A stretch of DNA of 58,600 nucleotides from a virus (Duplodnaviria > Caudoviricetes). A model generated the notes under the pieces. That model did not search any database, was not told where the DNA came from, and worked only from the letters and a program-made list of their open reading frames with translations. Each line of letters starts with the position of its first letter. Positions within the stretch are counted from its first letter, which is position 1. The stretch lies in IMG/VR virus record IMGVR_UViG_3300011114_000862, positions 1-58,600 of that record; one strand, given 5' to 3'. Of the stretch, positions 1-58,600 are shown piece after piece. The translations under genes and the position numbers were made by a program.

Positions 1-150
1 GTTTAATACTCTTATTATACCTTGTTTAATACTCTTATTATACCTTGTTTAATACTCTTATTATACCTTGTTTAATACTCTTATTATACCTTGTTTAATA
101 CTCTTATTATACCTTGTTTAATACTCTTATTATACCTTGTTTAATACTCT
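1..150. repeat. Perfect 23-bp tandem array (GTTTAATACTCTTATTATACCTT x6.5), truncated by window start
   Basis: Identical units start at 1, 24, 47, 70, 93, 116, with a partial unit at 139-150; no spacers. Confidence 0.97.
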
Positions 151-176
151 ATTTTCTTGTCGTCTAAGGCGGTATA

Positions 177-205
177 AGAATACCACAGCACTGTATAATT
201 GTCAA
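177..205 (-). promoter_or_regulatory. Sigma70-type promoter pointing into the 23-bp array
   Basis: Minus strand TTGACA (205-200), 17 nt, TATTCT (182-177). Confidence 0.65.
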
Positions 206-232
206 TACCCCCAGTAAAACCTACATATTTCC

Positions 233-259
233 CACATAAATCACATAAATCACATAGAT
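233..259. repeat. 9-bp tandem repeat CACATAAAT x3 (third is CACATAGAT)
   Basis: Units at 233, 242, 251. Confidence 0.8.
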
Positions 260-269
260 TTGAAATTAT

Positions 270-277
270 TATAAATA
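270..277 (+). promoter_or_regulatory. T4-type late promoter TATAAATA
   Basis: Exact T4 late consensus, with no ORF downstream. Confidence 0.55.
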
Positions 278-300
278 ATAACATCTAAGATATTCATAGA

Positions 301-402
301 GCAGCACTTGAACTCTCCTACGGGACCAAGAGGTAACAATCTGACAGGGTAGACGAGATACTTTATATAATAACAAGAGGGAGTTAGTACGCGGTCTCCG
401 GC
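301..402 (+). ncRNA. Candidate structured, pseudoknotted ncRNA
   Basis: GC-richer island; AACTCTC (311-317) pairs with GGGAGTT (379-385); loop CGGGACC (321-327) pairs with GGTCTCCG (393-400); follows TATAAATA. Confidence 0.4.
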
Positions 403-571
403 TCAATAAAATCGTTGGTATAACAAGGTTATATCAGTAATCAGTCTAAGTGATAACAATACAGTTGTAGTTAATAAAGCAAAAGACCCCCTTAGTGGTC
501 TGATAGAAACTCTTTTCTAAAATCATATAGAATAGAGTGATTTTGTTGTATCATCATATATTCCTTTACGA

Positions 572-600
572 TTGACATACACAATAAATTGTGCTATTGT
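572..600 (+). promoter_or_regulatory. Sigma70-type promoter with palindrome in the spacer
   Basis: TTGACA (572-577), 17 nt, TATTGT (595-600); CACAAT-AA-ATTGTG at 580-593. Confidence 0.5.
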
Positions 601-612
601 TCGTCATGTAAT

Positions 613-1040
613 ACTTCGTGTATTACATTTTACATTTCACAATTCACTTCGTTATTATGTCAGTAAATATCTCATAAACTTCGTTATTCAATTATACCGA
701 GGTTTTACTTCGTGTATCTTCAAGTAATTTATATACTTACTTCGTTATACTGACAAATACTTAGTATTGGATTACAATGAAAGATTGGTCTTTAATGGTT
801 AGATATCAAATAACAAAAAGTATCATACCCTAGGGGGGTATAGTAATTCTAATCAATCGGAGCAGTTAACACTTCGTGTATGTTATCCATAAGGTATTCT
901 AATGCCCCTCACAGTTTGTGTTAGTATTAGAAAATATTATTATATCTAACAGTCCATTCTTAATTATCACATACCCTAGGGGGGTATGGTAATTCTAATC
1001 AAACAGTAGTGTGTATAAACTAGCACGAACACTTCGTTAT
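613..1040 (+). repeat. Seven dispersed ACTTCGTTAT / ACTTCGTGTAT motifs
   Basis: Copies at 613, 646, 678, 707, 739, 871, 1031, all in the same orientation. Confidence 0.85.
824..1002. repeat. 33-bp direct repeat pair CATACCCTAGGGGGGTATRGTAATTCTAATCAA with internal hairpin
   Basis: Copies at 824-856 and 970-1002 with one mismatch; ATACCC/GGGTAT stem. Confidence 0.9.
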
Positions 1041-1070
1041 TACAATTAAACAGTGGTGTTTAATTGTAAT
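1039..1070. other. Perfect 14-bp inverted repeat (hairpin or cruciform)
   Basis: ATTACAATTAAACA-GTGG-TGTTTAATTGTAAT. Confidence 0.85.
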
Positions 1071-1303
1071 TGACAGTTATATTGTATTGTTGATGATTGT
1101 TATTATAAACCGTTGGTGGTTATAAAAACGCGGGTCCCTTGTAAGCTATAAACCTTCACCTGAGAGAGTGTTAATATCAAAGACATTAAAAAAATTTTTC
1201 AGATTACAAAATCAACTAAAAAACCATTTTAGTATAAAAAAATTTTACAAGTAAAAAATCAAATTAAATATATAAAACTCAGGGCACAAACAACAAGAGA
1301 ATT

Positions 1304-1456
1304 ATGAAATTAGAGTTCGACGAATATGAGAGAGATATTCTCATAGAAACCATTCAACATAGGTTAGAGACAGATGAGGATTTAATTCTCTCAGAGAGTA
1401 GAAAGGACGAAATACAAGAACTACTTCGTAAAATAGAAGAAGATGAATACTTATGA
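1304..1456 (+). CDS. Small acidic hypothetical protein, 50 aa (not in ORF track)
   Basis: MKLEFDEYERDILIETIQHRLETDEDLILSESRKDEIQELLRKIEEDEYL*; purine-rich leader. Confidence 0.7.
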   Translation: MKLEFDEYERDILIETIQHRLETDEDLILSESRKDEIQELLRKIEEDEYL

Positions 1457-1604
1457 TGTATCAGTAAAGGGAAGAAAAGTTTTAACCGAGGTTGCATCAC
1501 ATAAACTTGAAGATGAATTAAAAATACTTCGAGGGATAGTATGGACCACGGGTGGATCTAATGAAGATATACAAGTCACAATAAATAATCCAACCACTAC
1601 TTGA
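1443..1604 (+). CDS. Small hypothetical protein, 53 aa (not in ORF track)
   Basis: MNTYDVSVKGRKVLTEVASHKLEDELKILRGIVWTTGGSNEDIQVTINNPTTT*; overlaps the preceding ORF's end. Confidence 0.65.
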   Translation: MNTYDVSVKGRKVLTEVASHKLEDELKILRGIVWTTGGSNEDIQVTINNPTTT

Positions 1605-1647
1605 CTTGGGGTGGTATAATATATTAGTAATACGAAAAAGAAAATTT

Positions 1648-2403
1648 ATGGCAAAAGGATTTACAGTAAAAGCAAAGGCACCTGAGGTAGCAAAATCTTC
1701 CGAGGGTGATTTCAATTTAGCAGAAGCAAAGGAAAGAATTCGAGGGAAGTCAATAGTATTTTGTCTTCCTGGTCGTGGGGTATCATATACTTATTTGAAA
1801 AGTTTTGTTCAATTATGTTTTGATATAGTACAATCAGGAGCAAGCATTCAGATTTCACAAGATTATTCATCGATGGTAAATTTTGCCCGATGTAAGTGTT
1901 TAGGAGCAAATGTTCTCAGAGGACCTAAGCAGAAACCTTGGGATGGGAAATTACAGTATGATTATCAATTATGGATTGATAGTGATATTGTATTTGATAC
2001 CGAGAAGTTTTATCGTCTTGTAGCTATGGATAAAGACATTGCAGCAGGATGGTATTGTACAGAAGATGGACACACTACTTCAGTTGCTCATTGGTTGGAA
2101 GAAGAGGATTTTAGAGGTAATGGAGGAGTAATGAATCATGAAACCTTAGATAGTATTCAGAAGAGACGGAAGCCATTTACAGTAGATTATACTGGATTTG
2201 GATGGGTACTTATTAAGAATGGTGTATTTGAGAATCTAGAATATCCTTGGTTTGCACCTAAGATGCAAGTCTTTGAATCTGGTGAGGTTCAAGATATGTG
2301 TGGAGAGGATGTATCATTCTGTTTAGATGCAAAGGATGCAGGATATGAAATTTGGTGTGACCCACAGATTCGTGTAGGACATGAGAAGACTAGAGTACTT
2401 TGA
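1648..2403 (+). CDS. Putative GT-A (GT2-like) glycosyltransferase-fold protein
   Basis: Start reassigned to ATG 1648 (MAKGF...); DxD motif WIDSD, VDYTGFGWVLI, GEDVSFC, VGHEK. Confidence 0.7.
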   Translation: MAKGFTVKAKAPEVAKSSEGDFNLAEAKERIRGKSIVFCLPGRGVSYTYLKSFVQLCFDIVQSGASIQISQDYSSMVNFARCKCLGANVLRGPKQKPWDGKLQYDYQLWIDSDIVFDTEKFYRLVAMDKDIAAGWYCTEDGHTTSVAHWLEEEDFRGNGGVMNHETLDSIQKRRKPFTVDYTGFGWVLIKNGVFENLEYPWFAPKMQVFESGEVQDMCGEDVSFCLDAKDAGYEIWCDPQIRVGHEKTRVL

Positions 2404-2530
2404 AGTTGTTACACAATTTAATATGAGTATTATCGTCTAAACGAAATATATCTCATTATATCTTGTTATAATTTCAAATAATGTTAAAAGATATAACTTT
2501 GAAATTATTCAAACTACTGATATAATACTT

Positions 2531-2577
2531 AGATAAATCTCTAAGGAATTTCGAAAGAGTTTTCTTAGAGATTTTCT
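2531..2577 (+). other. Long hairpin with GAAA tetraloop
   Basis: AAATCTCTAAGGAATTTC-GAAA-GAGTTTTCTTAGAGATTT, with G-U pairs and one mismatch. Confidence 0.7.
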
Positions 2578-2587
2578 ATTATGAGAT

Positions 2588-2665
2588 TTATGTGCGTTCT
2601 TATGAACCTTATGAACCTTATGAACCTTATGAACCTTATGAACCTTATGAACCTTATGTGCGTTC
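2588..2665. repeat. TTATGAACC x6 flanked by 12-bp direct repeats TTATGTGCGTTC
   Basis: Flanks at 2588-2599 and 2654-2665; six perfect 9-mers at 2600-2653. Confidence 0.95.
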
Positions 2666-2692
2666 CTAACCTTAAAACACTGGAGAAGACAA

Positions 2693-2821
2693 ATGAACAA
2701 AAAGGGATTAAAACTTGATATTATTACAAAGAATACTAGGCAAGGTAGTGGTAAGAATACTAAATATGCATCAACTAGTAGAAACAAATCGAGAAAAAAA
2801 TATAGAGGTCAAGGACGATAG
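2693..2821 (+). CDS. Small very basic protein, 42 aa, ending KKYRGQGR (not in ORF track)
   Basis: GGAG SD at 2682; MNKKGLKLDIITKNTRQGSGKNTKYASTSRNKSRKKYRGQGR*; terminator follows. Confidence 0.8.
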   Translation: MNKKGLKLDIITKNTRQGSGKNTKYASTSRNKSRKKYRGQGR

Positions 2822-2850
2822 CAATATTTAAATCTAACTATTAAAATATG

Positions 2851-2878
2851 AACCCATCTTAACTAGATGGGTTTTTTT
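2851..2878 (+). terminator. Intrinsic terminator
   Basis: AACCCATCT-TAACT-AGATGGGTT plus T-tract. Confidence 0.85.
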
Positions 2879-2915
2879 AATTAAATAAATAACAAATATA
2901 GGAGTTTTATGTAAA

Positions 2916-3257
2916 TTGGATAAATTCTCAATGGGGACTCATCTACTATTAGAAATATATGATGTTGATCATACACTTCTAAATTTACCATCCCCACTGC
3001 TAAGAGTACTGCATGATAGTATTACTCGTGCTAAAATGACAATTTTGAATACTTTTATTCATAGTTTTGATCCTCAAGGATTAACTATAGTAATTGTTCT
3101 TTCAGAAAGTCATTGCTCTTTACATTCTTGGCCTGAACGTGGATGTGTAGCAATTGATGTATATACTTGTGGAGAAGGTAATCCAAAAATTATTGCAATT
3201 GAATTGTTAAAGTATTTCAATTCGAATAATTATCATCTTAGAGAATTAGAAAGATAG
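2916..3257 (+). CDS. speD: S-adenosylmethionine decarboxylase proenzyme family (pyruvoyl-dependent)
   Basis: GTHLLLEIY, HSFDPQGLT, self-cleavage motif LSESH, HSWPE, DVYTCG. Confidence 0.92.
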   Translation: MDKFSMGTHLLLEIYDVDHTLLNLPSPLLRVLHDSITRAKMTILNTFIHSFDPQGLTIVIVLSESHCSLHSWPERGCVAIDVYTCGEGNPKIIAIELLKYFNSNNYHLRELER

Positions 3258-3264
3258 ATAGTGT

Positions 3265-3285
3265 AAGGAGATGGAACCTCCTTTT
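3265..3285 (+). terminator. Hairpin / possible weak terminator after speD
   Basis: AAGGAG-ATGGAAC-CTCCTT followed by TT. Confidence 0.45.
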
Positions 3286-3325
3286 CTAAAAGTTCTTAAT
3301 ATAGAACCTATTAAGAGAGATTACA

Positions 3326-3589
3326 ATGGCAAATTTACCCGTAGATAGAGATTCAAATTACATGAAGAGTATGTGGGGAACCACTAGACTAATAACTGAT
3401 TATTATACAGATGATAAGAAAGTTATTCAGGAAGTTTTACATGATCTTGCTCCTCCTCATAAATTATATAAACAGAATGAACTTCATGAAAAAATTCGTA
3501 ATGATGTAGATTATGATGATTGGGAATATGGTACTGAACCAGTTTATAATATTAACACTAAATCAGATAAAACTACAATAATAATGTAA
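3326..3589 (+). CDS. Hypothetical phage protein, 87 aa
   Basis: ATG with AGAGAG leader; lies between speD and gp25. Confidence 0.8.
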   Translation: MANLPVDRDSNYMKSMWGTTRLITDYYTDDKKVIQEVLHDLAPPHKLYKQNELHEKIRNDVDYDDWEYGTEPVYNINTKSDKTTIIM

Positions 3590-3622
3590 ATAAATATTAT
3601 TGATTCAACTCAATTATAAATA

Positions 3623-4024
3623 ATGGCACTTCGGATCTCAAGATCTTTTAAAGATATTAGTTTATCTTTTACTAGACATCCAATTACAAATGATATTTCT
3701 ATCTTGAAAAATGAAGATGCCATTAAAAAATCAGTTATGAATTTGGTGAAAACACAACTAGGTGAAAGATTTTTTAATAGTATATTGGGATCTTCAGTAT
3801 CGAATTCACTTTTCGAATTACATTCAGATGAGATCTCTATTATTTTAGATACTGAGATTAAAACTTTATTAGAAAATTTTGAATCTAGAGTTAAATTACT
3901 TGAATTTAGTATTACTTCCACTGAAGATGCACATGAGTTAGAAGTTTATATCTCATATGAGATTATTGGACAACCAATTCCTACTCAAAATATAGAGTTT
4001 ATTTTACAGCCAACTAGAGTTTAA
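3623..4024 (+). CDS. gp25: Baseplate wedge subunit gp25
   Basis: FKDISLSFTRHPITND, AIKKSVMNLV, GERFF, ESRV motifs; upstream of gp6. Confidence 0.9.
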   Translation: MALRISRSFKDISLSFTRHPITNDISILKNEDAIKKSVMNLVKTQLGERFFNSILGSSVSNSLFELHSDEISIILDTEIKTLLENFESRVKLLEFSITSTEDAHELEVYISYEIIGQPIPTQNIEFILQPTRV

Positions 4025-4026
4025 TA

Positions 4027-5916
4027 ATGTCTCTCAATCAATTTACAAATTTAGATTTTAATAATCTAAAAACTCAACTTAAAGATTATTTAAGATCTAA
4101 TAGTAATTTCACTGATTTTGATTTTGAAGGTTCAAATTTCTCTGTGCTGGTTGATATATTAGCATATAATAGTTACATAAATTCATTTAATGCCAATATG
4201 GCAGTCAATGAATCTTTTTTAGATAGTGCAACTTTAAGAGAAAATGTAGTTTCATTAGTTAGGAATATTGGATATGTTCCTAGATCTAAACGATCTGCAG
4301 TTGCAAAAGTTTCTTTTACAGTTGATGTATCTACATTTGAATATAGACCTAAGACGATTACACTCAAATCTGGAGTTGTAGCATTAGGTTCAGTTCAAAA
4401 TGGAAATTATATATTTTCAATTCCCGATGATATTGTACAGAAAGTAGATAATGATGGTATTGCTTATTTTACAGATATTTCAATATATGAGGGATCACTA
4501 CTAACAAAGACTTTTGTAGTGGATAATACAAATCCTAGGCAGACATTTATACTTCCAAATCCAAGTATTGATACTACAACAATTAGAGTTTCGGTTACAG
4601 GAACATCTAAAGAAAAGTATGAATTATATCAAAATATATTTAAAGTAGATTCAAATTCAAAATTATTTTTAATTCAAGAAATTGAAGATGAAAAATATCA
4701 AATTCTTTTTGGTGATAATATTATAGGTAAAAAACCAATAAATGGAAGTTCAATATTAACTTCATATATTGTAACCAATGGTGCTTCTGCAAATGGTGCA
4801 TATAGATTCACTTTTTCAGGAATATTGAAAGATAATACTGACACAACCGTAACTAGTGGAATATCCATACTGCAGACATTATCTTCAGCAGCAAATGGAG
4901 ATGATATTGAATCCACAGAATCTGTTAAATATCTTGCACCTAGAGTATATTCATCACAATATAGAGCAGTAACTGCAAATGATTATAAAGGACTTATACC
5001 ATTCTTATTCTCAAATGTAGAGTCTGTTGTTGCATATGGAGGAGAGGAATTAAATCCTCCAGAATATGGAAAGGTATATATTGCAATTAAACCTAGACAA
5101 GGATATTTCATTTCAGAGATTACTAAAACAGATATTAAGAGAAAATTAAAAGATTACTCTATTGCAGGAATTAAACCTGAAATAGTTGATTTAAAATATC
5201 TATATGTAGAGTTAGATATTACTGCATATTATAATTCAAATCTAACATCATCTTCGGCAAATGTTATAACTAAGGTTCGCAATACTATAGACGCATATAG
5301 CAATTCAACTGATGTAAATAGTTTTGCAGGAAGATTTAAATATAGTAAAGTTTGTGGATTAATTGATAATTCAGATATATCAATCACATCAAACATAACA
5401 AAAGTTAAAATGAGAAGAAATCTAATACCAACTTTAAATAAAGTTGCAATATATGAATTATGTTTTGGAAATGAATTTCATGTATCTAAGAAAAATTCAA
5501 TCGATGGTAATGGATACAATATTAAGTCAAGTGGATTTACAATTGATGGAAATCTCAATACTCTGTATATGAGTGATGTACCAATAAATAGTACTACTGG
5601 AACAGTATTCTTTTTTAAACTTGAAGGTGGAATTCCAGTAACAGTAATTGCAAATGCAGGAACTGTTTATTATCCAAATGGTGAGATTATATTAAATGCA
5701 ATAACATTTACAAGTTCTGTAAGAGAAAATGGAATTGAAGTTCAGGCAATTCCTGAGTCAAATGATGTCATTGGAACTAAGGATACATACTTAGAAATAG
5801 ATAATTCAAATATTAATATAACTACTATTGAAGATATCATATCATCCGGAGAAAATCTAGCCGCAACTAGATATATCACAACATCAAGTTACACTAACGA
5901 AAATTATATAAGATAA
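4027..5916 (+). CDS. gp6: Baseplate wedge subunit gp6
   Basis: FTDFDFEGSN, ESFLDSATLRENVVS, QYRAVTANDY, PPEYGKVYIAIKP. Confidence 0.93.
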   Translation: MSLNQFTNLDFNNLKTQLKDYLRSNSNFTDFDFEGSNFSVLVDILAYNSYINSFNANMAVNESFLDSATLRENVVSLVRNIGYVPRSKRSAVAKVSFTVDVSTFEYRPKTITLKSGVVALGSVQNGNYIFSIPDDIVQKVDNDGIAYFTDISIYEGSLLTKTFVVDNTNPRQTFILPNPSIDTTTIRVSVTGTSKEKYELYQNIFKVDSNSKLFLIQEIEDEKYQILFGDNIIGKKPINGSSILTSYIVTNGASANGAYRFTFSGILKDNTDTTVTSGISILQTLSSAANGDDIESTESVKYLAPRVYSSQYRAVTANDYKGLIPFLFSNVESVVAYGGEELNPPEYGKVYIAIKPRQGYFISEITKTDIKRKLKDYSIAGIKPEIVDLKYLYVELDITAYYNSNLTSSSANVITKVRNTIDAYSNSTDVNSFAGRFKYSKVCGLIDNSDISITSNITKVKMRRNLIPTLNKVAIYELCFGNEFHVSKKNSIDGNGYNIKSSGFTIDGNLNTLYMSDVPINSTTGTVFFFKLEGGIPVTVIANAGTVYYPNGEIILNAITFTSSVRENGIEVQAIPESNDVIGTKDTYLEIDNSNINITTIEDIISSGENLAATRYITTSSYTNENYIR

Positions 5917-5917
5917 T

Positions 5918-8900
5918 ATGTCAGATATCCAAAAGGTAAAAATTTCAAATATTATTGAAAATCAGATACCAAGTTTTCTAAATGAAGATTCACCGTTGTT
6001 TAGAGAATTTCTAGAGCAATATTATATTTCATTGGAACATGAAACTGGCACATTTGATGTAATAACTAATCTTCCACAATATAAAAGTATTAGTAATTTT
6101 AATACTATAACTATTGGAGGGTCATTATTCATTAAAAGTACAAGTGCGACTTTAGATCCATCTACTCCAAATACTATAGTTGGAATTGATACATCTAAAC
6201 TTACACTGAATGATATTATAGAACCTATAGATTCTTACATACTTCCAAATACAGCTATATCTTCTATTGGGGATAATTCTATAGAAATTAGTAGGAATCA
6301 TTTAGTTTCTTCTGAAATTTCTACTATAGAGATTGGAGTAGTTACACAATACTGCAAATTAACTTCAAATGTTAGTGCTTTTGATACAGTTATAAATGTG
6401 AATACTACTGTAGGATTCCCCGATACCTATGGATTGCTTAAAATTGATGATGAAATAATTACCTATAAAGGAAAAACTGATACTTCTTTTACAGAATGTG
6501 TAAGAGGTTTTAGTGGAATATCAAATCTACAAAAAACATTATCTACAGAAGAACTTGAGTTCAACTCAACTTCTACCTCCGATCATTTACAAATTTCAAG
6601 TTCAACAAATCTTCCAAATCAAGTAATAAATTTAAATATAGAATTTTATCAAAAATTATTTGAAAAATTTAAATATCAATTTCTACCTGGATTTGAAAAT
6701 AGAGAATTTTATCCAGATTTAAATTTACAAAATATATTATCAAAAGCAAAAGACTTTTATATTTCAAAAGGAACTGATATTTCTTTTAAAATTTTATTCA
6801 ATATTCTTTTTGGTAAGCAAGTAACAGTAATAAAACCTCAAGATTATCTGTTTAGAACATCAGATAATTTATATTTCAAGACTAAAAATATTTTAGTCAA
6901 ACATATTGATGGAAATTTAGATTTATCTAAAATAAAAGGAAAAACTCTATATCAAGATATATCCACCACAGAAATTGCTAGTGGATCAATTTACAATATA
7001 GAAGTTAGACCTACAGATGATGGGCAGATTTATGAAATTTCATTAGATTACTCATCTACAATCTCTAATTTTAATGTAACTGGAACCACTTATATTTCAG
7101 AAAATGTCAGCACTAATTCAAATGTATTAACTGTAGATTCTACTGTTGGATTTTCTAAATCAGGAACAGTTTTAATTTATTCTGAGGATTTATCTTACAC
7201 AAAAACATTAACTTATACTGACAAAACTAATAATCAATTCTTAGGTGTATCTGGAATTGATATACCATTAAAGTATAATTATAAAGTTATATATAATGAT
7301 TTTGCATATTTGTATGATGATAATTCAGAAAAAGTAACATTCCAAATTATCACTGTAATTACTGATATTAATGTTTCTCCATCTTCAAATTTAAGAGTTG
7401 GTGATAAAGTATCACTTCTAGGAATTGGGAAAGATCTATCCGATATTAATGAATTCAATACTTGGATTTATAATATTCCTGTAACTCATAATATAAAAAA
7501 AGTTATTAAAATTGCACCAACAATCTGGGAAATTTCATTTTATGATGACATACAATTCTATTATGATGACAGTGTTATATTAACTAATCCAGATGATGTT
7601 AATGATACTGAAATAAAGTTGAATATATCTCCTAAAAATTTAAATACAATCTTAGTTTCCACTGGATTAGATATTTCCAGTAAAACATTGGTTAAAAAAG
7701 TTATCAGAAAGGGTTCAACTAATTATAATAAATTTTCAGAAATTAATTCATATACTGCAAATATTCAAAATGCGTATATTGATAATAGTTCGAATAATAT
7801 GTATGTAATGTCATCTGGAATTCCAGATTATGAAATACTAAGTCGTGAGAAATTAGTATATTTAACTACAGATGCATCTCCCACAGGACTAACTAATATA
7901 ATCAATACTGTTGATGAAAATGGAGTTGAATGTAGACATTATTTTTATAATGGTGAGCAAGTAAAATTCATTCCATCATCTAATTCTAAAATAGGTCTAT
8001 CTACCGGTACATATTACATTAAAATTATTGGAAGTTATCCAGACAGTAAGCAGATAAGTTTAACATATAGTCAATCACAACTATTTAATGAGAATTACAT
8101 AGATTTAATTTCTAGTACTGGAGTATCTTCTAGTGGATATATTGTAAAGAAAAATTATGAAAATAAAATATTAAAGCATCAGAAATTATTCAAAAAAATT
8201 AATTTAGTCAAAAATAATATAAACTATCAAAGTAAAACCGAAAGATCTATCAATAATAGAGAAGTTGGTATATTGGTTAATGGTATAGAATTATACTCTC
8301 CTACATTATATGATGAAAATATTTACTATGGAGCATTAGATTCAGTTTTTATATCAGATTCTGGTTCAAATTATGATGTAATCAACAAACCAAATGTAGA
8401 AATATTAGATTTAGATAAAAATTTAAATCCCATAGGATCTGGAGCAGATATTATTCTAAATGTATCTGGATCTATAGAACGAGTTGAAGTAACTACTCCC
8501 GGTTACAATTATGTTTTACCACCAGATATAACCTTAGTTGGAGGGAATGGATCTGGTGCAATATTAGAATCCAATTTAGTTTCGTCAAATGTAATTTCTG
8601 GATTTAGGGGTGATGCTGATGGCATTAATGTTAATGAAATAACTTTCATTGATAATCATAATTTCAATAATGGAGAAGAGGTAGTATATGATTCAAACTC
8701 AAATTCAAACATATCACCACTATCACATAATTCAAGATACTTTGTAGGTGTTATTTCGAATAAAGTAGTTCAATTATACAATAATAATAATGTTGGTATT
8801 AATACCATAAATTTTGTTGGATTTAGTTCTGGATTCCATTATTTCAAATCAGTTTTAAGTAGAAATACTGTTAGTGAAATTAAAGTTATATCTAAAGGTG

Positions 8901-11900
8901 TAGATTATGCAAATAAATCAGTAGTAGTTCCATCCATATTATCTTATAATAATGAAGATAATGGAATTAATACTTTTGATGATTATATTTTTGCAAAAAA
9001 TCATAATTTTAAAAGTGGAGATGATATTGTATATTCTACAACTGGAACTGCAATTGTTGGTTTAGCAACAACCACAACTTATATTTCAACAGTATTGGAC
9101 AATGACAGATTTAAGTTATCTGAAGTAGGAATAGGAATAACTTATAAATCTAATTATGAAAATAAAAAATATGTAAAGTTACAAACTCTAGGTACTGAAG
9201 AACATACCTTTGCATATCCACCTATCCAATTGTTAATCAATAATATCTCCAAATCTGGAACATATATTGAACCAGTTTTAAATCCAGTAGTATTAGGACA
9301 ACTTGATAGTGTTTTTATAAAAAATGTAGGAAGTAAGTATGGAACTCCAGATATTATAAATTTCCATAGACGACCTGATATTATCATATCTAATGTTAAA
9401 TCTGAATGTATATTGAAGCCTGTAATTTCAAATGGAGAAATTATCGATGTTCATATTCTAAATTCTGGAGTGGGGTATGACAGTACTGTAGATATTACAG
9501 TTATCGGAGATGGATTATTTGCAGATATTCGTGCAACTATAATATCTGGAAGAGTTGATTCCATTGATATTAAAAATGGTGGAGTTGGTTATATACAATC
9601 AACTACACAGTTACGTGTTTCCAACAGAGGAGTTGGTGGAAAATTAATTGCAAATGTTAAGAATTGGCAATTGAATCAAATAGAAAAAAATAAAGGATTT
9701 ATAAATTCAGATGATGATGGATACCTAATTCCAAATATAAATGAAGACTATGGATTGAAATATATTCATTTTTACTTACCGAAAGTACTTCGTAAAAAAA
9801 TAAATGATAATATTGATTTAAATGGAGTTGAAAATCCAACCAATGCATCACCTATAGTTGGATGGGCATATGATGGTTCCCCAATCTATGGTCCATATAT
9901 TAAAGAAAATGGCATTGTACGCAAAATTGAATCCAGTTACAATTTAATTCCTACATTAGTATCTACAGATTTGCGTCCAAATTTCTATAATGGATTTTTC
10001 ATTCAAGATTATCAATATTTTGAAAATAATGGAGATTTGGATAGAAATAATGGAAAATTTATTGTTAATTCAGATTTCCCAAATGGAACTTATGCCTATT
10101 TCTGTACTCTAGATACTAATACAAATGTTCCAAAATATCCATATATCGTAGGAAAATATTTTAAAAATGATGTAGAGTTAGATAACTATAACCCGATTAT
10201 AAATCAAGATGATAGTTTAAACGTAATAGATATTTTAACAAGAAATATTTCACCATATTATGCAAATTCTAATACTTCAAATTATAATCCAATTAAACCA
10301 ATCTATAAAAAGTATAGTCAAGAATTTACAGTTAAAGAAACATTAAAATCTGGAATTGATAATATATCAATTTATATTTCTGGAGATAATTATAAAGTAG
10401 GAGATACTTTAGAATTTGACCATTCAACCAGTGGGGGTCAAGATGCTTCAGCATCAATCTCTAGAATTTCTGGGGTGGGGATGTCTTCCTTTAATATTGG
10501 TATTACTACAATATCACCCATAAAATTCTCAAATTCTGGAAATAATATAACTGCAATATCAACTTCACCTCATAATTTACAAAATGGTAGAATAGTTAAT
10601 ATAACTGGAATATCATCGTTCAATTTTTCATATTTAGAAGGATTTAAATTTATTTTTGTCCCCTCAGCAAAAACTGGAATAACCTCACATATATTACCAC
10701 CAACACTTCCAGTTGGAATAGCAACATTTATACCAGTAACTTCTACAGTTGGATTTGTAGTTGGTGATTTTATAGGTATTACTACTTCAAATAATACTCA
10801 AGAAATTGCTCAAATAACCAATGTCTCTATACCAGAATCTAGATTATATGTAGAACGATTATCTAATATTCATAGTGGTATATGTACTGTAGGAGTTACT
10901 ACAATTACATTATTACCTAGAAGTTTTGTTTTTGCAGAACGAGTAACTTCTCCTATTAAAATTAATAAAGAATTCCCATTACATTTTGATCCAAATTACC
11001 ACATTGCATATGGAAATTCACCTAAAAATTACAATCTTCCAGTAACAAATCCAGTAGTAAATGTAAGTATTCCCCAACAAGCAATATACATCCCAAATCA
11101 CAATTTGAATACTGGAGATTCAATATTATATGGAATAGGTCCTGCTAAAGTTGGGATTGGATTATCTGCATCTGCAACATATGGAGGAACACCATTTAAT
11201 CTGACTGATAATCAATTAGTATATGCAGTAAAACTAGATAAAGATTTTCTAGGAATATCTACACAAGGACCAGTAGGAATTACTACGTTATTCTTTATTG
11301 ATAAACCCAATTATGGTTACCATAGTATAACTAAAGTATCACCAAATGTAGTTGGAGTTGTAGAAAATTATGCAATAAATGTAGGTACTACCAAATCGCA
11401 CGGATTGGAAACTGGTGATAAGGTTAGATTTAATCTCAATTTTAATGAAACTCAAAATATAAAATTTAAATATGATTCCATTAATAGGAAAATAACTTCA
11501 GATGAAACAAGTCTCAATTCTAGTCAGGTAAATGTAGGAGTAAATACTTATTCTACAATTTATATTCCAGAACATCCATTTAATGATGGAGATAAAATAG
11601 TATATAATGTTGGTATTGGATCAACTGTTGGAGGATTGATTAATAGTCAATCATATTATGTTTTGACTAATCAAATAGATTATATAAGGTTGTGTCAGTA
11701 TTACTCTGATGTGAAAGTAGGTACTTCTATAAGTTTCACCTCCCAAGGTACTAACGATCATACATTATCTAAAATAAATCCACAAATTAATTCGGTAGAT
11801 AATAATAATATTGAATTCGATTTATCTGATACGAGTCTAGTAGATTCCGAGTTGATAATTTATAAAGATATTAATTTTGAAAATGAGTTGGAAACTTATA

Positions 11901-14900
11901 AATTACAATCATCCAGTGCTCCTGCAGGAACAACTGGATCCACATTAACCATATTAATTGATGAAACTACACCTAAAACTTTATATTACAATCTAGTGAG
12001 TACTTCTCCAAGTTCTCTTAAAATTCAAATATCATCAGATATAGATGTAATCCATAGGAACCAAATAAATATTTCAAAGAGTAATTTAGTTGAAGACTTT
12101 CCAATAATATCAACTGGAACAACAGCATTTGAGATAAATTTACATAAAAAACCCAATTTCCATACATTAAGTATATCTGGATTATCTACTGTTAAGTATG
12201 ATACAGATTCACTTAATGTATTAGGACCAATCTCCGAATTTAAAATTTCAAATAGTGGTAAAAATTATTTTAAAGTGCCTAGAATTTCTAAAATTAATTC
12301 TAGACTGGGAACTGGATCTATACTTAGAGCAAAATCATCAACTATTGGAAAAATAAAAACTTTAGATATAACTAAAAATGGATATGATTACCCATCAGAT
12401 ATTACATTAAAACCTCAGTTCAATGTACCCATATTATGTGAAATAAATGACATTTTTAGAGTTAATAATATTGAAATTGTTACAGGTGGATCTGGATATA
12501 ATGTTGCCCCAATATTAAAAGTTATTGGTAATGATACCATCAAGTTATCTGCTAAACTTACAGGTGGGGTAGTATCTCAGGTAATTGTAGATCAAAATAC
12601 TAATGATTTAAACCAACCTTTAGAAATTGTAACTTTAAAAAATTCAAATGGATATGATATCGATTCTATTACTGTATCTGGGAATATAGTTACATTAGAA
12701 TTAATCAATTCAGATCCAAGATTATTCCCATTAAGTGGTACATTTCCATTTAATCTTGGAGATGAAATTTTTGTTGAGAATTGTAGAATTTCACCATTGT
12801 CAGTAACAACAGCAGGCGTTACTACATTATATGATAATTATAATTCTAAAGATTATGGGTATATATTCTATACCGTTATTGCAGTCGATTCAGTAAGTTG
12901 TACTGTATCTTACAGTATGTCTGGGGTAAAATCTGGACTCAATTTGGGAACTTATTCAAATGTAAGTGGATATGGAAATGTAATAAACAAAAAAAATATA
13001 GCACAATTTAAAATGAATATAATTGATGATCTCAATTATATTTCAAATGAGAAGGTAACTACTCCAACATTCTCTGCAAATGTTATGGAGAATGGATGGG
13101 ATAATGATACTAACCAACTGAGATTATATAATACTAAAGGTGAATTGGTAGTTGGGGATAATTTACTAGGTGAATTGTCTAGATTGAATGGAGTGATAGT
13201 TAATACCACTACATTTGATTTACATGGTTCTATTGGAAGCAGTACCAATAAAATTTCGTATCTAGATGACAATACGGGATTTTTAAACGATGATCGACAA
13301 GTTCTATCTGATAATGACTATTATCAGAAATTCTCATATTCACTACAAAGTTCAGTATCCTACACAGAATGGAGAGAATCTATACATTCATTAGTTCATC
13401 CTTCAGGGTTTAAGTCTTTCTCAAATCTAGAAATATTTGAGAAATCTCAATCTATGAGTCCAAAATTAAGTCAAAATACCAGAGGAATCTTGATTAATAT
13501 TGATAATTTATCATCTATGTACAATAGATATAATTTTTCTATGGTCACTGAAGATGAATTGCTACCAGATGGTTCCATAGAAAGAATAGTATTTCCAGAT
13601 GCAGTAAGTTTAAAACCATATATTCTAAACCAAACTAATAAAGTTATATCAATTGATGATATAAGTGATAATTTTAATGGAAATAATAATTTAATAGTTA
13701 TTGCAAATTTAATAGCATCTTTTGATTCTAATGATTTAAATATAATTGGAATTTCTACTATTGGATTACAAATAAATGATCATTTAGATTTTTCACCATA
13801 CTTATCTCCAACTGATACTTATATCACTAATATAGGAGTATCTAATGTTGGAATTAATATTCCACATAAAGTTAAAACTGGAATTCAAACTTCATCAGTT
13901 ATTGTTAGAAGAAAAATTAATAATAGTCAAACTGTTGGTATTTCGTCTTTCAAATTAACAAATAATGGGACTTCACTATTCTATCATGAATTTGATTCAA
14001 CTGGAATTTCATCAGTAGTAAATTTAATTGATAACAAATTTACAATTACAAATCACAATTTCCAAACTGGTCAAAAAATCATATATGATGTTGGAACTGG
14101 AACTTCTATAGGAATTGAAACTTCATCTACATTACTTTTTGGTGATGTTTTAATGCAAGTTGGAGTAAGTACGGGTACTGCAATTTATGAAAATGGGTAT
14201 AATTCAGCAATAAGTTCCCAAATTACTGGAATATCTACAAATACCATCGGATCTCCAACATTAAGTTATGGATTAATTTCACCATACTTAGATGGAATTT
14301 CATCTGGAATAGGAACTGGTGCTAAATTTAGTGTTATTATTATATACAATTCAGGAAATCCAATATCAACATCAATAGTTTTGAGAGAAGGTGGATCTGG
14401 GTATTCAATTGGAGATACAGTTTCAATTGCAGGTACTTATTTGGGAGGATCATCTCCTACAAATGATCTATCATTTGTAGTTACTATTGTAGCAGGAACA
14501 CAAATTATTAGTGGAGTAAATTCATCTTATACTAATATTCCAGGTTATAATTTAATAGGAAGTGGAAGTAATGCTACATTCAATGTCTCTAGAAATTCTG
14601 TTGGTATTGCTACAACAATTGCAGTAAATGTTGGGGGTAAGTATTATACATTATCTGATGTAATTGGAATTTCTGGAACTTATATTGGTGGAACTAATCC
14701 CACAGATAATCTATATTTCTCACCAACAGATTTAGGTTCTGACATATTACCACCAACTTTATATGTCAATAAAATTGATTCAAATAATTTTAGAGTTTTG
14801 GCAAATGCTGGTGGATCTGAGCTCAATTTAACTTCATATGGAATAGGAACTCATTCATTTGTAGAAGAAATACCAAATACAAATACCACAATATTAATTG

Positions 14901-17900
14901 ATAATATTATTCAGAGTCCAATTTATAATCGCAATCTTACATATACACTTTCAAGTAATGTTGGAATTGGAAGTACTGTAATTTATTTAAATTCAGGAAT
15001 ATCATCATTATCATCTATAGATTTACTAAAGATAGACTCTGAGATATTTAAAATTGAATCTTTAGGTATAGGTGCATCCAATGCAGTAGGGGTCTATAGA
15101 GCATCCTTAGGTACGGTAGAAACCTCACATACCACATCAACTACCGTCAATGTACTTAGGGGGGATTACAATGTCATCAAGGACATTATACACTTCAATT
15201 CACCACCATATGGTGGAATATCATATGGTGAGATATCAAAATTATCTGGAAATGTAGTCACATCTCAACCTCTATATGTAAAATCATCTTTCCAAGGTAG
15301 AGTGTATTCTAGAAGTTTCTCATATAACACTACACTAAACGATAAAAATATTATTCTTGATGATATTTCTACTCAATTTACAGGTGAAAATACTATAGTT
15401 GGAGTATATACTGGAACATTAGATTCAACCATATTAAAATCTATAACTGGAATTATTACAACAGGAATTAATATTGGAGATGTAATAACTGAAAAAGCAT
15501 CTTACATATTACCTAGTACATATATAACTTCCATTGGAATTGGTAGTATTACTATAAATAAATCACATTTAATTTCATCGGGAATCTCAACAACAGATTT
15601 GGATATTACTAGATCTACATATAAATTAACTACTAGTAGTTCCAATGTAATCGGAATTTATACCAATACAAATTCCTCAGTAGATATTAACAATAATCCA
15701 GTAGTATTAATTAACAATATATACCAAATTCCTGGTAAAGATTATATAATTGACACTCCAAATCAAAATACAATTAAATTTATTAGTGGTACTCCAAATT
15801 CAGGTAAAATAGTAAGAGTTGGTATTCAAACTGGAGTTGGATATCAATTGTTGGTTGGTGCAGCAGCAACAGTATCAGTATCCATTGCTGGAACTATTTC
15901 ACAGATATCCCTAAATGGATTTGGTTCTGGATATAGGATTGCTCCAAATATAACCTTAAATTCTTCTGTTGGTAGTGGTGCAAGTTTCACATCTACAATT
16001 GGTTTAGGTGGAACTATAACATCTATAGGAATTATCAATCCTGGTATAGGATATACAGATTCACCTCTCCCAAGTGTAATTATTGATCCACCATTACCAT
16101 ATAACAGACTCAATTTAGACTATATTTCTGGAATTTCTACTGGAAGTGGAACTGGAGCAAAAGTTTCAGTGCAAATCAGTTCAAATTCTGAGATTTCACA
16201 ATTTAATATAGATTCAAATGGAATTGGATATAAAGTTGGAGATTTATTGGATGTAGTTGGTATTGCAACTGATCCAACATCAACATCATTTACACCATTT
16301 AGAATTAATGTCCTAGAGGTATTAAATGATAAATTTAGTGCATATTATCCAGGACAATTTGTACTTTTTGATGATATTTCCTCACTTTTCAATGGAGTTA
16401 GGAAGAAATTCCGTATATTTGAAACTCAAAATGGAGTTACTAGTGTAGTTTCACTCAAATCAGATGTGGGATCTGACTTAGATTTACAGAATAATTTATT
16501 TATTTTCATTAATGATGTATTACAAACTCCAAATGAAGCATATACATTTAATACTTCTAGAATTACATTTACAGAGGCACCCAAATCAAATTCCAAATGT
16601 AGTATTCTATACTATAGGGGATCAAGTTTAGATGTTAATGAGGTTATTCCTCCTAGTACTATAAAAGAAGGTGACGAAGTTCAAATTGATGAAAATATTA
16701 ATGATTTATACGATAGATCTCAATTTGATAGAACTGTTAAGCAAATTATATCCTCAGATAGTTTAGATACTTTTAATTATACTGGATTTGGTATAGATGC
16801 AGATCCAACAAAATATAGACCATTACATTGGAAAAAACAGACTTATGATAAAATTATCAATGGTGTATTATATTCCAAATCTAGACCAGATTTACATTCT
16901 AGACCTACACCAATATCAACAATAATAAAAGATATTATTGAAACTGATGATGAGATTTATGTTGATAATGCATTCCCACTATTTACCAATATCGATAATA
17001 TATCAGAAGAAAATAATGATGTCGTAATATCGGAAGATATTGATAAAACTCCTGCTTCTGCAATAATAACAATCAGTCCAACATCAACTTCAATATCAAG
17101 TATATCCATATTAAACTCAGGTTCGGGATATATAAATACTCCCTCAATTTCAATTTCTTCTAGTAAAATTTCAACAAAGGATCCAATTTATAATTGGATT
17201 AGTATCTCCGGCATTTCAACATATCAAAATGTGAAATCATTATCATATAATACTCAATTAGTTTCAGTTGGAACTAGTTGTTTCGTTGCAGTTAGTGCAG
17301 ATGGTACATATTGGATTCCAAAACTTACTCCATATGCAACTTCTATTGATTTTAATGATGTAACCCATGATGGATTAGGTAATTTTATAATTTGTGGAAC
17401 TTCCGCAAATATTGTTAGAAATTATGGAACTTCAAATATATACACTTGGTATAAATTTGATCTAAAATCATCAACATTAGATCCACTTGGAAATAAAGTT
17501 CTAGGTATTAGTACTTATTCTGGCAATTTCAATGGAATAACATATTTCAAATTAAATAAAAGTTTAATTGCTGTCGGGTCCAGTGGAGGTCTATTCTCAT
17601 CTGTTGGGGTAGGGTTAACATACTTTACAGAAACCTATAATCCATTGGGGACATCTATAACATTAAATTCAGTAACTAATAATACTACCACTATTGTTGC
17701 AGTTGGAAATAGTGGTTCAATAATATATTCAACAAATTCTGAAAACTGGACTGAAGTATTATCAGTTCCAACAACTAATAATTTAAATAAAGTTATTTGG
17801 GATGGTAATAGATTTATTGCTGTTGGTGATAGTGGTACAATTATCAGTTCCAATGATGGAATTTCAGGATGGTCTAATATTACGAGTGGATTAGTAGTTA

Positions 17901-18775
17901 ATATTAATGGTATTAGATATTATAATAATTTATATATTGCTCTTATCAATTCTTCTGATATATTATATTCTTCAGATTTAATCAATTGGACTTACAGAAT
18001 TACAAATCAAACAAACAATATAAATGATTATATATTTATAAATGATGTCTCAATAGGTGTAGGAAATTCCGGTACATTAATGTATGCTACTCCAATATTT
18101 AATAGAGCAACTGGAATTGCATCTGTATCTTCAGGTATAGTTACTTCAATAACAGTTACAAATGCTGGGTTTGGATATTCTAGTTCAAATCCACCATCAA
18201 TTATTATATCTTCGGAACCTCCAAAAGTTGAAAAATTATTCTCAATAAAAGCAATTGGAGATTTTGGAAATATAACTAAGATTTCAGTTGGGGGAACAAC
18301 CTTAGATTTTACTCTAAAATCTGAAACTTATGATAATTCCACTTTAGGTATCGGATATTCATCATTAAATATTTTTGGAATTCAAAATAGTCAACTATCA
18401 GTTGGAGATTATTTCGTAATTCAAAATAGTAATTCAGTTTGCAGTCATGCACTTACTTGCATCAACAAATTTGACAATAGTGTAGTTGGAACTGCAACTT
18501 CATTTATAGATGGAGTTTATATTGTAGGTGATGTAACTCCAGTAGTTTCTGGAATAATTACCGTTACCTGCTATTTCCAGAGACAACCTGGGGGTGGAAA
18601 TATTAATGTTAATGTCGGTTCTAATAGTTATTGTGGAACTTATTCCTGGGGTAAAATATATGATTTTGAAGATAGATCAAGAAAAACACCAGTTAGTTTT
18701 AGTATAAGTTCCAATGATAGTTTGGTCGGTTTGACAACTTCACCAAAATTATACCGAACTAAACAATTGATATAA
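5918..18775 (+). CDS. gp7: Giant gp7-like baseplate wedge / structural protein, 4285 aa
   Basis: Lies between gp6 and gp8; N-terminal ENQIPSF..FLEQYY, KDFYISKGT; YYQKFSYSL..LVHPSGFK; many repeated beta modules. Confidence 0.75.
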   Translation: MSDIQKVKISNIIENQIPSFLNEDSPLFREFLEQYYISLEHETGTFDVITNLPQYKSISNFNTITIGGSLFIKSTSATLDPSTPNTIVGIDTSKLTLNDIIEPIDSYILPNTAISSIGDNSIEISRNHLVSSEISTIEIGVVTQYCKLTSNVSAFDTVINVNTTVGFPDTYGLLKIDDEIITYKGKTDTSFTECVRGFSGISNLQKTLSTEELEFNSTSTSDHLQISSSTNLPNQVINLNIEFYQKLFEKFKYQFLPGFENREFYPDLNLQNILSKAKDFYISKGTDISFKILFNILFGKQVTVIKPQDYLFRTSDNLYFKTKNILVKHIDGNLDLSKIKGKTLYQDISTTEIASGSIYNIEVRPTDDGQIYEISLDYSSTISNFNVTGTTYISENVSTNSNVLTVDSTVGFSKSGTVLIYSEDLSYTKTLTYTDKTNNQFLGVSGIDIPLKYNYKVIYNDFAYLYDDNSEKVTFQIITVITDINVSPSSNLRVGDKVSLLGIGKDLSDINEFNTWIYNIPVTHNIKKVIKIAPTIWEISFYDDIQFYYDDSVILTNPDDVNDTEIKLNISPKNLNTILVSTGLDISSKTLVKKVIRKGSTNYNKFSEINSYTANIQNAYIDNSSNNMYVMSSGIPDYEILSREKLVYLTTDASPTGLTNIINTVDENGVECRHYFYNGEQVKFIPSSNSKIGLSTGTYYIKIIGSYPDSKQISLTYSQSQLFNENYIDLISSTGVSSSGYIVKKNYENKILKHQKLFKKINLVKNNINYQSKTERSINNREVGILVNGIELYSPTLYDENIYYGALDSVFISDSGSNYDVINKPNVEILDLDKNLNPIGSGADIILNVSGSIERVEVTTPGYNYVLPPDITLVGGNGSGAILESNLVSSNVISGFRGDADGINVNEITFIDNHNFNNGEEVVYDSNSNSNISPLSHNSRYFVGVISNKVVQLYNNNNVGINTINFVGFSSGFHYFKSVLSRNTVSEIKVISKGVDYANKSVVVPSILSYNNEDNGINTFDDYIFAKNHNFKSGDDIVYSTTGTAIVGLATTTTYISTVLDNDRFKLSEVGIGITYKSNYENKKYVKLQTLGTEEHTFAYPPIQLLINNISKSGTYIEPVLNPVVLGQLDSVFIKNVGSKYGTPDIINFHRRPDIIISNVKSECILKPVISNGEIIDVHILNSGVGYDSTVDITVIGDGLFADIRATIISGRVDSIDIKNGGVGYIQSTTQLRVSNRGVGGKLIANVKNWQLNQIEKNKGFINSDDDGYLIPNINEDYGLKYIHFYLPKVLRKKINDNIDLNGVENPTNASPIVGWAYDGSPIYGPYIKENGIVRKIESSYNLIPTLVSTDLRPNFYNGFFIQDYQYFENNGDLDRNNGKFIVNSDFPNGTYAYFCTLDTNTNVPKYPYIVGKYFKNDVELDNYNPIINQDDSLNVIDILTRNISPYYANSNTSNYNPIKPIYKKYSQEFTVKETLKSGIDNISIYISGDNYKVGDTLEFDHSTSGGQDASASISRISGVGMSSFNIGITTISPIKFSNSGNNITAISTSPHNLQNGRIVNITGISSFNFSYLEGFKFIFVPSAKTGITSHILPPTLPVGIATFIPVTSTVGFVVGDFIGITTSNNTQEIAQITNVSIPESRLYVERLSNIHSGICTVGVTTITLLPRSFVFAERVTSPIKINKEFPLHFDPNYHIAYGNSPKNYNLPVTNPVVNVSIPQQAIYIPNHNLNTGDSILYGIGPAKVGIGLSASATYGGTPFNLTDNQLVYAVKLDKDFLGISTQGPVGITTLFFIDKPNYGYHSITKVSPNVVGVVENYAINVGTTKSHGLETGDKVRFNLNFNETQNIKFKYDSINRKITSDETSLNSSQVNVGVNTYSTIYIPEHPFNDGDKIVYNVGIGSTVGGLINSQSYYVLTNQIDYIRLCQYYSDVKVGTSISFTSQGTNDHTLSKINPQINSVDNNNIEFDLSDTSLVDSELIIYKDINFENELETYKLQSSSAPAGTTGSTLTILIDETTPKTLYYNLVSTSPSSLKIQISSDIDVIHRNQINISKSNLVEDFPIISTGTTAFEINLHKKPNFHTLSISGLSTVKYDTDSLNVLGPISEFKISNSGKNYFKVPRISKINSRLGTGSILRAKSSTIGKIKTLDITKNGYDYPSDITLKPQFNVPILCEINDIFRVNNIEIVTGGSGYNVAPILKVIGNDTIKLSAKLTGGVVSQVIVDQNTNDLNQPLEIVTLKNSNGYDIDSITVSGNIVTLELINSDPRLFPLSGTFPFNLGDEIFVENCRISPLSVTTAGVTTLYDNYNSKDYGYIFYTVIAVDSVSCTVSYSMSGVKSGLNLGTYSNVSGYGNVINKKNIAQFKMNIIDDLNYISNEKVTTPTFSANVMENGWDNDTNQLRLYNTKGELVVGDNLLGELSRLNGVIVNTTTFDLHGSIGSSTNKISYLDDNTGFLNDDRQVLSDNDYYQKFSYSLQSSVSYTEWRESIHSLVHPSGFKSFSNLEIFEKSQSMSPKLSQNTRGILINIDNLSSMYNRYNFSMVTEDELLPDGSIERIVFPDAVSLKPYILNQTNKVISIDDISDNFNGNNNLIVIANLIASFDSNDLNIIGISTIGLQINDHLDFSPYLSPTDTYITNIGVSNVGINIPHKVKTGIQTSSVIVRRKINNSQTVGISSFKLTNNGTSLFYHEFDSTGISSVVNLIDNKFTITNHNFQTGQKIIYDVGTGTSIGIETSSTLLFGDVLMQVGVSTGTAIYENGYNSAISSQITGISTNTIGSPTLSYGLISPYLDGISSGIGTGAKFSVIIIYNSGNPISTSIVLREGGSGYSIGDTVSIAGTYLGGSSPTNDLSFVVTIVAGTQIISGVNSSYTNIPGYNLIGSGSNATFNVSRNSVGIATTIAVNVGGKYYTLSDVIGISGTYIGGTNPTDNLYFSPTDLGSDILPPTLYVNKIDSNNFRVLANAGGSELNLTSYGIGTHSFVEEIPNTNTTILIDNIIQSPIYNRNLTYTLSSNVGIGSTVIYLNSGISSLSSIDLLKIDSEIFKIESLGIGASNAVGVYRASLGTVETSHTTSTTVNVLRGDYNVIKDIIHFNSPPYGGISYGEISKLSGNVVTSQPLYVKSSFQGRVYSRSFSYNTTLNDKNIILDDISTQFTGENTIVGVYTGTLDSTILKSITGIITTGINIGDVITEKASYILPSTYITSIGIGSITINKSHLISSGISTTDLDITRSTYKLTTSSSNVIGIYTNTNSSVDINNNPVVLINNIYQIPGKDYIIDTPNQNTIKFISGTPNSGKIVRVGIQTGVGYQLLVGAAATVSVSIAGTISQISLNGFGSGYRIAPNITLNSSVGSGASFTSTIGLGGTITSIGIINPGIGYTDSPLPSVIIDPPLPYNRLNLDYISGISTGSGTGAKVSVQISSNSEISQFNIDSNGIGYKVGDLLDVVGIATDPTSTSFTPFRINVLEVLNDKFSAYYPGQFVLFDDISSLFNGVRKKFRIFETQNGVTSVVSLKSDVGSDLDLQNNLFIFINDVLQTPNEAYTFNTSRITFTEAPKSNSKCSILYYRGSSLDVNEVIPPSTIKEGDEVQIDENINDLYDRSQFDRTVKQIISSDSLDTFNYTGFGIDADPTKYRPLHWKKQTYDKIINGVLYSKSRPDLHSRPTPISTIIKDIIETDDEIYVDNAFPLFTNIDNISEENNDVVISEDIDKTPASAIITISPTSTSISSISILNSGSGYINTPSISISSSKISTKDPIYNWISISGISTYQNVKSLSYNTQLVSVGTSCFVAVSADGTYWIPKLTPYATSIDFNDVTHDGLGNFIICGTSANIVRNYGTSNIYTWYKFDLKSSTLDPLGNKVLGISTYSGNFNGITYFKLNKSLIAVGSSGGLFSSVGVGLTYFTETYNPLGTSITLNSVTNNTTTIVAVGNSGSIIYSTNSENWTEVLSVPTTNNLNKVIWDGNRFIAVGDSGTIISSNDGISGWSNITSGLVVNINGIRYYNNLYIALINSSDILYSSDLINWTYRITNQTNNINDYIFINDVSIGVGNSGTLMYATPIFNRATGIASVSSGIVTSITVTNAGFGYSSSNPPSIIISSEPPKVEKLFSIKAIGDFGNITKISVGGTTLDFTLKSETYDNSTLGIGYSSLNIFGIQNSQLSVGDYFVIQNSNSVCSHALTCINKFDNSVVGTATSFIDGVYIVGDVTPVVSGIITVTCYFQRQPGGGNINVNVGSNSYCGTYSWGKIYDFEDRSRKTPVSFSISSNDSLVGLTTSPKLYRTKQLI

Positions 18776-18835
18776 TTTTTATGATATATAAACATTAAAT
18801 TAGTGATAAATAAATAAAACAATCCGTAAGAGTAG

Positions 18836-20395
18836 ATGTCTGCAATTATAACTGATCAATTTAGAGTATTGAATGCTGAAAATTTTATAAAAAGTTTCAC
18901 TTCTATTGGATCAACTACAAATTACTATACTTTTATTGGACAACCCAATTCAATCAACCCACAGGCAAATGGAGATGTTAATTGGGGAACTGGACCATCC
19001 CCTACAGATGGATTTGAAGAAGAATCTAAAATAAAAGAAACAATATTGTCCTTAAAGAAAATAAATCCTACAAGTGATTTAAGGCGTGTTGTGAGGAAAT
19101 TAGAATGGGTAGCAGGAACTACCTATGAAATGTATAGGCATGATTATACAATTTATAAAAATTCACCAAATGGTTCTGTAAGTTTATATAATGCAAATTA
19201 TTATGTAATAAATGAAGATTTGAGGGTGTATATATGTCTTCAAAATGGAACAAGTGCAAGTTATCCAAACGGCAGTCCATCATATGATAAACCAGAATTT
19301 GTAGATTTAGAACCTAGAGTGGCCGGTTCTAGTGGTGATGGATACATATGGAAATACCTATTTACAATTAAACCAAAAGATTTAGTCAAATTTGACAGTA
19401 TTGAATATATTCCAGTTCCTGAAAATTGGGGTACTGAGGGTGAATCTATAGAAATTAAAAATAATGCTATAGATGGTAAAATTGAAATAGTAACTGTAAC
19501 CAACACTGGTACTGGATATTCACCAGCTATGAATTATAAAAATATTCCAATTTTGGGTGATGGAACTGGTGGTAAAGTTACCATAACAGTGGATTCATTA
19601 GGTAAAGTTAGTGAAATTTTTGTTACAGATGGTGGAAGTGGATATACTAAAGGTATAATTCAATTCAATCCAGGATCTCCAGGAATTCCAAATACTTTAA
19701 CTAATACTGGAAGTATTGCACAATTTGATGTTATAATCCCACCAAAAGGTGGGCATGGATATAATATTTATAGAGAACTTGGTGCATACAGAGTATTACT
19801 ATATACGAGATTCTCAACTGATGAAACAAATCCCGATACTATCATTGGGAATGATTTTGCAAGAATTGGAATTTTGAAAAATCCAACAGTATTGGGGAGT
19901 GATGTTCAGATATTAAATACCAATGAAGTAAGTGGATTGAAGGCATTAAAACTTTCAGGTATCACTACTCAGACTACATATGGTATAGATTCAATAATAA
20001 CACAAACTATTGGAACTGGAGTTACCTCAATTGGATATGTTGCTGCTTGGGATAATGTTACTGGAATATTGAAATATTATCAACCTGTAGGACTAGCTAC
20101 GAATGCAGTTGGATATAAGATTAATCCATTTACATCAAGTGTTACATCGGGAGGTTCTCTTCAAATCAATGGAACTTCTATAATTGGACCAAATTTGAGT
20201 ATAGATAATACTTTTAATAATAATACTACCGTAATAAATAATAAGACATATCAATTAGGTTCTAATTTTATTTCTGGTATTAGTTCAGAAGAATATAATA
20301 AAAAATCTGGTGAATTAATCTATATTGATAATAGGCAACCTATACCTAGATCTACAAGTCAAAAAGAAGATATTAAAATTGTTCTGGAGTTTTAA
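18836..20395 (+). CDS. gp8: Baseplate wedge subunit gp8
   Basis: MSAIITDQFR, YEMYRHDY, VYICLQN, GDGYIWKYLFTI, C-terminal QKEDIKIVLEF. Confidence 0.9.
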   Translation: MSAIITDQFRVLNAENFIKSFTSIGSTTNYYTFIGQPNSINPQANGDVNWGTGPSPTDGFEEESKIKETILSLKKINPTSDLRRVVRKLEWVAGTTYEMYRHDYTIYKNSPNGSVSLYNANYYVINEDLRVYICLQNGTSASYPNGSPSYDKPEFVDLEPRVAGSSGDGYIWKYLFTIKPKDLVKFDSIEYIPVPENWGTEGESIEIKNNAIDGKIEIVTVTNTGTGYSPAMNYKNIPILGDGTGGKVTITVDSLGKVSEIFVTDGGSGYTKGIIQFNPGSPGIPNTLTNTGSIAQFDVIIPPKGGHGYNIYRELGAYRVLLYTRFSTDETNPDTIIGNDFARIGILKNPTVLGSDVQILNTNEVSGLKALKLSGITTQTTYGIDSIITQTIGTGVTSIGYVAAWDNVTGILKYYQPVGLATNAVGYKINPFTSSVTSGGSLQINGTSIIGPNLSIDNTFNNNTTVINNKTYQLGSNFISGISSEEYNKKSGELIYIDNRQPIPRSTSQKEDIKIVLEF

Positions 20396-20401
20396 AGAAA
20401 A

Positions 20402-23400
20402 ATGCCTCAAAATACTAACTTAAATATTTCTCCATATTTTGATGATTTTGACGAAAATAATGATTACTATAAAGTATTATTTAAACCTGCAGTTTCAGTA
20501 CAAACTAGGGAATTAATTACTTTACAATCAATATTACAAAATCAGATAGAAAAATTTGGTAGGCATTTTTTTGAAGATGGTGCTATGGTTATCCCGGGTC
20601 AAGTGGGATATGATTCAAATTATCACTCAGTAGAAATTGATTCTACACATTTGGGAATACCAGTTTCAATTTACATATCACAATTAGTTGGAAAAAATAT
20701 TCAAGGTCAATCTAGTGGGGTTACTGCCACAGTAGATAATATTATAACAGATCTACAATCTGAGAGATCTAACTTTACACTTTATGTAAAATACACTGCA
20801 TCTGGAAAATCTGGGCAATCTGTATTTAAAGATGGAGAAAATATAATAACTTTAGATAATATAGATTATGGAATTTCATCTATACAATCTAATAACACAA
20901 TAGCAACTACTATCCTTTCAAATTCTACCTCAACTGGATCTGTTGCAAAGATATCACAAGGTGTTTATTTTATAAGAGGATTTTTTGTATCAGTCCAAGG
21001 TGAGTCTATAATTTTAGATCAATATACTAACACACCTTCATATAGAATTGGGTTAGAAATTCAAGAAGAAATAGCAATAGCATCCAACGATAATCTGGAT
21101 TTATTTGATAATGCACAAGGATTTGCAAACTATACTGCACCTGGTGCAGATAGATTGAGAATTAAAACCACCCTAATAAAAAAATTATTAACTGATACAG
21201 TAGATACAAATTTTATAGAATTATTACAAGTAGAAAATGGTGAAATCAAGAAATATATAAAAACCACACAGTATAGTTACATTAAAGATGAATTAGCTAG
21301 AAGAACATATGACGAATCTGGAAATTATTCCGTAACCCCATTCCAGTTAACAATAAGAGAATCACTAGATAATTTAATTGGAAATAATGGAATATATGAT
21401 CAAACCCAAACTACTTCTGCAGGAAATACTCCATCAGATGACTTGGGAGTTATTACGATTAGTCCTGGAAAAGGGTATGTTAAAGGATATGAAATTGAAA
21501 CAATAACCACTGGTGCTTTAGATTTTAAAAAACCACGAGATACCTCTACATTATCAAACACTAATATTCCATTTACTGTTGGAACTCAATTACGAGTAAA
21601 TAATATTTTTGGGTCTGTTAATTTGGGATTAGGAACTGGAACTAGTATTGATTTATTGGATAGGAGAACTACACTATCTGGAGTAAATACCGCAAGTAAA
21701 ATTGGAACTGCTAAGTTATACGACTTCACTCCATATTCATATGATAGCACATATCCAACTAAACATGAATTTGAAATTTCACTATTTGATATACAAACAT
21801 ATTCTAAATTAACTTTAAATTCCAATATAACAATTTCACCCTCTGCATTTATAGAAGGAACTAGAAGTAATGCTAATGGTTATCTTGCAGTTGGAGGTGC
21901 ATCAACTTCAATTTTAAATCTATATCAAGTTGCTGGGCAATTTATTAAAAATGAACCTATACGAATAAATGGATCCGATACCTATACCTCTGCAGGTATA
22001 ATTCAAAAATATACCGTCAGTAATTTTTATGATTATAACATAGATGATATAAAGCAATTATATCATCTACCATCAAGTGGTATAGGTACATTTAAATGTG
22101 ATACCAAATTATCCAAATCTACACTAATAACTGATGCGGGAACTGCATTTACAATCTATCCTTCATATTCCCTGGGACCTGTTATTAGTTGTGGAAATCA
22201 AGATTTTACAAAGAAAGTTAGAGTTGGTGATATATTGTCATATACTAAACCTGGAGAAACAATACCAACATATAACCGAGTAACTAACGTTGGTATTCAA
22301 CTGGCAGGAATTTATGTTGAAAATGTTCCTAGTGTATCTGGTATATGCTCAGGTATAATGTATTCTTCAAATACTACATTTACAGATCTTAAGAGAGTAT
22401 CCCCAGAAGTCTTAAACTTAGATCAGACATATTTATATTCAAAATTAAGTAAGAATAATATAAAAAGACTAGATTTATCCAATTCTACAATACAAATTAA
22501 TAGAAGTTACAATGAAACCATATCAAGTAATACTTTCTATAAAATATTTGAAACTGATCCAGATTTAACTCCAGTAAATTGGAATTCTGCTGCATACTCT
22601 ATCACCTATAAAAATACTGGAACAGTTGAAATTTTAGATAGTAGTAGATTTAAAATAATTGGTACAGGGGTATCATTTTCAGGATTAACTGAAACTGGTC
22701 CAGCAATTATAACTACCACATACACAAAATCAAAACCTGCAGTTAGGAAAAAGTCATTTTCTAGATGTTCATCATTAACCATATCCAGATCATCAAATGT
22801 ATCTTCTGGACTTGGTGCTGGTACTATAGATGACGGATTGACATATAATACAGTATATGGAACTAGAGTTCAGGATAAAGAAATATCATTAAATGTATGT
22901 GATGTAAGTTCAGTTTTGGGTATTTTTGAATCTACTACTCAAAATGATCCAAATCCACCAAGTATAATATTTGATACTTTATCTGCAGATATCTCAGGAT
23001 TTGTTAGAGGTGAGTTATTAGTGGGTTCCGTTAGTGGTGCCGTAGCATCATATATTGAATCTTCAGGTTTAAATAGTGCATATATTGTGTATAGAAATAC
23101 TAATGTATTTACAGTTGGAGAAGATATAACTTCAAGTGAAACTAAAATTACTGGTGTTATAAATTCTATATCTGATGGAGATATTGATATTACTGGTAAT
23201 TATATTTTTAATGATGGGCAGAGACTTGAGTATCTAGATTACTCAAGAATAACCAGGAAATCTACAGCATCAGCACCATTGAAAAAATTAAAGATAATTT
23301 TTAACAATTATACTATATCCAGTTCAGATTCTGGAGATTTTGTTGGAGTGAATTCTTATGATATAGAACGATATAATAATGATATAAGAACTATAAATGA

Positions 23401-26400
23401 TATTAGAATTACTGATATTATAGATGCAAGACCTAGAGTTAGTACATATTCACTAGCAAGTACAAATTCCCCATTTGAATATACTTCTAGAGATTTCACT
23501 GGATCTACAAACTCAAGTCCTCATATTTTACCAAAAGAACAGAACTTCATATTGTCGTATGATTACTATCTACCAAGAATTGATACATTAGCATTAACTA
23601 AAGATGGTGATTTCAAGATAACATACGGAGTATCTGCAGATATTCCATCTGAACCTGCATTACTTCCAAGTGATTCGATGAAGATTGCAACAATCACATC
23701 TCCGTCATATCTATATCATGTAACGGATTCTAAGATTAATTATGAATCTAATAAGAGATATACGATGAAGGACATTGGAAATCTAGAAACTAGATTGACT
23801 AATGTTGAATATACTACTGCATTAAATCAATTGGAACAACATGTTAGATCTACCCCAGATGTAGATCCTACAACAAAGTTATCGAGATTCCAATCTGGAT
23901 TCTTTGTAGATAACTTTAGAGATTTGGAATCTTGTGATATTAAAGATCCAGAATTTAGGGCGGCAATAAATCCACAAACTGGTGTAATGAGACCACAACA
24001 TTATACAACTTGGATAAATTTACTTTTAGGGACAGATACTGCATTGGGAGCAGATCCAACATTATTTGATGTCAGATTTGCAAATGATTTTTCTGGATCC
24101 GGTGGAAGAGTTCGAAGAACTGGCAATACAATATCAATTGATTATACTGATGTTCTACATAATCAAAATTTATATGCTTCTGATCATTTAGGTACAGGGG
24201 TAGGATTACAAGTTAATGAATTTGCAATCCAAAATTGGATTGGATATTTAGAATTAAAACCAAATGAAGATATTTGGTTTGAAAGTCCTATCAATGATAA
24301 TGATGATACAAATGCAACATATAGACCGCAAATAATGGAATCTTGGGATTTATCTAGATATAACTCTCCAGAACCAGATATGTTTATGAGACCCATGAAC
24401 ATTGAAACTGTAGGTAAAAATTTAAAACCATATCAACAATATTATTGTTATGTAGATAACATCAATATGACAGATTACTTTATTCCAAAAATTTTAGAAA
24501 TTTCTAGTATAAACAATACTGCTTTTCAAATAGGAGAAACTGTTGTTGGATATAATGATGCTGGAACTCGTTCCATTAGATTTAGAGTTGCACATCCACA
24601 ACATAAATTTGGACCATATAACAACCCCACAGTAAAATATGTTGCAATACCATATGGATCTGCATCGTCTCCTGTCCAATCATCTACTTCATATACATCT
24701 TCTGCCACGTATTTGAATATAGATACTGCAAGTTTAGCAGAAAAATGTATTCCTGAGTATTGGGGATCTATCGAACCTAATATGAGATTAATTGGTGAAA
24801 CTAGTGGAGCATTAGCAAAGGTATCAAATAATAGAATTATTGCAAGTGGAGGTGGTGAAATTGTAGGATGCATATTTATCCCAGATTTTAATTTAGATCC
24901 AAGATATAGATTCCCAATATCAACTAAAACTATTTTGTTTAGTATTGATCCTGTTTTTGGATTCAATTCCAGACATGAAAATACTGCAAGAGCAAACTTC
25001 TTCCTCACAGATAAATATAGTCCATACATTAAAGCAAATAAACTTCCAAGCAATTTGGAAAATGATACTGGAATAGCACAAGTATTTGATATACAAGCAA
25101 ATAATGGAGTATTTTTAACTAAATGTGATCTATATTTTAAGAAAAATGCAACATCAACCGTAGGTGTAACTATTACTGTTGAGATTAGGGAAGTTGAAAA
25201 TGGAACTCCTACAAATAAAGTAGTAGAGTACTCAAGAACCAGTTTAAATCAATCTAATGTATCAATTACTGGACCAACTACATTTACATTTGGATCATTG
25301 GTATATCTTGAACCTGGAAAATCATATGCAATAGTTGTATTGACTGAAGATAGTGGATATGAGGTTGCAACTTCAAGAATTGGTTCTCAAAATACAATGT
25401 CTGGTGGAGGAAAAGTTCCCAATGTTATTCCTAAACTTGGATCATTGTTTAAAACTCAAAGTGGAACGACTTGGCAAGAAGTTCCTACAGATAAACTAAC
25501 ATATACATTATATCGAGCATCATTTAAATCTGATATTGATGCAGTAGTTAGATTTTTCAATCCCCAGTTAAATGTTGGAAATAACCAAAAAGTTTCTCTA
25601 AAATCTAATCCAATAACTTCATATTCTAGAAAATTACTAGTTGGATTATCTTCTACATATTCATCTACAATTGGAATTAGTATTGGGTCTAATATCAAAC
25701 AGGTTGGGAATACTAATTTCAGTGGTGTATTGAGTGGTTTGGTTGGTCCGATAGGAATTAGTTCGACATTATCAATTACCAATGTTGGAACAGGATATAC
25801 TGTAGGATTGACTACATACTTAAATATTCCAGTAGAATCTATATCTGGAACTGGAAATGGGGCTAGAATTAACTTAACTATCAATAATAGTGTAGCAACA
25901 GGTGCAGTAGTTACTCAAGGTGGGTCTGGATATACTGTAGGAGATGATTTAATAGTAAATAATGTATATACTTCAGGAATAGGTAAAGGTATAATTTTAA
26001 CTATTCCAAATAGTGTTGGAGTTATAACTTCATTCAATTCATTAGTTATTTCTGATGTTAAACATAGACTTAAACCCTCTGGAGATATAACTTATACAAA
26101 TATATCAGGAACATCAACATTAATTGGTTCCAGTTCTGGAACTGGAGTCACATCTACAGTATTAACTGATGGATTACATTTTAAAGTAACTCATACAAAT
26201 CATGGAATGTATGAAAATAATGCTCATATAGAATTAAGTAGAATTTGTAGTGATGTGCAATCTACAATTCTAACAATTGACACATTACCAACAGTGACCC
26301 TAACTACCATTCCAGTTGGTAATGTGGGAATATTAACATCCTTTGAAGGATTGCCCGTCAGTGCTGCCAATACTGGATATATAAGAATTAGTCAAGAAAT

Positions 26401-27571
26401 AATTTCATATACTGGATTGACTGCATCTTCAGGTGCTGGAGATTTGACTGGAATTGTTAGGGGTATTGATGATACTGCTGCAGGAAATAGAGGGTATGCT
26501 AAAAATACTCCAATATACAAATATGAAATGAATGGAGTCTCCCTTAGAAGAATTAATAAAGTTCATACATTAATTGATACTAACATCACTAATTATCCAA
26601 CAGAATTAGATAATTATCATATAAAAATAGATAGATCGAATCCTACTGTAGGGTTGATTAGAGATGGTTCCACTGCAGATCCAGAATTATATTTCAATAC
26701 CACAAAAACAGGTGGTTCTACTGCTATTAAGATTGCGGGGCAATATAAATTGCAAGATGCAAAATCTTCACAAAACATACATTATCAATATGCAACACCT
26801 ATTGTTAAAAATTTAACTCCAAATTCAACATCTATTCAGTCTAGAATAAGAACTATTAGTGCTACTAGTGTCAATGGAACTGAAACTCCATATGTAGATA
26901 TGGGGTATGAAGATGTACCACTAAATCCATTTTATTATTGGGCTTTCAACACACCAAGAACTATTTTAAATAAACGAAATGAACTACTATATCTCCCAAG
27001 TCCAGAAATAGCAAAATCATTTACTCTAGATTTAGTATTAAACTCCAACGATGAGAGAGTTTCTCCAATTATTGATTTAAATAGAGTTGGAGTTTGGCTA
27101 ACTACTGATCGTTCTAATAGACCAATTGAAAACTTTATAGATGATTATAGAGTAAATAGTCTTACTGATGATCCACATGCAGCAATTTATATATCAAAAC
27201 CTGTAAAATTAACAACTAATGCTGATAAATTGAAAGTTATATATGATGCAGCATTAGCTCCAGAAGCAGATGTTAGAGTTTTATATAAATTATTCAGATC
27301 AGATTTACCATCTAGTAGTCAAATTTGGCAACTATTCCCAGGATACGACAATAGAGATAGTTTGGGAAATACTATCGATAGAAGTTTAAACGATGGAACT
27401 TCTGATATCAATATCACCCAGGATCCAGATTTGAGTATATTTAATGAATATACACATTCAGAAACTAATCTCTCACCATTCACTGGATTTCAGATTAAAA
27501 TTATAATGTCATCTGCAGAGCAAGGATTCAATATTAGAATTAAAAATCTCAGAGTGATTGCAACTATATGA
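20402..27571 (+). CDS. Large virion structural protein (VrlC/DUF4815-like), 2389 aa
   Basis: MPQNTNLNISPYFDDF, LQSILQNQIEKFG, APGADRL, LARRTYDESGNY, RYTMKDIG, GFFVDNF. Confidence 0.85.
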   Translation: MPQNTNLNISPYFDDFDENNDYYKVLFKPAVSVQTRELITLQSILQNQIEKFGRHFFEDGAMVIPGQVGYDSNYHSVEIDSTHLGIPVSIYISQLVGKNIQGQSSGVTATVDNIITDLQSERSNFTLYVKYTASGKSGQSVFKDGENIITLDNIDYGISSIQSNNTIATTILSNSTSTGSVAKISQGVYFIRGFFVSVQGESIILDQYTNTPSYRIGLEIQEEIAIASNDNLDLFDNAQGFANYTAPGADRLRIKTTLIKKLLTDTVDTNFIELLQVENGEIKKYIKTTQYSYIKDELARRTYDESGNYSVTPFQLTIRESLDNLIGNNGIYDQTQTTSAGNTPSDDLGVITISPGKGYVKGYEIETITTGALDFKKPRDTSTLSNTNIPFTVGTQLRVNNIFGSVNLGLGTGTSIDLLDRRTTLSGVNTASKIGTAKLYDFTPYSYDSTYPTKHEFEISLFDIQTYSKLTLNSNITISPSAFIEGTRSNANGYLAVGGASTSILNLYQVAGQFIKNEPIRINGSDTYTSAGIIQKYTVSNFYDYNIDDIKQLYHLPSSGIGTFKCDTKLSKSTLITDAGTAFTIYPSYSLGPVISCGNQDFTKKVRVGDILSYTKPGETIPTYNRVTNVGIQLAGIYVENVPSVSGICSGIMYSSNTTFTDLKRVSPEVLNLDQTYLYSKLSKNNIKRLDLSNSTIQINRSYNETISSNTFYKIFETDPDLTPVNWNSAAYSITYKNTGTVEILDSSRFKIIGTGVSFSGLTETGPAIITTTYTKSKPAVRKKSFSRCSSLTISRSSNVSSGLGAGTIDDGLTYNTVYGTRVQDKEISLNVCDVSSVLGIFESTTQNDPNPPSIIFDTLSADISGFVRGELLVGSVSGAVASYIESSGLNSAYIVYRNTNVFTVGEDITSSETKITGVINSISDGDIDITGNYIFNDGQRLEYLDYSRITRKSTASAPLKKLKIIFNNYTISSSDSGDFVGVNSYDIERYNNDIRTINDIRITDIIDARPRVSTYSLASTNSPFEYTSRDFTGSTNSSPHILPKEQNFILSYDYYLPRIDTLALTKDGDFKITYGVSADIPSEPALLPSDSMKIATITSPSYLYHVTDSKINYESNKRYTMKDIGNLETRLTNVEYTTALNQLEQHVRSTPDVDPTTKLSRFQSGFFVDNFRDLESCDIKDPEFRAAINPQTGVMRPQHYTTWINLLLGTDTALGADPTLFDVRFANDFSGSGGRVRRTGNTISIDYTDVLHNQNLYASDHLGTGVGLQVNEFAIQNWIGYLELKPNEDIWFESPINDNDDTNATYRPQIMESWDLSRYNSPEPDMFMRPMNIETVGKNLKPYQQYYCYVDNINMTDYFIPKILEISSINNTAFQIGETVVGYNDAGTRSIRFRVAHPQHKFGPYNNPTVKYVAIPYGSASSPVQSSTSYTSSATYLNIDTASLAEKCIPEYWGSIEPNMRLIGETSGALAKVSNNRIIASGGGEIVGCIFIPDFNLDPRYRFPISTKTILFSIDPVFGFNSRHENTARANFFLTDKYSPYIKANKLPSNLENDTGIAQVFDIQANNGVFLTKCDLYFKKNATSTVGVTITVEIREVENGTPTNKVVEYSRTSLNQSNVSITGPTTFTFGSLVYLEPGKSYAIVVLTEDSGYEVATSRIGSQNTMSGGGKVPNVIPKLGSLFKTQSGTTWQEVPTDKLTYTLYRASFKSDIDAVVRFFNPQLNVGNNQKVSLKSNPITSYSRKLLVGLSSTYSSTIGISIGSNIKQVGNTNFSGVLSGLVGPIGISSTLSITNVGTGYTVGLTTYLNIPVESISGTGNGARINLTINNSVATGAVVTQGGSGYTVGDDLIVNNVYTSGIGKGIILTIPNSVGVITSFNSLVISDVKHRLKPSGDITYTNISGTSTLIGSSSGTGVTSTVLTDGLHFKVTHTNHGMYENNAHIELSRICSDVQSTILTIDTLPTVTLTTIPVGNVGILTSFEGLPVSAANTGYIRISQEIISYTGLTASSGAGDLTGIVRGIDDTAAGNRGYAKNTPIYKYEMNGVSLRRINKVHTLIDTNITNYPTELDNYHIKIDRSNPTVGLIRDGSTADPELYFNTTKTGGSTAIKIAGQYKLQDAKSSQNIHYQYATPIVKNLTPNSTSIQSRIRTISATSVNGTETPYVDMGYEDVPLNPFYYWAFNTPRTILNKRNELLYLPSPEIAKSFTLDLVLNSNDERVSPIIDLNRVGVWLTTDRSNRPIENFIDDYRVNSLTDDPHAAIYISKPVKLTTNADKLKVIYDAALAPEADVRVLYKLFRSDLPSSSQIWQLFPGYDNRDSLGNTIDRSLNDGTSDINITQDPDLSIFNEYTHSETNLSPFTGFQIKIIMSSAEQGFNIRIKNLRVIATI

Positions 27572-27765
27572 TACCAGTAAAGGGACATATTGGTCTATAC
27601 CGAGATGAATATAGTGGAGCAATCGTAAATTGCTCCACAGAAGAATTTGATAATTATATCATTTTAAAAAAAGCAAAATTAGAAGAAAAAAATGAAATTG
27701 AATTATTAAAAAATGAAATTAAAGAATTGCAAAAATTAGTATATCAATTAGTAAATAATAAATAA
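27568..27765 (+). CDS. Small coiled-coil hypothetical protein, 65 aa
   Basis: VKGHIGLYRDEYSGAIVN followed by a coiled coil; ATGA overlap with upstream gene. Confidence 0.8.
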   Translation: MIPVKGHIGLYRDEYSGAIVNCSTEEFDNYIILKKAKLEEKNEIELLKNEIKELQKLVYQLVNNK

Positions 27766-27782
27766 AAATAAAGTACAAAAAT

Positions 27783-28598
27783 ATGGCACAACCAGCTTCC
27801 AGGCAAGAACTTCTAGATTATTGTTTAAGAAGACTTGGTTATCCAGTATTAGAAATAAATGTAGATGATGAACAATTAAATGATCGTTTAGATGATGCTT
27901 TACAATATTTCCACGAAAGGCATTTTGATGGTATTGAAAGAGTATTTTTAAAACATAAATTATCAACTGCAGAAAAAAATATAATATTGACTCAACCTGC
28001 ATATACAACTGCAACATCTGCAGTTGGAATAACATCTGCACTTATAGAGGAACCTCAAAATTTCATTCCTCTTCCGGATACTGTAATTGGTGTTAATATG
28101 GTGTTCAAATCGGATGCAAATACCATCACTAGTGGTATGTTTAATATTAAATATCAAATATTTTTGAATGATTTATATTATTATGGAGCATTAGATTTAT
28201 TAAATTATGCTATGACTAAAACATATCTTGAGGATATTAGTCGTATCATAACTTCAGATGTTCAATTAAGATTTAATAAAAAGCAACATAGACTTTATCT
28301 AGATATAGATTGGAAATTAGTGGGTGATAATACTTATATTATACTTGATTGTTATCGTATAGTTGATCCTGCAAACTTTACAGCAGTATATAATGATTCT
28401 TGGTTGAAAAAATATTTGACTGCTACAATTAAAAAACAATGGGGAGAAAATATCACTAAATTTAATGGAGTTCAACTTCCAGGTGGAATAACATTGAATG
28501 GTGAAAAAATTTATATGGAAGCTGTACGAGAACTAGAAGAAATTGAGAAGCAACTTAAGGATGAATATGAGTTGCCTCCAATGGGTCTTATCGGTTAA
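27783..28598 (+). CDS. gp13: Neck protein gp13
   Basis: YCLRRLGYPVLEINVDDEQ, KKQWGEN..KFNGVQLPGGITLNG. Confidence 0.93.
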   Translation: MAQPASRQELLDYCLRRLGYPVLEINVDDEQLNDRLDDALQYFHERHFDGIERVFLKHKLSTAEKNIILTQPAYTTATSAVGITSALIEEPQNFIPLPDTVIGVNMVFKSDANTITSGMFNIKYQIFLNDLYYYGALDLLNYAMTKTYLEDISRIITSDVQLRFNKKQHRLYLDIDWKLVGDNTYIILDCYRIVDPANFTAVYNDSWLKKYLTATIKKQWGENITKFNGVQLPGGITLNGEKIYMEAVRELEEIEKQLKDEYELPPMGLIG

Positions 28599-28613
28599 TG
28601 GAGTAATATTTTA

Positions 28614-29981
28614 ATGTTAAATCCTTATTTTTTACACGGTTCAAAATCTGAACAAGGATTAATTCAAGATTTAGTTAATGAGCAGTTGAGAATGTTTGGG
28701 CAAGAAATCATCTATATGCCAAGACAATATATTACAGATAAAACAGTTATACGAGACTTAATAGTTTCAAAATTTGAGACTGGTATTCCAATTGAAGCTT
28801 ATCTATCAAATTCAGATGGATTTGGTGGTCAAGGTGATATATTATCTAAATTTGGAGTTAGAAGTACTGATGAGATTACACTAATTATCTCTAAGGAACG
28901 ATATGAACTCAGTATATTACCACTGATATCAAAAATACCTTCTAGGAAAGGAGCACAACGACCACAGGAAGGGGATTTGATATATTTTCCATTGGATAAT
29001 GGATTATTTGAAATCAAATATGTAGAAGGAAAAAGACCATTTTATCAATTGAATAATTTGTATGTGTATGAATTACGATGTGAATTATTCGAATATGAGG
29101 ATGAAATTATAGATACTGGAATTTCAGATGTTGATATTAACATACAAGAATTTGGATATATTCAAACTCTAAATATGATCCCCTCTAATGCTACTCCAGC
29201 AGTCATTACGGTTTCCCTTGCTTCAACTACAAATTCTAAATCAATCCAGTACATAGATATACTAAATGGTGGTTATGGATTTAAAACAACTCCATCAATA
29301 AAAATTACACCATCACCTAGTGGTGGAATGGATGCCTCTGCAGTTGCAATAATGACTAGTAGAGGTTCAAATACATCTATCAGTAAAGTATTAATTACGA
29401 ATCCAGGAGTGGGATATACAGTTCCACCATTAATAACTATACTATCTTCAACTGGATCTGGATTTATAGGAACTGCTATCTTATCTAGTGGAGTATTGGG
29501 TCCTACTATAATAACTTCAGGTGGAGTTGGATATTCCACAATTCCATCAATTTATATATCACCATCACCAACTGGACAGAATGCCCAGGCAACTGCTGTA
29601 CTAAATTCTACTGGAATTGTTACTTCTATTAGATACTCCAATTGTGGTGCAGGTTACACTATAAGTCCTAATATAACAATTACATCTCCAATTGGAATAT
29701 CTACAGGAACTTATACTTTTAATGAAGTTGTAACTGGATCTAAGACTGGAACTAGTGCATATGTAAAAGAGTGGAATTCTAATACTAAAGTTCTTAAGAT
29801 TTCTATAATAGATGGTAATTTTGTCATAGGTGAAACACTTGTAGGTGTGGGGGGAAGTTATACCATATATTCAATTCAAAAGGATGATATATACGACACA
29901 TATGCAGAAAACGATCAAATTGAGATAGAAGCAGATAATGTAATAGACTTTAGTGAAAGAAATCCATTTGGAGAATTATAA
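28614..29981 (+). CDS. gp14: Neck protein gp14 with repeat insertion
   Basis: MLNPYFLHG..EQGLIQDL, RPQEGDLIYFP, PFYQL, DFSERNPFG. Confidence 0.92.
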   Translation: MLNPYFLHGSKSEQGLIQDLVNEQLRMFGQEIIYMPRQYITDKTVIRDLIVSKFETGIPIEAYLSNSDGFGGQGDILSKFGVRSTDEITLIISKERYELSILPLISKIPSRKGAQRPQEGDLIYFPLDNGLFEIKYVEGKRPFYQLNNLYVYELRCELFEYEDEIIDTGISDVDINIQEFGYIQTLNMIPSNATPAVITVSLASTTNSKSIQYIDILNGGYGFKTTPSIKITPSPSGGMDASAVAIMTSRGSNTSISKVLITNPGVGYTVPPLITILSSTGSGFIGTAILSSGVLGPTIITSGGVGYSTIPSIYISPSPTGQNAQATAVLNSTGIVTSIRYSNCGAGYTISPNITITSPIGISTGTYTFNEVVTGSKTGTSAYVKEWNSNTKVLKISIIDGNFVIGETLVGVGGSYTIYSIQKDDIYDTYAENDQIEIEADNVIDFSERNPFGEL

Positions 29982-30041
29982 ACAATGAAAAATTTATAAT
30001 TATACAATATTCATAAATAATTTGGGGAATTGTATTTAATT

Positions 30042-31097
30042 ATGTTTGGAACATACTCCTACCATCAAATAATCCGAAAGGTTGTAATGTCTTTCGGGAC
30101 GATGTTTAATGACATTTATATTGAGCATCAAGATGAGAGTAATAATGAATTTAGTACGATAAAAGTACCATTAGCATATGGTCCAATACAAAAATTTCTT
30201 GCTAAAATAGAACAAAAACCAGATTCAAGAAAAAGAGTCGCAATAACACTCCCAAGGATGTCATTTGAAGTTGGGCAACTTTCATATGATTCATCTAGAA
30301 AAAGTTCAACTCTACAAACATTTAAAGCACTTGCAGGTTCTAATAATACTCCTACAAATGTATATATGCCGGTCCCATATAATCTTCCATTAGAATTATC
30401 TATTGCTACAAAATATAATGACGATATGTTTCAAATTGTTGAACAAATTATTCCGTATTTTAGACCTGAATATAATTTAACAGTAGATTTAGTATCGTCA
30501 ATAGGAGAGATGAAAGATATTCCAATTATTTTACAAAGTGTTGGTCCATTCCAAGATAACTACGAAGGTGATTATGATAGTCGTAGATTCATTACTTGTA
30601 CTTTACAGTTTGTAGCAAAAATATATTTCTATGGTGCAATTCCATCTGGAGATAATGACAAATTTATTAAAAAAGTTACAGTTGATTATTATACAGATAC
30701 TAATACACATAATGCATCACGAGAATTAAGATACACTGTAACTCCAAGATCCATTAGGGACTACGATAATGACCAAACTACAACAATTGCTGAAAATATA
30801 AATACTACAATAACTCAATTTAATGTATCGGATGCTACATCTTTAGTGGAGAATACTTATATTACTATAGGAACTGAAGAGATGTATATCCAATCTATTG
30901 TAGGGAATACTATAAAAGTATTAAGGGGACAAGATAAAACTACCGCTATAATACATGAAGATGGTGATGCAATAAATGTAATAAATTCTGTGGATAATGA
31001 ATTGATAACTCCACCTGATGAATTTGGATTTGATGAAGAACGATTTGATTTTGGTGACGGTAGAATTTATAGTCCAACTAAGGGAGTAGATGTATGA
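30042..31097 (+). CDS. gp15: Tail sheath stabilizer / terminator gp15
   Basis: Start reassigned to ATG 30042; FGTMFNDI, KVPLAYGPIQKFL, LPRMSFE, QIVEQIIPYF. Confidence 0.92.
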   Translation: MFGTYSYHQIIRKVVMSFGTMFNDIYIEHQDESNNEFSTIKVPLAYGPIQKFLAKIEQKPDSRKRVAITLPRMSFEVGQLSYDSSRKSSTLQTFKALAGSNNTPTNVYMPVPYNLPLELSIATKYNDDMFQIVEQIIPYFRPEYNLTVDLVSSIGEMKDIPIILQSVGPFQDNYEGDYDSRRFITCTLQFVAKIYFYGAIPSGDNDKFIKKVTVDYYTDTNTHNASRELRYTVTPRSIRDYDNDQTTTIAENINTTITQFNVSDATSLVENTYITIGTEEMYIQSIVGNTIKVLRGQDKTTAIIHEDGDAINVINSVDNELITPPDEFGFDEERFDFGDGRIYSPTKGVDV

Positions 31098-31519
31098 CTG
31101 GAAAATTTGATCACATAGAAGAAGCATTAGATATAGATGTCACAACTATATCTAAAGAGTATATTAAGGATACTCGTCAAGAAATAAAAAGACCTATAGG
31201 GTTAGATGAAATTGAAGGTGATAGTAGATATACTAGAGACAATCTCTATGATTTAGTTGAAAAAGGGCAAAATGCAATATACGAAATGTTAGAAATTGCA
31301 AAACAAACGCAAAAAGCAAGAGACTTTGAAGTTGTTGGGCAGTTAATTAAATGTGTGGGTGATGTTTCCGATAAATTATTGGATCTTCAAAGTAAAAAGA
31401 AAAAATTAAAAGAGGAAGATACTGCATCTAAAATTACAAATAATACTACAAATGCACTCTTTGTAGGATCGACTGCAGATTTGCAAAAGTTTTTAAAAGA
31501 AAGTATGAAATCTAAATAA
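31094..31519 (+). CDS. gp16: Terminase small subunit gp16
   Basis: YTRDNLYDLVEKGQ, RDFEVVGQLIK, NALFVGSTADLQK. Confidence 0.9.
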   Translation: MTGKFDHIEEALDIDVTTISKEYIKDTRQEIKRPIGLDEIEGDSRYTRDNLYDLVEKGQNAIYEMLEIAKQTQKARDFEVVGQLIKCVGDVSDKLLDLQSKKKKLKEEDTASKITNNTTNALFVGSTADLQKFLKESMKSK

Positions 31520-31527
31520 TTAAAAAA

Positions 31528-32058
31528 ATGAAAACATTCTCAGAATTTCAGACTACTTCAGGAAAACTTAAAGGACATGATACTCCAGAACAGATATCAA
31601 AAAAATATAATGTTGGTATCAAATCAATTTTAAAGCAACTTAAAATGGGAATTGGGGTTGAAAGGGAACATAGTATCAATAAGGATATTGATACTGATCT
31701 TGCTCTTCACCATTTAGGAGAATTTCCAGATTATTATACTCGTTTAAAAAAATTAGAATTTCAAGCAAAAAAGAAATTAAATAAAGATTTAACTAAAAAG
31801 AAAGATAAATTAGAAGAACAGTATACTACGATACAGAGTAGAGGTTCAACTTATAATATAATCTTAACTTGGAAAGGTAATCCAATAAATATTCAAATAT
31901 TCTTTCCACAACTAAAAAGACCAACGAGGGTTGAAGTGAAACGAGAAGTCGATAAAATCTATCCAGGAGCAAATTTGATATCATTTATACCCTCATATAA
32001 GGATCCAACTAAACCATTCCTATTTGCCGGAGACTGCAATGAACCCAGAAGATATTGA
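31528..32058 (+). CDS. Hypothetical protein, possible internal head protein
   Basis: N-terminal MKTFSEF; QLKMGIGVEREH..HLGEFPDYYTRLKK module. Confidence 0.75.
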   Translation: MKTFSEFQTTSGKLKGHDTPEQISKKYNVGIKSILKQLKMGIGVEREHSINKDIDTDLALHHLGEFPDYYTRLKKLEFQAKKKLNKDLTKKKDKLEEQYTTIQSRGSTYNIILTWKGNPINIQIFFPQLKRPTRVEVKREVDKIYPGANLISFIPSYKDPTKPFLFAGDCNEPRRY

Positions 32059-32218
32059 ATTGAGAAATCTCAGTAAGATTTTTGAATATGAGAGGTTATC
32101 TAGAGAACTTGATGAATGTGAAAATATAAGTTCATTGAGACAGGTTGCAAAATCATATATTAAATTACACCTAAGTACTTTAGAAATAATTACAGAATTA
32201 AAAATTCCGATAGAATAA
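32039..32218 (+). CDS. Small helical protein, 59 aa, weakly NblA-like
   Basis: GGAG SD at 32029; MNPEDIELRNLSKIFEYERLSRELDECENISSLRQVAKSYIKLHL; TAATG overlap with gp17. Confidence 0.75.
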   Translation: MNPEDIELRNLSKIFEYERLSRELDECENISSLRQVAKSYIKLHLSTLEIITELKIPIE

Positions 32219-34920
32219 TGGCTGCAGATCAATATCTAGGAAATCCTCATCTTAAAAGAGCTAACACTAAAATAGAGTTTAGTGCGGATCATATTCAAGA
32301 ATTCATTAAATGTAAAAATGATCCGGTATATTTTTGTAAAAATTATGTAAAAATTGTAAGTTTAGATGATGGTGTAGTTCCTTTCAATATGCGGAAGTTT
32401 CAAGATAAACTTATTAAGAGATTTCATAAGCATCGTTTCAATATCTGCAAAATGCCTAGGCAGTGTGGAAAGGCATTATCTTTAGATACTCCTATTCCAA
32501 CTCCAAGTGGTTGGACAACTATGGGGGAAGTAAAGGTAGGTGACGAAATCCTATCTATAAAAGGAACTCCAACAATCGTCACTTTTAAGACAGATGTGAT
32601 GTATGACCACGATTGCTATAAAATATACTTTGATAATGGAGAAGAAATAATAGCAGATGCTGAGCATTTATGGGAAGTAAATAGTTCTTATTGGAGAAAT
32701 GGAAAGAAAGTAGTAACAACACAAGATATAGCAAAAGTTTATGAATCTAAAAATAAAAATAAGAGAGATAAGGAAGTAAAAGGTGCTTACTTTATAGATA
32801 TAAGTCTACCTCTAAATGTAGAACAAGATATAGAATTAAATATAGATCCATATCTTTTAGGGGTATGGTTGGGAGATGGGCATTCTAGTGATGGTAGAAT
32901 TATTGCTCATAAAGATGATTTTGAATATTATAAGACAAAAATAGAGATTGAGTATGAAAGAACTGATAATAACTGTATCAGATTTAAGATTTACAACTTA
33001 AAGAATAAGTTAAAAGATAGTAATCTATTAAAAAATAAACATATACCCCAAGAATATTTAAGAGCATCTTATAATCAAAGATTAGAACTCCTTCGTGGTC
33101 TTATGGATACTGGTGGAAGTGTTAAAAAGGGCACTAAATCATTTGAGTTTTATCAAAAAAACTATGAGTTAATATTACAGGTTGTTGAACTATTATCCAC
33201 ATTAGGAATAAAGTCAAAGGTACGACATAAGAAAATAAATGATTGTTATTATTATACTATTTCATTTACATCTACAGAAGTAATATTTAATCTTCCTAGA
33301 AAGATAACCTCAACAAAAAATAATAACACATCTAGACCTCAAGAAAAAAGACATTATATACAAAATATAGAAAATGTAGAAAGTGTTCCAGTAGCTTGCA
33401 TACAAGTCAATAGTGAAGATCACTTATTCTTATGTGGTAGAACATTTATCCCAACCCACAATACAACTACAGTTACTTCATATCTATTACATTATATAAT
33501 ATTTAATGATAATGTTAATATTGCTATATTGGCAAATAAAGCACAAACTGCAAAAGATATTTTAGGTAAACTTCAACTTGCCTATGAGAATTTACCCAAA
33601 TGGATGCAGCATGGGGTAAAGATATGGAATAAGGCATCACTAGAACTTGATAATGGTTCTAAAATTCTTGCTGCATCAACTTCAACCTCTGCAGTTCGAG
33701 GTGGTGCATATAATATTATTGTATTAGATGAATTTGCATTCATTCCAAATCAAATAGCAGAAGATTTTTTCAGTTCGGTATATCCAACCATTACATCTGG
33801 TCAAAATACTAAAGTTATTATAATTTCAACCCCAAAGGGTATGAATATGTTTTATAAACTTTGGACTGATGCAGAACGAGGTAAAAATGAATATGTACCA
33901 ACTGAAGTCCATTGGTCTGAAGTTCCAGGACGAGATCAAAAGTGGAAAGAACAGACTATTGCAAATACTTCTAAGGAACAATTTCAACAAGAATTTGAAT
34001 GTGATTTTCTTGGTTCTAGTGATACTCTAGTCAGTGCATCAAAATTAAAATGTTTAATATATGATGATCCAATAAAAAGAAGCAATGGTCTTGATGTATA
34101 TGTAAATCCAAAATCAGATCACAATTATCTTATGACTGTAGATGTATCAAGAGGTACGGAAAAGGATTATCATGCGTTTATATTATATGATATAACAAAT
34201 ATACCATATACAATCGCAGCAAAGTATAGGAATAATGAATTGACGCCTATGTTATATCCAGAGATAATATATCAAATAGCAGTAGCATATAATAATTCAT
34301 ATGTTTTAGTTGAAGTTAATGATATTGGTGAACAAATAGCAAAAGAATTACACTTCGATTTAGAATATGATAATTTATTAATGTGTTCTATGAGAGGTAG
34401 GGCAGGACAACTTGTTGGACAACAATTTTCTGGGAAAAAATCTCAACTTGGAATAAAAATGTCCAAACAAGTAAAACGAATAGGATGTTCAAATCTTAAA
34501 ACTATCATAGAGGATGATAAATTACTAATAAGGGATTATGAAATAATTAGTGAATTAACTACATTCATCTCTAAAAATGGATCGTTTGAAGCTGAGCAAG
34601 GATGTAATGATGACTTAGCAATGTGTTTAGTTATATTTTCATGGCTGATAGTTCAAGATTATTTTAAAGATATGACGAACAATGATGTTCGTAAACGAAT
34701 TTATGAAGAACAAAAAGATCAAATTGATCAAGATATGGCTCCATTTGGATTTATTTTGAATGGTATGGATGATGAAGAACAGGAAACTGTAGATAAAAAT
34801 ACCGGAGATAGGTGGTTATCTATTGATGCTAAAGAGCAGGATGGATTACTTAATTCTGAAAAGTGGAATACTGATGAATATGGAGATGTATCCACATTAT
34901 GGGAATATAGTAATTATTGA
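32218..34920 (+). CDS. gp17: Terminase large subunit gp17, intein-containing (570 aa after splicing)
   Basis: YLGNPHLK, Walker A PRQCGK|TT, Walker B IIVLDEFAF, nuclease TVDVSRG and DDLAM. Confidence 0.96.
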   Translation: MAADQYLGNPHLKRANTKIEFSADHIQEFIKCKNDPVYFCKNYVKIVSLDDGVVPFNMRKFQDKLIKRFHKHRFNICKMPRQCGKALSLDTPIPTPSGWTTMGEVKVGDEILSIKGTPTIVTFKTDVMYDHDCYKIYFDNGEEIIADAEHLWEVNSSYWRNGKKVVTTQDIAKVYESKNKNKRDKEVKGAYFIDISLPLNVEQDIELNIDPYLLGVWLGDGHSSDGRIIAHKDDFEYYKTKIEIEYERTDNNCIRFKIYNLKNKLKDSNLLKNKHIPQEYLRASYNQRLELLRGLMDTGGSVKKGTKSFEFYQKNYELILQVVELLSTLGIKSKVRHKKINDCYYYTISFTSTEVIFNLPRKITSTKNNNTSRPQEKRHYIQNIENVESVPVACIQVNSEDHLFLCGRTFIPTHNTTTVTSYLLHYIIFNDNVNIAILANKAQTAKDILGKLQLAYENLPKWMQHGVKIWNKASLELDNGSKILAASTSTSAVRGGAYNIIVLDEFAFIPNQIAEDFFSSVYPTITSGQNTKVIIISTPKGMNMFYKLWTDAERGKNEYVPTEVHWSEVPGRDQKWKEQTIANTSKEQFQQEFECDFLGSSDTLVSASKLKCLIYDDPIKRSNGLDVYVNPKSDHNYLMTVDVSRGTEKDYHAFILYDITNIPYTIAAKYRNNELTPMLYPEIIYQIAVAYNNSYVLVEVNDIGEQIAKELHFDLEYDNLLMCSMRGRAGQLVGQQFSGKKSQLGIKMSKQVKRIGCSNLKTIIEDDKLLIRDYEIISELTTFISKNGSFEAEQGCNDDLAMCLVIFSWLIVQDYFKDMTNNDVRKRIYEEQKDQIDQDMAPFGFILNGMDDEEQETVDKNTGDRWLSIDAKEQDGLLNSEKWNTDEYGDVSTLWEYSNY
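32473..33462 (+). mobile_element. Class 3 (Ala1) intein with LAGLIDADG domain, 330 aa
   Basis: ALSLDTPIPTPSGW start, ADAEHLW, PYLLGVWLGDG, LRGLMDTGG, PVACIQV, IPTHN|T. Confidence 0.93.
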
Positions 34921-34936
34921 GATAATTCTTTTATTT

Positions 34937-34944
34937 TATAAATA
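34937..34944 (+). promoter_or_regulatory. Late promoter upstream of gp18
   Basis: TATAAATA in the intergenic gap. Confidence 0.75.
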
Positions 34945-34981
34945 CCTTTAGAGAAAATAGACTTCTTCAAGAGGTAAACAG

Positions 34982-37147
34982 ATGGCGGTAAATTTAGTGT
35001 CTCCCGGTATTTTAACCAGAGAGGTTGATTTAACTTTAGGACGAATTCAAACTACTAATGTAAATGTAGGAGTTATTGCTGGACCTTTTGAAAAGGGTCC
35101 AATAAATCAACCTATATTGATTAAAAGTGAAAAAGAACTTTTAAGTATTTTTGGAAAGCCTGTTACTAAAGACTTTCAATCTGAATATTGGCTATCTGCA
35201 GCATCATATTTATCATATGGTGGTCATTTAAGAGTAATTAGAACAAGTAGCACTGAATTAAGAAATGCAAATATTGGTGTTTCCACCGCTAATGTTTCAT
35301 CTTTAGTTATAAATTCAAAGGATGATTTTGAAATAAACTATCCTGATGTATCTAATTGGTATTTTGCATCCAGAAATGCAGGTTCTTGGGCAAATAAAGT
35401 TAAAGTTTGTGTAATAGATAATTTTGCCGATCAAATTATCTCTGGAATTAACACTACAAGTTTGGTTTCGATTGGTGTTACCGTTGGGTATGGAGTAACT
35501 CAATCATTAAGTGGTCGCACTGTGAATGTAGGAACTTCAGTAACTACATATACAACTGAATATATTAGAGGTTTGATTACTGGAATTGGTAATAGTGAGA
35601 TTTATATAAAAATTACTGATATGATATCTCCAAATACTGGAATATCATCTCCAATAGAATATAAAATACCAGGTTCAACATCAGGAAATGCATACTCATT
35701 TGTAGGTACTGGAACCACTATCAACATTGTTAATTCATCAGGTATTACTACTGCAACATTAACATCTGCTACTGTTTCAGATTGGTATAATCAACAAACT
35801 TTAGGATTGACTAATTCTACAGTATATTGGAAAAATATTGCTAATAAACCTGGAACCTCAACATATGCAGCAGATAGGAATTCTAAAAATGATGAACTTC
35901 ATGTAGTTGTAATTGATGATTCAGGTTCAGTTAGTGGAATTGTTGGGAATCTATTAGAGAAATTCACTTTCCTAACTAAATCTACTGATGGAAAATCAAT
36001 TCCATCTGAAAATATATACTATAAAAATTATTTAACCAATAATTCGAATTATATCTACCCTGGAAAAGTTTTATACTCATCTGCACCTTCTAAATTAATT
36101 CCAACTGTAGGTAATGTTTCACAATTTACCACTACAACTGGAAATTGGGGTCAAGAAACCTCCAATATTGCATTCGCACCAGTAGGTAGTATATCATATA
36201 GTCTTACCGGTGGGGTAGATTATTCTGGAGTGGGTGGATATTCTGCAACATTAAGTAATATTATATCATCATACCAAGTAGTTTTAGACAAACCTGAGTT
36301 AAATATAAATTATTTAATTGGTGGTCCATCTGGAATCACAAAATATGAATCCCAATCTAAGGCAAACTCAATATTAGCAATTGCTGAAAGTAGAAAGGAT
36401 TGTGTTGCTGTAATATCTCCATTCCGAGGAAGTGTGATTGGTAATTCTAATTCAGATGTACAAACTGCAGATATTATAGATTTCTTTGAAGGTGTTCAAT
36501 CGAGTTCTTATGGTATTCTCGATAGTGGATATAAGTATGTTTTTGATAGATTTAATAATAAATTTGAATATATCCCATGTAATGCAGATGTTGCTGGTTT
36601 ATTAGCAAGAACTGCATCTGAAAGATATCCTTGGTTCTCACCTGCAGGAACTTCTAGAGGTTCTTTGAAAAATGCAATTAAGTTAGCATACAATCCAAAT
36701 AATAGTCAGCGTGATGACTTATACACTAAGAGAATTAATCCTATTATAACTACAAAAGATAGTGGAATAATATTATTTGGAGATAAAACTGCATTAAGTA
36801 GTTCCTCCGCATTTGATAGAATTAATGTTAGACAATTATTCCTAGTTCTAGAAGATACTATTGAAAATTCTGCAAGACAGCAATTATTTGAATTTAATGA
36901 CGAAATTACAAGAATTAACTTTGTAAATATTATAGATCCATATCTCCGTGATGTACAATCAAAACGAGGTATTACTGAATATTTAATAGTTTGTGATGAA
37001 TCCAATAATACTCCAGAGATAATTGACAATAATGAGTTTAAAGCTGACATTTATGTAAAACCTGCAAGATCAATTAACTTTATTGGATTAACTTTTGTTG
37101 CTACTCGTACTGGACTCAACTTCTCTGAAGTTGTGGGTACTGTTTAA
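34982..37147 (+). CDS. gp18: Tail sheath protein gp18
   Basis: SPGILTREVDLT, PWFSPAG..RG, GDKT, AFDRINVRQLF, IYVKPARSINFI. Confidence 0.96.
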   Translation: MAVNLVSPGILTREVDLTLGRIQTTNVNVGVIAGPFEKGPINQPILIKSEKELLSIFGKPVTKDFQSEYWLSAASYLSYGGHLRVIRTSSTELRNANIGVSTANVSSLVINSKDDFEINYPDVSNWYFASRNAGSWANKVKVCVIDNFADQIISGINTTSLVSIGVTVGYGVTQSLSGRTVNVGTSVTTYTTEYIRGLITGIGNSEIYIKITDMISPNTGISSPIEYKIPGSTSGNAYSFVGTGTTINIVNSSGITTATLTSATVSDWYNQQTLGLTNSTVYWKNIANKPGTSTYAADRNSKNDELHVVVIDDSGSVSGIVGNLLEKFTFLTKSTDGKSIPSENIYYKNYLTNNSNYIYPGKVLYSSAPSKLIPTVGNVSQFTTTTGNWGQETSNIAFAPVGSISYSLTGGVDYSGVGGYSATLSNIISSYQVVLDKPELNINYLIGGPSGITKYESQSKANSILAIAESRKDCVAVISPFRGSVIGNSNSDVQTADIIDFFEGVQSSSYGILDSGYKYVFDRFNNKFEYIPCNADVAGLLARTASERYPWFSPAGTSRGSLKNAIKLAYNPNNSQRDDLYTKRINPIITTKDSGIILFGDKTALSSSSAFDRINVRQLFLVLEDTIENSARQQLFEFNDEITRINFVNIIDPYLRDVQSKRGITEYLIVCDESNNTPEIIDNNEFKADIYVKPARSINFIGLTFVATRTGLNFSEVVGTV

Positions 37148-37176
37148 TTTAAAAATTTATTTCTAGGAGTAATCAG

Positions 37177-37881
37177 ATGCCTAAGTTTAACGAAAGAACT
37201 TTACTTAATTTTAGATCCCAATTAGCAGGAGGTGGTGCTAGATCCAACCTATTTGAGTGTGCTTTGCAATTTCCAGTTCTAGATGGTGATGCTACTGCCA
37301 ATTTAAATAATAATGATAATTTAACAAAATCACGATTTTTCATAAAATCAACTCAAATTCCTAGTTCATCTATAGGAACTATAAATGTTCCATTTAGAGG
37401 TAGAAATTTAAAAGTTGCAGGAGATAGAACATTTGAACCCTGGACTATTACAGTTATTAATGATACTGACTTCACCCTTAGGCATACTTTTGAAACATGG
37501 ATGAATTTCATCAATAGACATGGAGATAATGCAGGAATAATAAATCCTGCTTCATATCAGACAAATATGGATGTTATGCAACTATCCAGATCTGCTGATA
37601 ATAATACCATCCCATCCGGATCTGGAAATGCTACTATCACTCCAAATACGAACTCTAGGTCCAGTACTGATAAGAACTATGGAATTTTAAGACAATATAG
37701 ATTCTATGGAGTGTATCCTTCAGATGTAAGTACAATTGAATTATCTTATGATAGTGCCGATACAATTCAGGAATTTTCAGTAACTTTCCAAACTCAATAT
37801 TGGGATGTTGTTGCTCCTGGTGACAATAATCAAGGTACTATTAATACTGGTAATATTATTGCTTCTTCACAACTAACCTAA
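37177..37881 (+). CDS. gp19: Tail tube protein gp19
   Basis: GGGARSNLFE, VPFRGRNLKVAGDRTFEPWTITVIND, IQEFSVTF. Confidence 0.95.
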   Translation: MPKFNERTLLNFRSQLAGGGARSNLFECALQFPVLDGDATANLNNNDNLTKSRFFIKSTQIPSSSIGTINVPFRGRNLKVAGDRTFEPWTITVINDTDFTLRHTFETWMNFINRHGDNAGIINPASYQTNMDVMQLSRSADNNTIPSGSGNATITPNTNSRSSTDKNYGILRQYRFYGVYPSDVSTIELSYDSADTIQEFSVTFQTQYWDVVAPGDNNQGTINTGNIIASSQLT

Positions 37882-37910
37882 ATAATACACTACTCATAAA
37901 ATTGTGATTA

Positions 37911-39599
37911 ATGGCTAAATTATTTGGTTTTAAGATTGAAGATACTGGAGATAGTAAGAATAGTAAAATATTATCTCCAGTTCCACCCAATAATGAAGAT
38001 AGTTCTGATTATTATATAACTAGTGGTTTTTATGGGCAATATGTAGATATTGAGGGTGTTTATAAAAATGAGGCAGATTTAGTTAGAAGATATCGAGAGA
38101 TGTCTTTGCAACCAGAATGTGATAGTGCTATAGAAGATATTATAAATGAGGCTATTGTATCAGATTTAAATGATAGTCCTGTTCAAATAGAATTATCAAA
38201 TCTTCCAGCATCAGATAAATTAAAAGAGGTAATAAGAAAAGAATTTAAATATCTAAAAGAAATGATGGACTTCGATAAGAAGGCTCATGAGATATTTAGA
38301 AATTGGTATATTGATGGACGAATATTTTATCATAAGGTTATAGATATATCTAATCCAGAAGATGGAATTAAAGAAGTACGATATATTGATCCTCTGAAAA
38401 TAAAATATATACGAAAACTTAAAAAAACTCAACAAAGCACTCTTGCTAAACAAGTAAGATCAATGCTTTCAGATAGGGATATTAACGATCAAACCAATCC
38501 AGAAATTGAGGAATATTATTTATATGACCCAAATGTAGGATATTCTGCTACAAAAACAAATACTCAAACAAGTTTTAGTGCAGGATCTCAAGCAATTAAA
38601 ATAACTAAAGATTCTATTGTTTTTATTACATCTGGACTTGTAGATAGAAATAGACAAACAGTACTATCATATCTACATAAAGCAATTAAATCTCTCAATC
38701 AACTACGAATGATTGAAGATAGTTTGGTGATTTATAGACTATCCCGTGCTCCAGAAAGAAGAATTTTCTATATTGATGTCGGAAATCTTCCAAAGATTAA
38801 AGCTGAACAGTATATGCGAGATACGATGAATAGATATCGTAATAAATTAGTATATAATGCAGATACTGGTGAAATTAAGGATGATAGGAAATATATGGCT
38901 ATGCTTGAGGACTACTGGTTACCTCGTCGTGAAGGTGGAAGAGGTACTGAAGTAACTACACTTGCTGGAGGGCAGAATTTAGGAGAGTTAAGTGATATTG
39001 AATACTTCCAAAAGAAATTATACAAATCTTTAGGAGTACCATCAACTCGGTTAGATAGTGGTGGTGGATTTAATCTTGGAAGATCATCTGAAATTTTGAG
39101 AGATGAACTAAAATTCACAAGATTTGTAGGGAGATTGAGAAAAAGATTTTCTCAAATATTTATAGATTTACTTAAGACTCAACTTATTTTAAAAAATATT
39201 GTTACGATAGATGATTGGGAAAGATTAAACGATCACATTCAATTTAATTTCTTATATGATAATCATTTTTCAGATCTAAAGAAAAATGAAATAATGAACG
39301 ATAAGTTGGGAGTGGTTGCTGCAATGGATCCATACCTAGGTCGTTACTTTTCTGCAGATTATGTAAGACGAACTATACTTGGTCAGTCTGATAGTGAAAT
39401 TATTGAAATAGATCAACAAATTCAAAAAGAAATTGAAGAAGGTATAATTCCAGATCCAAAATCTATGATGCAACCTAATATAGATGCTCAACAATTAAGT
39501 CAAGTGGGACAAGTTGGGGGTGAAACTTTAGGGGCACCTATGAAAGAACCTGGAGTATCTGATACCAGTACTTCAGCTCCAGAAACTGGACAGATATAA
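37911..39599 (+). CDS. gp20: Portal protein gp20
   Basis: WYIDGR, NQLRMIEDSLVIYRLSRAPERRIFYIDVGNLP, WLPRREGGRGTE. Confidence 0.97.
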   Translation: MAKLFGFKIEDTGDSKNSKILSPVPPNNEDSSDYYITSGFYGQYVDIEGVYKNEADLVRRYREMSLQPECDSAIEDIINEAIVSDLNDSPVQIELSNLPASDKLKEVIRKEFKYLKEMMDFDKKAHEIFRNWYIDGRIFYHKVIDISNPEDGIKEVRYIDPLKIKYIRKLKKTQQSTLAKQVRSMLSDRDINDQTNPEIEEYYLYDPNVGYSATKTNTQTSFSAGSQAIKITKDSIVFITSGLVDRNRQTVLSYLHKAIKSLNQLRMIEDSLVIYRLSRAPERRIFYIDVGNLPKIKAEQYMRDTMNRYRNKLVYNADTGEIKDDRKYMAMLEDYWLPRREGGRGTEVTTLAGGQNLGELSDIEYFQKKLYKSLGVPSTRLDSGGGFNLGRSSEILRDELKFTRFVGRLRKRFSQIFIDLLKTQLILKNIVTIDDWERLNDHIQFNFLYDNHFSDLKKNEIMNDKLGVVAAMDPYLGRYFSADYVRRTILGQSDSEIIEIDQQIQKEIEEGIIPDPKSMMQPNIDAQQLSQVGQVGGETLGAPMKEPGVSDTSTSAPETGQI

Positions 39600-39602
39600 A
39601 TA
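39595..39602 (+). promoter_or_regulatory. Late promoter overlapping the gp20 stop
   Basis: TATAAATA. Confidence 0.65.
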
Positions 39603-39627
39603 ACCACGAATAGTATATTTAAATTGT

Positions 39628-39795
39628 ATGGAAAATTTAGTAAGTATGATTATTTCTGATGAAAGTCCTGCAGAAATAAGCGACAAAATTAAAGAGATAC
39701 TTTACACCAAAGCAGCAGAAAATGTAGATACACTTAAACCTTATATTGCTTCTGCATTATTTGGAGAAGATGATGTGGATTATGAAGATGCATGA
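39628..39795 (+). CDS. Small acidic protein, 55 aa, in the prohead-core (gp67-like) position (not in ORF track)
   Basis: MENLVSMIISDESPAEISDKIKEILYTKAAENVDTLKPYIASALFGEDDVDYEDA*. Confidence 0.75.
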   Translation: MENLVSMIISDESPAEISDKIKEILYTKAAENVDTLKPYIASALFGEDDVDYEDA

Positions 39796-40546
39796 TGAAG
39801 GATATATGGCAAGAAGTGAATTCGATACAATTATCAAGGCAGTTTCTTTATTGAGAAAAAATATAAAAAAAGGAAATCAACAACTTCCTGCCTGGGTTCA
39901 ATCAAAAATAACAAAGGCAACAGATTATATCGATACTGCCGCAGATTATCTTAATAGTGATGAAGAAGTATCTGAGGCATGTTGGGACGGATATACTGCA
40001 AAAGGTATGAAGAAAAAGGGTAAAAAAATGGTTCCAAACTGTGTTCCTACAAATGAGCAAGTAAGTGATACATCTACTCCCCAAGAAACGTTTGATAGAC
40101 AAGTTAATGCCACAACAGGATTACCCCCAGAACTTAAAATAAAAGTTCTTTCATCTGCCGCCAAACTTCATCCGGCAGCAAAAAAAACCTTCGAGTCCTT
40201 TATGGTCGAAGCATCTGCTACCTGGCAAAGAAAAGAAGGTAAAAATCCTGAAGGTGGTTTAAATGCTGCTGGAGTTGCTTCTTATAGAAGACAAAATCCA
40301 GGATCAAAATTACAAACTGCCGTTACAACAAAACCCTCAAAATTAAAACCAGGATCTAAAGATGCCAAGCGTAGAAAATCATTCTGCGCACGTATGGGAG
40401 GAGTAGATGGACCTATGAAAGATGAAAAAGGGCGCCCAACCAGAAAAGCATTGGCACTAAGGAAGTGGAATTGTTAGTATGGAAATTGAAGATATTATTT
40501 TAAAAGAAGATGATGTGGATTATGAAGATGCATGATGGAAGGATAT
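39765..40546. repeat. ~41-bp direct repeat pair 740 bp apart
   Basis: AGAAGATGATGTGGATTATGAAGATGCATGATG(G)AAGGATAT at 39765-39805 and 40505-40546. Confidence 0.95.
39782..40477 (+). CDS. Modular hypothetical protein (LPAWVQSKIT module, CWDGY module, C-terminal DUF6321-like module)
   Basis: Probable ATG 39782; EACWDGY..MVPNCVP; WQRKEGKNPEGGLN..RRKSFCARM..LRKWNC. Confidence 0.8.
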   Translation: MKMHDEGYMARSEFDTIIKAVSLLRKNIKKGNQQLPAWVQSKITKATDYIDTAADYLNSDEEVSEACWDGYTAKGMKKKGKKMVPNCVPTNEQVSDTSTPQETFDRQVNATTGLPPELKIKVLSSAAKLHPAAKKTFESFMVEASATWQRKEGKNPEGGLNAAGVASYRRQNPGSKLQTAVTTKPSKLKPGSKDAKRRKSFCARMGGVDGPMKDEKGRPTRKALALRKWNC

Positions 40547-40835
40547 TCTGATTTATCTGAGTTCTTTTCTATTGTAGAAAAGGCAAAAAGTGAAAAGAAA
40601 CATAAAAAAGAACAATTCAAGTCCAAAGATGACTTGGAATACAACGGCAAGTACAGCATTAACCCAATCGGGTGGAACTCAATGCACGGCACAAATTAAA
40701 GGAACTATCAGGATAACTGTTGCTGGAACAATTATTCCACAAGTATCTCTAGAAAATGCTGCTGCTGGTATAGTTCAACCGAACTCATATTTTAAAGTAA
40801 GTAGAATAGGTTCTGCAACCACTTCATATAATTAA
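40480..40835 (+). pseudogene. Fragmented or chimeric relic ORFs
   Basis: 18-aa mini-ORF 40480-40534; 55-aa ORF 40532-40699; out-of-frame fibre-tip-like fragment 40590-40835 without a good start. Confidence 0.5.
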
Positions 40836-40921
40836 TATGAAAATTGAACGAAAACATATATCTAATAATGTTATTGGGAAATTGTAAAGTAATAAATAAC
40901 TAATATAACTACTGAAACATA

Positions 40922-41491
40922 ATGTCTGCATATAATATAGTACAAAAACTTCCAAATTTAGATAATATTTCTATTGGAGGTATTAGTACTTCAGTTCCAA
41001 TTGCATTGAAATCTGGATATTTAAGGATATTACCAGAAGCAAATGCTTATATTGAACTTGGTTATTCACCTGGAGTAAGTTCTACAACTTCTAGTTTGTG
41101 GGTTTTGGGTGGAACTGAAGTAATTCTAAAGGAAATAGTTCGTTCCCAACCTGCAGTTGGAGTGCAAACTGGTACAACTACAGATGTAATATTTGCAGGT
41201 GGTACCGGATGTTCTTTTAATGTTGGTGATTATGTGGAATTGAGTGGATTTTTACCAGTAGGAATTAATACTAATTTTGCACAAGTTGCTACTGTAGATA
41301 CCAATACATCATATAATGGACTACATGGAACTAAAATGTCTATTGTATGGGATACTTCATCAATAGTTGGAGTTATTACTAATACTAGTGGAAATGTTAG
41401 AAAAACAATAAAAGTTGCCGCACTTAATGCAAGTAGTGGATTAAATACTATACACATTACAGAAGTTCAAGTCGTATCCAATTTTAGCTAA
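40922..41491 (+). CDS. Hypothetical beta-rich protein, probably virion-associated
   Basis: ATAAATA at ~40892 upstream; TAATG overlap with gp21. Confidence 0.75.
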   Translation: MSAYNIVQKLPNLDNISIGGISTSVPIALKSGYLRILPEANAYIELGYSPGVSSTTSSLWVLGGTEVILKEIVRSQPAVGVQTGTTTDVIFAGGTGCSFNVGDYVELSGFLPVGINTNFAQVATVDTNTSYNGLHGTKMSIVWDTSSIVGVITNTSGNVRKTIKVAALNASSGLNTIHITEVQVVSNFS

Positions 41492-42141
41492 TGAAACTCA
41501 TCACAGAAGAAATCGAACAAGTAGAAGTTATCGTTGAGAATATCAACGGTAAGAAGTCATTATTTATTGAGGGAGTTTTCCTTCAAGGAGATGTGTGCAA
41601 TCGAAATAAAAGAATGTATCCAATGGATACATTACGAATGGGTGTAAAATTATATAATGAAAATTATCTTATTCCAGGAAGAGCAGTTGGAGAACTTGGA
41701 CATCCTCAAGGTCCATCTATTAATTTAGATAGAGTTTCTCATAAAATCGTATCATTAAAAGAACAAGGAAGCAATTTTGTAGGTAGAGCTAAAATCTTAA
41801 CCTCATTACCTATGGGTAAAATTGCTGCTGGTCTTTATGAGGAAGGTGTGAAATTAGGAGTATCTTCCCGTGGAGTAGGATCACTTTGTCCTACAACTGA
41901 AGGTTATAGTGTTGTTGGTGAAGATTTTATGCTTTCAACTGCTGCAGACATAGTTCATGATCCTTCTGCACCTAATGCATTTGTAAATGGTATACTTGAA
42001 GGAGTAGATTGGATATACGATTCTACTCATAATGAATGGTTATTAGATTCCACTAAAAAGAAAATAAATCGATTGGTTGAGAGTAGACAATTGGAAGAAA
42101 AAAAATTAGAATTATTTAATGAATTTTTGAGTCTACTATAA
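41491..42141 (+). CDS. gp21: Prohead protease gp21
   Basis: MKLITE, GELGHP, LDRVSHKI, LGVSSRGVGSL, ADIVHDPSAP. Confidence 0.96.
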   Translation: MKLITEEIEQVEVIVENINGKKSLFIEGVFLQGDVCNRNKRMYPMDTLRMGVKLYNENYLIPGRAVGELGHPQGPSINLDRVSHKIVSLKEQGSNFVGRAKILTSLPMGKIAAGLYEEGVKLGVSSRGVGSLCPTTEGYSVVGEDFMLSTAADIVHDPSAPNAFVNGILEGVDWIYDSTHNEWLLDSTKKKINRLVESRQLEEKKLELFNEFLSLL

Positions 42142-42152
42142 TAAAATTACAA

Positions 42153-42458
42153 ATGAAGACTTTTAGAGAGTTTATTGATGAGAGTTCTGCAACTCAAAGA
42201 GTTATAAGTAGGGCTATTGATATTATTAAAAACACTTCAATTGAAAGAAATCCTGAAAAAATTCACACATATATAAATTTAATTAGAAAATCCAGAGAAA
42301 GGCTTCCAAAAGAACCAGAAAGTAGAGAGCATAGAAAAGATAAATTTTTAGAGCCTACTTATAGATTAAGTCCAGAAGAAATAAAGAATAATCCCCCAAC
42401 CCCAACTAAAAATCCAAAAAAATTGAGAAAACAAAGATCCTTGGGTGAATTATTATAA
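42153..42458 (+). CDS. Basic hypothetical protein with capsid-targeting-like N-terminus
   Basis: MKTFREFIDE resembles the T4 internal-protein CTS MKTYQEFIAE. Confidence 0.75.
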   Translation: MKTFREFIDESSATQRVISRAIDIIKNTSIERNPEKIHTYINLIRKSRERLPKEPESREHRKDKFLEPTYRLSPEEIKNNPPTPTKNPKKLRKQRSLGELL

Positions 42459-42479
42459 AATAACATAAAATATAAAAAA

Positions 42480-42487
42480 TATAAATA
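42480..42487 (+). promoter_or_regulatory. Late promoter upstream of gp22-gp23
   Basis: TATAAATA. Confidence 0.75.
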
Positions 42488-42523
42488 AACATAGATTTAA
42501 TAAAGGTAAATCGGAGAGTTCAA

Positions 42524-43762
42524 ATGTCTCGTGGTAAAAACTTACAAGAAATGGAAGTAGGCACTAAACAATCTAAAACTGCTGTAAATGCTGGTGCAAG
42601 AGCAGGAGACCCAATTTCCAAATTGACTACAGGCATTCCTGATGGTCAAACTGATACTTGGGAAGATTTAGGTGGTCCTACCCCAGATAATTATACTAAT
42701 GATCCGGAGGGTCCTGCAAAATTAAAGGACCCTGCGGCAAGATTGAGCACAGTATCTAATGTTGTTAACAAAAGAGCTAGAAAAGCAGATCCAATGCCCC
42801 ATTTAAAATCTGGAGTTAAGGAATCTTCTGAAGATGATGAAGAATATGAAGTAGAATATGATGAGGAAGATGAATCTGAAGTAGTTTCAGAAGAATCTGA
42901 AGATGAAGATGAAGATGAAGATCTTAGCAAAAAATTTCCTAGAAAAAAATCTAAGAAAGGTGCTAAGGAAAATGAAGATGAAGATGAAGATCCTGAAGAT
43001 GAATCTGTAAAAGAACAATTTCAACAGATTGAATCTCAAATTGAAGAAGATGTGCAAGCACTTCTTTCAAATGAAGAACTCTCCGAAGAATTTAAGTTCA
43101 AAGCAAAAACTGTTTTTGAAGCAGCATTGAATGCTAGAACTGAACAGATTGAGGAAGCCATTATTTGTAAATATGAAATACAACTTCAAGAAGAAATTCT
43201 TGAAGTTGCTGAAGTACTCGAACAACGCATCGATGCTTATTTGGAATATGTTGCTGAAGAATGGATTTCCGAGAACGAACTTGCTATCGAGCAAGGACTT
43301 CGTTCTCAAATGACTGAAAGTTTCCTTGTAAATCTCAAAAATCTTTTTGAAGATCATTATGTAACAATCCCTGAAGAGAGATATAATGTACTAGAAGATA
43401 TGGTAGGCAAACTTGATGATATGGAGACTAAACTCAACGAGCAAATTAAAACTAATGTTGCTCTTAATAAAAGACTAGCAGAGTCAGTTACCAATGTAAT
43501 TTTAGGTGAAATTTCTGAAGGTCTAGCACTTTCTCAGAAAGACAAGCTCGCTTCTCTTGCTGAAAATGTTGAGTTTGATGGTGAAGCAGAATATCGTGAG
43601 AAATTAGTTGCACTGAAGGAATCTTATTTCCAAGGTAAAACTGGTACTCATAGAAATACTCAAGACTATCTGGTAGAAGATACATCTATTGAATATAATG
43701 CACCACCTAGTGGAACCATGGGTATCTATCTAAATGCTCTTGAAAGAATTTCCAAAAAGTGA
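42524..43762 (+). CDS. gp22: Prohead core scaffold gp22
   Basis: EDLGGPTPDNY, acidic tract, LSEEFKFKAKTVFEAA, YLEYVAEEW. Confidence 0.92.
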   Translation: MSRGKNLQEMEVGTKQSKTAVNAGARAGDPISKLTTGIPDGQTDTWEDLGGPTPDNYTNDPEGPAKLKDPAARLSTVSNVVNKRARKADPMPHLKSGVKESSEDDEEYEVEYDEEDESEVVSEESEDEDEDEDLSKKFPRKKSKKGAKENEDEDEDPEDESVKEQFQQIESQIEEDVQALLSNEELSEEFKFKAKTVFEAALNARTEQIEEAIICKYEIQLQEEILEVAEVLEQRIDAYLEYVAEEWISENELAIEQGLRSQMTESFLVNLKNLFEDHYVTIPEERYNVLEDMVGKLDDMETKLNEQIKTNVALNKRLAESVTNVILGEISEGLALSQKDKLASLAENVEFDGEAEYREKLVALKESYFQGKTGTHRNTQDYLVEDTSIEYNAPPSGTMGIYLNALERISKK

Positions 43763-43822
43763 TTTTTTAATCATAAATTAATCAAACTAACAAACAATTT
43801 TTAACCAAAAGAGGTAAAACAA

Positions 43823-45232
43823 ATGCAAATGTTCAACGCAGAGCATCTGCAGGATAAGTGGGCTCCAATTCTTGATTATAGAGGTACTACTCCTATTCAA
43901 GATTCTCATCGTAGAGCTGTAACTGCTATCCTGTTAGAAAATCAAGAACAAGCTCTTAGAGAGGAAAGAGAATTCCTTTCAGAATCACCAACAGTGAATA
44001 CTGATCCAGGTGGAACTGGTTCTGCTGGATTTAGTTATGGTGCTAGTGCAGCAGGTCCAGTAGCAGGTTTCGATCCTGTTCTAATTAGTCTTATTCGTCG
44101 TTCAATGCCAAACTTGGTCGCATATGACCTAGCAGGTGTTCAACCAATGAATAGTCCAGTAAGTCTCATTTTCGCAATGAGATCTAGATATGTAAATCAA
44201 TCTGGACCTGAAACTTTCTACAATGAAGTTGATACCTCATTCTCAGGACAAAATTCTGGATTCGGTCATACTTCATATCCTGGATACACTGGCGGACCTT
44301 CAGATAATGTAGGTTTCGGTACTACTGCGCAATCCGGATCCAATCCTGGATTACTCAATGCAAGCCCCGTTGGTAATTATCAAGTAGGACAGGGTATGTC
44401 CACTGCTCAAGCTGAATCTCTTGGAGATGGTGCAGTAGGTAATCAGTTTAATGAAATGGCTCTCAGTATTGAGAGAATTTCAGTTACCGCAAAGTCTAGA
44501 GCACTGAAGGCAGAATATAGTTTAGAACTCGCACAAGACCTTAAGGCAATTCACGGTCTTAATGCAGAAGCTGAACTTGCTAATATCCTTAGCACTGAAA
44601 TTCTTGCTGAAATTAACCGTGAAGTTATTCGTACCTTGTATCTAATTGCAGAACCTGGTGCTCAAAATAACGTAGCAACTCCTGGGATATTTGACTTAGA
44701 TATCGACTCCAACGGTCGTTGGTCTGTTGAGAAATTCAAAGGTCTTATCTTCCAAATTGAAAGAGATGCTAACCTAATCGCACAAAGAACTCGTAGAGGG
44801 AAGGGTAATATCATCATGTGTTCTGCAGACGTTGCTTCTGCCCTATCACATGCAGGTATTCTTGACTATACCCCTGCTCTAAACGCCAATCTAAATGTTG
44901 ATGATACCGGTAATACTTTTGCTGGTGTTCTTCAAGGTAAGTTTAAGGTTTATATTGACCCATATTCTGCTAATAACTCTGATACTCAGTATTATGTTGC
45001 AGGTTATAAGGGTTCTTCCCCTTATGATGCTGGACTATTCTATTGTCCTTATGTACCTCTCCAAATGGTTCGTGCCGTTGGTGAGAATTCCTTCCAACCA
45101 AAAATCGGGTTCAAGACTCGTTATGGTATTGTTGCTAATCCATTTGCTGAAGGACTCAATTCCGGTCAAGGAAGACTTAATAAGAATTCCAACACCTACT
45201 ACAAGAGAACTCTTGTTAAGAATCTAATGTGA
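43823..45232 (+). CDS. gp23: Major capsid protein gp23
   Basis: FDPVLISLIRR, GVQPM, SRALKAEYSLELAQDLKAIHG, YCPYVPL, FQPKIGFKTRYG. Confidence 0.98.
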   Translation: MQMFNAEHLQDKWAPILDYRGTTPIQDSHRRAVTAILLENQEQALREEREFLSESPTVNTDPGGTGSAGFSYGASAAGPVAGFDPVLISLIRRSMPNLVAYDLAGVQPMNSPVSLIFAMRSRYVNQSGPETFYNEVDTSFSGQNSGFGHTSYPGYTGGPSDNVGFGTTAQSGSNPGLLNASPVGNYQVGQGMSTAQAESLGDGAVGNQFNEMALSIERISVTAKSRALKAEYSLELAQDLKAIHGLNAEAELANILSTEILAEINREVIRTLYLIAEPGAQNNVATPGIFDLDIDSNGRWSVEKFKGLIFQIERDANLIAQRTRRGKGNIIMCSADVASALSHAGILDYTPALNANLNVDDTGNTFAGVLQGKFKVYIDPYSANNSDTQYYVAGYKGSSPYDAGLFYCPYVPLQMVRAVGENSFQPKIGFKTRYGIVANPFAEGLNSGQGRLNKNSNTYYKRTLVKNLM

Positions 45233-45255
45233 TCTTTATTTAAAGATTATAACTC

Positions 45256-45279
45256 AAGGACCCGAAAGGGTCCTTTTTT
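45256..45279 (+). terminator. Intrinsic terminator after gp23
   Basis: AAGGACCC-GAAA-GGGTCCTT plus T-tract. Confidence 0.92.
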
Positions 45280-45350
45280 ATTGGAAATTTTACTCCAAAT
45301 ATCACATAAATTAAGTCAAATAAATATTAACGTTAGTGATACTAATATAA

Positions 45351-45893
45351 ATGACTCAAACTCCCTGGACAAGACAGATAGAAAATAGAAATTTCTTATC
45401 TCCGGTAGGATTTAAATTTAATCTTACTAAAAAACCAAAAATAGATTTCTTTTGCAATTCTGCAAATATTCCTGGAATTAATATGGGAGTTGCGATGCAA
45501 CCAAATTACCTTAGACCACTACCAGTTCCAGGAGATATACTATCATATGAGGATTTAACAATACGATTTAATGTAGATGAAGATATGGTGAATTACTTGG
45601 AAGTTTATAATTGGTTGGTGCAATATGGATTTCCATTCAGTAGAACTCAATATCAATCACTATTAACTGAAGATACAATAAATCCAGGAACTCAGACTGC
45701 AATCTCAGGAATGTCCGATGCATCATTACTAATCTACACTAGTAATTACAATCCAAACATTGAAGTAAATTTTAAAGATATATTTCCAGTATCATTAAGT
45801 ACCATTAATTTCGATACAACTTTAACTGATATTAGATATGTAACTGCAGAAGCCACTTTCAAATATACCATATATGATATAATAAAACTATAA
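45351..45893 (+). CDS. gp3: Tail completion / tube terminator gp3
   Basis: NRNFLSPVGFKF, FFCNSANIPG, FNVDEDMVNY, FKDIFPVSLS. Confidence 0.85.
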   Translation: MTQTPWTRQIENRNFLSPVGFKFNLTKKPKIDFFCNSANIPGINMGVAMQPNYLRPLPVPGDILSYEDLTIRFNVDEDMVNYLEVYNWLVQYGFPFSRTQYQSLLTEDTINPGTQTAISGMSDASLLIYTSNYNPNIEVNFKDIFPVSLSTINFDTTLTDIRYVTAEATFKYTIYDIIKL

Positions 45894-45908
45894 CTCATTA
45901 CATTTTTT

Positions 45909-46337
45909 ATGAATATAAATGAAATTGAAAATCTTTGGGAAGAAGATTCAAAACTTGACCCAGATAATTTACATTTAGAAAGTCTAAAAATTCCATCATT
46001 ACATTCTAAATATCATAAAATATACAATAATTTAATACTTCTAAAAAAAATGGAGGATAATAAATTATCAGAACTGTCAAAGGAAAAGTGGTTATATTAT
46101 TCAGGAAAGGCATCAGTAGAAGTATATAAGGGAAATCCATTTGACCATAGAGTAATTAAACAGGATTTGGACAAATATTTAAGTTCAGATTTAGATTTAT
46201 TAAAACTCAAAACCAAAATCGATTACTATAATTTAATGATTGAATATTTGGAAAGTATTATAAAAACAATACATAATCGAACATTTGTTATAAAAAATGC
46301 AATAGATGTGATGAAATTTACTGCGGGATTTGACTAA
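45909..46337 (+). CDS. uvsY: Recombination mediator UvsY
   Basis: ESLKIPSLHSKY, KWLYYSGKA, RTFVIKNAI. Confidence 0.9.
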   Translation: MNINEIENLWEEDSKLDPDNLHLESLKIPSLHSKYHKIYNNLILLKKMEDNKLSELSKEKWLYYSGKASVEVYKGNPFDHRVIKQDLDKYLSSDLDLLKLKTKIDYYNLMIEYLESIIKTIHNRTFVIKNAIDVMKFTAGFD

Positions 46338-47818
46338 TGGAACCTAATGTTATCATTTCTAAAAAAAATGAAGCTTATCTAAAACTTACATGTGATCCTC
46401 ATATTTTATATGAATTGTCACCATACTTCACATTTGAAGTTCCAAGTGCCAAATTTATGAAAGGAAACAAATATAAAAGATGGGATGGGCAAATTCACCT
46501 ATTGAATGTTCATAATGGAGAGATTTATGTAGGTCTTCTTGATAAATTAATTGAGAAAATAAAATCACATGAATATACTTATGAATTTAAAGATAATAAA
46601 ATATATGGATTACCATATGAGGAAAATGAATTAATTTCATATGAAGGAGTAAAGGAGTATATGTCGTCTATTATTAATTCAAAATATACCCCTCGTGATT
46701 ATCAAATTGATGCAGTAACGGATGCATTAAAATATAATAGAAAGTTATTAATTTCACCTACATCTTCTGGAAAGAGTATGATGATTTATGCTATAACTAG
46801 ATATTATACTCATAAAAATTATAATACTTTAATTATTGTTCCAACGACTTCTTTAGTCGAACAGTTACATAAAGATTTTGAAGATTACGGATGGATTTCT
46901 GATGAGTATGTTCATAAAATATATTCAGGAAGGGAGAAAATAACTAATAAGCAAGTTACAATTTCTACATATCAGAGTATATACGATATGGAGAAAAGTT
47001 ACTTCAATAATTTTGATGTTGTAATTGTTGATGAAGCCCATCAAGCAAAAAGTAAATCTATAACTGGCATTTTAAACAAAATGTTAGATACTAAATATCG
47101 ATTTGGATTTACTGGAACATTAGATGGTTCTCAAACCAATAAGTGGGTCCTTGAAGGTCTTTTTGGTCCATCATATAAGGTAACTCGTACAGATGAGTTA
47201 ATGAGGCAGGGAAGCATCGCACAACTACAAATTGAAGTGATAATTCTACAGCATACTGGAAGAAATTTTCAAGAATATAATGATGAAATTGAATATTTAA
47301 TTTCACATGAAAAAAGAAATAATTTTATAAAAAATTTAGCATTAGATTTAAAAGGTAATACTCTAATTCTTTATAGTAGGGTAGAAACCCACGGTTGCAT
47401 ATTATATGAACTTATAAATAATGATGTATCAGATGAACGAAAAGTATTTTTTGTTCATGGTGGAGTTGATGCTGAAGAACGTGAAAAAATACGAGAAATT
47501 ACTGAGAATGAGACTAATGCTATCATTATTGCATCTTATGGTGTTTTCAGTACAGGAGTTTCCATCCGTAATCTACACAACTTGATTTTTGCAAGTCCTT
47601 CCAAATCCAGAATACGTAATCTTCAAAGTATTGGAAGAATTCTTAGAAAATCCAATACTAAAAATGAAGCAATATTATATGATATTTCAGATGATATAAC
47701 TTACAATTCCCGAAAGAATTATACATTAAAGCATCTAATAGAACGAATTAAAATATATACCGAAGAAAATTTCAATTACATAATACACAAAATTAATTTT
47801 AAAGATAAACATGGATGA
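46337..47818 (+). CDS. uvsW: SF2 helicase UvsW
   Basis: PRDYQ, SPTSSGKS, VDEAH, GFTGT, LQSIGRILR. Confidence 0.95.
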   Translation: MEPNVIISKKNEAYLKLTCDPHILYELSPYFTFEVPSAKFMKGNKYKRWDGQIHLLNVHNGEIYVGLLDKLIEKIKSHEYTYEFKDNKIYGLPYEENELISYEGVKEYMSSIINSKYTPRDYQIDAVTDALKYNRKLLISPTSSGKSMMIYAITRYYTHKNYNTLIIVPTTSLVEQLHKDFEDYGWISDEYVHKIYSGREKITNKQVTISTYQSIYDMEKSYFNNFDVVIVDEAHQAKSKSITGILNKMLDTKYRFGFTGTLDGSQTNKWVLEGLFGPSYKVTRTDELMRQGSIAQLQIEVIILQHTGRNFQEYNDEIEYLISHEKRNNFIKNLALDLKGNTLILYSRVETHGCILYELINNDVSDERKVFFVHGGVDAEEREKIREITENETNAIIIASYGVFSTGVSIRNLHNLIFASPSKSRIRNLQSIGRILRKSNTKNEAILYDISDDITYNSRKNYTLKHLIERIKIYTEENFNYIIHKINFKDKHG

Positions 47819-48239
47819 AGAATTTTATGCAGTATTAAAATTAGTATCTGGAGAGGAGATATTTTCAAAAATATCCTATGCAGATGAAGATGATAGAGTA
47901 TTGGTAATCTTAGATTATCCAATCACTATTGAAACAGTTGTTATTCCAAAAGTAAATGTTCCAGTTGCTAAAGTTCAACCTTGGATAAAATTATCGGAAG
48001 ACACAATGTATATAATGACATTAGATAAAATTATTACTATGACAGAATGTGATGATAATACTTTGATTAGGATGCATAAAAAATATGTAAAAGAATTCAA
48101 TAAACGATCTAATGGTATAGATGATACTAATGAGATTAAGATAACAGAGAATATGGGATATGTATCTACAGTATCTGATGCTAGAATATCTTTAGAAAAA
48201 CTTTATCATTCTTCAACTTCTAATAATACTTTTGAATAA
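47811..48239 (+). CDS. Hypothetical protein (Sm-like pattern)
   Basis: LKLVSGEEIFS pattern; lies between uvsW and gp55. Confidence 0.8.
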   Translation: MDEEFYAVLKLVSGEEIFSKISYADEDDRVLVILDYPITIETVVIPKVNVPVAKVQPWIKLSEDTMYIMTLDKIITMTECDDNTLIRMHKKYVKEFNKRSNGIDDTNEIKITENMGYVSTVSDARISLEKLYHSSTSNNTFE

Positions 48240-48247
48240 TTATAAAT

Positions 48248-48264
48248 CTTACCCTTCGGGTAAG
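48248..48264. other. cUUCGg tetraloop hairpin
   Basis: CTTACCC-TTCG-GGTAAG; no U-tract on the + strand. Confidence 0.7.
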
Positions 48265-48383
48265 TCCTACGGATTATCTTAAATTAAGATATTATACCAT
48301 AATAAGACGGCAACCAACCCAATGTTCCTACAGATTATCTAAGTTCTTTATTACTAAAGAAGTTTCTCAAACTCCACAGAAAT

Positions 48384-48412
48384 ATTTTAGTGAGGTTTAG
48401 GTAAATTGTCAA
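48384..48412 (-). promoter_or_regulatory. Antisense sigma70-type promoter
   Basis: Minus strand TTGACA (48412-48407), 17 nt, TAAAAT (48389-48384). Confidence 0.65.
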
Positions 48413-48437
48413 GAGTATAAATACTCAACTTTAAAAA

Positions 48438-48466
48438 TTGACTATAGGTGTTTGTAAGACTAGTAT
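48438..48466 (+). promoter_or_regulatory. Sigma70-type promoter for the gp55 operon
   Basis: TTGACT, 17 nt, TAGTAT. Confidence 0.7.
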
Positions 48467-48488
48467 TAATCAAAACTAAACATATAAA

Positions 48489-49901
48489 ATGAACAAAAAA
48501 CAAAAGAATATCCATTATGTAAATAATAAGGAATTCCATGAAGCATTAGTTGTCTATAAGAAAAAGATTGAAGATGCCAAAATAAAAGGACTCAATAAAC
48601 CAAAGATACCAAATTATCTTGGAGATTGTTTTTTAAAAATTGCTACTCACCTTTCATATCGTCCAAATTTTGTAAATTATATGTATCGTGACGACATGAT
48701 CAGTGATGGGGTAGAAAATTGTTTACATCGTTCAACTATTGTTCCAACAATTGAATATGGACCAGTTGAAATACAAACTCTTGTAGGGAAGGAAGCTACA
48801 GTTTGTTGTAAAGATGGGATGTGGAGGAAAGCCATAGGGAAGTCCTATGGAAAGCAAATGCTTTATGAGTATGGATTTGCTTCTTTTAATATTCCAGCAG
48901 ATGAAGTATTTTTAAAGGTAATTGCGACCGAAAATCATAGATGGTATGTAAAGAGCCGAAGAAATAATAAAAGAACTTTAGATAGACTTAATGTTGTAGT
49001 TGATGATTTAAGAATTGGAGATTGTTTAGAACATTCTCCCTCTGAAATTAATTTAGATAGAACCGGAGTTCTTCACGGATTATTATATGGAGATGGTTCA
49101 GGCCATAAGGATACAGTTTATGGAAATCCAGTTGCTATAACTCAAGGGTCAAAATACGCAAGAATAAGAGTATGTAAGCAAGATTTAGTTCAACAAGAAA
49201 TAATTGAATTACTTGAAGAGTTTGGATATCATCCAACATATCCAAAATCAGCTAATGGAGACCCTTGTTATTATCTTGGAAAACTCCCATATGTTAAGGA
49301 TTTACCATTCACAACAGACCCAGAATATATTGCTGGGTTTATTTACGGGTGGTGGTTAGCCGATGGAAGTAAAACCACTCTATCCAAGAGACTTCAAATT
49401 AGCACTTCAAATGAAAGTGCCGCACAGTGGTTGTTGGAATATTCGTGCTATGCTGGGTATCTTGTTATCGCACATAGAATAAAAGAAAGGTGTGCGGGGG
49501 ATGGTTCATATGAAAATGGAAAACCATTACACGTAATTACTTTAGCTAAACCTGAAGAATATGAAGCAAAGGTTAGATATATTAAAGAATATGGAGAAGA
49601 TGAAGTTTTTTGTTTAGAGGAACCTGAAACTAATAGTTTTGTTTTAGGAAATGGACTTCTGACGGGAAATTGTTTAACTTACATTCATAATTTTGACACT
49701 GAAAGAACTAATCCTTTTGCATATTTTACTCAAATTGTATATTATGCGTTTCTACGTCGTATAAGTAGAGAAAAGAAGCAAGTAGAGATTAAAGAAAAAC
49801 TTTTGGAAAGAAGTTCATTTGAAGAAGTTTTTACAGCAGATGAAAATTATAATGTTTCTGAATATAATGCTATTAAGGATGCTATACATTTAAAATATTA
49901 A
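48489..49901 (+). CDS. gp55: Late sigma factor gp55, intein-containing (153 aa after splicing)
   Basis: HYVNNKEF, CFLKIATHLSYRPNFVNY, DDMISDGVEN|CLTYIHNFD, NPFAYFTQIVYYAFLRRI. Confidence 0.95.
   Translation: MNKKQKNIHYVNNKEFHEALVVYKKKIEDAKIKGLNKPKIPNYLGDCFLKIATHLSYRPNFVNYMYRDDMISDGVENCLHRSTIVPTIEYGPVEIQTLVGKEATVCCKDGMWRKAIGKSYGKQMLYEYGFASFNIPADEVFLKVIATENHRWYVKSRRNNKRTLDRLNVVVDDLRIGDCLEHSPSEINLDRTGVLHGLLYGDGSGHKDTVYGNPVAITQGSKYARIRVCKQDLVQQEIIELLEEFGYHPTYPKSANGDPCYYLGKLPYVKDLPFTTDPEYIAGFIYGWWLADGSKTTLSKRLQISTSNESAAQWLLEYSCYAGYLVIAHRIKERCAGDGSYENGKPLHVITLAKPEEYEAKVRYIKEYGEDEVFCLEEPETNSFVLGNGLLTGNCLTYIHNFDTERTNPFAYFTQIVYYAFLRRISREKKQVEIKEKLLERSSFEEVFTADENYNVSEYNAIKDAIHLKY
48720..49670 (+). mobile_element. 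Intein with LAGLIDADG endonuclease in gp55, 317 aa
   Basis: CLHRSTIV start, ATENHRW, HGLLYGDG, GFIYGWWLADG, EVFCLEEP, NGLLTGN|C. Confidence 0.92.
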
Positions 49902-49916
49902 ATTTGGAAATATATT

Positions 49917-50966
49917 ATGCAAATAGGTTTGATAACAGATACTCATTTCTCTTTTAAAAAATCAAATAAAATATTTCATCAATACTTCAAGCAATTTTAT
50001 GATGAAATATTTTTTCCTACCTTAGAAGACCTACAAATACAATCTATAATACATTTGGGGGATGCTTTTGATAATCGTAAGGGGGTGGATTACTGGGGAC
50101 TAGAGTGGGCACAGAGAGTGGTTTATGATAGACTTCAGGATATGAATATTGAAGTCTATCAGATTGGTGGAAATCATGATTGCTCATATAAAGACACTAA
50201 TAAAATTAATGCTATTGATACTTTATTGAGAGATTATGATAATGTTATAAAAATTACTGAACCCAAAGAAATGATAATTGGAAATACTGCTTCAGTTATG
50301 GTTCCTTGGATTTGTAAAGAAAATGAAGAACGAACATTTAATTTATTAGAAAATTCTCAAGCTAGAGTTGTATTTGGTCATTTAGAACTTACGGGATTTA
50401 CTTTATTTCCAGGGCAAGTTCAAAATCATGGAATGAGTGTTGAAAAATTTAAAAAATTTGACAGAGTATTTTCTGGGCATTATCATACTCGCAGTACTGA
50501 TGGTAAAGTTTTCTATCTTGGAAATCCATATCAGATGTTTTGGTCAGATGTTGATGATGTTAGAGGATTTCATATATTTGATACTGAGACATATGAACTT
50601 AAATTTATAAAAAATCCATATAATATATTTGAAAGAATTTATTATTCTGATACTGTGGATACTGATTTTGATTTTTCTATAGTTGAGAATAAAATAGTAA
50701 AAGTTGTAGTAAAAGAAAGAAATAATCAAATAAAATATGATAAATTTATTTCTGAAATTCTAAAGAAAAATATTATTGATCTAAAAGTAGTTGAGATTAT
50801 TGATATAAATCAAAATAAAGTTGATCTTACTGAGGATGATGGTGAGGATACATTAAGTACTTTGGATAAATATTTGGAAAAAGTAGAAATTAATTTAGAT
50901 AAAACTATGATTAAAAAAATACTTCATGATACCTATAAAGAAGCTTTGGAGTTGGAGATGTCGTAG
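49917..50966 (+). CDS. gp47: Recombination nuclease gp47 (Mre11/SbcD-like)
   Basis: ITDTHF, HLGDAFD, GNHD, FGHLE, FSGHYH. Confidence 0.95.
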   Translation: MQIGLITDTHFSFKKSNKIFHQYFKQFYDEIFFPTLEDLQIQSIIHLGDAFDNRKGVDYWGLEWAQRVVYDRLQDMNIEVYQIGGNHDCSYKDTNKINAIDTLLRDYDNVIKITEPKEMIIGNTASVMVPWICKENEERTFNLLENSQARVVFGHLELTGFTLFPGQVQNHGMSVEKFKKFDRVFSGHYHTRSTDGKVFYLGNPYQMFWSDVDDVRGFHIFDTETYELKFIKNPYNIFERIYYSDTVDTDFDFSIVENKIVKVVVKERNNQIKYDKFISEILKKNIIDLKVVEIIDINQNKVDLTEDDGEDTLSTLDKYLEKVEINLDKTMIKKILHDTYKEALELEMS

Positions 50967-51251
50967 ATGTACATGTTATCACTATCGGAGAAGTCTGAAG
51001 AGGGAGCCTTTGCGATTATTGATTGTGATGGTGAGAAAGTTTTAGTCTTTTTTGAGGAAGAGGAAGATGCGGAAAGATATGGGGGACTTCTAGAAGCTGA
51101 TGGATATCCAGAAATGGAAGTGGTAGAAGTTAATGATGAAAATGCTGTTAAAACTTGCGAATTGTATAATTACAATTATACTGTAGTGAAATCTGATTAC
51201 CTTGTAATACCACCTAAAGAAGATGTTGCTTTTTCAAAAAATAAAATTTAA
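50967..51251 (+). CDS. Small acidic hypothetical protein
   Basis: FFEEEEDAERYGGLLEA; lies between gp47 and gp46. Confidence 0.8.
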   Translation: MYMLSLSEKSEEGAFAIIDCDGEKVLVFFEEEEDAERYGGLLEADGYPEMEVVEVNDENAVKTCELYNYNYTVVKSDYLVIPPKEDVAFSKNKI

Positions 51252-52935
51252 AAATTTTCTAAGTACTGGGCATCAAATTACAGAGGTAAACTTTGTAGAT
51301 AGTAGAACTACTTTGATAAAAGGAACTAATGGTGAGGGTAAGAGTTCTATATTTTCTGCGTTAATTTTTTCACTTTATGGTAAATCTAATCGTAAAACAA
51401 ATAAAATTCAATTAGTAAATAGTGTAAATAAAAAAGATTGTTTGGTAGAAGTTGAGTTTGAAACTAGAGGATCACAATATAAAATTGTACGGGGAATTTC
51501 TCCAAATATTTTTGAAATTTGGATTGATGGTAAATTACAAAATCAAGATGCAAATAGTAAAGATCAACAAAAATTTTTAGAAGAGAATATTTTAAAAATG
51601 TCTATGAAGACATTTAATCAAGTTGTATTATTGGGAAGTAATAATTTTATTCCATTTATGCAACTTTCAGCACAAGATAGAAGGGATTTGGTGGAGGAAT
51701 TATTAGATATTAAAATTTTTTCAACCATGAATAATATCTTAAAAGAAAAAATAAAAAATATTGAAAGAAAGTTAAATGAAAATATAATTAATAAATCTAC
51801 TATTCAAGATAAAATTGAAATGCAGACTGAGTTTATTAAAACACTCACAAATAATAGTGAAGAAATTATTCAAAATTATAGAAATAAAATTGATGATATT
51901 GAAAATGAGATAGATTTGTTGAATTCATTGAATGGGGATATGGCATCATCTATTAATGATGAGAGAGTTAAATTAGATGAGATTTCATTTTCTGAAAAAA
52001 AATTAAAGCAATTATCTGGAATTTCTGGAAAGTTGGAGATGAAGACTTCATTTCTTCAAGAAGAAGTAGATTTCTTTAATAAAAATGAGATATGTCCAAC
52101 TTGTAAGCAAAATTTACAAGTTGAATTTAGAAATGAAAAAGTTAAATATCTTGAAAATGAACTTCAAAATTTAGAAAATGGATTTCTTGAACTCCAAACT
52201 GCTATTAAGGATGAGGAGGAACGAGAGAATGTGGTTAAAGATATAACATCTAAAATTTCTAAAATAACTACTAAAATAACTACAAATAATTCTCAAATTT
52301 CTCAATATTCTAGGCAGAGGAAATCTTTAGAAAATGAGATTGATGAACTTACGGATAAAATAAAAAATCAAAGTGTAGAGAAAAAAATTCTCAGTAAATT
52401 GATAAAAGATGACAATAAATTAGACAAAGAATTATTGAAATGTAAAGAAGCAATTCAATATTTTGAATTTTCTCATATTTTAATGAAAGATAATGGTATT
52501 AAATCTAAAATTATGGAAAAATATATTCCATTAATTAATCAAAAAATTAATACTTATCTTCAAATGATGGATTTTTATATTAATTTTACTTTAGATGGAG
52601 AGTTTAAGGAAACTATTAGAACACCAATTCATGAAGATTTTACATATAGTTCTTTCAGTGAAGGGGAGAAGTCTAGAATAAATCTAAGTCTTATTTTATG
52701 TTGGAGAGAAATTGCAAGAATGAAAAATTCAGTTAACTGTAATTTGATATTATTTGATGAAACTTTAGATAGTTCTTTAGACCAATCTGGAATTAGTGAT
52801 TTTCTTAGAATTATCAATCATGTGATAGTTGATGCTAATGTTTTTGTAATTTCTCATCGTGATGGATTTGAAGATAATTTTGATAAAATATTAGAAGTTA
52901 AAAAAGTAAATGGATTTTCTAAAATTTTTACTTGA
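51223..52935 (+). CDS. gp46: Recombination ATPase gp46 (Rad50/SbcC-like)
   Basis: GTNGEGKS, zinc hook CPTC, FSEGEK, LFDE, ISH. Confidence 0.95.
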   Translation: MLLFQKIKFKNFLSTGHQITEVNFVDSRTTLIKGTNGEGKSSIFSALIFSLYGKSNRKTNKIQLVNSVNKKDCLVEVEFETRGSQYKIVRGISPNIFEIWIDGKLQNQDANSKDQQKFLEENILKMSMKTFNQVVLLGSNNFIPFMQLSAQDRRDLVEELLDIKIFSTMNNILKEKIKNIERKLNENIINKSTIQDKIEMQTEFIKTLTNNSEEIIQNYRNKIDDIENEIDLLNSLNGDMASSINDERVKLDEISFSEKKLKQLSGISGKLEMKTSFLQEEVDFFNKNEICPTCKQNLQVEFRNEKVKYLENELQNLENGFLELQTAIKDEEERENVVKDITSKISKITTKITTNNSQISQYSRQRKSLENEIDELTDKIKNQSVEKKILSKLIKDDNKLDKELLKCKEAIQYFEFSHILMKDNGIKSKIMEKYIPLINQKINTYLQMMDFYINFTLDGEFKETIRTPIHEDFTYSSFSEGEKSRINLSLILCWREIARMKNSVNCNLILFDETLDSSLDQSGISDFLRIINHVIVDANVFVISHRDGFEDNFDKILEVKKVNGFSKIFT

Positions 52936-52960
52936 CTTTTTTGAAAATATAGACTATATT
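52932..52960 (+). promoter_or_regulatory. Sigma70-type promoter for the clamp / clamp-loader cluster
   Basis: TTGACT, 17 nt, TATATT. Confidence 0.65.
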
Positions 52961-52991
52961 GTGATTTGAAATTATCTCGTGATTTACAAAT

Positions 52992-53513
52992 ATGTCTGAA
53001 ATTCCAGAAAAGTCAAGAAAAATTAATGATTACAGTATAAATTCCTCTGATGCAGTAACATTTATTGGAAGTAATCTTCCTGGGGGTTCGTATAATAATT
53101 ATTGGGATGATGATGGGTTTAGTTGGACTGGAAATCCATATGCATATTCTTCTGATAATGTAGTATTCAACCCTACATCAGAAGTTAAAGTACAGGATAC
53201 TTCTAAGAATACTAATGGTTTCTGGAAGTATAGTGAAGATGAGACTTTAAAGGTAGTGGAACAATACCTCTCAAGTACTTATCATGGTCATTATACTTCG
53301 GAAAATTCTAAAGTTCAGGTTCTTGATATTATTGAAGCAATTGGAGATGGTGTTCCATTTTGTCGGGATAATCTAATTAAGTATTCTTCCCGTTTTGGTA
53401 AGAAAAACGGAACATCTAAACTTGACGCACTAAAGATTATCCACTACGCTATTCTTCTATACCATTTCTCTGGATTTCATACCGAAACTAAAAATAATAA
53501 TGAAACTTACTGA
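52992..53513 (+). CDS. Hypothetical protein (DUF3310-like C-terminus)
   Basis: WKYSED..TYHGHY, KYSSRFGKK, DALKIIHYAILL. Confidence 0.8.
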   Translation: MSEIPEKSRKINDYSINSSDAVTFIGSNLPGGSYNNYWDDDGFSWTGNPYAYSSDNVVFNPTSEVKVQDTSKNTNGFWKYSEDETLKVVEQYLSSTYHGHYTSENSKVQVLDIIEAIGDGVPFCRDNLIKYSSRFGKKNGTSKLDALKIIHYAILLYHFSGFHTETKNNNETY

Positions 53514-54168
53514 AAACACTATATCAATTTTAAAGAATTTTGCATCTATTAATCCAAGTATATATATCCGTAAAGGTAATATTATTCGTACTATTGCTAT
53601 GTCTGGACATATTGCAGCATCTGCAAAAGTTTCCGAAAAATTTGAAACCGAATTTGCTATTTATGATTTAAATCAGTTTCTAAATGGACTGAAGTTATAT
53701 GATAATCCACAATTAGAATTCTCAGATAATAACTATGTTTTAGTGAAGCAAGGTTCTCATACCATTAAATATTTTCTTACTGAACCCGAATTAATTTTTT
53801 CATCAGAAGATCGAGATATTATTCTTCCATCTAAAGATGTAAAGTTCCAAATTGAAGAACTTGAGTTTGATAAACTCATTCGATCTTCTGCTGTTTTAGG
53901 ATTACCCGATCTTTCAATTATTGGTGAAGACGGAGTTATAAAACTCATTGTTAGGCAGAAGGAAAATGTAACTTCAAATAAAGTCTCAATTGAAGTTGGT
54001 GAGACTGATGAGGACTTTTCTTTAAATTTTAAGATTGAAAATTTAAAGATTATACCTGGATCATATGAAGTAATTATTTCTAGAGAGTTACTGGCGCAAT
54101 TTACAAATAAAAATATAGATTTAACTTATTTTATTGGTCTTGAAAGTGATAGTTCCTTTACATCTTAA
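53500..54168 (+). CDS. gp45: Sliding clamp gp45
   Basis: MKLTENTISILKNFASIN, FAIYDLNQFL, FKIENLKIIPGSY, YFIGLE. Confidence 0.95.
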   Translation: MKLTENTISILKNFASINPSIYIRKGNIIRTIAMSGHIAASAKVSEKFETEFAIYDLNQFLNGLKLYDNPQLEFSDNNYVLVKQGSHTIKYFLTEPELIFSSEDRDIILPSKDVKFQIEELEFDKLIRSSAVLGLPDLSIIGEDGVIKLIVRQKENVTSNKVSIEVGETDEDFSLNFKIENLKIIPGSYEVIISRELLAQFTNKNIDLTYFIGLESDSSFTS

Positions 54169-54177
54169 TTTTATATT

Positions 54178-54378
54178 ATGACTGAAAGAGCACAGAAAGT
54201 GATGAGTGAAATTTGGGATGCAAGAAATACTACTTGTGATACTGAACAAAAACTTGTAGCAACAATACTTCGGATTACAAGTGAAAATATAATTTTCTAT
54301 AATACCCAGAATAATTTGGTAGTATTATGTAAAGAAGATTTATTAAATCTTGCTAATGAATTAGAGGAAATTTCTTGA
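54178..54378 (+). CDS. Hypothetical protein, 66 aa
   Basis: ORF fills the gap in the operon. Confidence 0.7.
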   Translation: MTERAQKVMSEIWDARNTTCDTEQKLVATILRITSENIIFYNTQNNLVVLCKEDLLNLANELEEIS

Positions 54379-54902
54379 ATATATTCGTTGTCGATAAATG
54401 TCCCGCAAAGTCTGCTCAGCAACTACCTGATAGATATACCGTGAAGATGCCTGTAGAGACGGCACAAATGGTCTCCATCATATATTCTAAGTGGTACTAT
54501 GATTGGGGAACTATTTCTAAGAAAGATGGTTCTCCATATAATACCAAAAAAGGTTCTCATAGAAATCATCCCTGCACCAAATGGGCTGCAGATAATCACT
54601 ACAATCTTGCCTGGTTGATTGCACACGGAATACATTTATGCTTTGAGTACGAACATAGGTATCAGAAACGACACTCTTGTTTGAATACTATGGAAGAAGC
54701 AATGGTAATCTTTCATAATAATGCTAAGATTTCCATTGCCGAACATATCAATGTAAAAGAATTTGTTCGTGCTATGCCAGATGAATATAAACTTGATAAT
54801 ACTATTGATACCTTTACTGCTTATAAGATGTATGTTGCATCTAAACCTTGGGTGTGTGATAATTATCTTCGCCGTCCAGAAACTAAACCTGATTGGATTT
54901 AA
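54375..54902 (+). CDS. Pyrimidine-dimer DNA glycosylase / DenV-like protein
   Basis: MNIFV, VKMPVETAQM, HRNHPCTKW, EYEHRY, AMPDEYK; TTG start. Confidence 0.75.
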   Translation: MNIFVVDKCPAKSAQQLPDRYTVKMPVETAQMVSIIYSKWYYDWGTISKKDGSPYNTKKGSHRNHPCTKWAADNHYNLAWLIAHGIHLCFEYEHRYQKRHSCLNTMEEAMVIFHNNAKISIAEHINVKEFVRAMPDEYKLDNTIDTFTAYKMYVASKPWVCDNYLRRPETKPDWI

Positions 54903-54904
54903 TT

Positions 54905-55846
54905 ATGCGAAATGAATTCTTGTTCGTTGAAAAATACGCGCCAAAGAAAATTGAAGATTGTATTCTACCCAAAACACTAAAGGAGTTTTTTACTGATATT
55001 AGAAATTCTAAAGAAGTCCCTAATCTCATATTATCCGGACCTCCTGGGATTGGTAAGACCTCCACTATTAAGGCACTTGCAAATGAATTGGATATGGATT
55101 TTATGATGATTAATGGATCTGAGGAGGGTAGGTTCTTAGATACTATTAGAAATAAAGTTCAATCTTATGCTTCCACTGTATCTTTGATGAATACTGGAAA
55201 AAAAATTCTCCTGATTGATGAGGCTGATAATGTAACTCATGATTGTCAAATGGCACTTCGAGGTGCAATTGAAAAACTTCAAAAAAATTGTATTTTTATA
55301 TTTACATGCAATTATAAAAACAAACTTGTACCACCTCTACATTCTAGATGTTCTATTTTAGATTTTACCATTCCACCAAAAGAGAAACCTAAACTTGCTA
55401 CGGAATTTTACGAGAGAATTGTATATATTCTTAATTCTGAGACAATTGAATATGAGACTAAAGTTTTAGTAGAGTTAGTTCGTAAATATTTTCCAGATTT
55501 CCGTAGAACATTAAATGAATTACAACGATATTCCACTAAAGGAAAGTTGGATATCAGTTCAATTGCTTTAGTATCAAATGCAAATGTAGTGGAATTGGTT
55601 GGTCATTTAAAAAGTAAAAACTTCTCAGAAGTTCGTAAATGGGTTGTTCATAATTTAGATAATGATATAAGTAGAATATTTCGTCAGATTTATGAAGAAC
55701 TCTATAACTCTGCAGTTCCCGATACACTTCCCTCTGGAATTTTAATATTATCAAAGTATCAGTATCAATCTTCATTTTGTATGGATCAAGAGATAAATCT
55801 TATTGCATGTCTGACTGAAATTATGTGTGAGGTTGAATTTAAATGA
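54905..55846 (+). CDS. gp44: Clamp loader large subunit gp44
   Basis: Start reassigned to ATG 54905; EKYAP, GPPGIGKT, IDEAD, LHSRC, FPDFRR. Confidence 0.95.
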   Translation: MRNEFLFVEKYAPKKIEDCILPKTLKEFFTDIRNSKEVPNLILSGPPGIGKTSTIKALANELDMDFMMINGSEEGRFLDTIRNKVQSYASTVSLMNTGKKILLIDEADNVTHDCQMALRGAIEKLQKNCIFIFTCNYKNKLVPPLHSRCSILDFTIPPKEKPKLATEFYERIVYILNSETIEYETKVLVELVRKYFPDFRRTLNELQRYSTKGKLDISSIALVSNANVVELVGHLKSKNFSEVRKWVVHNLDNDISRIFRQIYEELYNSAVPDTLPSGILILSKYQYQSSFCMDQEINLIACLTEIMCEVEFK

Positions 55847-56040
55847 AATTTAACTATGAGAAATTGAAATATCCTTATGTGAAGACAACTCCAGAAAATG
55901 TAAAAGAGGCAAATGATGCACTTTTTACATCCAAGATGAACCTTCCAGAAGCAGCAAAACACTGTGGGATGACAAATAAGGAAATGAAACTAACTTTTTT
56001 TGAGTATCTAAAATACAATAAACCAGATTATGACTTATGA
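55843..56040 (+). CDS. Hypothetical protein, 65 aa (possible HTH-like)
   Basis: MNLPEAAKHCGMT pattern; overlaps both neighbours. Confidence 0.75.
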   Translation: MKFNYEKLKYPYVKTTPENVKEANDALFTSKMNLPEAAKHCGMTNKEMKLTFFEYLKYNKPDYDL

Positions 56041-56413
56041 ATTGAAGGATTGGATGAATTCAATCAATCAGACAAAGATTAACCTAATGGACGAAGACCC
56101 AGATTCAAAAAAAGATTATAAACCTTATATAATCAATCGATGTTTATCTGGAGAACTTGATTGTATAATGTATGTAAATGAAATGAATCTTAATAATTCT
56201 TTAGATAAAGACATGCAGTATTCATTTTATCTAAATAGTTTGAGGAAAAGGAAGAGGTATTCTCCCTGGATCTATAAAGATAAGATAGTAGATTTAGAAT
56301 GTGTTAAGAATTACTATGGATATAGTAATGAAAAAGCATCTCAAGCATTGAAAATTTTATCAAAAGATCAAATTGATTACATAAAAACTAAACTTGATAT
56401 CGGTGGAATGTGA
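56030..56413 (+). CDS. gp62: Clamp loader small subunit gp62
   Basis: YKPYIINRCLS, NEMN, QYSFYLNSLRKRKRYS, YYGYSNEKA. Confidence 0.92.
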   Translation: MTYELKDWMNSINQTKINLMDEDPDSKKDYKPYIINRCLSGELDCIMYVNEMNLNNSLDKDMQYSFYLNSLRKRKRYSPWIYKDKIVDLECVKNYYGYSNEKASQALKILSKDQIDYIKTKLDIGGM

Positions 56414-56415
56414 AA

Positions 56416-56850
56416 ATGACTAATGAACCCCAAGTACAATGGACACCATCTTTGATGGTTGAAGTTTTATTAAATGAACCTGATGATTTCTTAAAGGTTC
56501 GTGAAACTTTAACTCGTATTGGTGTAGTTTCTAGAAAGGAAAAGAAATTATACCAATCAGTACATATTTTACATAAACAAGGTAAATATTATCTTACTCA
56601 TTTTAAGGAATTATTTGCTCTTGATGGTAAATTTGCCAATATTACAGTAAATGATATTCAGAGAAGGAACCGTATTACGCAACTCATATCCGATTGGGGA
56701 TTGGTAACTATTGTATATCCTGAGCAGGTTGTGGATATTGCTCCTTTAAATCAAATAAAAGTTATTGCATTTCGTGAGAAGGGAGAATGGCAACTCGAAT
56801 CTAAATATAATATAGGTAAAAAAAATAAGATTGAAGTTGAGGAGAAATAA
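56416..56850 (+). CDS. regA: Translational repressor RegA
   Basis: PDDFLKVRETLTRIG, LYQSVHILHKQGKYY, HFKELFALDG; ATG 56416 (GTG 56410 possible). Confidence 0.95.
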   Translation: MTNEPQVQWTPSLMVEVLLNEPDDFLKVRETLTRIGVVSRKEKKLYQSVHILHKQGKYYLTHFKELFALDGKFANITVNDIQRRNRITQLISDWGLVTIVYPEQVVDIAPLNQIKVIAFREKGEWQLESKYNIGKKNKIEVEEK

Positions 56851-56865
56851 TTCGTAAAACCGAAC

Positions 56866-56898
56866 AAAAAAGGGAGTATTCACTATACTCCCTTTTTT
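56866..56898. terminator. Bidirectional intrinsic terminator
   Basis: AAAAAAGGGAGTAT-TCACT-ATACTCCCTTTTTT. Confidence 0.88.
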
Positions 56899-56972
56899 AA
56901 TGAGTATTGATATATAATTATGGAAATGTCTATATGAATTTCCAATTATACCGATGCTTAAAGAGGTCAATT

Positions 56973-57404
56973 ATGTCTATTGTCAAATATAACACTTCAA
57001 ATATTGCGAAGTTTCTAGAGGATATTGATAAATTAACTATTGGAATGGAACCTTGGTTTGGTAGGTTCGATACTTTAAATTCCAATACAAACTATCCTCC
57101 TTATAATGTTTTAGATTTAGGTGACGGTCGCAAACGACTAGAATTAGCATTAGCTGGATTTTCTCGGACTGATGTTGAAGTCTATACTGAGAAGAATTTA
57201 CTTACAGTTTCTGCAAAAAAAGAAGATAAACCTGATGATAACTATCATCATCAAGGATTAGCAAGACGAGCATTCACTAGGTCTTGGTCAATTTCAGATG
57301 ATGTTAGGGTAGATGATGTTAAATTTATAGATGGATTATTAACAATTGATTTATCTACAATTGTTCCAGAGCATCAGAGGAAGAAAATTTATAATATTTT
57401 CTAA
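56973..57404 (+). CDS. hsp20: Small heat-shock protein (Hsp20/IbpA family)
   Basis: GAGG SD and ATG 56973; NYPPYN, LELALAGF, HQGLARRAFTRSW, DGLLTIDL. Confidence 0.95.
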   Translation: MSIVKYNTSNIAKFLEDIDKLTIGMEPWFGRFDTLNSNTNYPPYNVLDLGDGRKRLELALAGFSRTDVEVYTEKNLLTVSAKKEDKPDDNYHHQGLARRAFTRSWSISDDVRVDDVKFIDGLLTIDLSTIVPEHQRKKIYNIF

Positions 57405-57438
57405 ATAATATTGCTACCCCTCTAATTATTGTTGCCGC

Positions 57439-57483
57439 ATAGGTCGTCCCTGGTCAAATCAGGATTGACGACCTATTTTTTTT
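57439..57483 (+). terminator. Extended terminator-like hairpin overlapping a -35 box
   Basis: ATAGGTCGTC..GACGACCTAT outer stem, inner CCTG/CAGG, T-tract. Confidence 0.8.
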
Positions 57484-57493
57484 GTGCTATAAT
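57465..57493 (+). promoter_or_regulatory. Sigma70-type promoter for the gp43 operon
   Basis: TTGACG, 17 nt, TATAAT. Confidence 0.8.
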
Positions 57494-57516
57494 AATAAAA
57501 ATATTTTGAGGTTGAT

Positions 57517-57828
57517 ATGGTAGAAGGATTAGTTCTTACTGATGGGGTAGTATTGATTTCACAAGTAGTTCAAGTTGTAGTTGATTTTGGGGAACCTAAT
57601 TGTAAATTAATTGATCCTTATGTAATTGATACTGAGACTTTATATTTGCAAAGATGGATGGGGGAAGTCACTGAACAGACATCATTTATGATGAGTTCAG
57701 ATAATATATTAACAATATTTCAACCTAAACTTAGATTTGTAGATGAATATAGACAATTGAATGGTATCACAGAAGAATTAACTGAACCAGATGAAGTTGA
57801 AGATGATGAAGATGGAGACGGATATTGA
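57517..57828 (+). CDS. Hypothetical protein upstream of DNA polymerase
   Basis: GAGG SD; GEPNCKLIDPY, MMSSDNILTI. Confidence 0.8.
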   Translation: MVEGLVLTDGVVLISQVVQVVVDFGEPNCKLIDPYVIDTETLYLQRWMGEVTEQTSFMMSSDNILTIFQPKLRFVDEYRQLNGITEELTEPDEVEDDEDGDGY

Positions 57829-58600
57829 AATTTTATACATCAGTATTCCAAAAATTTGATAAACTTTTAGTCCGGGGATATGAAGATGGAATAAAATTTA
57901 AAGATGAAGTGGAGTATTATCCAACATTATATGTTCCTAGCAAAAAAGTAAGTAAATATAAAACTCTAGATGATAAGAATGTAGAACCAATTAGACCTGG
58001 TACTATGAAAGAATGTAGGGAGTTTTATAAAAAATATAAAGATGTAGATGGATTTAATATCTATGGTATGGAGAATTATGCTCTACAATATATTTCAGAC
58101 GAATACTTAGAGGATCAGATAATCTATGACATATCTAAAATTAAAATTGTAATAATTGATATTGAAGTTTGTTCTGAATATGGATTTCCTAATGTTTTTG
58201 ATTGTGCTGAGGAGATGTTAGCAATCTCTTTGCAGGATTTTAATACCAAACACATAACTACTTTTGGAGTTAAACCTTATGAAAATGATAGGGATGATGT
58301 AACATACATCCTATGTAATGGTGAGGAGGATCTATTTAATAAATTTTTAGATTTTTGGGAAGCAGATTTTCCAGATATTGTAACTGGGTGGAATAACTCT
58401 CTATATGATATTCCATATATTATGGGAAGACTTAATAGAATTATGGGAGAACCTAATACTAGAAGACTTTCTCCATGGAAACATGTAAAGGTTAAAGAAG
58501 TTGAAATTACAGGTAGAACTTATATTCTAGGTGAAATTGCAGGGGTTGCGATTATAGATTATCTAGAAATTTATAATAAATTTACTTATGAGAATAGGGA
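57825..58600 (+). CDS. gp43: Family B DNA polymerase gp43, 5' part (truncated; not in ORF track)
   Basis: TTG start with GGAG SD; KFYTSV..LLVRGYEDG, YYPTLY, ExoI IDIEV, ExoII TGWN..YDIPYI. Confidence 0.93.
   Translation, partial: MKFYTSVFQKFDKLLVRGYEDGIKFKDEVEYYPTLYVPSKKVSKYKTLDDKNVEPIRPGTMKECREFYKKYKDVDGFNIYGMENYALQYISDEYLEDQIIYDISKIKIVIIDIEVCSEYGFPNVFDCAEEMLAISLQDFNTKHITTFGVKPYENDRDDVTYILCNGEEDLFNKFLDFWEADFPDIVTGWNNSLYDIPYIMGRLNRIMGEPNTRRLSPWKHVKVKEVEITGRTYILGEIAGVAIIDYLEIYNKFTYENR

Follow-up and report, generated by a model that had tools for sequence, protein, structure and literature searches.

The window, i.e., the whole stretch of 58,600 nucleotides analyzed here, is a 58.6-kb viral record with an estimated completeness of about 31%. 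Its first 8 kb matched 368 phage records at 60 to 90% nucleotide identity (including 306 Synechococcus phages, 35 records labeled "Cyanophage," and 20 Prochlorococcus phages), and these matches fall over glycosyltransferase and baseplate-wedge genes. A protein of the Kyanoviridae Gp96 family is encoded at a related locus. On the basis of the 368 matching records and this protein family, the window is assigned by sequence to a T4-like cyanomyovirus.

The record has, at its left end, 1.3 kb devoid of sizeable open reading frames (ORFs), and the element that we describe is located there; the next ORF begins about 750 nt downstream of it. This noncoding region contains a 23-bp repeat (6.5 copies; positions 1 to 150), a 9-bp repeat (positions 233 to 256), and repeated ACTTCGTK boxes, and arrays of sigma-70-like promoters with a repeated box follow the terminator of the element. 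An earlier sequence-only reading had described positions 270 to 520 as a GC-richer island without an ORF. The G+C content is indeed higher here (i.e., 0.365 to 0.405 over positions 201 to 500 versus 0.255 to 0.31 in the flanks), and no plus-strand ORF of at least 30 amino acids (aa) lies within positions 270 to 520; the single ORF listed is a 45-aa frame on the minus strand (positions 269 to 406).

Homologs, conservation, and genomic contexts

A covariance model, R1 (152 positions; 18 base pairs, all in hairpins P1, P3, and P4), was built from 15 sequences, and all matches were aligned to it. R1 matched the window exactly once (positions 299 to 444 on the plus strand; 138.5 bits; E = 4e-28), and the element was also present as a single copy in four of four other records of 49 to 60 kb. 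A 24-mer taken from positions 304 to 327 was present in six IMG/VR contigs, and successive pattern scans of IMG/VR yielded 6, 6, 7, 11, 23, and 30 stretches carrying the element. Seven of the eight records matched in a pattern scan of metagenomes were real; the eighth (L094) was a chance 20-mer in a collagen-like repeat gene and was rejected. The resulting 24 distinct variants, which scored 61.7 to 161.7 bits against R1, fall into two architectures, i.e., a short type resembling the window and a long type (L107, L112, and L115 to L120) with about 70 to 100 extra nucleotides in the 5' half. Since the large collections were reached by exact-pattern scans alone, the RNA family is probably larger than found here. 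Two pattern scans of 185,579 prokaryotic genomes (one per species) gave no match. When 50,697 phage records (S-PM2 included) were searched by blastn with positions 1 to 1400 of the window and the L110 variant as queries, nothing matched the element, i.e., no cultured phage carrying it was found among these records; the only match was to the 23-bp tandem repeat, in S-SKS1.

Blocks of 26 to 49 nt around positions 300 to 348 are identical or nearly identical between contigs, and the mean column identity in alignment A2 is 90% over positions 268 to 425; in both comparisons, the flanks could not be aligned. Between the conserved blocks, the lineages differ by indels of a single nucleotide, and there are inserts whose length varies. 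Judged from these alignments, the conservation of the region is far beyond chance.

None of the 4,227 models of Rfam 15, which include those of RNase P, transfer-messenger RNA (tmRNA), SRP, 6S RNA, riboswitches, self-cleaving ribozymes, and cyanophage motifs, matched at the gathering score in the whole window or in 11 homologous loci (85,458 bases). With E values of up to 10, four chance-level matches were obtained over positions 1 to 1400, none of them within positions 270 to 520 on the plus strand, and two more in L107 (positions 1450 to 1900). ARAGORN found no tRNA or tmRNA gene in the window. These searches agree with the sequence-only reading, which could not match the element to tRNA, tmRNA, or RNase P and had proposed the comparison with Rfam. 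Such an RNA is not described in the literature found by our search.

The element occurs in two genomic contexts. In the window, L004/5, L002/7, L104, L109, and L112, it lies about 1.0 to 1.4 kb upstream of a conserved glycosyltransferase gene, which is followed by gp25 and gp6. In L093, L102, L008, and L110, it lies among small, hypothetical, early-type genes flanked by genes for GIY-YIG and HNH endonucleases. The element was absent from the 80 contigs with the closest glycosyltransferases (nhmmer; E values of up to 10), of which about 45 have at least 1.5 kb of upstream sequence. R1 gave a best E value of 0.038 on these 80 contigs, with seven weak matches downstream of the gene. Taken together, the two contexts and the absence from the glycosyltransferase contigs indicate that the element is an accessory, self-contained unit.

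Transcription signals and hairpin architecture

The features of the element are collected in Table 1.

TABLE 1 Features of the element, with positions in the window
Feature	Positions	Strand	Description	Basis or remark
T4-type late promoter motif (putative)	270-277	+	TATAAATA	Sequence match
Predicted transcript	284-548	+	About 265 nt	Both ends predicted
Variable 5' hairpin	284-300	+	UCUA 284-287 with UAGA 297-300	RNAfold of leader, -1.4 kcal/mol (weak)
P0 (tentative)	302-343	+	302-304 with 341-343; closes an 8x8 internal loop around P1	RNAalifold
Internal loop strands (8x8)	305-312 and 333-340	+	CACUUGAA and GUAACAAU	Nearly invariant in short type
P1 hairpin	313-332	+	C313-G332, U314-A331, C315-G330, U316-A325 (or A329), C317-G324, C318-G323; loop UACG 319-322; variable 3' bulge 326-329	Covariation and RNAalifold
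P2 (variable region, usually a hairpin)	346-364	+	346-351 with 359-364 in the window	RNAfold
P3 hairpin	380-399	+	GGAG 380-383 with CUCC 396-399; conserved 12-nt loop 384-395	Covariation and RNAalifold
J3/4 (conserved A-rich junction)	400-414	+	GGCUCAAUAAAAUCG	Nearly invariant across variants
P4 hairpin	415-437	+	415-424 with 428-437; loop AAG	Covariation
P5 hairpin	484-501	+	AGACC 484-488 with GGUCU 497-501	Conserved AAUAAA-type motif precedes
Intrinsic-terminator-like hairpin	509-547	+	509-519 with 528-538; U-tract 541-547	-9.4 kcal/mol

All 19 representative loci and all 7 loci added later carry exactly one TATAAATA motif upstream of the conserved core, at distances of 121 to 215 nt and 102 to 234 nt, respectively, from the P3 anchor and in surroundings that differ. 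The window contains other plus-strand copies just before ORF starts (at 3615, 34937, 39595, 42480, and 48416), and the motif is not enriched in it (15 observed versus 21.1 expected). By eye, no conserved -35-like hexamer was seen upstream of the element. A motif of this type without a -35 element is consistent with the promoter of a T4-type late transcription unit. The 5' end of the predicted transcript was set by the usual spacing after T4-type late promoters, and its 3' end was placed from the hairpin and U-tract. According to a review (PMC2984593), the cyanomyovirus late promoter is NATAAATA, similar to TATAAATA of T4.

In a custom scan, all 19 representatives had a hairpin with a U-rich tract behind it at 73 to 150 nt past the core. 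The hairpin had a better energy than the average of 20 shuffled sequences in each of the 19 representatives, but it surpassed the best of them in no more than 10. Unmistakable UUUUUU runs come after the hairpin in L096, L114, L115 to L118, and L120. In the window, the terminator-like hairpin is AU rich, is followed by AUUUUGUUG, and is missing from a consensus terminator scan. The consensus scan reports P5 as resembling a minus-strand terminator, owing to the A-run in front of P5. The promoter motif and the U-tract have the same orientation in all variants. The P1/P3/P4 model contains 29 G-U cells, which would be mismatches on the opposite strand; foremost among them is the wobble U415-G437, present in 22 of 24 rows, whose minus-strand counterpart would be a C-A mismatch. 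These pairs assign the RNA to the plus strand, in agreement with the direction of the promoter and U-tract.

The hairpins differ in how they vary between lineages. In the 5' leader, the small hairpin of the window is replaced by a different one at the corresponding site in other variants, and the L093 type has none there. The P0 helix is 3 bp long in the window and 5 bp long in the L093 type (AUAAG/CUUAU) and, with another sequence (CUUUC/GAAAG), in L114; L104 has GCAG/CUGC, and P0 pair 4:46 is formed by C-G in 12 rows and by A-U in 3 rows (RNAalifold; MAFFT alignment A6). Changes on both sides occur in six of the seven pairs of P1, and the proportion of paired cells is 100% in its helix 1 and 96.3% in its helix 2. 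The outer stem of P1, CUCU/AGAG in the window, becomes CUUU/AAAG in L101 and L104, CUUAU/AUAAG in L103, and CUUC/GAAG in L114; L110 and L111 have GC/GC in place of the inner CC/GG of P1. The UACG loop is replaced by UGCG in L102 and UAAG in L110, and the 3' bulge is freely variable (ACCA, ACC, ACCAA, AUAA, UAA, and GGUCA). The size and sequence of P2 are lineage specific (33 to 59 nt in the short type; more than 100 nt in the long type, i.e., L107, L112, and L115 to L120); the alignment is unreliable here, and the hairpin had energies of -0.9 to -8.6 kcal/mol in all eight variants folded (RNAfold). In P3, 100% of the cells are paired; L096 and L107 have AGGG/CCCU, with simultaneous replacement of pairs 380:399 and 382:397 by A-U and G-C. 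Six of the seven modeled pairs of P4 show a two-sided change, the stem sequence being distinct in almost every lineage. The two small hairpins that the sequence-only reading had seen at about 420 to 433 and 484 to 500 correspond to P4 and P5, which are joined by an A-rich linker. L004 has the same P5 stem with another loop, other lineages have CAGGA/UCCUG, and L109 has UAGGA/UCCUA.

Longer-range pairing was less regular. A screen of all column pairs of alignment A7 gave isolated pairs only. Junction J3/4 is complementary over 10 bp to the 3' tail of the window (positions 539 to 548; energy reached by 8 of 200 shuffles) and over 13 bp in L101 and L108 (0 of 200 shuffles). This pairing is pronounced in the window, L004, L101, and L108; no such complementarity to the tail is present in L093, L110, L008, L109, and others. 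Three further stems, namely, CUUG (307 to 310) with CAAG (374 to 377), the ACC of the P1 bulge with GGU (393 to 395), and UAAC with GUUA, were dropped by eye because variants break them.

Across the 24 distinct rows, 95.7% of the cells of the 18 modeled pairs are paired, versus 80.1% after shuffling, and 14 of the 18 pairs show two-sided changes, versus 6.9 expected; none of the 500 shuffles reached either value, in alignments that are fitted to R1 and hence biased toward it. When the partners were slid by one to three columns, 39.6 to 54.8% of the cells were paired, with one to four two-sided pairs. An earlier run of 20 rows, which included one spurious match (L103:2157-2325; E = 0.55; since rejected) and two half-aligned rows of the long type, gave 96.0% versus 83.3% paired and 12 of 18 pairs changed on both sides. 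Much of the covariation stems from a few lineages. RNAalifold also recovers P1 and P3 from the unfitted MAFFT alignment A6. The covariation thus supports P1, P3, and P4 as local hairpins of the modeled RNA.

Folding energies do not single out the region. The minimum free energy (MFE) of positions 270 to 520 is -42.4 kcal/mol (z = +1.10; 177 of 200 shuffles fold at least as well), and z is +1.65 for the minus strand. The hairpin model has an energy of -35.7, versus -52.6 for the MFE structure, in which different, long-range pairs form. Individual hairpins are short (4 bp for P3 and 3 bp for P0 in the window).

The sequence-only reading had proposed a novel structured RNA at this locus, and this proposal is supported by the conservation, the covariation of the hairpins, the promoter motif in every variant, the terminator-like end, and the lack of a conserved ORF. 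The functions that it offered as examples (ribozyme, packaging-associated RNA, or primer RNA) are conjectural. The element represents a real, new family of structured RNAs of T4-like cyanophages, and its hairpin architecture is well supported.

Weighing the competing explanations

We consider it likely that positions 284 to 548 of the plus strand are a stand-alone, moron-like gene for a late-expressed, structured noncoding RNA of about 265 nt. This gene would have its own TATAAATA late promoter and its own terminator consisting of a hairpin and a U-tract, between which the predicted order is the 5' hairpin, P0 with the 8x8 loop and P1, P2, P3, J3/4, P4, the A-rich linker, and P5.

The same succession of promoter, conserved structured domain, and terminator is also the layout of an attenuator. 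In this alternative, the element would be a cis-acting leader whose conserved domain senses a ligand or protein and sets the choice between stop and read-through at the terminator, in the manner of a riboswitch or of a processive antiterminator of the put/EAR type. P5 (CAGGA...UCCUG) overlaps the 5' strand of the outer stem of the terminator (GAUUCCU/AGGRGUC) in L008, L093, L109, and L110, so P5 and the terminator would be alternatives there; in the window, UAGAAA (503 to 508) could, by eye, pair with UUUCUA (513 to 518) instead of the terminator. The overlap is not conserved, however, being absent in the window, L004, L002, L096, and L107, and the core is followed by 45 to 110 nt of A-rich, poorly conserved linker before the terminator is reached. 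The downstream genes vary between the contexts and have sigma-70-like promoters of their own, and the next ORF of the window is about 750 nt away. An overlap in some lineages only, a long and variable linker, and no fixed class of downstream gene distinguish the element from attenuation riboswitches. Because the alternative terminator pairing is lineage specific and the downstream genes vary, we regard attenuation as the less likely reading and, overall, as unlikely.

A different fold, in which nested stems (304-308 with 386-390, S0; 311-317 with 379-385, S1) close a large loop engaged in an H-type pseudoknot (321-327 with 393-400, S2), had been drawn in the sequence-only reading and might represent a ribozyme or an alternative conformer that exchanges with P1 and P3. 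Its segments exist and lie where they had been placed, downstream of the TATAAATA motif at 270 to 277: GCACT (304 to 308) and AGTAC (386 to 390), AACTCTC (311 to 317) and GGGAGTT (379 to 385), and CGGGACC (321 to 327) and GGTCTCCG (393 to 400). Covariation among homologs, the test that had been set for this fold, was found in neither the nested stems nor the pseudoknot. Over 20 rows, its 19 pairs are 87.0% paired, versus 86.7% after shuffling (reached by 228 of 500 shuffles), a level explained by sequence conservation alone. One of the 19 pairs changes on both sides (reached by 440 of 500 shuffles), and this pair lies in the outer stem, which is unpaired in many rows; none of the 14 pairs of S1 and S2 does so, in segments whose strong conservation limits the power of the covariation test against pairing.

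The outer stem S0 (GCACU/AGUAC) is broken in most variants (pair 7:168 is unpaired in 18 of 19 rows and pair 8:167 in 8 of 19). CGGGACC, the 5' strand of S2, is replaced in L104, L109, L110, L111, and L114, with a loss of at least three pairs, and is deleted in L108, its partner remaining unchanged. S1 fares better, since it is pairable via G-U wobbles in 13 of the 15 rows of A6, and all of the one-sided changes observed in it are tolerated. Nearest-neighbor energies before any pseudoknot penalty are alike (S1, -4.3; S2, -7.7; P1, -4.9; P3, -4.3) and do not separate the two models. The models are mutually exclusive because the 3' strands of S1 and S2 pair with each other as P3; P1 and P3 both have two-sided compensatory changes. 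Cross-complementarity is expected in any case, since the stems of P1 (CUCU/AGAG) and P3 (GGAG/CUCC) are similar; a visually convincing pseudoknot can thus arise merely from two hairpins with similar stems. The strand order of H-type or HDV-like nested double-pseudoknot ribozymes, i.e., S1(5')-S2(5')-hairpin-S1(3')-S2(3'), can be drawn on the element; unlike in those ribozymes, the proposed pairs do not covary, are missing from several variants, and clash with the covarying hairpins. No ribozyme family of Rfam matches the element. We therefore consider this fold improbable.

The long, noncoding, and repeat-rich surroundings, the homing-endonuclease genes near some loci, and the patchy occurrence in two contexts could also point to an element that acts at the DNA level (i.e., a replication origin, a protein-binding site, or a target of recombination or homing) or to a selfish DNA cassette without RNA function. 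The preservation of the hairpins by compensatory changes argues against this explanation, as do the conserved G-U pairs, which work on one strand only, and the consistent orientation of the promoter motif and U-tract, and we give it very little weight. Lastly, a small protein-coding gene, for which a minus-strand ORF of 43 to 59 aa in the window, L004, L002, L008, L104, L109, and L101 might speak, can practically be dismissed, since the longest such ORF shrinks to 25 aa in L096 and L102 and to 31 aa in L093 (range over 19 variants, 25 to 59 aa; longest plus-strand ORF, at most 32 aa), frame-shifting 1-nt indels and variable-length inserts fall within it, all six frames have at least two stops in each of the 19 variants examined, and the conservation, with blocks of 100% identity, lacks a three-base periodicity.

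Proposed function and relation to known RNAs

The strongest constraint on the element falls not on its stems but on its unpaired nucleotides (305 to 312, 333 to 345, the 12-nt loop of P3, and 400 to 414). Constraint of this kind is typically seen in RNAs that engage in tertiary contacts or offer a binding surface to a protein, and the near-invariant loops and junctions of the element, judging by this pattern of conservation, probably bind a protein. No site complementary to positions 332 to 345 or 400 to 414 was found elsewhere in the 58.6-kb window (i.e., about 31% of the genome) with up to three mismatches. The conservation of the unpaired nucleotides and the lack of an antisense site in the window favor a trans-acting RNA that would bind a protein or serve as a decoy.

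For the stand-alone RNA gene, we propose the following course. Late in infection, the phage late RNA polymerase would start a few bases past the TATAAATA motif, and the RNA would fold cotranscriptionally into a row of hairpins. It would then be freed at its own terminator, accumulate as a free RNA, and act in trans through the near-invariant unpaired nucleotides (305 to 312, 333 to 345, 384 to 395, and 400 to 414). Rather than engage in long antisense pairing, it would most likely offer a phage or host protein a platform for binding or act as a decoy for that protein.

A more specific version, which is conceivable and which we hold to be doubtful, is that the element forms the RNA half of an undescribed late-phase ribonucleoprotein of cyanomyoviruses. 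As a decoy, it might titrate an RNA-binding regulator (e.g., the phage RegA), a host RNase, or a defense sensor and so reset gene expression or immunity late in infection; otherwise, its invariant loops and junctions might make up the core of a new catalytic RNA. A RegA homolog is encoded in the window (positions 56455 to 56817; 149.4 bits). The segment spanning J3/4 and the start of P4 (AAAAUCGUU; 408 to 416) resembles the operators of the T4 translational repressor RegA, as described in a review (PMC3014915), in being A/U rich with a 5' A-tract and fits the published SELEX consensus at eight of nine positions, this consensus being that of T4, which may differ from that of cyanophage RegA; unlike the T4 operators, it contains no start codon. 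The motif AAAATYGTT occurs five times in the window, versus 4.2 expected, and because this frequency is at chance level, the likeness is a lead only. RegB was also considered and rejected, since the consensus given in the same review (PMC3014915) does not, by eye, fit the GGAG of P3.

The element is a compact and delimited candidate RNA gene, with a testable structure, a recognizable promoter motif and terminator-like end, and near-invariant unpaired nucleotides suggestive of a specific partner. Its surroundings (i.e., small early genes and homing endonucleases) are where functions in host takeover and counterdefense tend to lie. Should a partner be found, our picture of T4-like phages would be extended by a new RNA-based regulator or decoy, and R1 enables wider searches for the element.

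Few viruses of aquatic primary producers are as abundant as the T4-like cyanophages. To our knowledge, almost nothing is known of the noncoding RNAs that they make late in infection, and the one described example is an antisense RNA. CfrI of cyanomyovirus S-PM2 is presented in a review (PMC2984593) as a noncoding RNA of about 225 nt that is antisense to psbA and to a homing-endonuclease gene and whose function is unknown. The element resembles CfrI, as described there, in being a predicted noncoding RNA of a T4-like cyanophage (about 225 nt for CfrI and about 265 nt for the element). It differs from CfrI in being intergenic, antisense to nothing annotated, and conserved in secondary structure, and blastn gave no match to it in S-PM2.

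Structured RNA motifs of cyanophages and marine metagenomes were reportedly identified by comparative genomics by Weinberg et al. in 2010 and are said to be now in Rfam. The element was likewise recognized by conservation and covariation in intergenic phage DNA, and its host virus is of the same kind. Those motifs are mostly cis-regulatory and lie upstream of a fixed class of genes, unlike the element, which has no match in Rfam 15. A closer parallel in arrangement is offered by phage morons and stand-alone phage genes for small RNAs, e.g., the short terminated transcript from the late promoter of phage lambda. Like them, the element is self-contained, has a putative promoter and terminator of its own, lies between unrelated genes, is patchy in occurrence, and is predicted to yield a short transcript from a late promoter. 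An antiterminator system is not known from T4-like phages. The likeness is one of arrangement, and the predicted product differs from theirs in being a conserved structured RNA with covarying helices.

ACTTCGTK boxes downstream of the predicted RNA gene

Downstream of the predicted structured RNA gene, seven plus-strand copies of the motif ACTTCGTK are found within window positions 613-1038 (430 nt). The whole window contains 8 copies, compared with 1.09 expected, a count that none of 100 shuffled sequences reached (0/100). Matches to sigma-70-like promoters adjoin the boxes of this region, and at other loci the region that follows the RNA gene carries three copies of a longer related box (similar to CATTCGTGATTAGATAAGATTCGTATAGA). 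The array probably represents early promoters or binding sites for a regulator.

Complementarity between the A-rich junction and the 3' tail

The conserved A-rich junction between hairpins P3 and P4 of the RNA is complementary at window positions 404-413 to the U-rich 3' tail (positions 539-548; 10 bp), with a pairing energy that was equalled by 8 of 200 shuffled sequences. At two homologous loci in other contigs (i.e., L101 and L108), the complementarity extends to 13 bp, and the energy was reached by 0/200 shuffles. At a third locus (L096), a U-to-C change still leaves a base pair; the complementarity is absent from many of the variants compared. This pairing may serve to protect the 3' end, or else it may be a coincidence of base composition.

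Repeats and genes in the window

Features of the window and of L102, a homologous locus with the RNA gene in its second genomic context
Feature	Location	Description
Tandem array	window 1-150	23-bp unit GTTTAATACTCTTATTATACCTT x6.5; copies 100% identical
Short direct repeat	window 233-256	CACATAAAT x2.7; directly upstream of the late promoter
33-nt unit, two copies	window 824-856 and 970-1002	97% alike; contains palindrome TACCCTAGGGGGGTA
Inverted repeat	window 1039-1070	perfect; 14 bp; 4-nt loop
Perfect tandem repeat	window 2599-2658	9 bp; CTTATGAAC x6.7; between glycosyltransferase and speD-like ORF
Very long ORF	window 5918-18775	4285 aa; downstream of baseplate-wedge genes
Very long ORF	window 20402-27571	2389 aa; downstream of baseplate-wedge genes
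RegA homologue (T4 translational repressor)	window 56410-56850	Pfam PF01818; 149.4 bits; E 1.9e-45
Gene directly upstream of the RNA gene	L102 6798-7214	

The two very long ORFs presumably encode giant structural or fibre proteins, and the gene upstream of the RNA gene at L102 matched the antirestriction protein ArdA at 18.9 bits, which is below the cut-off of 27. Among the repeats, the first copy of the 33-nt unit was flagged as terminator-like on the minus strand, and the 14-bp inverted repeat was the source of chance-level matches to miRNA families in Rfam. At the homologous loci L004 and L005, two copies of a unit of approximately 21 nt with CATAAATCT lie directly upstream of the late promoter; both these repeats and the short direct repeat of the window contain the partial late-promoter-like sequence ATAAAT.

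The 23-bp array forms the very first bases of the record, the end of which may fall inside the repeat through cutting. A similar array (83% over approximately 107 nt) is present in the cyanosiphovirus S-SKS1, where it occupies an intergenic gap with hypothetical genes on both sides.

Follow-up and report, generated by a model that had tools for sequence, protein, structure and literature searches.

Regularly spaced, co-oriented direct repeats characterize iteron replication origins such as RK2 oriV, P1 oriR, lambda ori, and T4 oriE, where the unit is 17 to 22 bp long and the spacing is ~22 nt; in T4 oriE, the iterons lie among baseplate genes. The Mu repressor operators O1 to O3 and the Lrp sites at pap and ilvIH comprise many short asymmetric sites distributed over several hundred base pairs around promoters, and the Lrp sites are three helical turns apart. 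CsrB/RsmZ RNAs carry many copies of a short word (GGA) separated by unrelated linkers, some of them in hairpin loops, and the copies turn over. T4-type phages reportedly contain promoter-early stem-loop (PeSL) cassettes, said to have been described by Arbiol et al. 2010, which are ~50-nt units of sigma-70-like promoters and stem-loops dispersed between ORFs in the hyperplastic small-ORF region.

The stretch analyzed here (the window, 58,600 nt of IMG/VR virus record IMGVR_UViG_3300011114_000862) is a fragment of a T4-like cyanomyovirus, and close to its left end lies an array of ACTTCGT motifs that can be compared with each of these systems. With iteron origins, it shares regularly spaced co-oriented direct repeats, a single locus, and, in relatives, a position between host DnaA boxes and an AT/GT-rich stretch; it differs in that only ~7 to 10 nt of the unit are conserved, the lattice is ~31.5 nt, the locus has no recognized Rep-like gene, and the window has no DnaA boxes. 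Its many short asymmetric sites over several hundred base pairs around promoters, its spacing near three helical turns, and its overlap with promoter spacers recall the Lrp- and Mu-type operators, although its copies are all direct and it extends 500 nt upstream of a conserved promoter block; we know of no use of Lrp by cyanobacteria. Like the CsrB/RsmZ RNAs, it repeats a short word many times between unrelated linkers, has loop-borne copies, and shows copy turnover, but as RNA its word would be UUCGU, and it yielded neither a terminator-like site nor an Rfam match. It has the sigma-70-like promoters and stem-loops of the PeSL cassettes and a comparable genomic setting, whereas its copies share just 7 to 10 nt, have no ORFs between them, and form an array found once per genome. 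Our search of full-text literature returned no description of such a cyanophage array.

Results

ACTTCGT occurs 11 times in the 58.6-kb window, compared with a mean of 2.26 (SD, 1.37; maximum, 6) in 100 dinucleotide shuffles, none of which (0/100) reached 11; the motif is therefore enriched, as the original prediction expected. Seven of the 11 lie on the + strand within 430 nt (613 to 1040), as ACTTCGT(G)TAT starting at 613, 646, 678, 707, 739, 871, and 1031, all exactly where that prediction had placed its co-oriented motifs, and the first five follow one another at start-to-start distances of 33, 32, 29, and 32 nt. Another ACTTCGT is found at 1423, within a small ORF (1304 to 1456). Word counts show that the longer form ACTTCGTGTAT is present three times versus 0.03 expected, including copy 4 (707 to 717) and copy 6 (871 to 881), while the remaining four array copies are ACTTCGTTAT, namely, copy 2 (646 to 655), copy 3 (678 to 687), copy 5 (739 to 748), and copy 7 (1031 to 1040). 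One further TTCGT (GTTCGTC; 600 to 604, + strand), missing from the original prediction, shares its first T with the 3′ end of the −10 hexamer of the promoter described below, so that eight direct copies of TTCGT, in a single orientation, are found on the + strand from 600 to 1035. The linkers are unrelated, as had been claimed: Tandem Repeats Finder reported no ~31-nt array at 600 to 1070, nor any near-identical tandem units of ~34 to 45 nt such as would form a type III (ToxI-like) antitoxin RNA array, and ARAGORN found no tRNA. ACTTCGT also resembles the 13-bp loxP arm; its copies here are all direct and do not form inverted pairs.

Directly to the left of the array is a sigma-70-like promoter, TTGACA-17-TATTGT with TG before the −10 element (572 to 600, + strand), recognized by consensus match only (10/12 positions), with a predicted transcription start near A606. 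Promoter-like sites are not enriched in positions 1 to 4200 as a whole (31 versus 25.8 ± 5.1 in shuffles). Motif copy 1 (613 to 623) lies inside a perfect 9-bp hairpin, ATGTAATAC-TTCGT-GTATTACAT (606 to 628, + strand), whose loop is TTCGT, and the array ends in a perfect 14-bp hairpin (1039 to 1070, + strand; arms 1039 to 1052 and 1057 to 1070) that starts inside motif copy 7. The promoter, the first stem, and the terminal hairpin all agree with the original prediction. The inner AAACAG/CTGTTT of the terminal hairpin is recognizable in ~6 of the 12 relatives listed, and the outer stems differ. A 33-nt direct repeat, CATACCCTAGGGGGGTATAGTAATTCTAATCAA, is present on the + strand at 824 to 856 and again, 97% identical, at 970 to 1002; it includes a C-run/G-run hairpin (ATACCC/GGGTAT), and similar C/G-run elements recur within the arrays of relatives.

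The array is followed by a conserved noncoding block (1070 to 1303, + strand), delineated by alignment with relatives. Its elements are TTGACAGTTAT (1070 to 1080), a GT/AT-rich stretch next to the array (1076 to 1107), AACCGTTGG (1108 to 1116), TATAAAAACG (1121 to 1130), GGGTCCCTTGTAAGCTATAAACC (1132 to 1154), AAAAAAATTTTTC (1188 to 1200), and ATATATAAAAC (1268 to 1278); 25 nt separate the end of the block from the start codon at 1304. Used as a query, the homologous block of relative L156 hit 58 records of cultured cyanomyoviruses, and in most of them the matching DNA is intergenic and unannotated. Cultured phages with the block include S-SRM01, P-SSM7, Bellamy, and ACG-2014d, and it is also seen in S-SCSM2R; in S-SRM01, three TTCGT copies lie just 5′ of it.

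No ORF longer than 51 aa is present in positions 1 to 1300. The array occupies an ORF-free control region that borders a small-ORF (early-type) region on one side and, on the other, an operon comprising two small ORFs (orf1304 and orf1443), a glycosyltransferase gene, speD, and the baseplate genes gp25 and gp6; all flanking genes run rightward, on the same strand as every motif copy. The first gene past the block, orf1304 (1304 to 1456, + strand), encodes an acidic 50-aa protein, and orf1443 (1443 to 1604, + strand) encodes a 53-aa protein with a confident beta-beta-alpha-beta model. Neither belongs to a Pfam or PHROG family, the orf1443 model has no PDB fold match below an E value of 0.5, and the orf1304 and orf1443 products are acidic or neutral. 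Homologs of orf1304 are found at 9 of 11 array-bearing loci versus 3 of 41 array-free loci, and those of orf1443 at 10 of 11 versus 0 of 41. The array also co-occurs with the conserved block. Since these loci are kin, the association with the two ORFs may reflect only shared descent.

Relatives were collected in two ways. A scan of IMG/VR for motif triplets returned mostly noise (giant-virus tandem repeats and others), and after reading of the flanks, six loci were retained (L018, L022, L032, L058, L098, and L113); L058, which has the motifs with unconfirmed synteny, was left out of all counts. The other five, found by motif only, have glycosyltransferase, gp25, and orf1304 homologs downstream, and most also have homologs of orf1443 and speD. 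The second set consisted of 80 loci chosen by the glycosyltransferase protein alone. Across these, TTCGT on the + strand peaks at 0.8 to 1.24 per 250 nt between −1250 and −250, compared with ~0.1 to 0.4 elsewhere and with 0.14 to 0.32 per 250 nt on the − strand. When array counts were restricted to the 52 loci with at least 1,300 nt upstream, 10 of them had 8 to 14 TTCGT copies at the same place on the + strand, the other loci had 0 to 6, and the reverse complement never exceeded 3 per locus. An eleventh array-bearing relative has its array displaced. Conservation in relatives, the absence of which would have spoken against the original prediction, is thus evident as a syntenic one-strand array of 8 to 16 TTCGT copies in each array-bearing phage; individual copies turn over between phages, and copy number and strand are retained.

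A complete relative (284,050 nt) has a single such array. TTCGT occurs there 215 times forward and 214 times in reverse, and the densest 600 nt, with 13 copies, lie at the syntenic place; no more than 5 are found in 600 nt elsewhere. Among cultured phages, blastn with window positions 1 to 3300 and 560 to 1310 gave no match to the array, and CTTCGT is not clustered in Syn9; array-bearing phages are so far uncultured. An annotation gap upstream of the glycosyltransferase gene in P-SSM2 (5 TTCGT in 300 nt) looks coding and was rejected as not alike. The C/G-run element followed by TTCGT, used as a search word, returned 28 loci, all unrelated, and three exact-word scans (the first hairpin, the 33-nt repeat, and a 23-nt tandem unit) detected no close kin of the window.

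In the three pairs of phages that could be aligned, motif columns are 95%, 78%, and 82% identical, compared with 72%, 38%, and 61% for the other columns, consistent with selection on the motif. Across 163 copies from 13 phages, information is limited to about positions −2 to +8, and the core reads aCTTCGT, then any base except A, then W W. The distances between pairs of copies have a best in-phase period of 31.5 nt (C = 0.184), a value matched at that period by 0 of 500 random placements, and the global maximum was exceeded in 0.2%. The lattice has a half-step near 15.5 nt and the 10.5-nt signal is absent; the argument that all sites share one face of the helix is therefore not a clean one. 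AA/TT periodicity has a weak peak at 10.75 (z = 2.9), and its peaks at 24 to 26 nt are probably an artifact of the shuffle null. Several relatives have strong promoter-like sites in the middle of the array, and 6 of 9 promoter-like sites with a perfect TTGACA inside arrays have TTCGT in the spacer, in variable register. The motif was rejected as a fixed promoter element because its register relative to the −35 and −10 elements varies and it is absent upstream of other small ORFs.

Discussion

Because relatives keep the row of motifs at the same place, the motifs are probably docking sites for a protein that governs neighboring genes or the copying of the DNA. The explanation that we favor, tentatively and with somewhat less than even confidence, is that the region acts in cis as an operator- or iteron-like set of sites, read on DNA, for a single protein that recognizes the motif sequence. 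We infer protein binding, DNA rather than RNA as the target, and transcription control as the output. One nucleic-acid-binding protein, of phage or host, would dock on the TTCGT sites, most likely on double-stranded DNA; if it filled the phased sites cooperatively, it would mask the sigma-70-type promoters abutting or inside the array and so control how much rightward transcription enters the conserved promoter block and the operon behind it. The searches identified no binding protein; the two co-occurring small proteins belong to no family, and the orf1443 product matches no known fold. The hairpins with TTCGT in the loop would be superfluous if the target is duplex DNA. The original prediction of a protein-binding array, CsrB-type or iteron, stands as far as the array is concerned, on the strength of synteny, strand, lattice, and column conservation; neither concrete model was singled out, and the iteron and CsrB-like models could not be told apart.

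Less probable, though a serious alternative to a docking array read on DNA, is that the array acts as RNA. The promoter at 572 to 600 would then produce a noncoding transcript, a long leader, or a 3′ UTR starting near 606, in which UUCGU in loops and single-stranded linkers titrates an RNA-binding protein or RNase in the manner of CsrB/RsmZ, or marks processing sites. Every copy is on the strand of the rightward flanking genes, a transcript from the promoter is predicted to begin with the perfect 9-bp hairpin, and retention of copy number and strand despite copy turnover is what sponge RNAs show. TTCGT is 2.3-fold enriched in loops closed by perfect stems of 7 bp or longer (20/163 versus 5.3% expected; P = 4e-4), and the 5-mers commonest in loops are subwords of the motif. 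In L178 and L198, an early copy lies within 10- to 11-bp hairpins whose stem sequences differ, and taken together with L113, copies sit in 10- to 13-bp hairpins with differing stems. However, 131 of the 163 copies fall outside the loops and stems of perfect hairpins of at least 7 bp, no terminator-like site was found at the array end near 1070, and several relatives have strong promoter-like sites in mid-array, with TTCGT in the spacers. Folding does not discriminate between the strands: the + strand folds better than shuffles (z = −4.0) but the − strand does as well (z = −3.9), the predicted unpaired probability of motif copies is 0.50 versus 0.41 on the + strand and 0.60 versus 0.44 on the − strand, and the non-Watson-Crick appositions in + strand stems (5 G·T versus 9 A·C) reveal no G·T excess. 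Rfam had no match over the window at gathering scores and, at an E-value threshold, just two chance matches of miRNA models to the 14-bp hairpin. To our knowledge, picocyanobacteria lack CsrA.

That the TTCGT copies serve as iterons of a phage replication origin strikes us as doubtful. The order in relatives would then be host DnaA boxes, TTCGT iterons, the promoter-like TTGACAGTTAT, and the GT/AT-rich stretch as the unwinding element, and synthesis could be primed by RNA made from the embedded promoters, as happens at T4 oriF/oriG. By analogy, a succession of DnaA boxes, direct repeats, AT/GT-rich DNA, and a C-run would resemble RK2 oriV and P1 oriR, and a lattice of three helical turns, a conserved GT/AT-rich block after the array, and a single such locus in one complete genome are consistent with an origin. 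With the cyanobacterial DnaA-box consensus as it appears in an excerpt of PMC4674748, we found 48 perfect boxes in the 80 loci versus ~4 expected, nearly all clustered just 5′ of arrays; of the 11 relatives with an array, 8 have such a cluster. A single theta origin is predicted for the cyanomyovirus Syn9 in a passage of PMC2984593, so a defined origin would, on that account, not be foreign to the group.

Several observations nevertheless argue against an origin. The window, counted from base 1 rightward, has no perfect DnaA box and 26 with one mismatch (28.8 expected), and the conserved word of ~7 to 10 nt falls short of 17 to 22. No initiator-like gene was recognized with Pfam, PHROG, or the orf1443 fold search. 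In the complete relative, cumulative GC skew rises monotonically with no turn at the locus, and another cluster of DnaA boxes is found next to a GIY-YIG endonuclease gene that has no TTCGT array; the boxes may therefore be a separate device. Syn9, again, has no CTTCGT clustering, and T4-type phages do not need DnaA to load their helicase, which is their own. A host oriC was also considered as the source: a composite DnaA-box-plus-motif word had 45 scattered matches in 185,579 prokaryote genomes, and as none (0) was cyanobacterial, the array was not copied from a host oriC.

A more elaborate proposal, which we consider similarly unlikely, is that the locus serves as a nucleoprotein hub in a clade of T4-like cyanomyoviruses. 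Its 8 to 16 strand-specific TTCGT sites on a 31.5-nt lattice, accompanied in most members by a cluster of host DnaA boxes and placed immediately upstream of baseplate-operon promoters, would recruit host DnaA and a phage factor and fire a defined origin, which would tie late transcription to replication. In T4, activation of late promoters proceeds from DNA ends or from nicks in the nontranscribed strand, where the clamp loads, and we know of no T4-type phage for which such a hub device of replication-transcription coupling has been described.

It is very improbable that the array has no present function and is a decayed ~31-nt tandem duplication or a set of emptied promoter/stem-loop cassettes of the hyperplastic region, its motif surviving by chance or mutation bias: relatives do have many tiny ORFs with their own promoters at this region, promoter-like and hairpin elements are interspersed, and tandem duplication could have left the ~31.5-nt lattice behind, but motif columns stand well above linker columns in three pairs, arrays persist where single copies can no longer be aligned, the copies are confined to one strand in every case, and Tandem Repeats Finder reported no array at 600 to 1070.

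T4-like cyanophages kill a large share of ocean Prochlorococcus and Synechococcus. How they time gene expression is not settled, nor have their origins of replication been defined; according to a passage in a review, they lack MotA/AsiA and Alt/Mod. The phased array described here is conserved, occurs at a single locus, contains host-type promoters and, in relatives, is joined by host DnaA boxes, and it lies at the border between early-type small ORFs and baseplate genes. Its uniqueness, conservation, promoters, and border position make it a concrete place to seek the missing regulator or origin. Were the array to act as RNA, a protein-sponge-like transcript would exist in a host group not known to have a CsrA system. 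Many cultured cyanomyoviruses contain the conserved block next to the array, which makes part of the problem accessible to bench experiments.

The TTCGT array and its surroundings in the window

Rechecking bore out every coordinate of the original prediction, which had set ACTTCGT(G)TAT motifs directly behind a promoter, and also the motif's enrichment: the window has 11 ACTTCGT where 2.26 would be expected, and 0 of 100 shuffles reached 11. Seven copies lie on the plus strand within 613-1037, the first five starting 33, 32, 29, and 32 nt apart. An additional plus-strand TTCGT (600-604) begins at the final base of the -10 hexamer of a sigma-70-like promoter, TTGACA-17-TATTGT with a TG (572-600, plus strand), which is a consensus match only; promoter-like consensus matches in window 1-4200 were not enriched (31 versus 25.8 ± 5.1 in shuffles). 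A perfect 9-bp hairpin with TTCGT in its loop follows at 606-628, and a start near A606 would place it at the extreme 5' end of a transcript. Two direct repeats of 33 nt start at 824 and 970 and contain a C-run/G-run mini-hairpin, and a perfect 14-bp hairpin (1039-1070) closes the array, at whose end no terminator-like site was found in the window.

The 58.6-kb window is the entire virus record, with a completeness of 31% by CheckV. Downstream of the array come two small open reading frames (ORFs), orf1304 (1304-1456) and orf1443 (1443-1604), a glycosyltransferase-like protein (1648-2403; phrog_1574), speD (2916-3257), and baseplate gp25 (3623-4024). These genes share 73 to 77% DNA identity with T4-like cyanomyoviruses of Synechococcus/Prochlorococcus (97 records; cultured matches include S-SRM01, P-SSM2, S-SKS1, and S-SSM7); before about base 1600 the window had no match in any cultured phage, and window 1-1300 holds no ORF longer than 51 aa. 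Window 1-150, at the contig end, is a 23-nt unit, GTTTAATACTCTTATTATACCTT, repeated perfectly 6.5 times, and the assembly probably broke here; in the related locus L178, a ~47-nt unit duplicated at the corresponding position contains a similar word. CACATAAAT is present in 2.7 copies at 233-256, and between 213 and 570 no similarity of the window to the relatives retrieved could be detected. Between the glycosyltransferase gene and speD (2509-2787), both strands translate into simple repeats (HKVHKV... / MNLMNL...), which indicates a short tandem DNA repeat.

Occurrence and conservation of the array in relatives

A motif-only scan of IMG/VR (three ACTTCGT, 18 to 32 nt apart) returned mostly tandem repeats from unrelated viruses, together with six low-GC loci of like appearance, in which NTTCGT words alternate with linkers of unrelated sequence and C/G-run elements occur. 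In five (L018, L022, L032, L098, and L113), the glycosyltransferase, gp25, and orf1304 all have homologs encoded downstream, and mostly orf1443 and speD do too, at 47 to 90% amino acid identity; the array is therefore syntenic. L058, in which no homologs of those genes were seen, was excluded from later counts. As an unbiased sample, 80 loci were fetched by the glycosyltransferase protein alone (81 to 90% amino acid identity). Their plus-strand TTCGT density was 0.78 to 1.24 per 250 nt at -1250 to -250 from the gene start, compared with ~0.1 to 0.4 elsewhere and 0.14 to 0.32 on the minus strand of the same bins. Where 1300 nt or more of upstream sequence was available (52 loci), counts within -1300 to -300 were bimodal (8 to 14 copies in 10 loci, 0 to 6 in the other 42), and the reverse complement never exceeded 3. 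The complete genome of one relative (G001; 284,050 nt) is unremarkable in TTCGT overall (215 forward versus 214 reverse), its densest 600 nt hold 13 copies at the syntenic place, every other 600-nt stretch holds at most 5, and the array is missing from two further near-complete relatives; we therefore place the array at one locus per genome, in one subgroup.

The consensus of 163 copies from 13 phages is a (61%), C (52%), TTCGT, a position at which A is very rare (3%), and then W W, with no information beyond these positions. Neighboring copies are most commonly 25 to 35 nt apart (57 of 150). When the distances of all copy pairs no more than 130 nt apart were scanned against 500 random placements, the best in-phase period was exactly 31.5 nt (C = 0.184), a value that none of the placements reached there; 0.2% of them exceeded the highest value found at any period. 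The predicted spacing of three helical turns thus holds across the clade, but an argument from a shared helix face alone is weakened by a harmonic near 15.5 nt, and the scan gave no separate 10.5-nt signal. Identity in motif columns exceeded that in the rest between L178 and L198 (95% versus 72%, with 11 of 13 copies in register), L155 and L156 (78% versus 38%), and L160 and L156 (82% versus 61%); more distant pairs keep copy number, strand, and place but not individual copies (2 to 3 of 8 in register). This pattern fits the evolution of binding-site clusters and not that of a decaying repeat. The array is real, conserved, and under selection.

The conserved block and the two small ORFs

Directly 3' of the array, at window 1070-1303, comes a block of strongly conserved non-coding DNA, which runs from TTGACAGTTAT through GT/AT-rich DNA, AACCGWTG, and, in most relatives, a C-run to TATAAAAAC, CCCT-TAA(G/C)CTA(Y)AA, AAAAAAATTT, and a TATATAA box ~25 nt before the orf1304 ATG. 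With the block of L156 as a blastn query, 58 cultured-phage records were matched, nearly all cyanomyoviruses, and the best matches (S-SRM01, DSL-LC03, Bellamy, P-SSM7, Sf-FS3, and ACG-2014d) were unannotated intergenic DNA upstream of baseplate modules. S-SRM01 has three TTCGT directly 5' of the block, and S-SCSM2R has the block without TTCGT. TTCGT was present upstream in 14 of 14 loci with the block recognized at the expected place (window included), and all 12 block loci with a full 700 nt upstream carried 8 to 16 copies within those 700 nt. Small hypothetical coding sequences are annotated over the block in L235 (3808-4026; S-SCSM2R_94) and L297 (1480-1581; PSSM7_080); many cyanomyoviruses conserve the DNA sequence beneath them, and these gene calls may be spurious.

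Homologs of orf1443 were found in 10 of 11 array loci versus 0 of 41 others, and those of orf1304 in 9 of 11 versus 3 of 41, which is association rather than proof because the loci are kin. Neither protein belongs to a Pfam or PHROG family; orf1443 has a confidently predicted beta-beta-alpha-beta fold (pLDDT 89), for which no match was found among solved structures. In L159, an array of 14 copies is displaced by ~700 nt by an inserted ORF, which lies between the block and orf1443 in place of orf1304 and carries, by eye, an HNH-type motif (IDHIDSNKLNNHAENLRW). In L152 (4779-4955; S-SRM01 gp185) and L187, which have only 2 to 3 TTCGT copies, a gene with the annotation DNA-binding domain protein comes first after the block; its product looks AbrB/SpoVT-like by eye and is unrelated to orf1304 or orf1443.

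DnaA boxes and other signals beside the arrays

The cyanobacterial DnaA box is given as TTTTCCACA in a passage of PMC4674748. Perfect 9-mers occur 48 times in the 80 loci (522,760 nt) versus about 4 expected under uniform composition, nearly all in clusters of 3 to 8 in both orientations just 5' of arrays (L155, L156, L159, L160, L161, L166, L167, and L218; two in L162, which is cut short), and some directly adjoin a TTCGT copy (TGTGGAAAA-CTA-TTCGT). The window, whose left flank is missing, has no perfect box. G001 has 13, of which 5 are at the array and 4 at 239 kb (239,066-239,121), between a promoter and a minus-strand Seg-like GIY-YIG endonuclease gene; no array is present there, so the boxes may be an independent regulatory device. 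In L158, four copies of a one-mismatch variant, TGTGGAGAA, precede a short GIY-YIG-like ORF (read from the sequence only). On the minus strand of the window, a leftward sigma-70-like promoter, TTGACA-17-TATTCT with a TG (177-205; surroundings 146-222), is followed by CCGCCTTAGACGACAAGAA; this promoter-plus-leader cassette recurs in L155, L156, L166, and L178 and at 239.2 kb of G001, facing the GIY-YIG gene.

At about -780 from the glycosyltransferase start in L160, the palindrome TGTACACAGTACTGTGTACTA stands right after a TTCGT copy, with similar cases in L155, L156, and L161; AGTACTGTGTACT within it presumably fits the cyanobacterial LexA-box consensus RGTAC-N3-DGTWCB. A 50-aa ORF (MTNELNRDLM...) that the window lacks lies just 5' of the array in five loci (L178, L198, L113, L166, and L018). 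It ends at the first TTCGT, and in front of it stand an inverted repeat, TGTGCCAC-N-CTGGCACA, and a TG-extended -10.

Possible roles of the array

Nine promoter-like sites with a perfect TTGACA lie inside arrays, six of them with TTCGT in the spacer in varying register, and in the window's own promoter TTCGT adjoins the -10; a protein on these sites would cover the promoters. Our leading reading, held tentatively, is that the array is read on DNA, where a bound protein would gate the embedded promoters. The three-helical-turn lattice, the copies in promoter spacers, and the nearby DnaA boxes favor it. Somewhat less probable is a motif-bearing non-coding RNA or leader, to which the promoter/5'-hairpin geometry points, as do the perfect hairpins, in whose loops TTCGT is enriched 2.3-fold (20 of 163 copies; P = 4e-4), and the long hairpins of L178, L198, and L113, which keep the loop word on differing stems. 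However, both strands fold equally well and better than shuffles (z = -4.0 for plus, -3.9 for minus), TTCGT is predicted to be paired somewhat less than the rest on either strand, and plus-strand stems have no G.T excess (5 G.T versus 9 A.C); no Rfam family matches the array, and a look-up of sequencing runs listed none from RNA. The computed tests run here do not decide between DNA and RNA.

The original prediction had likened the array to sponge RNAs or iterons, and it does work as an array of sites of either type would, but it is a strict member of neither the curated sponge RNAs nor the iteron origins, its repeat unit being too short for the latter and the window lacking a DnaA box; an iteron-type origin is unlikely. 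That the array is debris is very improbable, as its motif columns are kept far better than the rest, unlike those of a decaying repeat. What probability remains falls to something not considered. Full-text literature searches with the motif words and for cyanophage origin, DnaA, and intergenic elements returned nothing on the array, passages of review and genome papers do not mention it, and within these searches we could not find it in print. Taken with its upstream TTCGT counts in relatives, the block suggests that the window's clade has amplified a word present in a few copies beside a widespread promoter/leader block.
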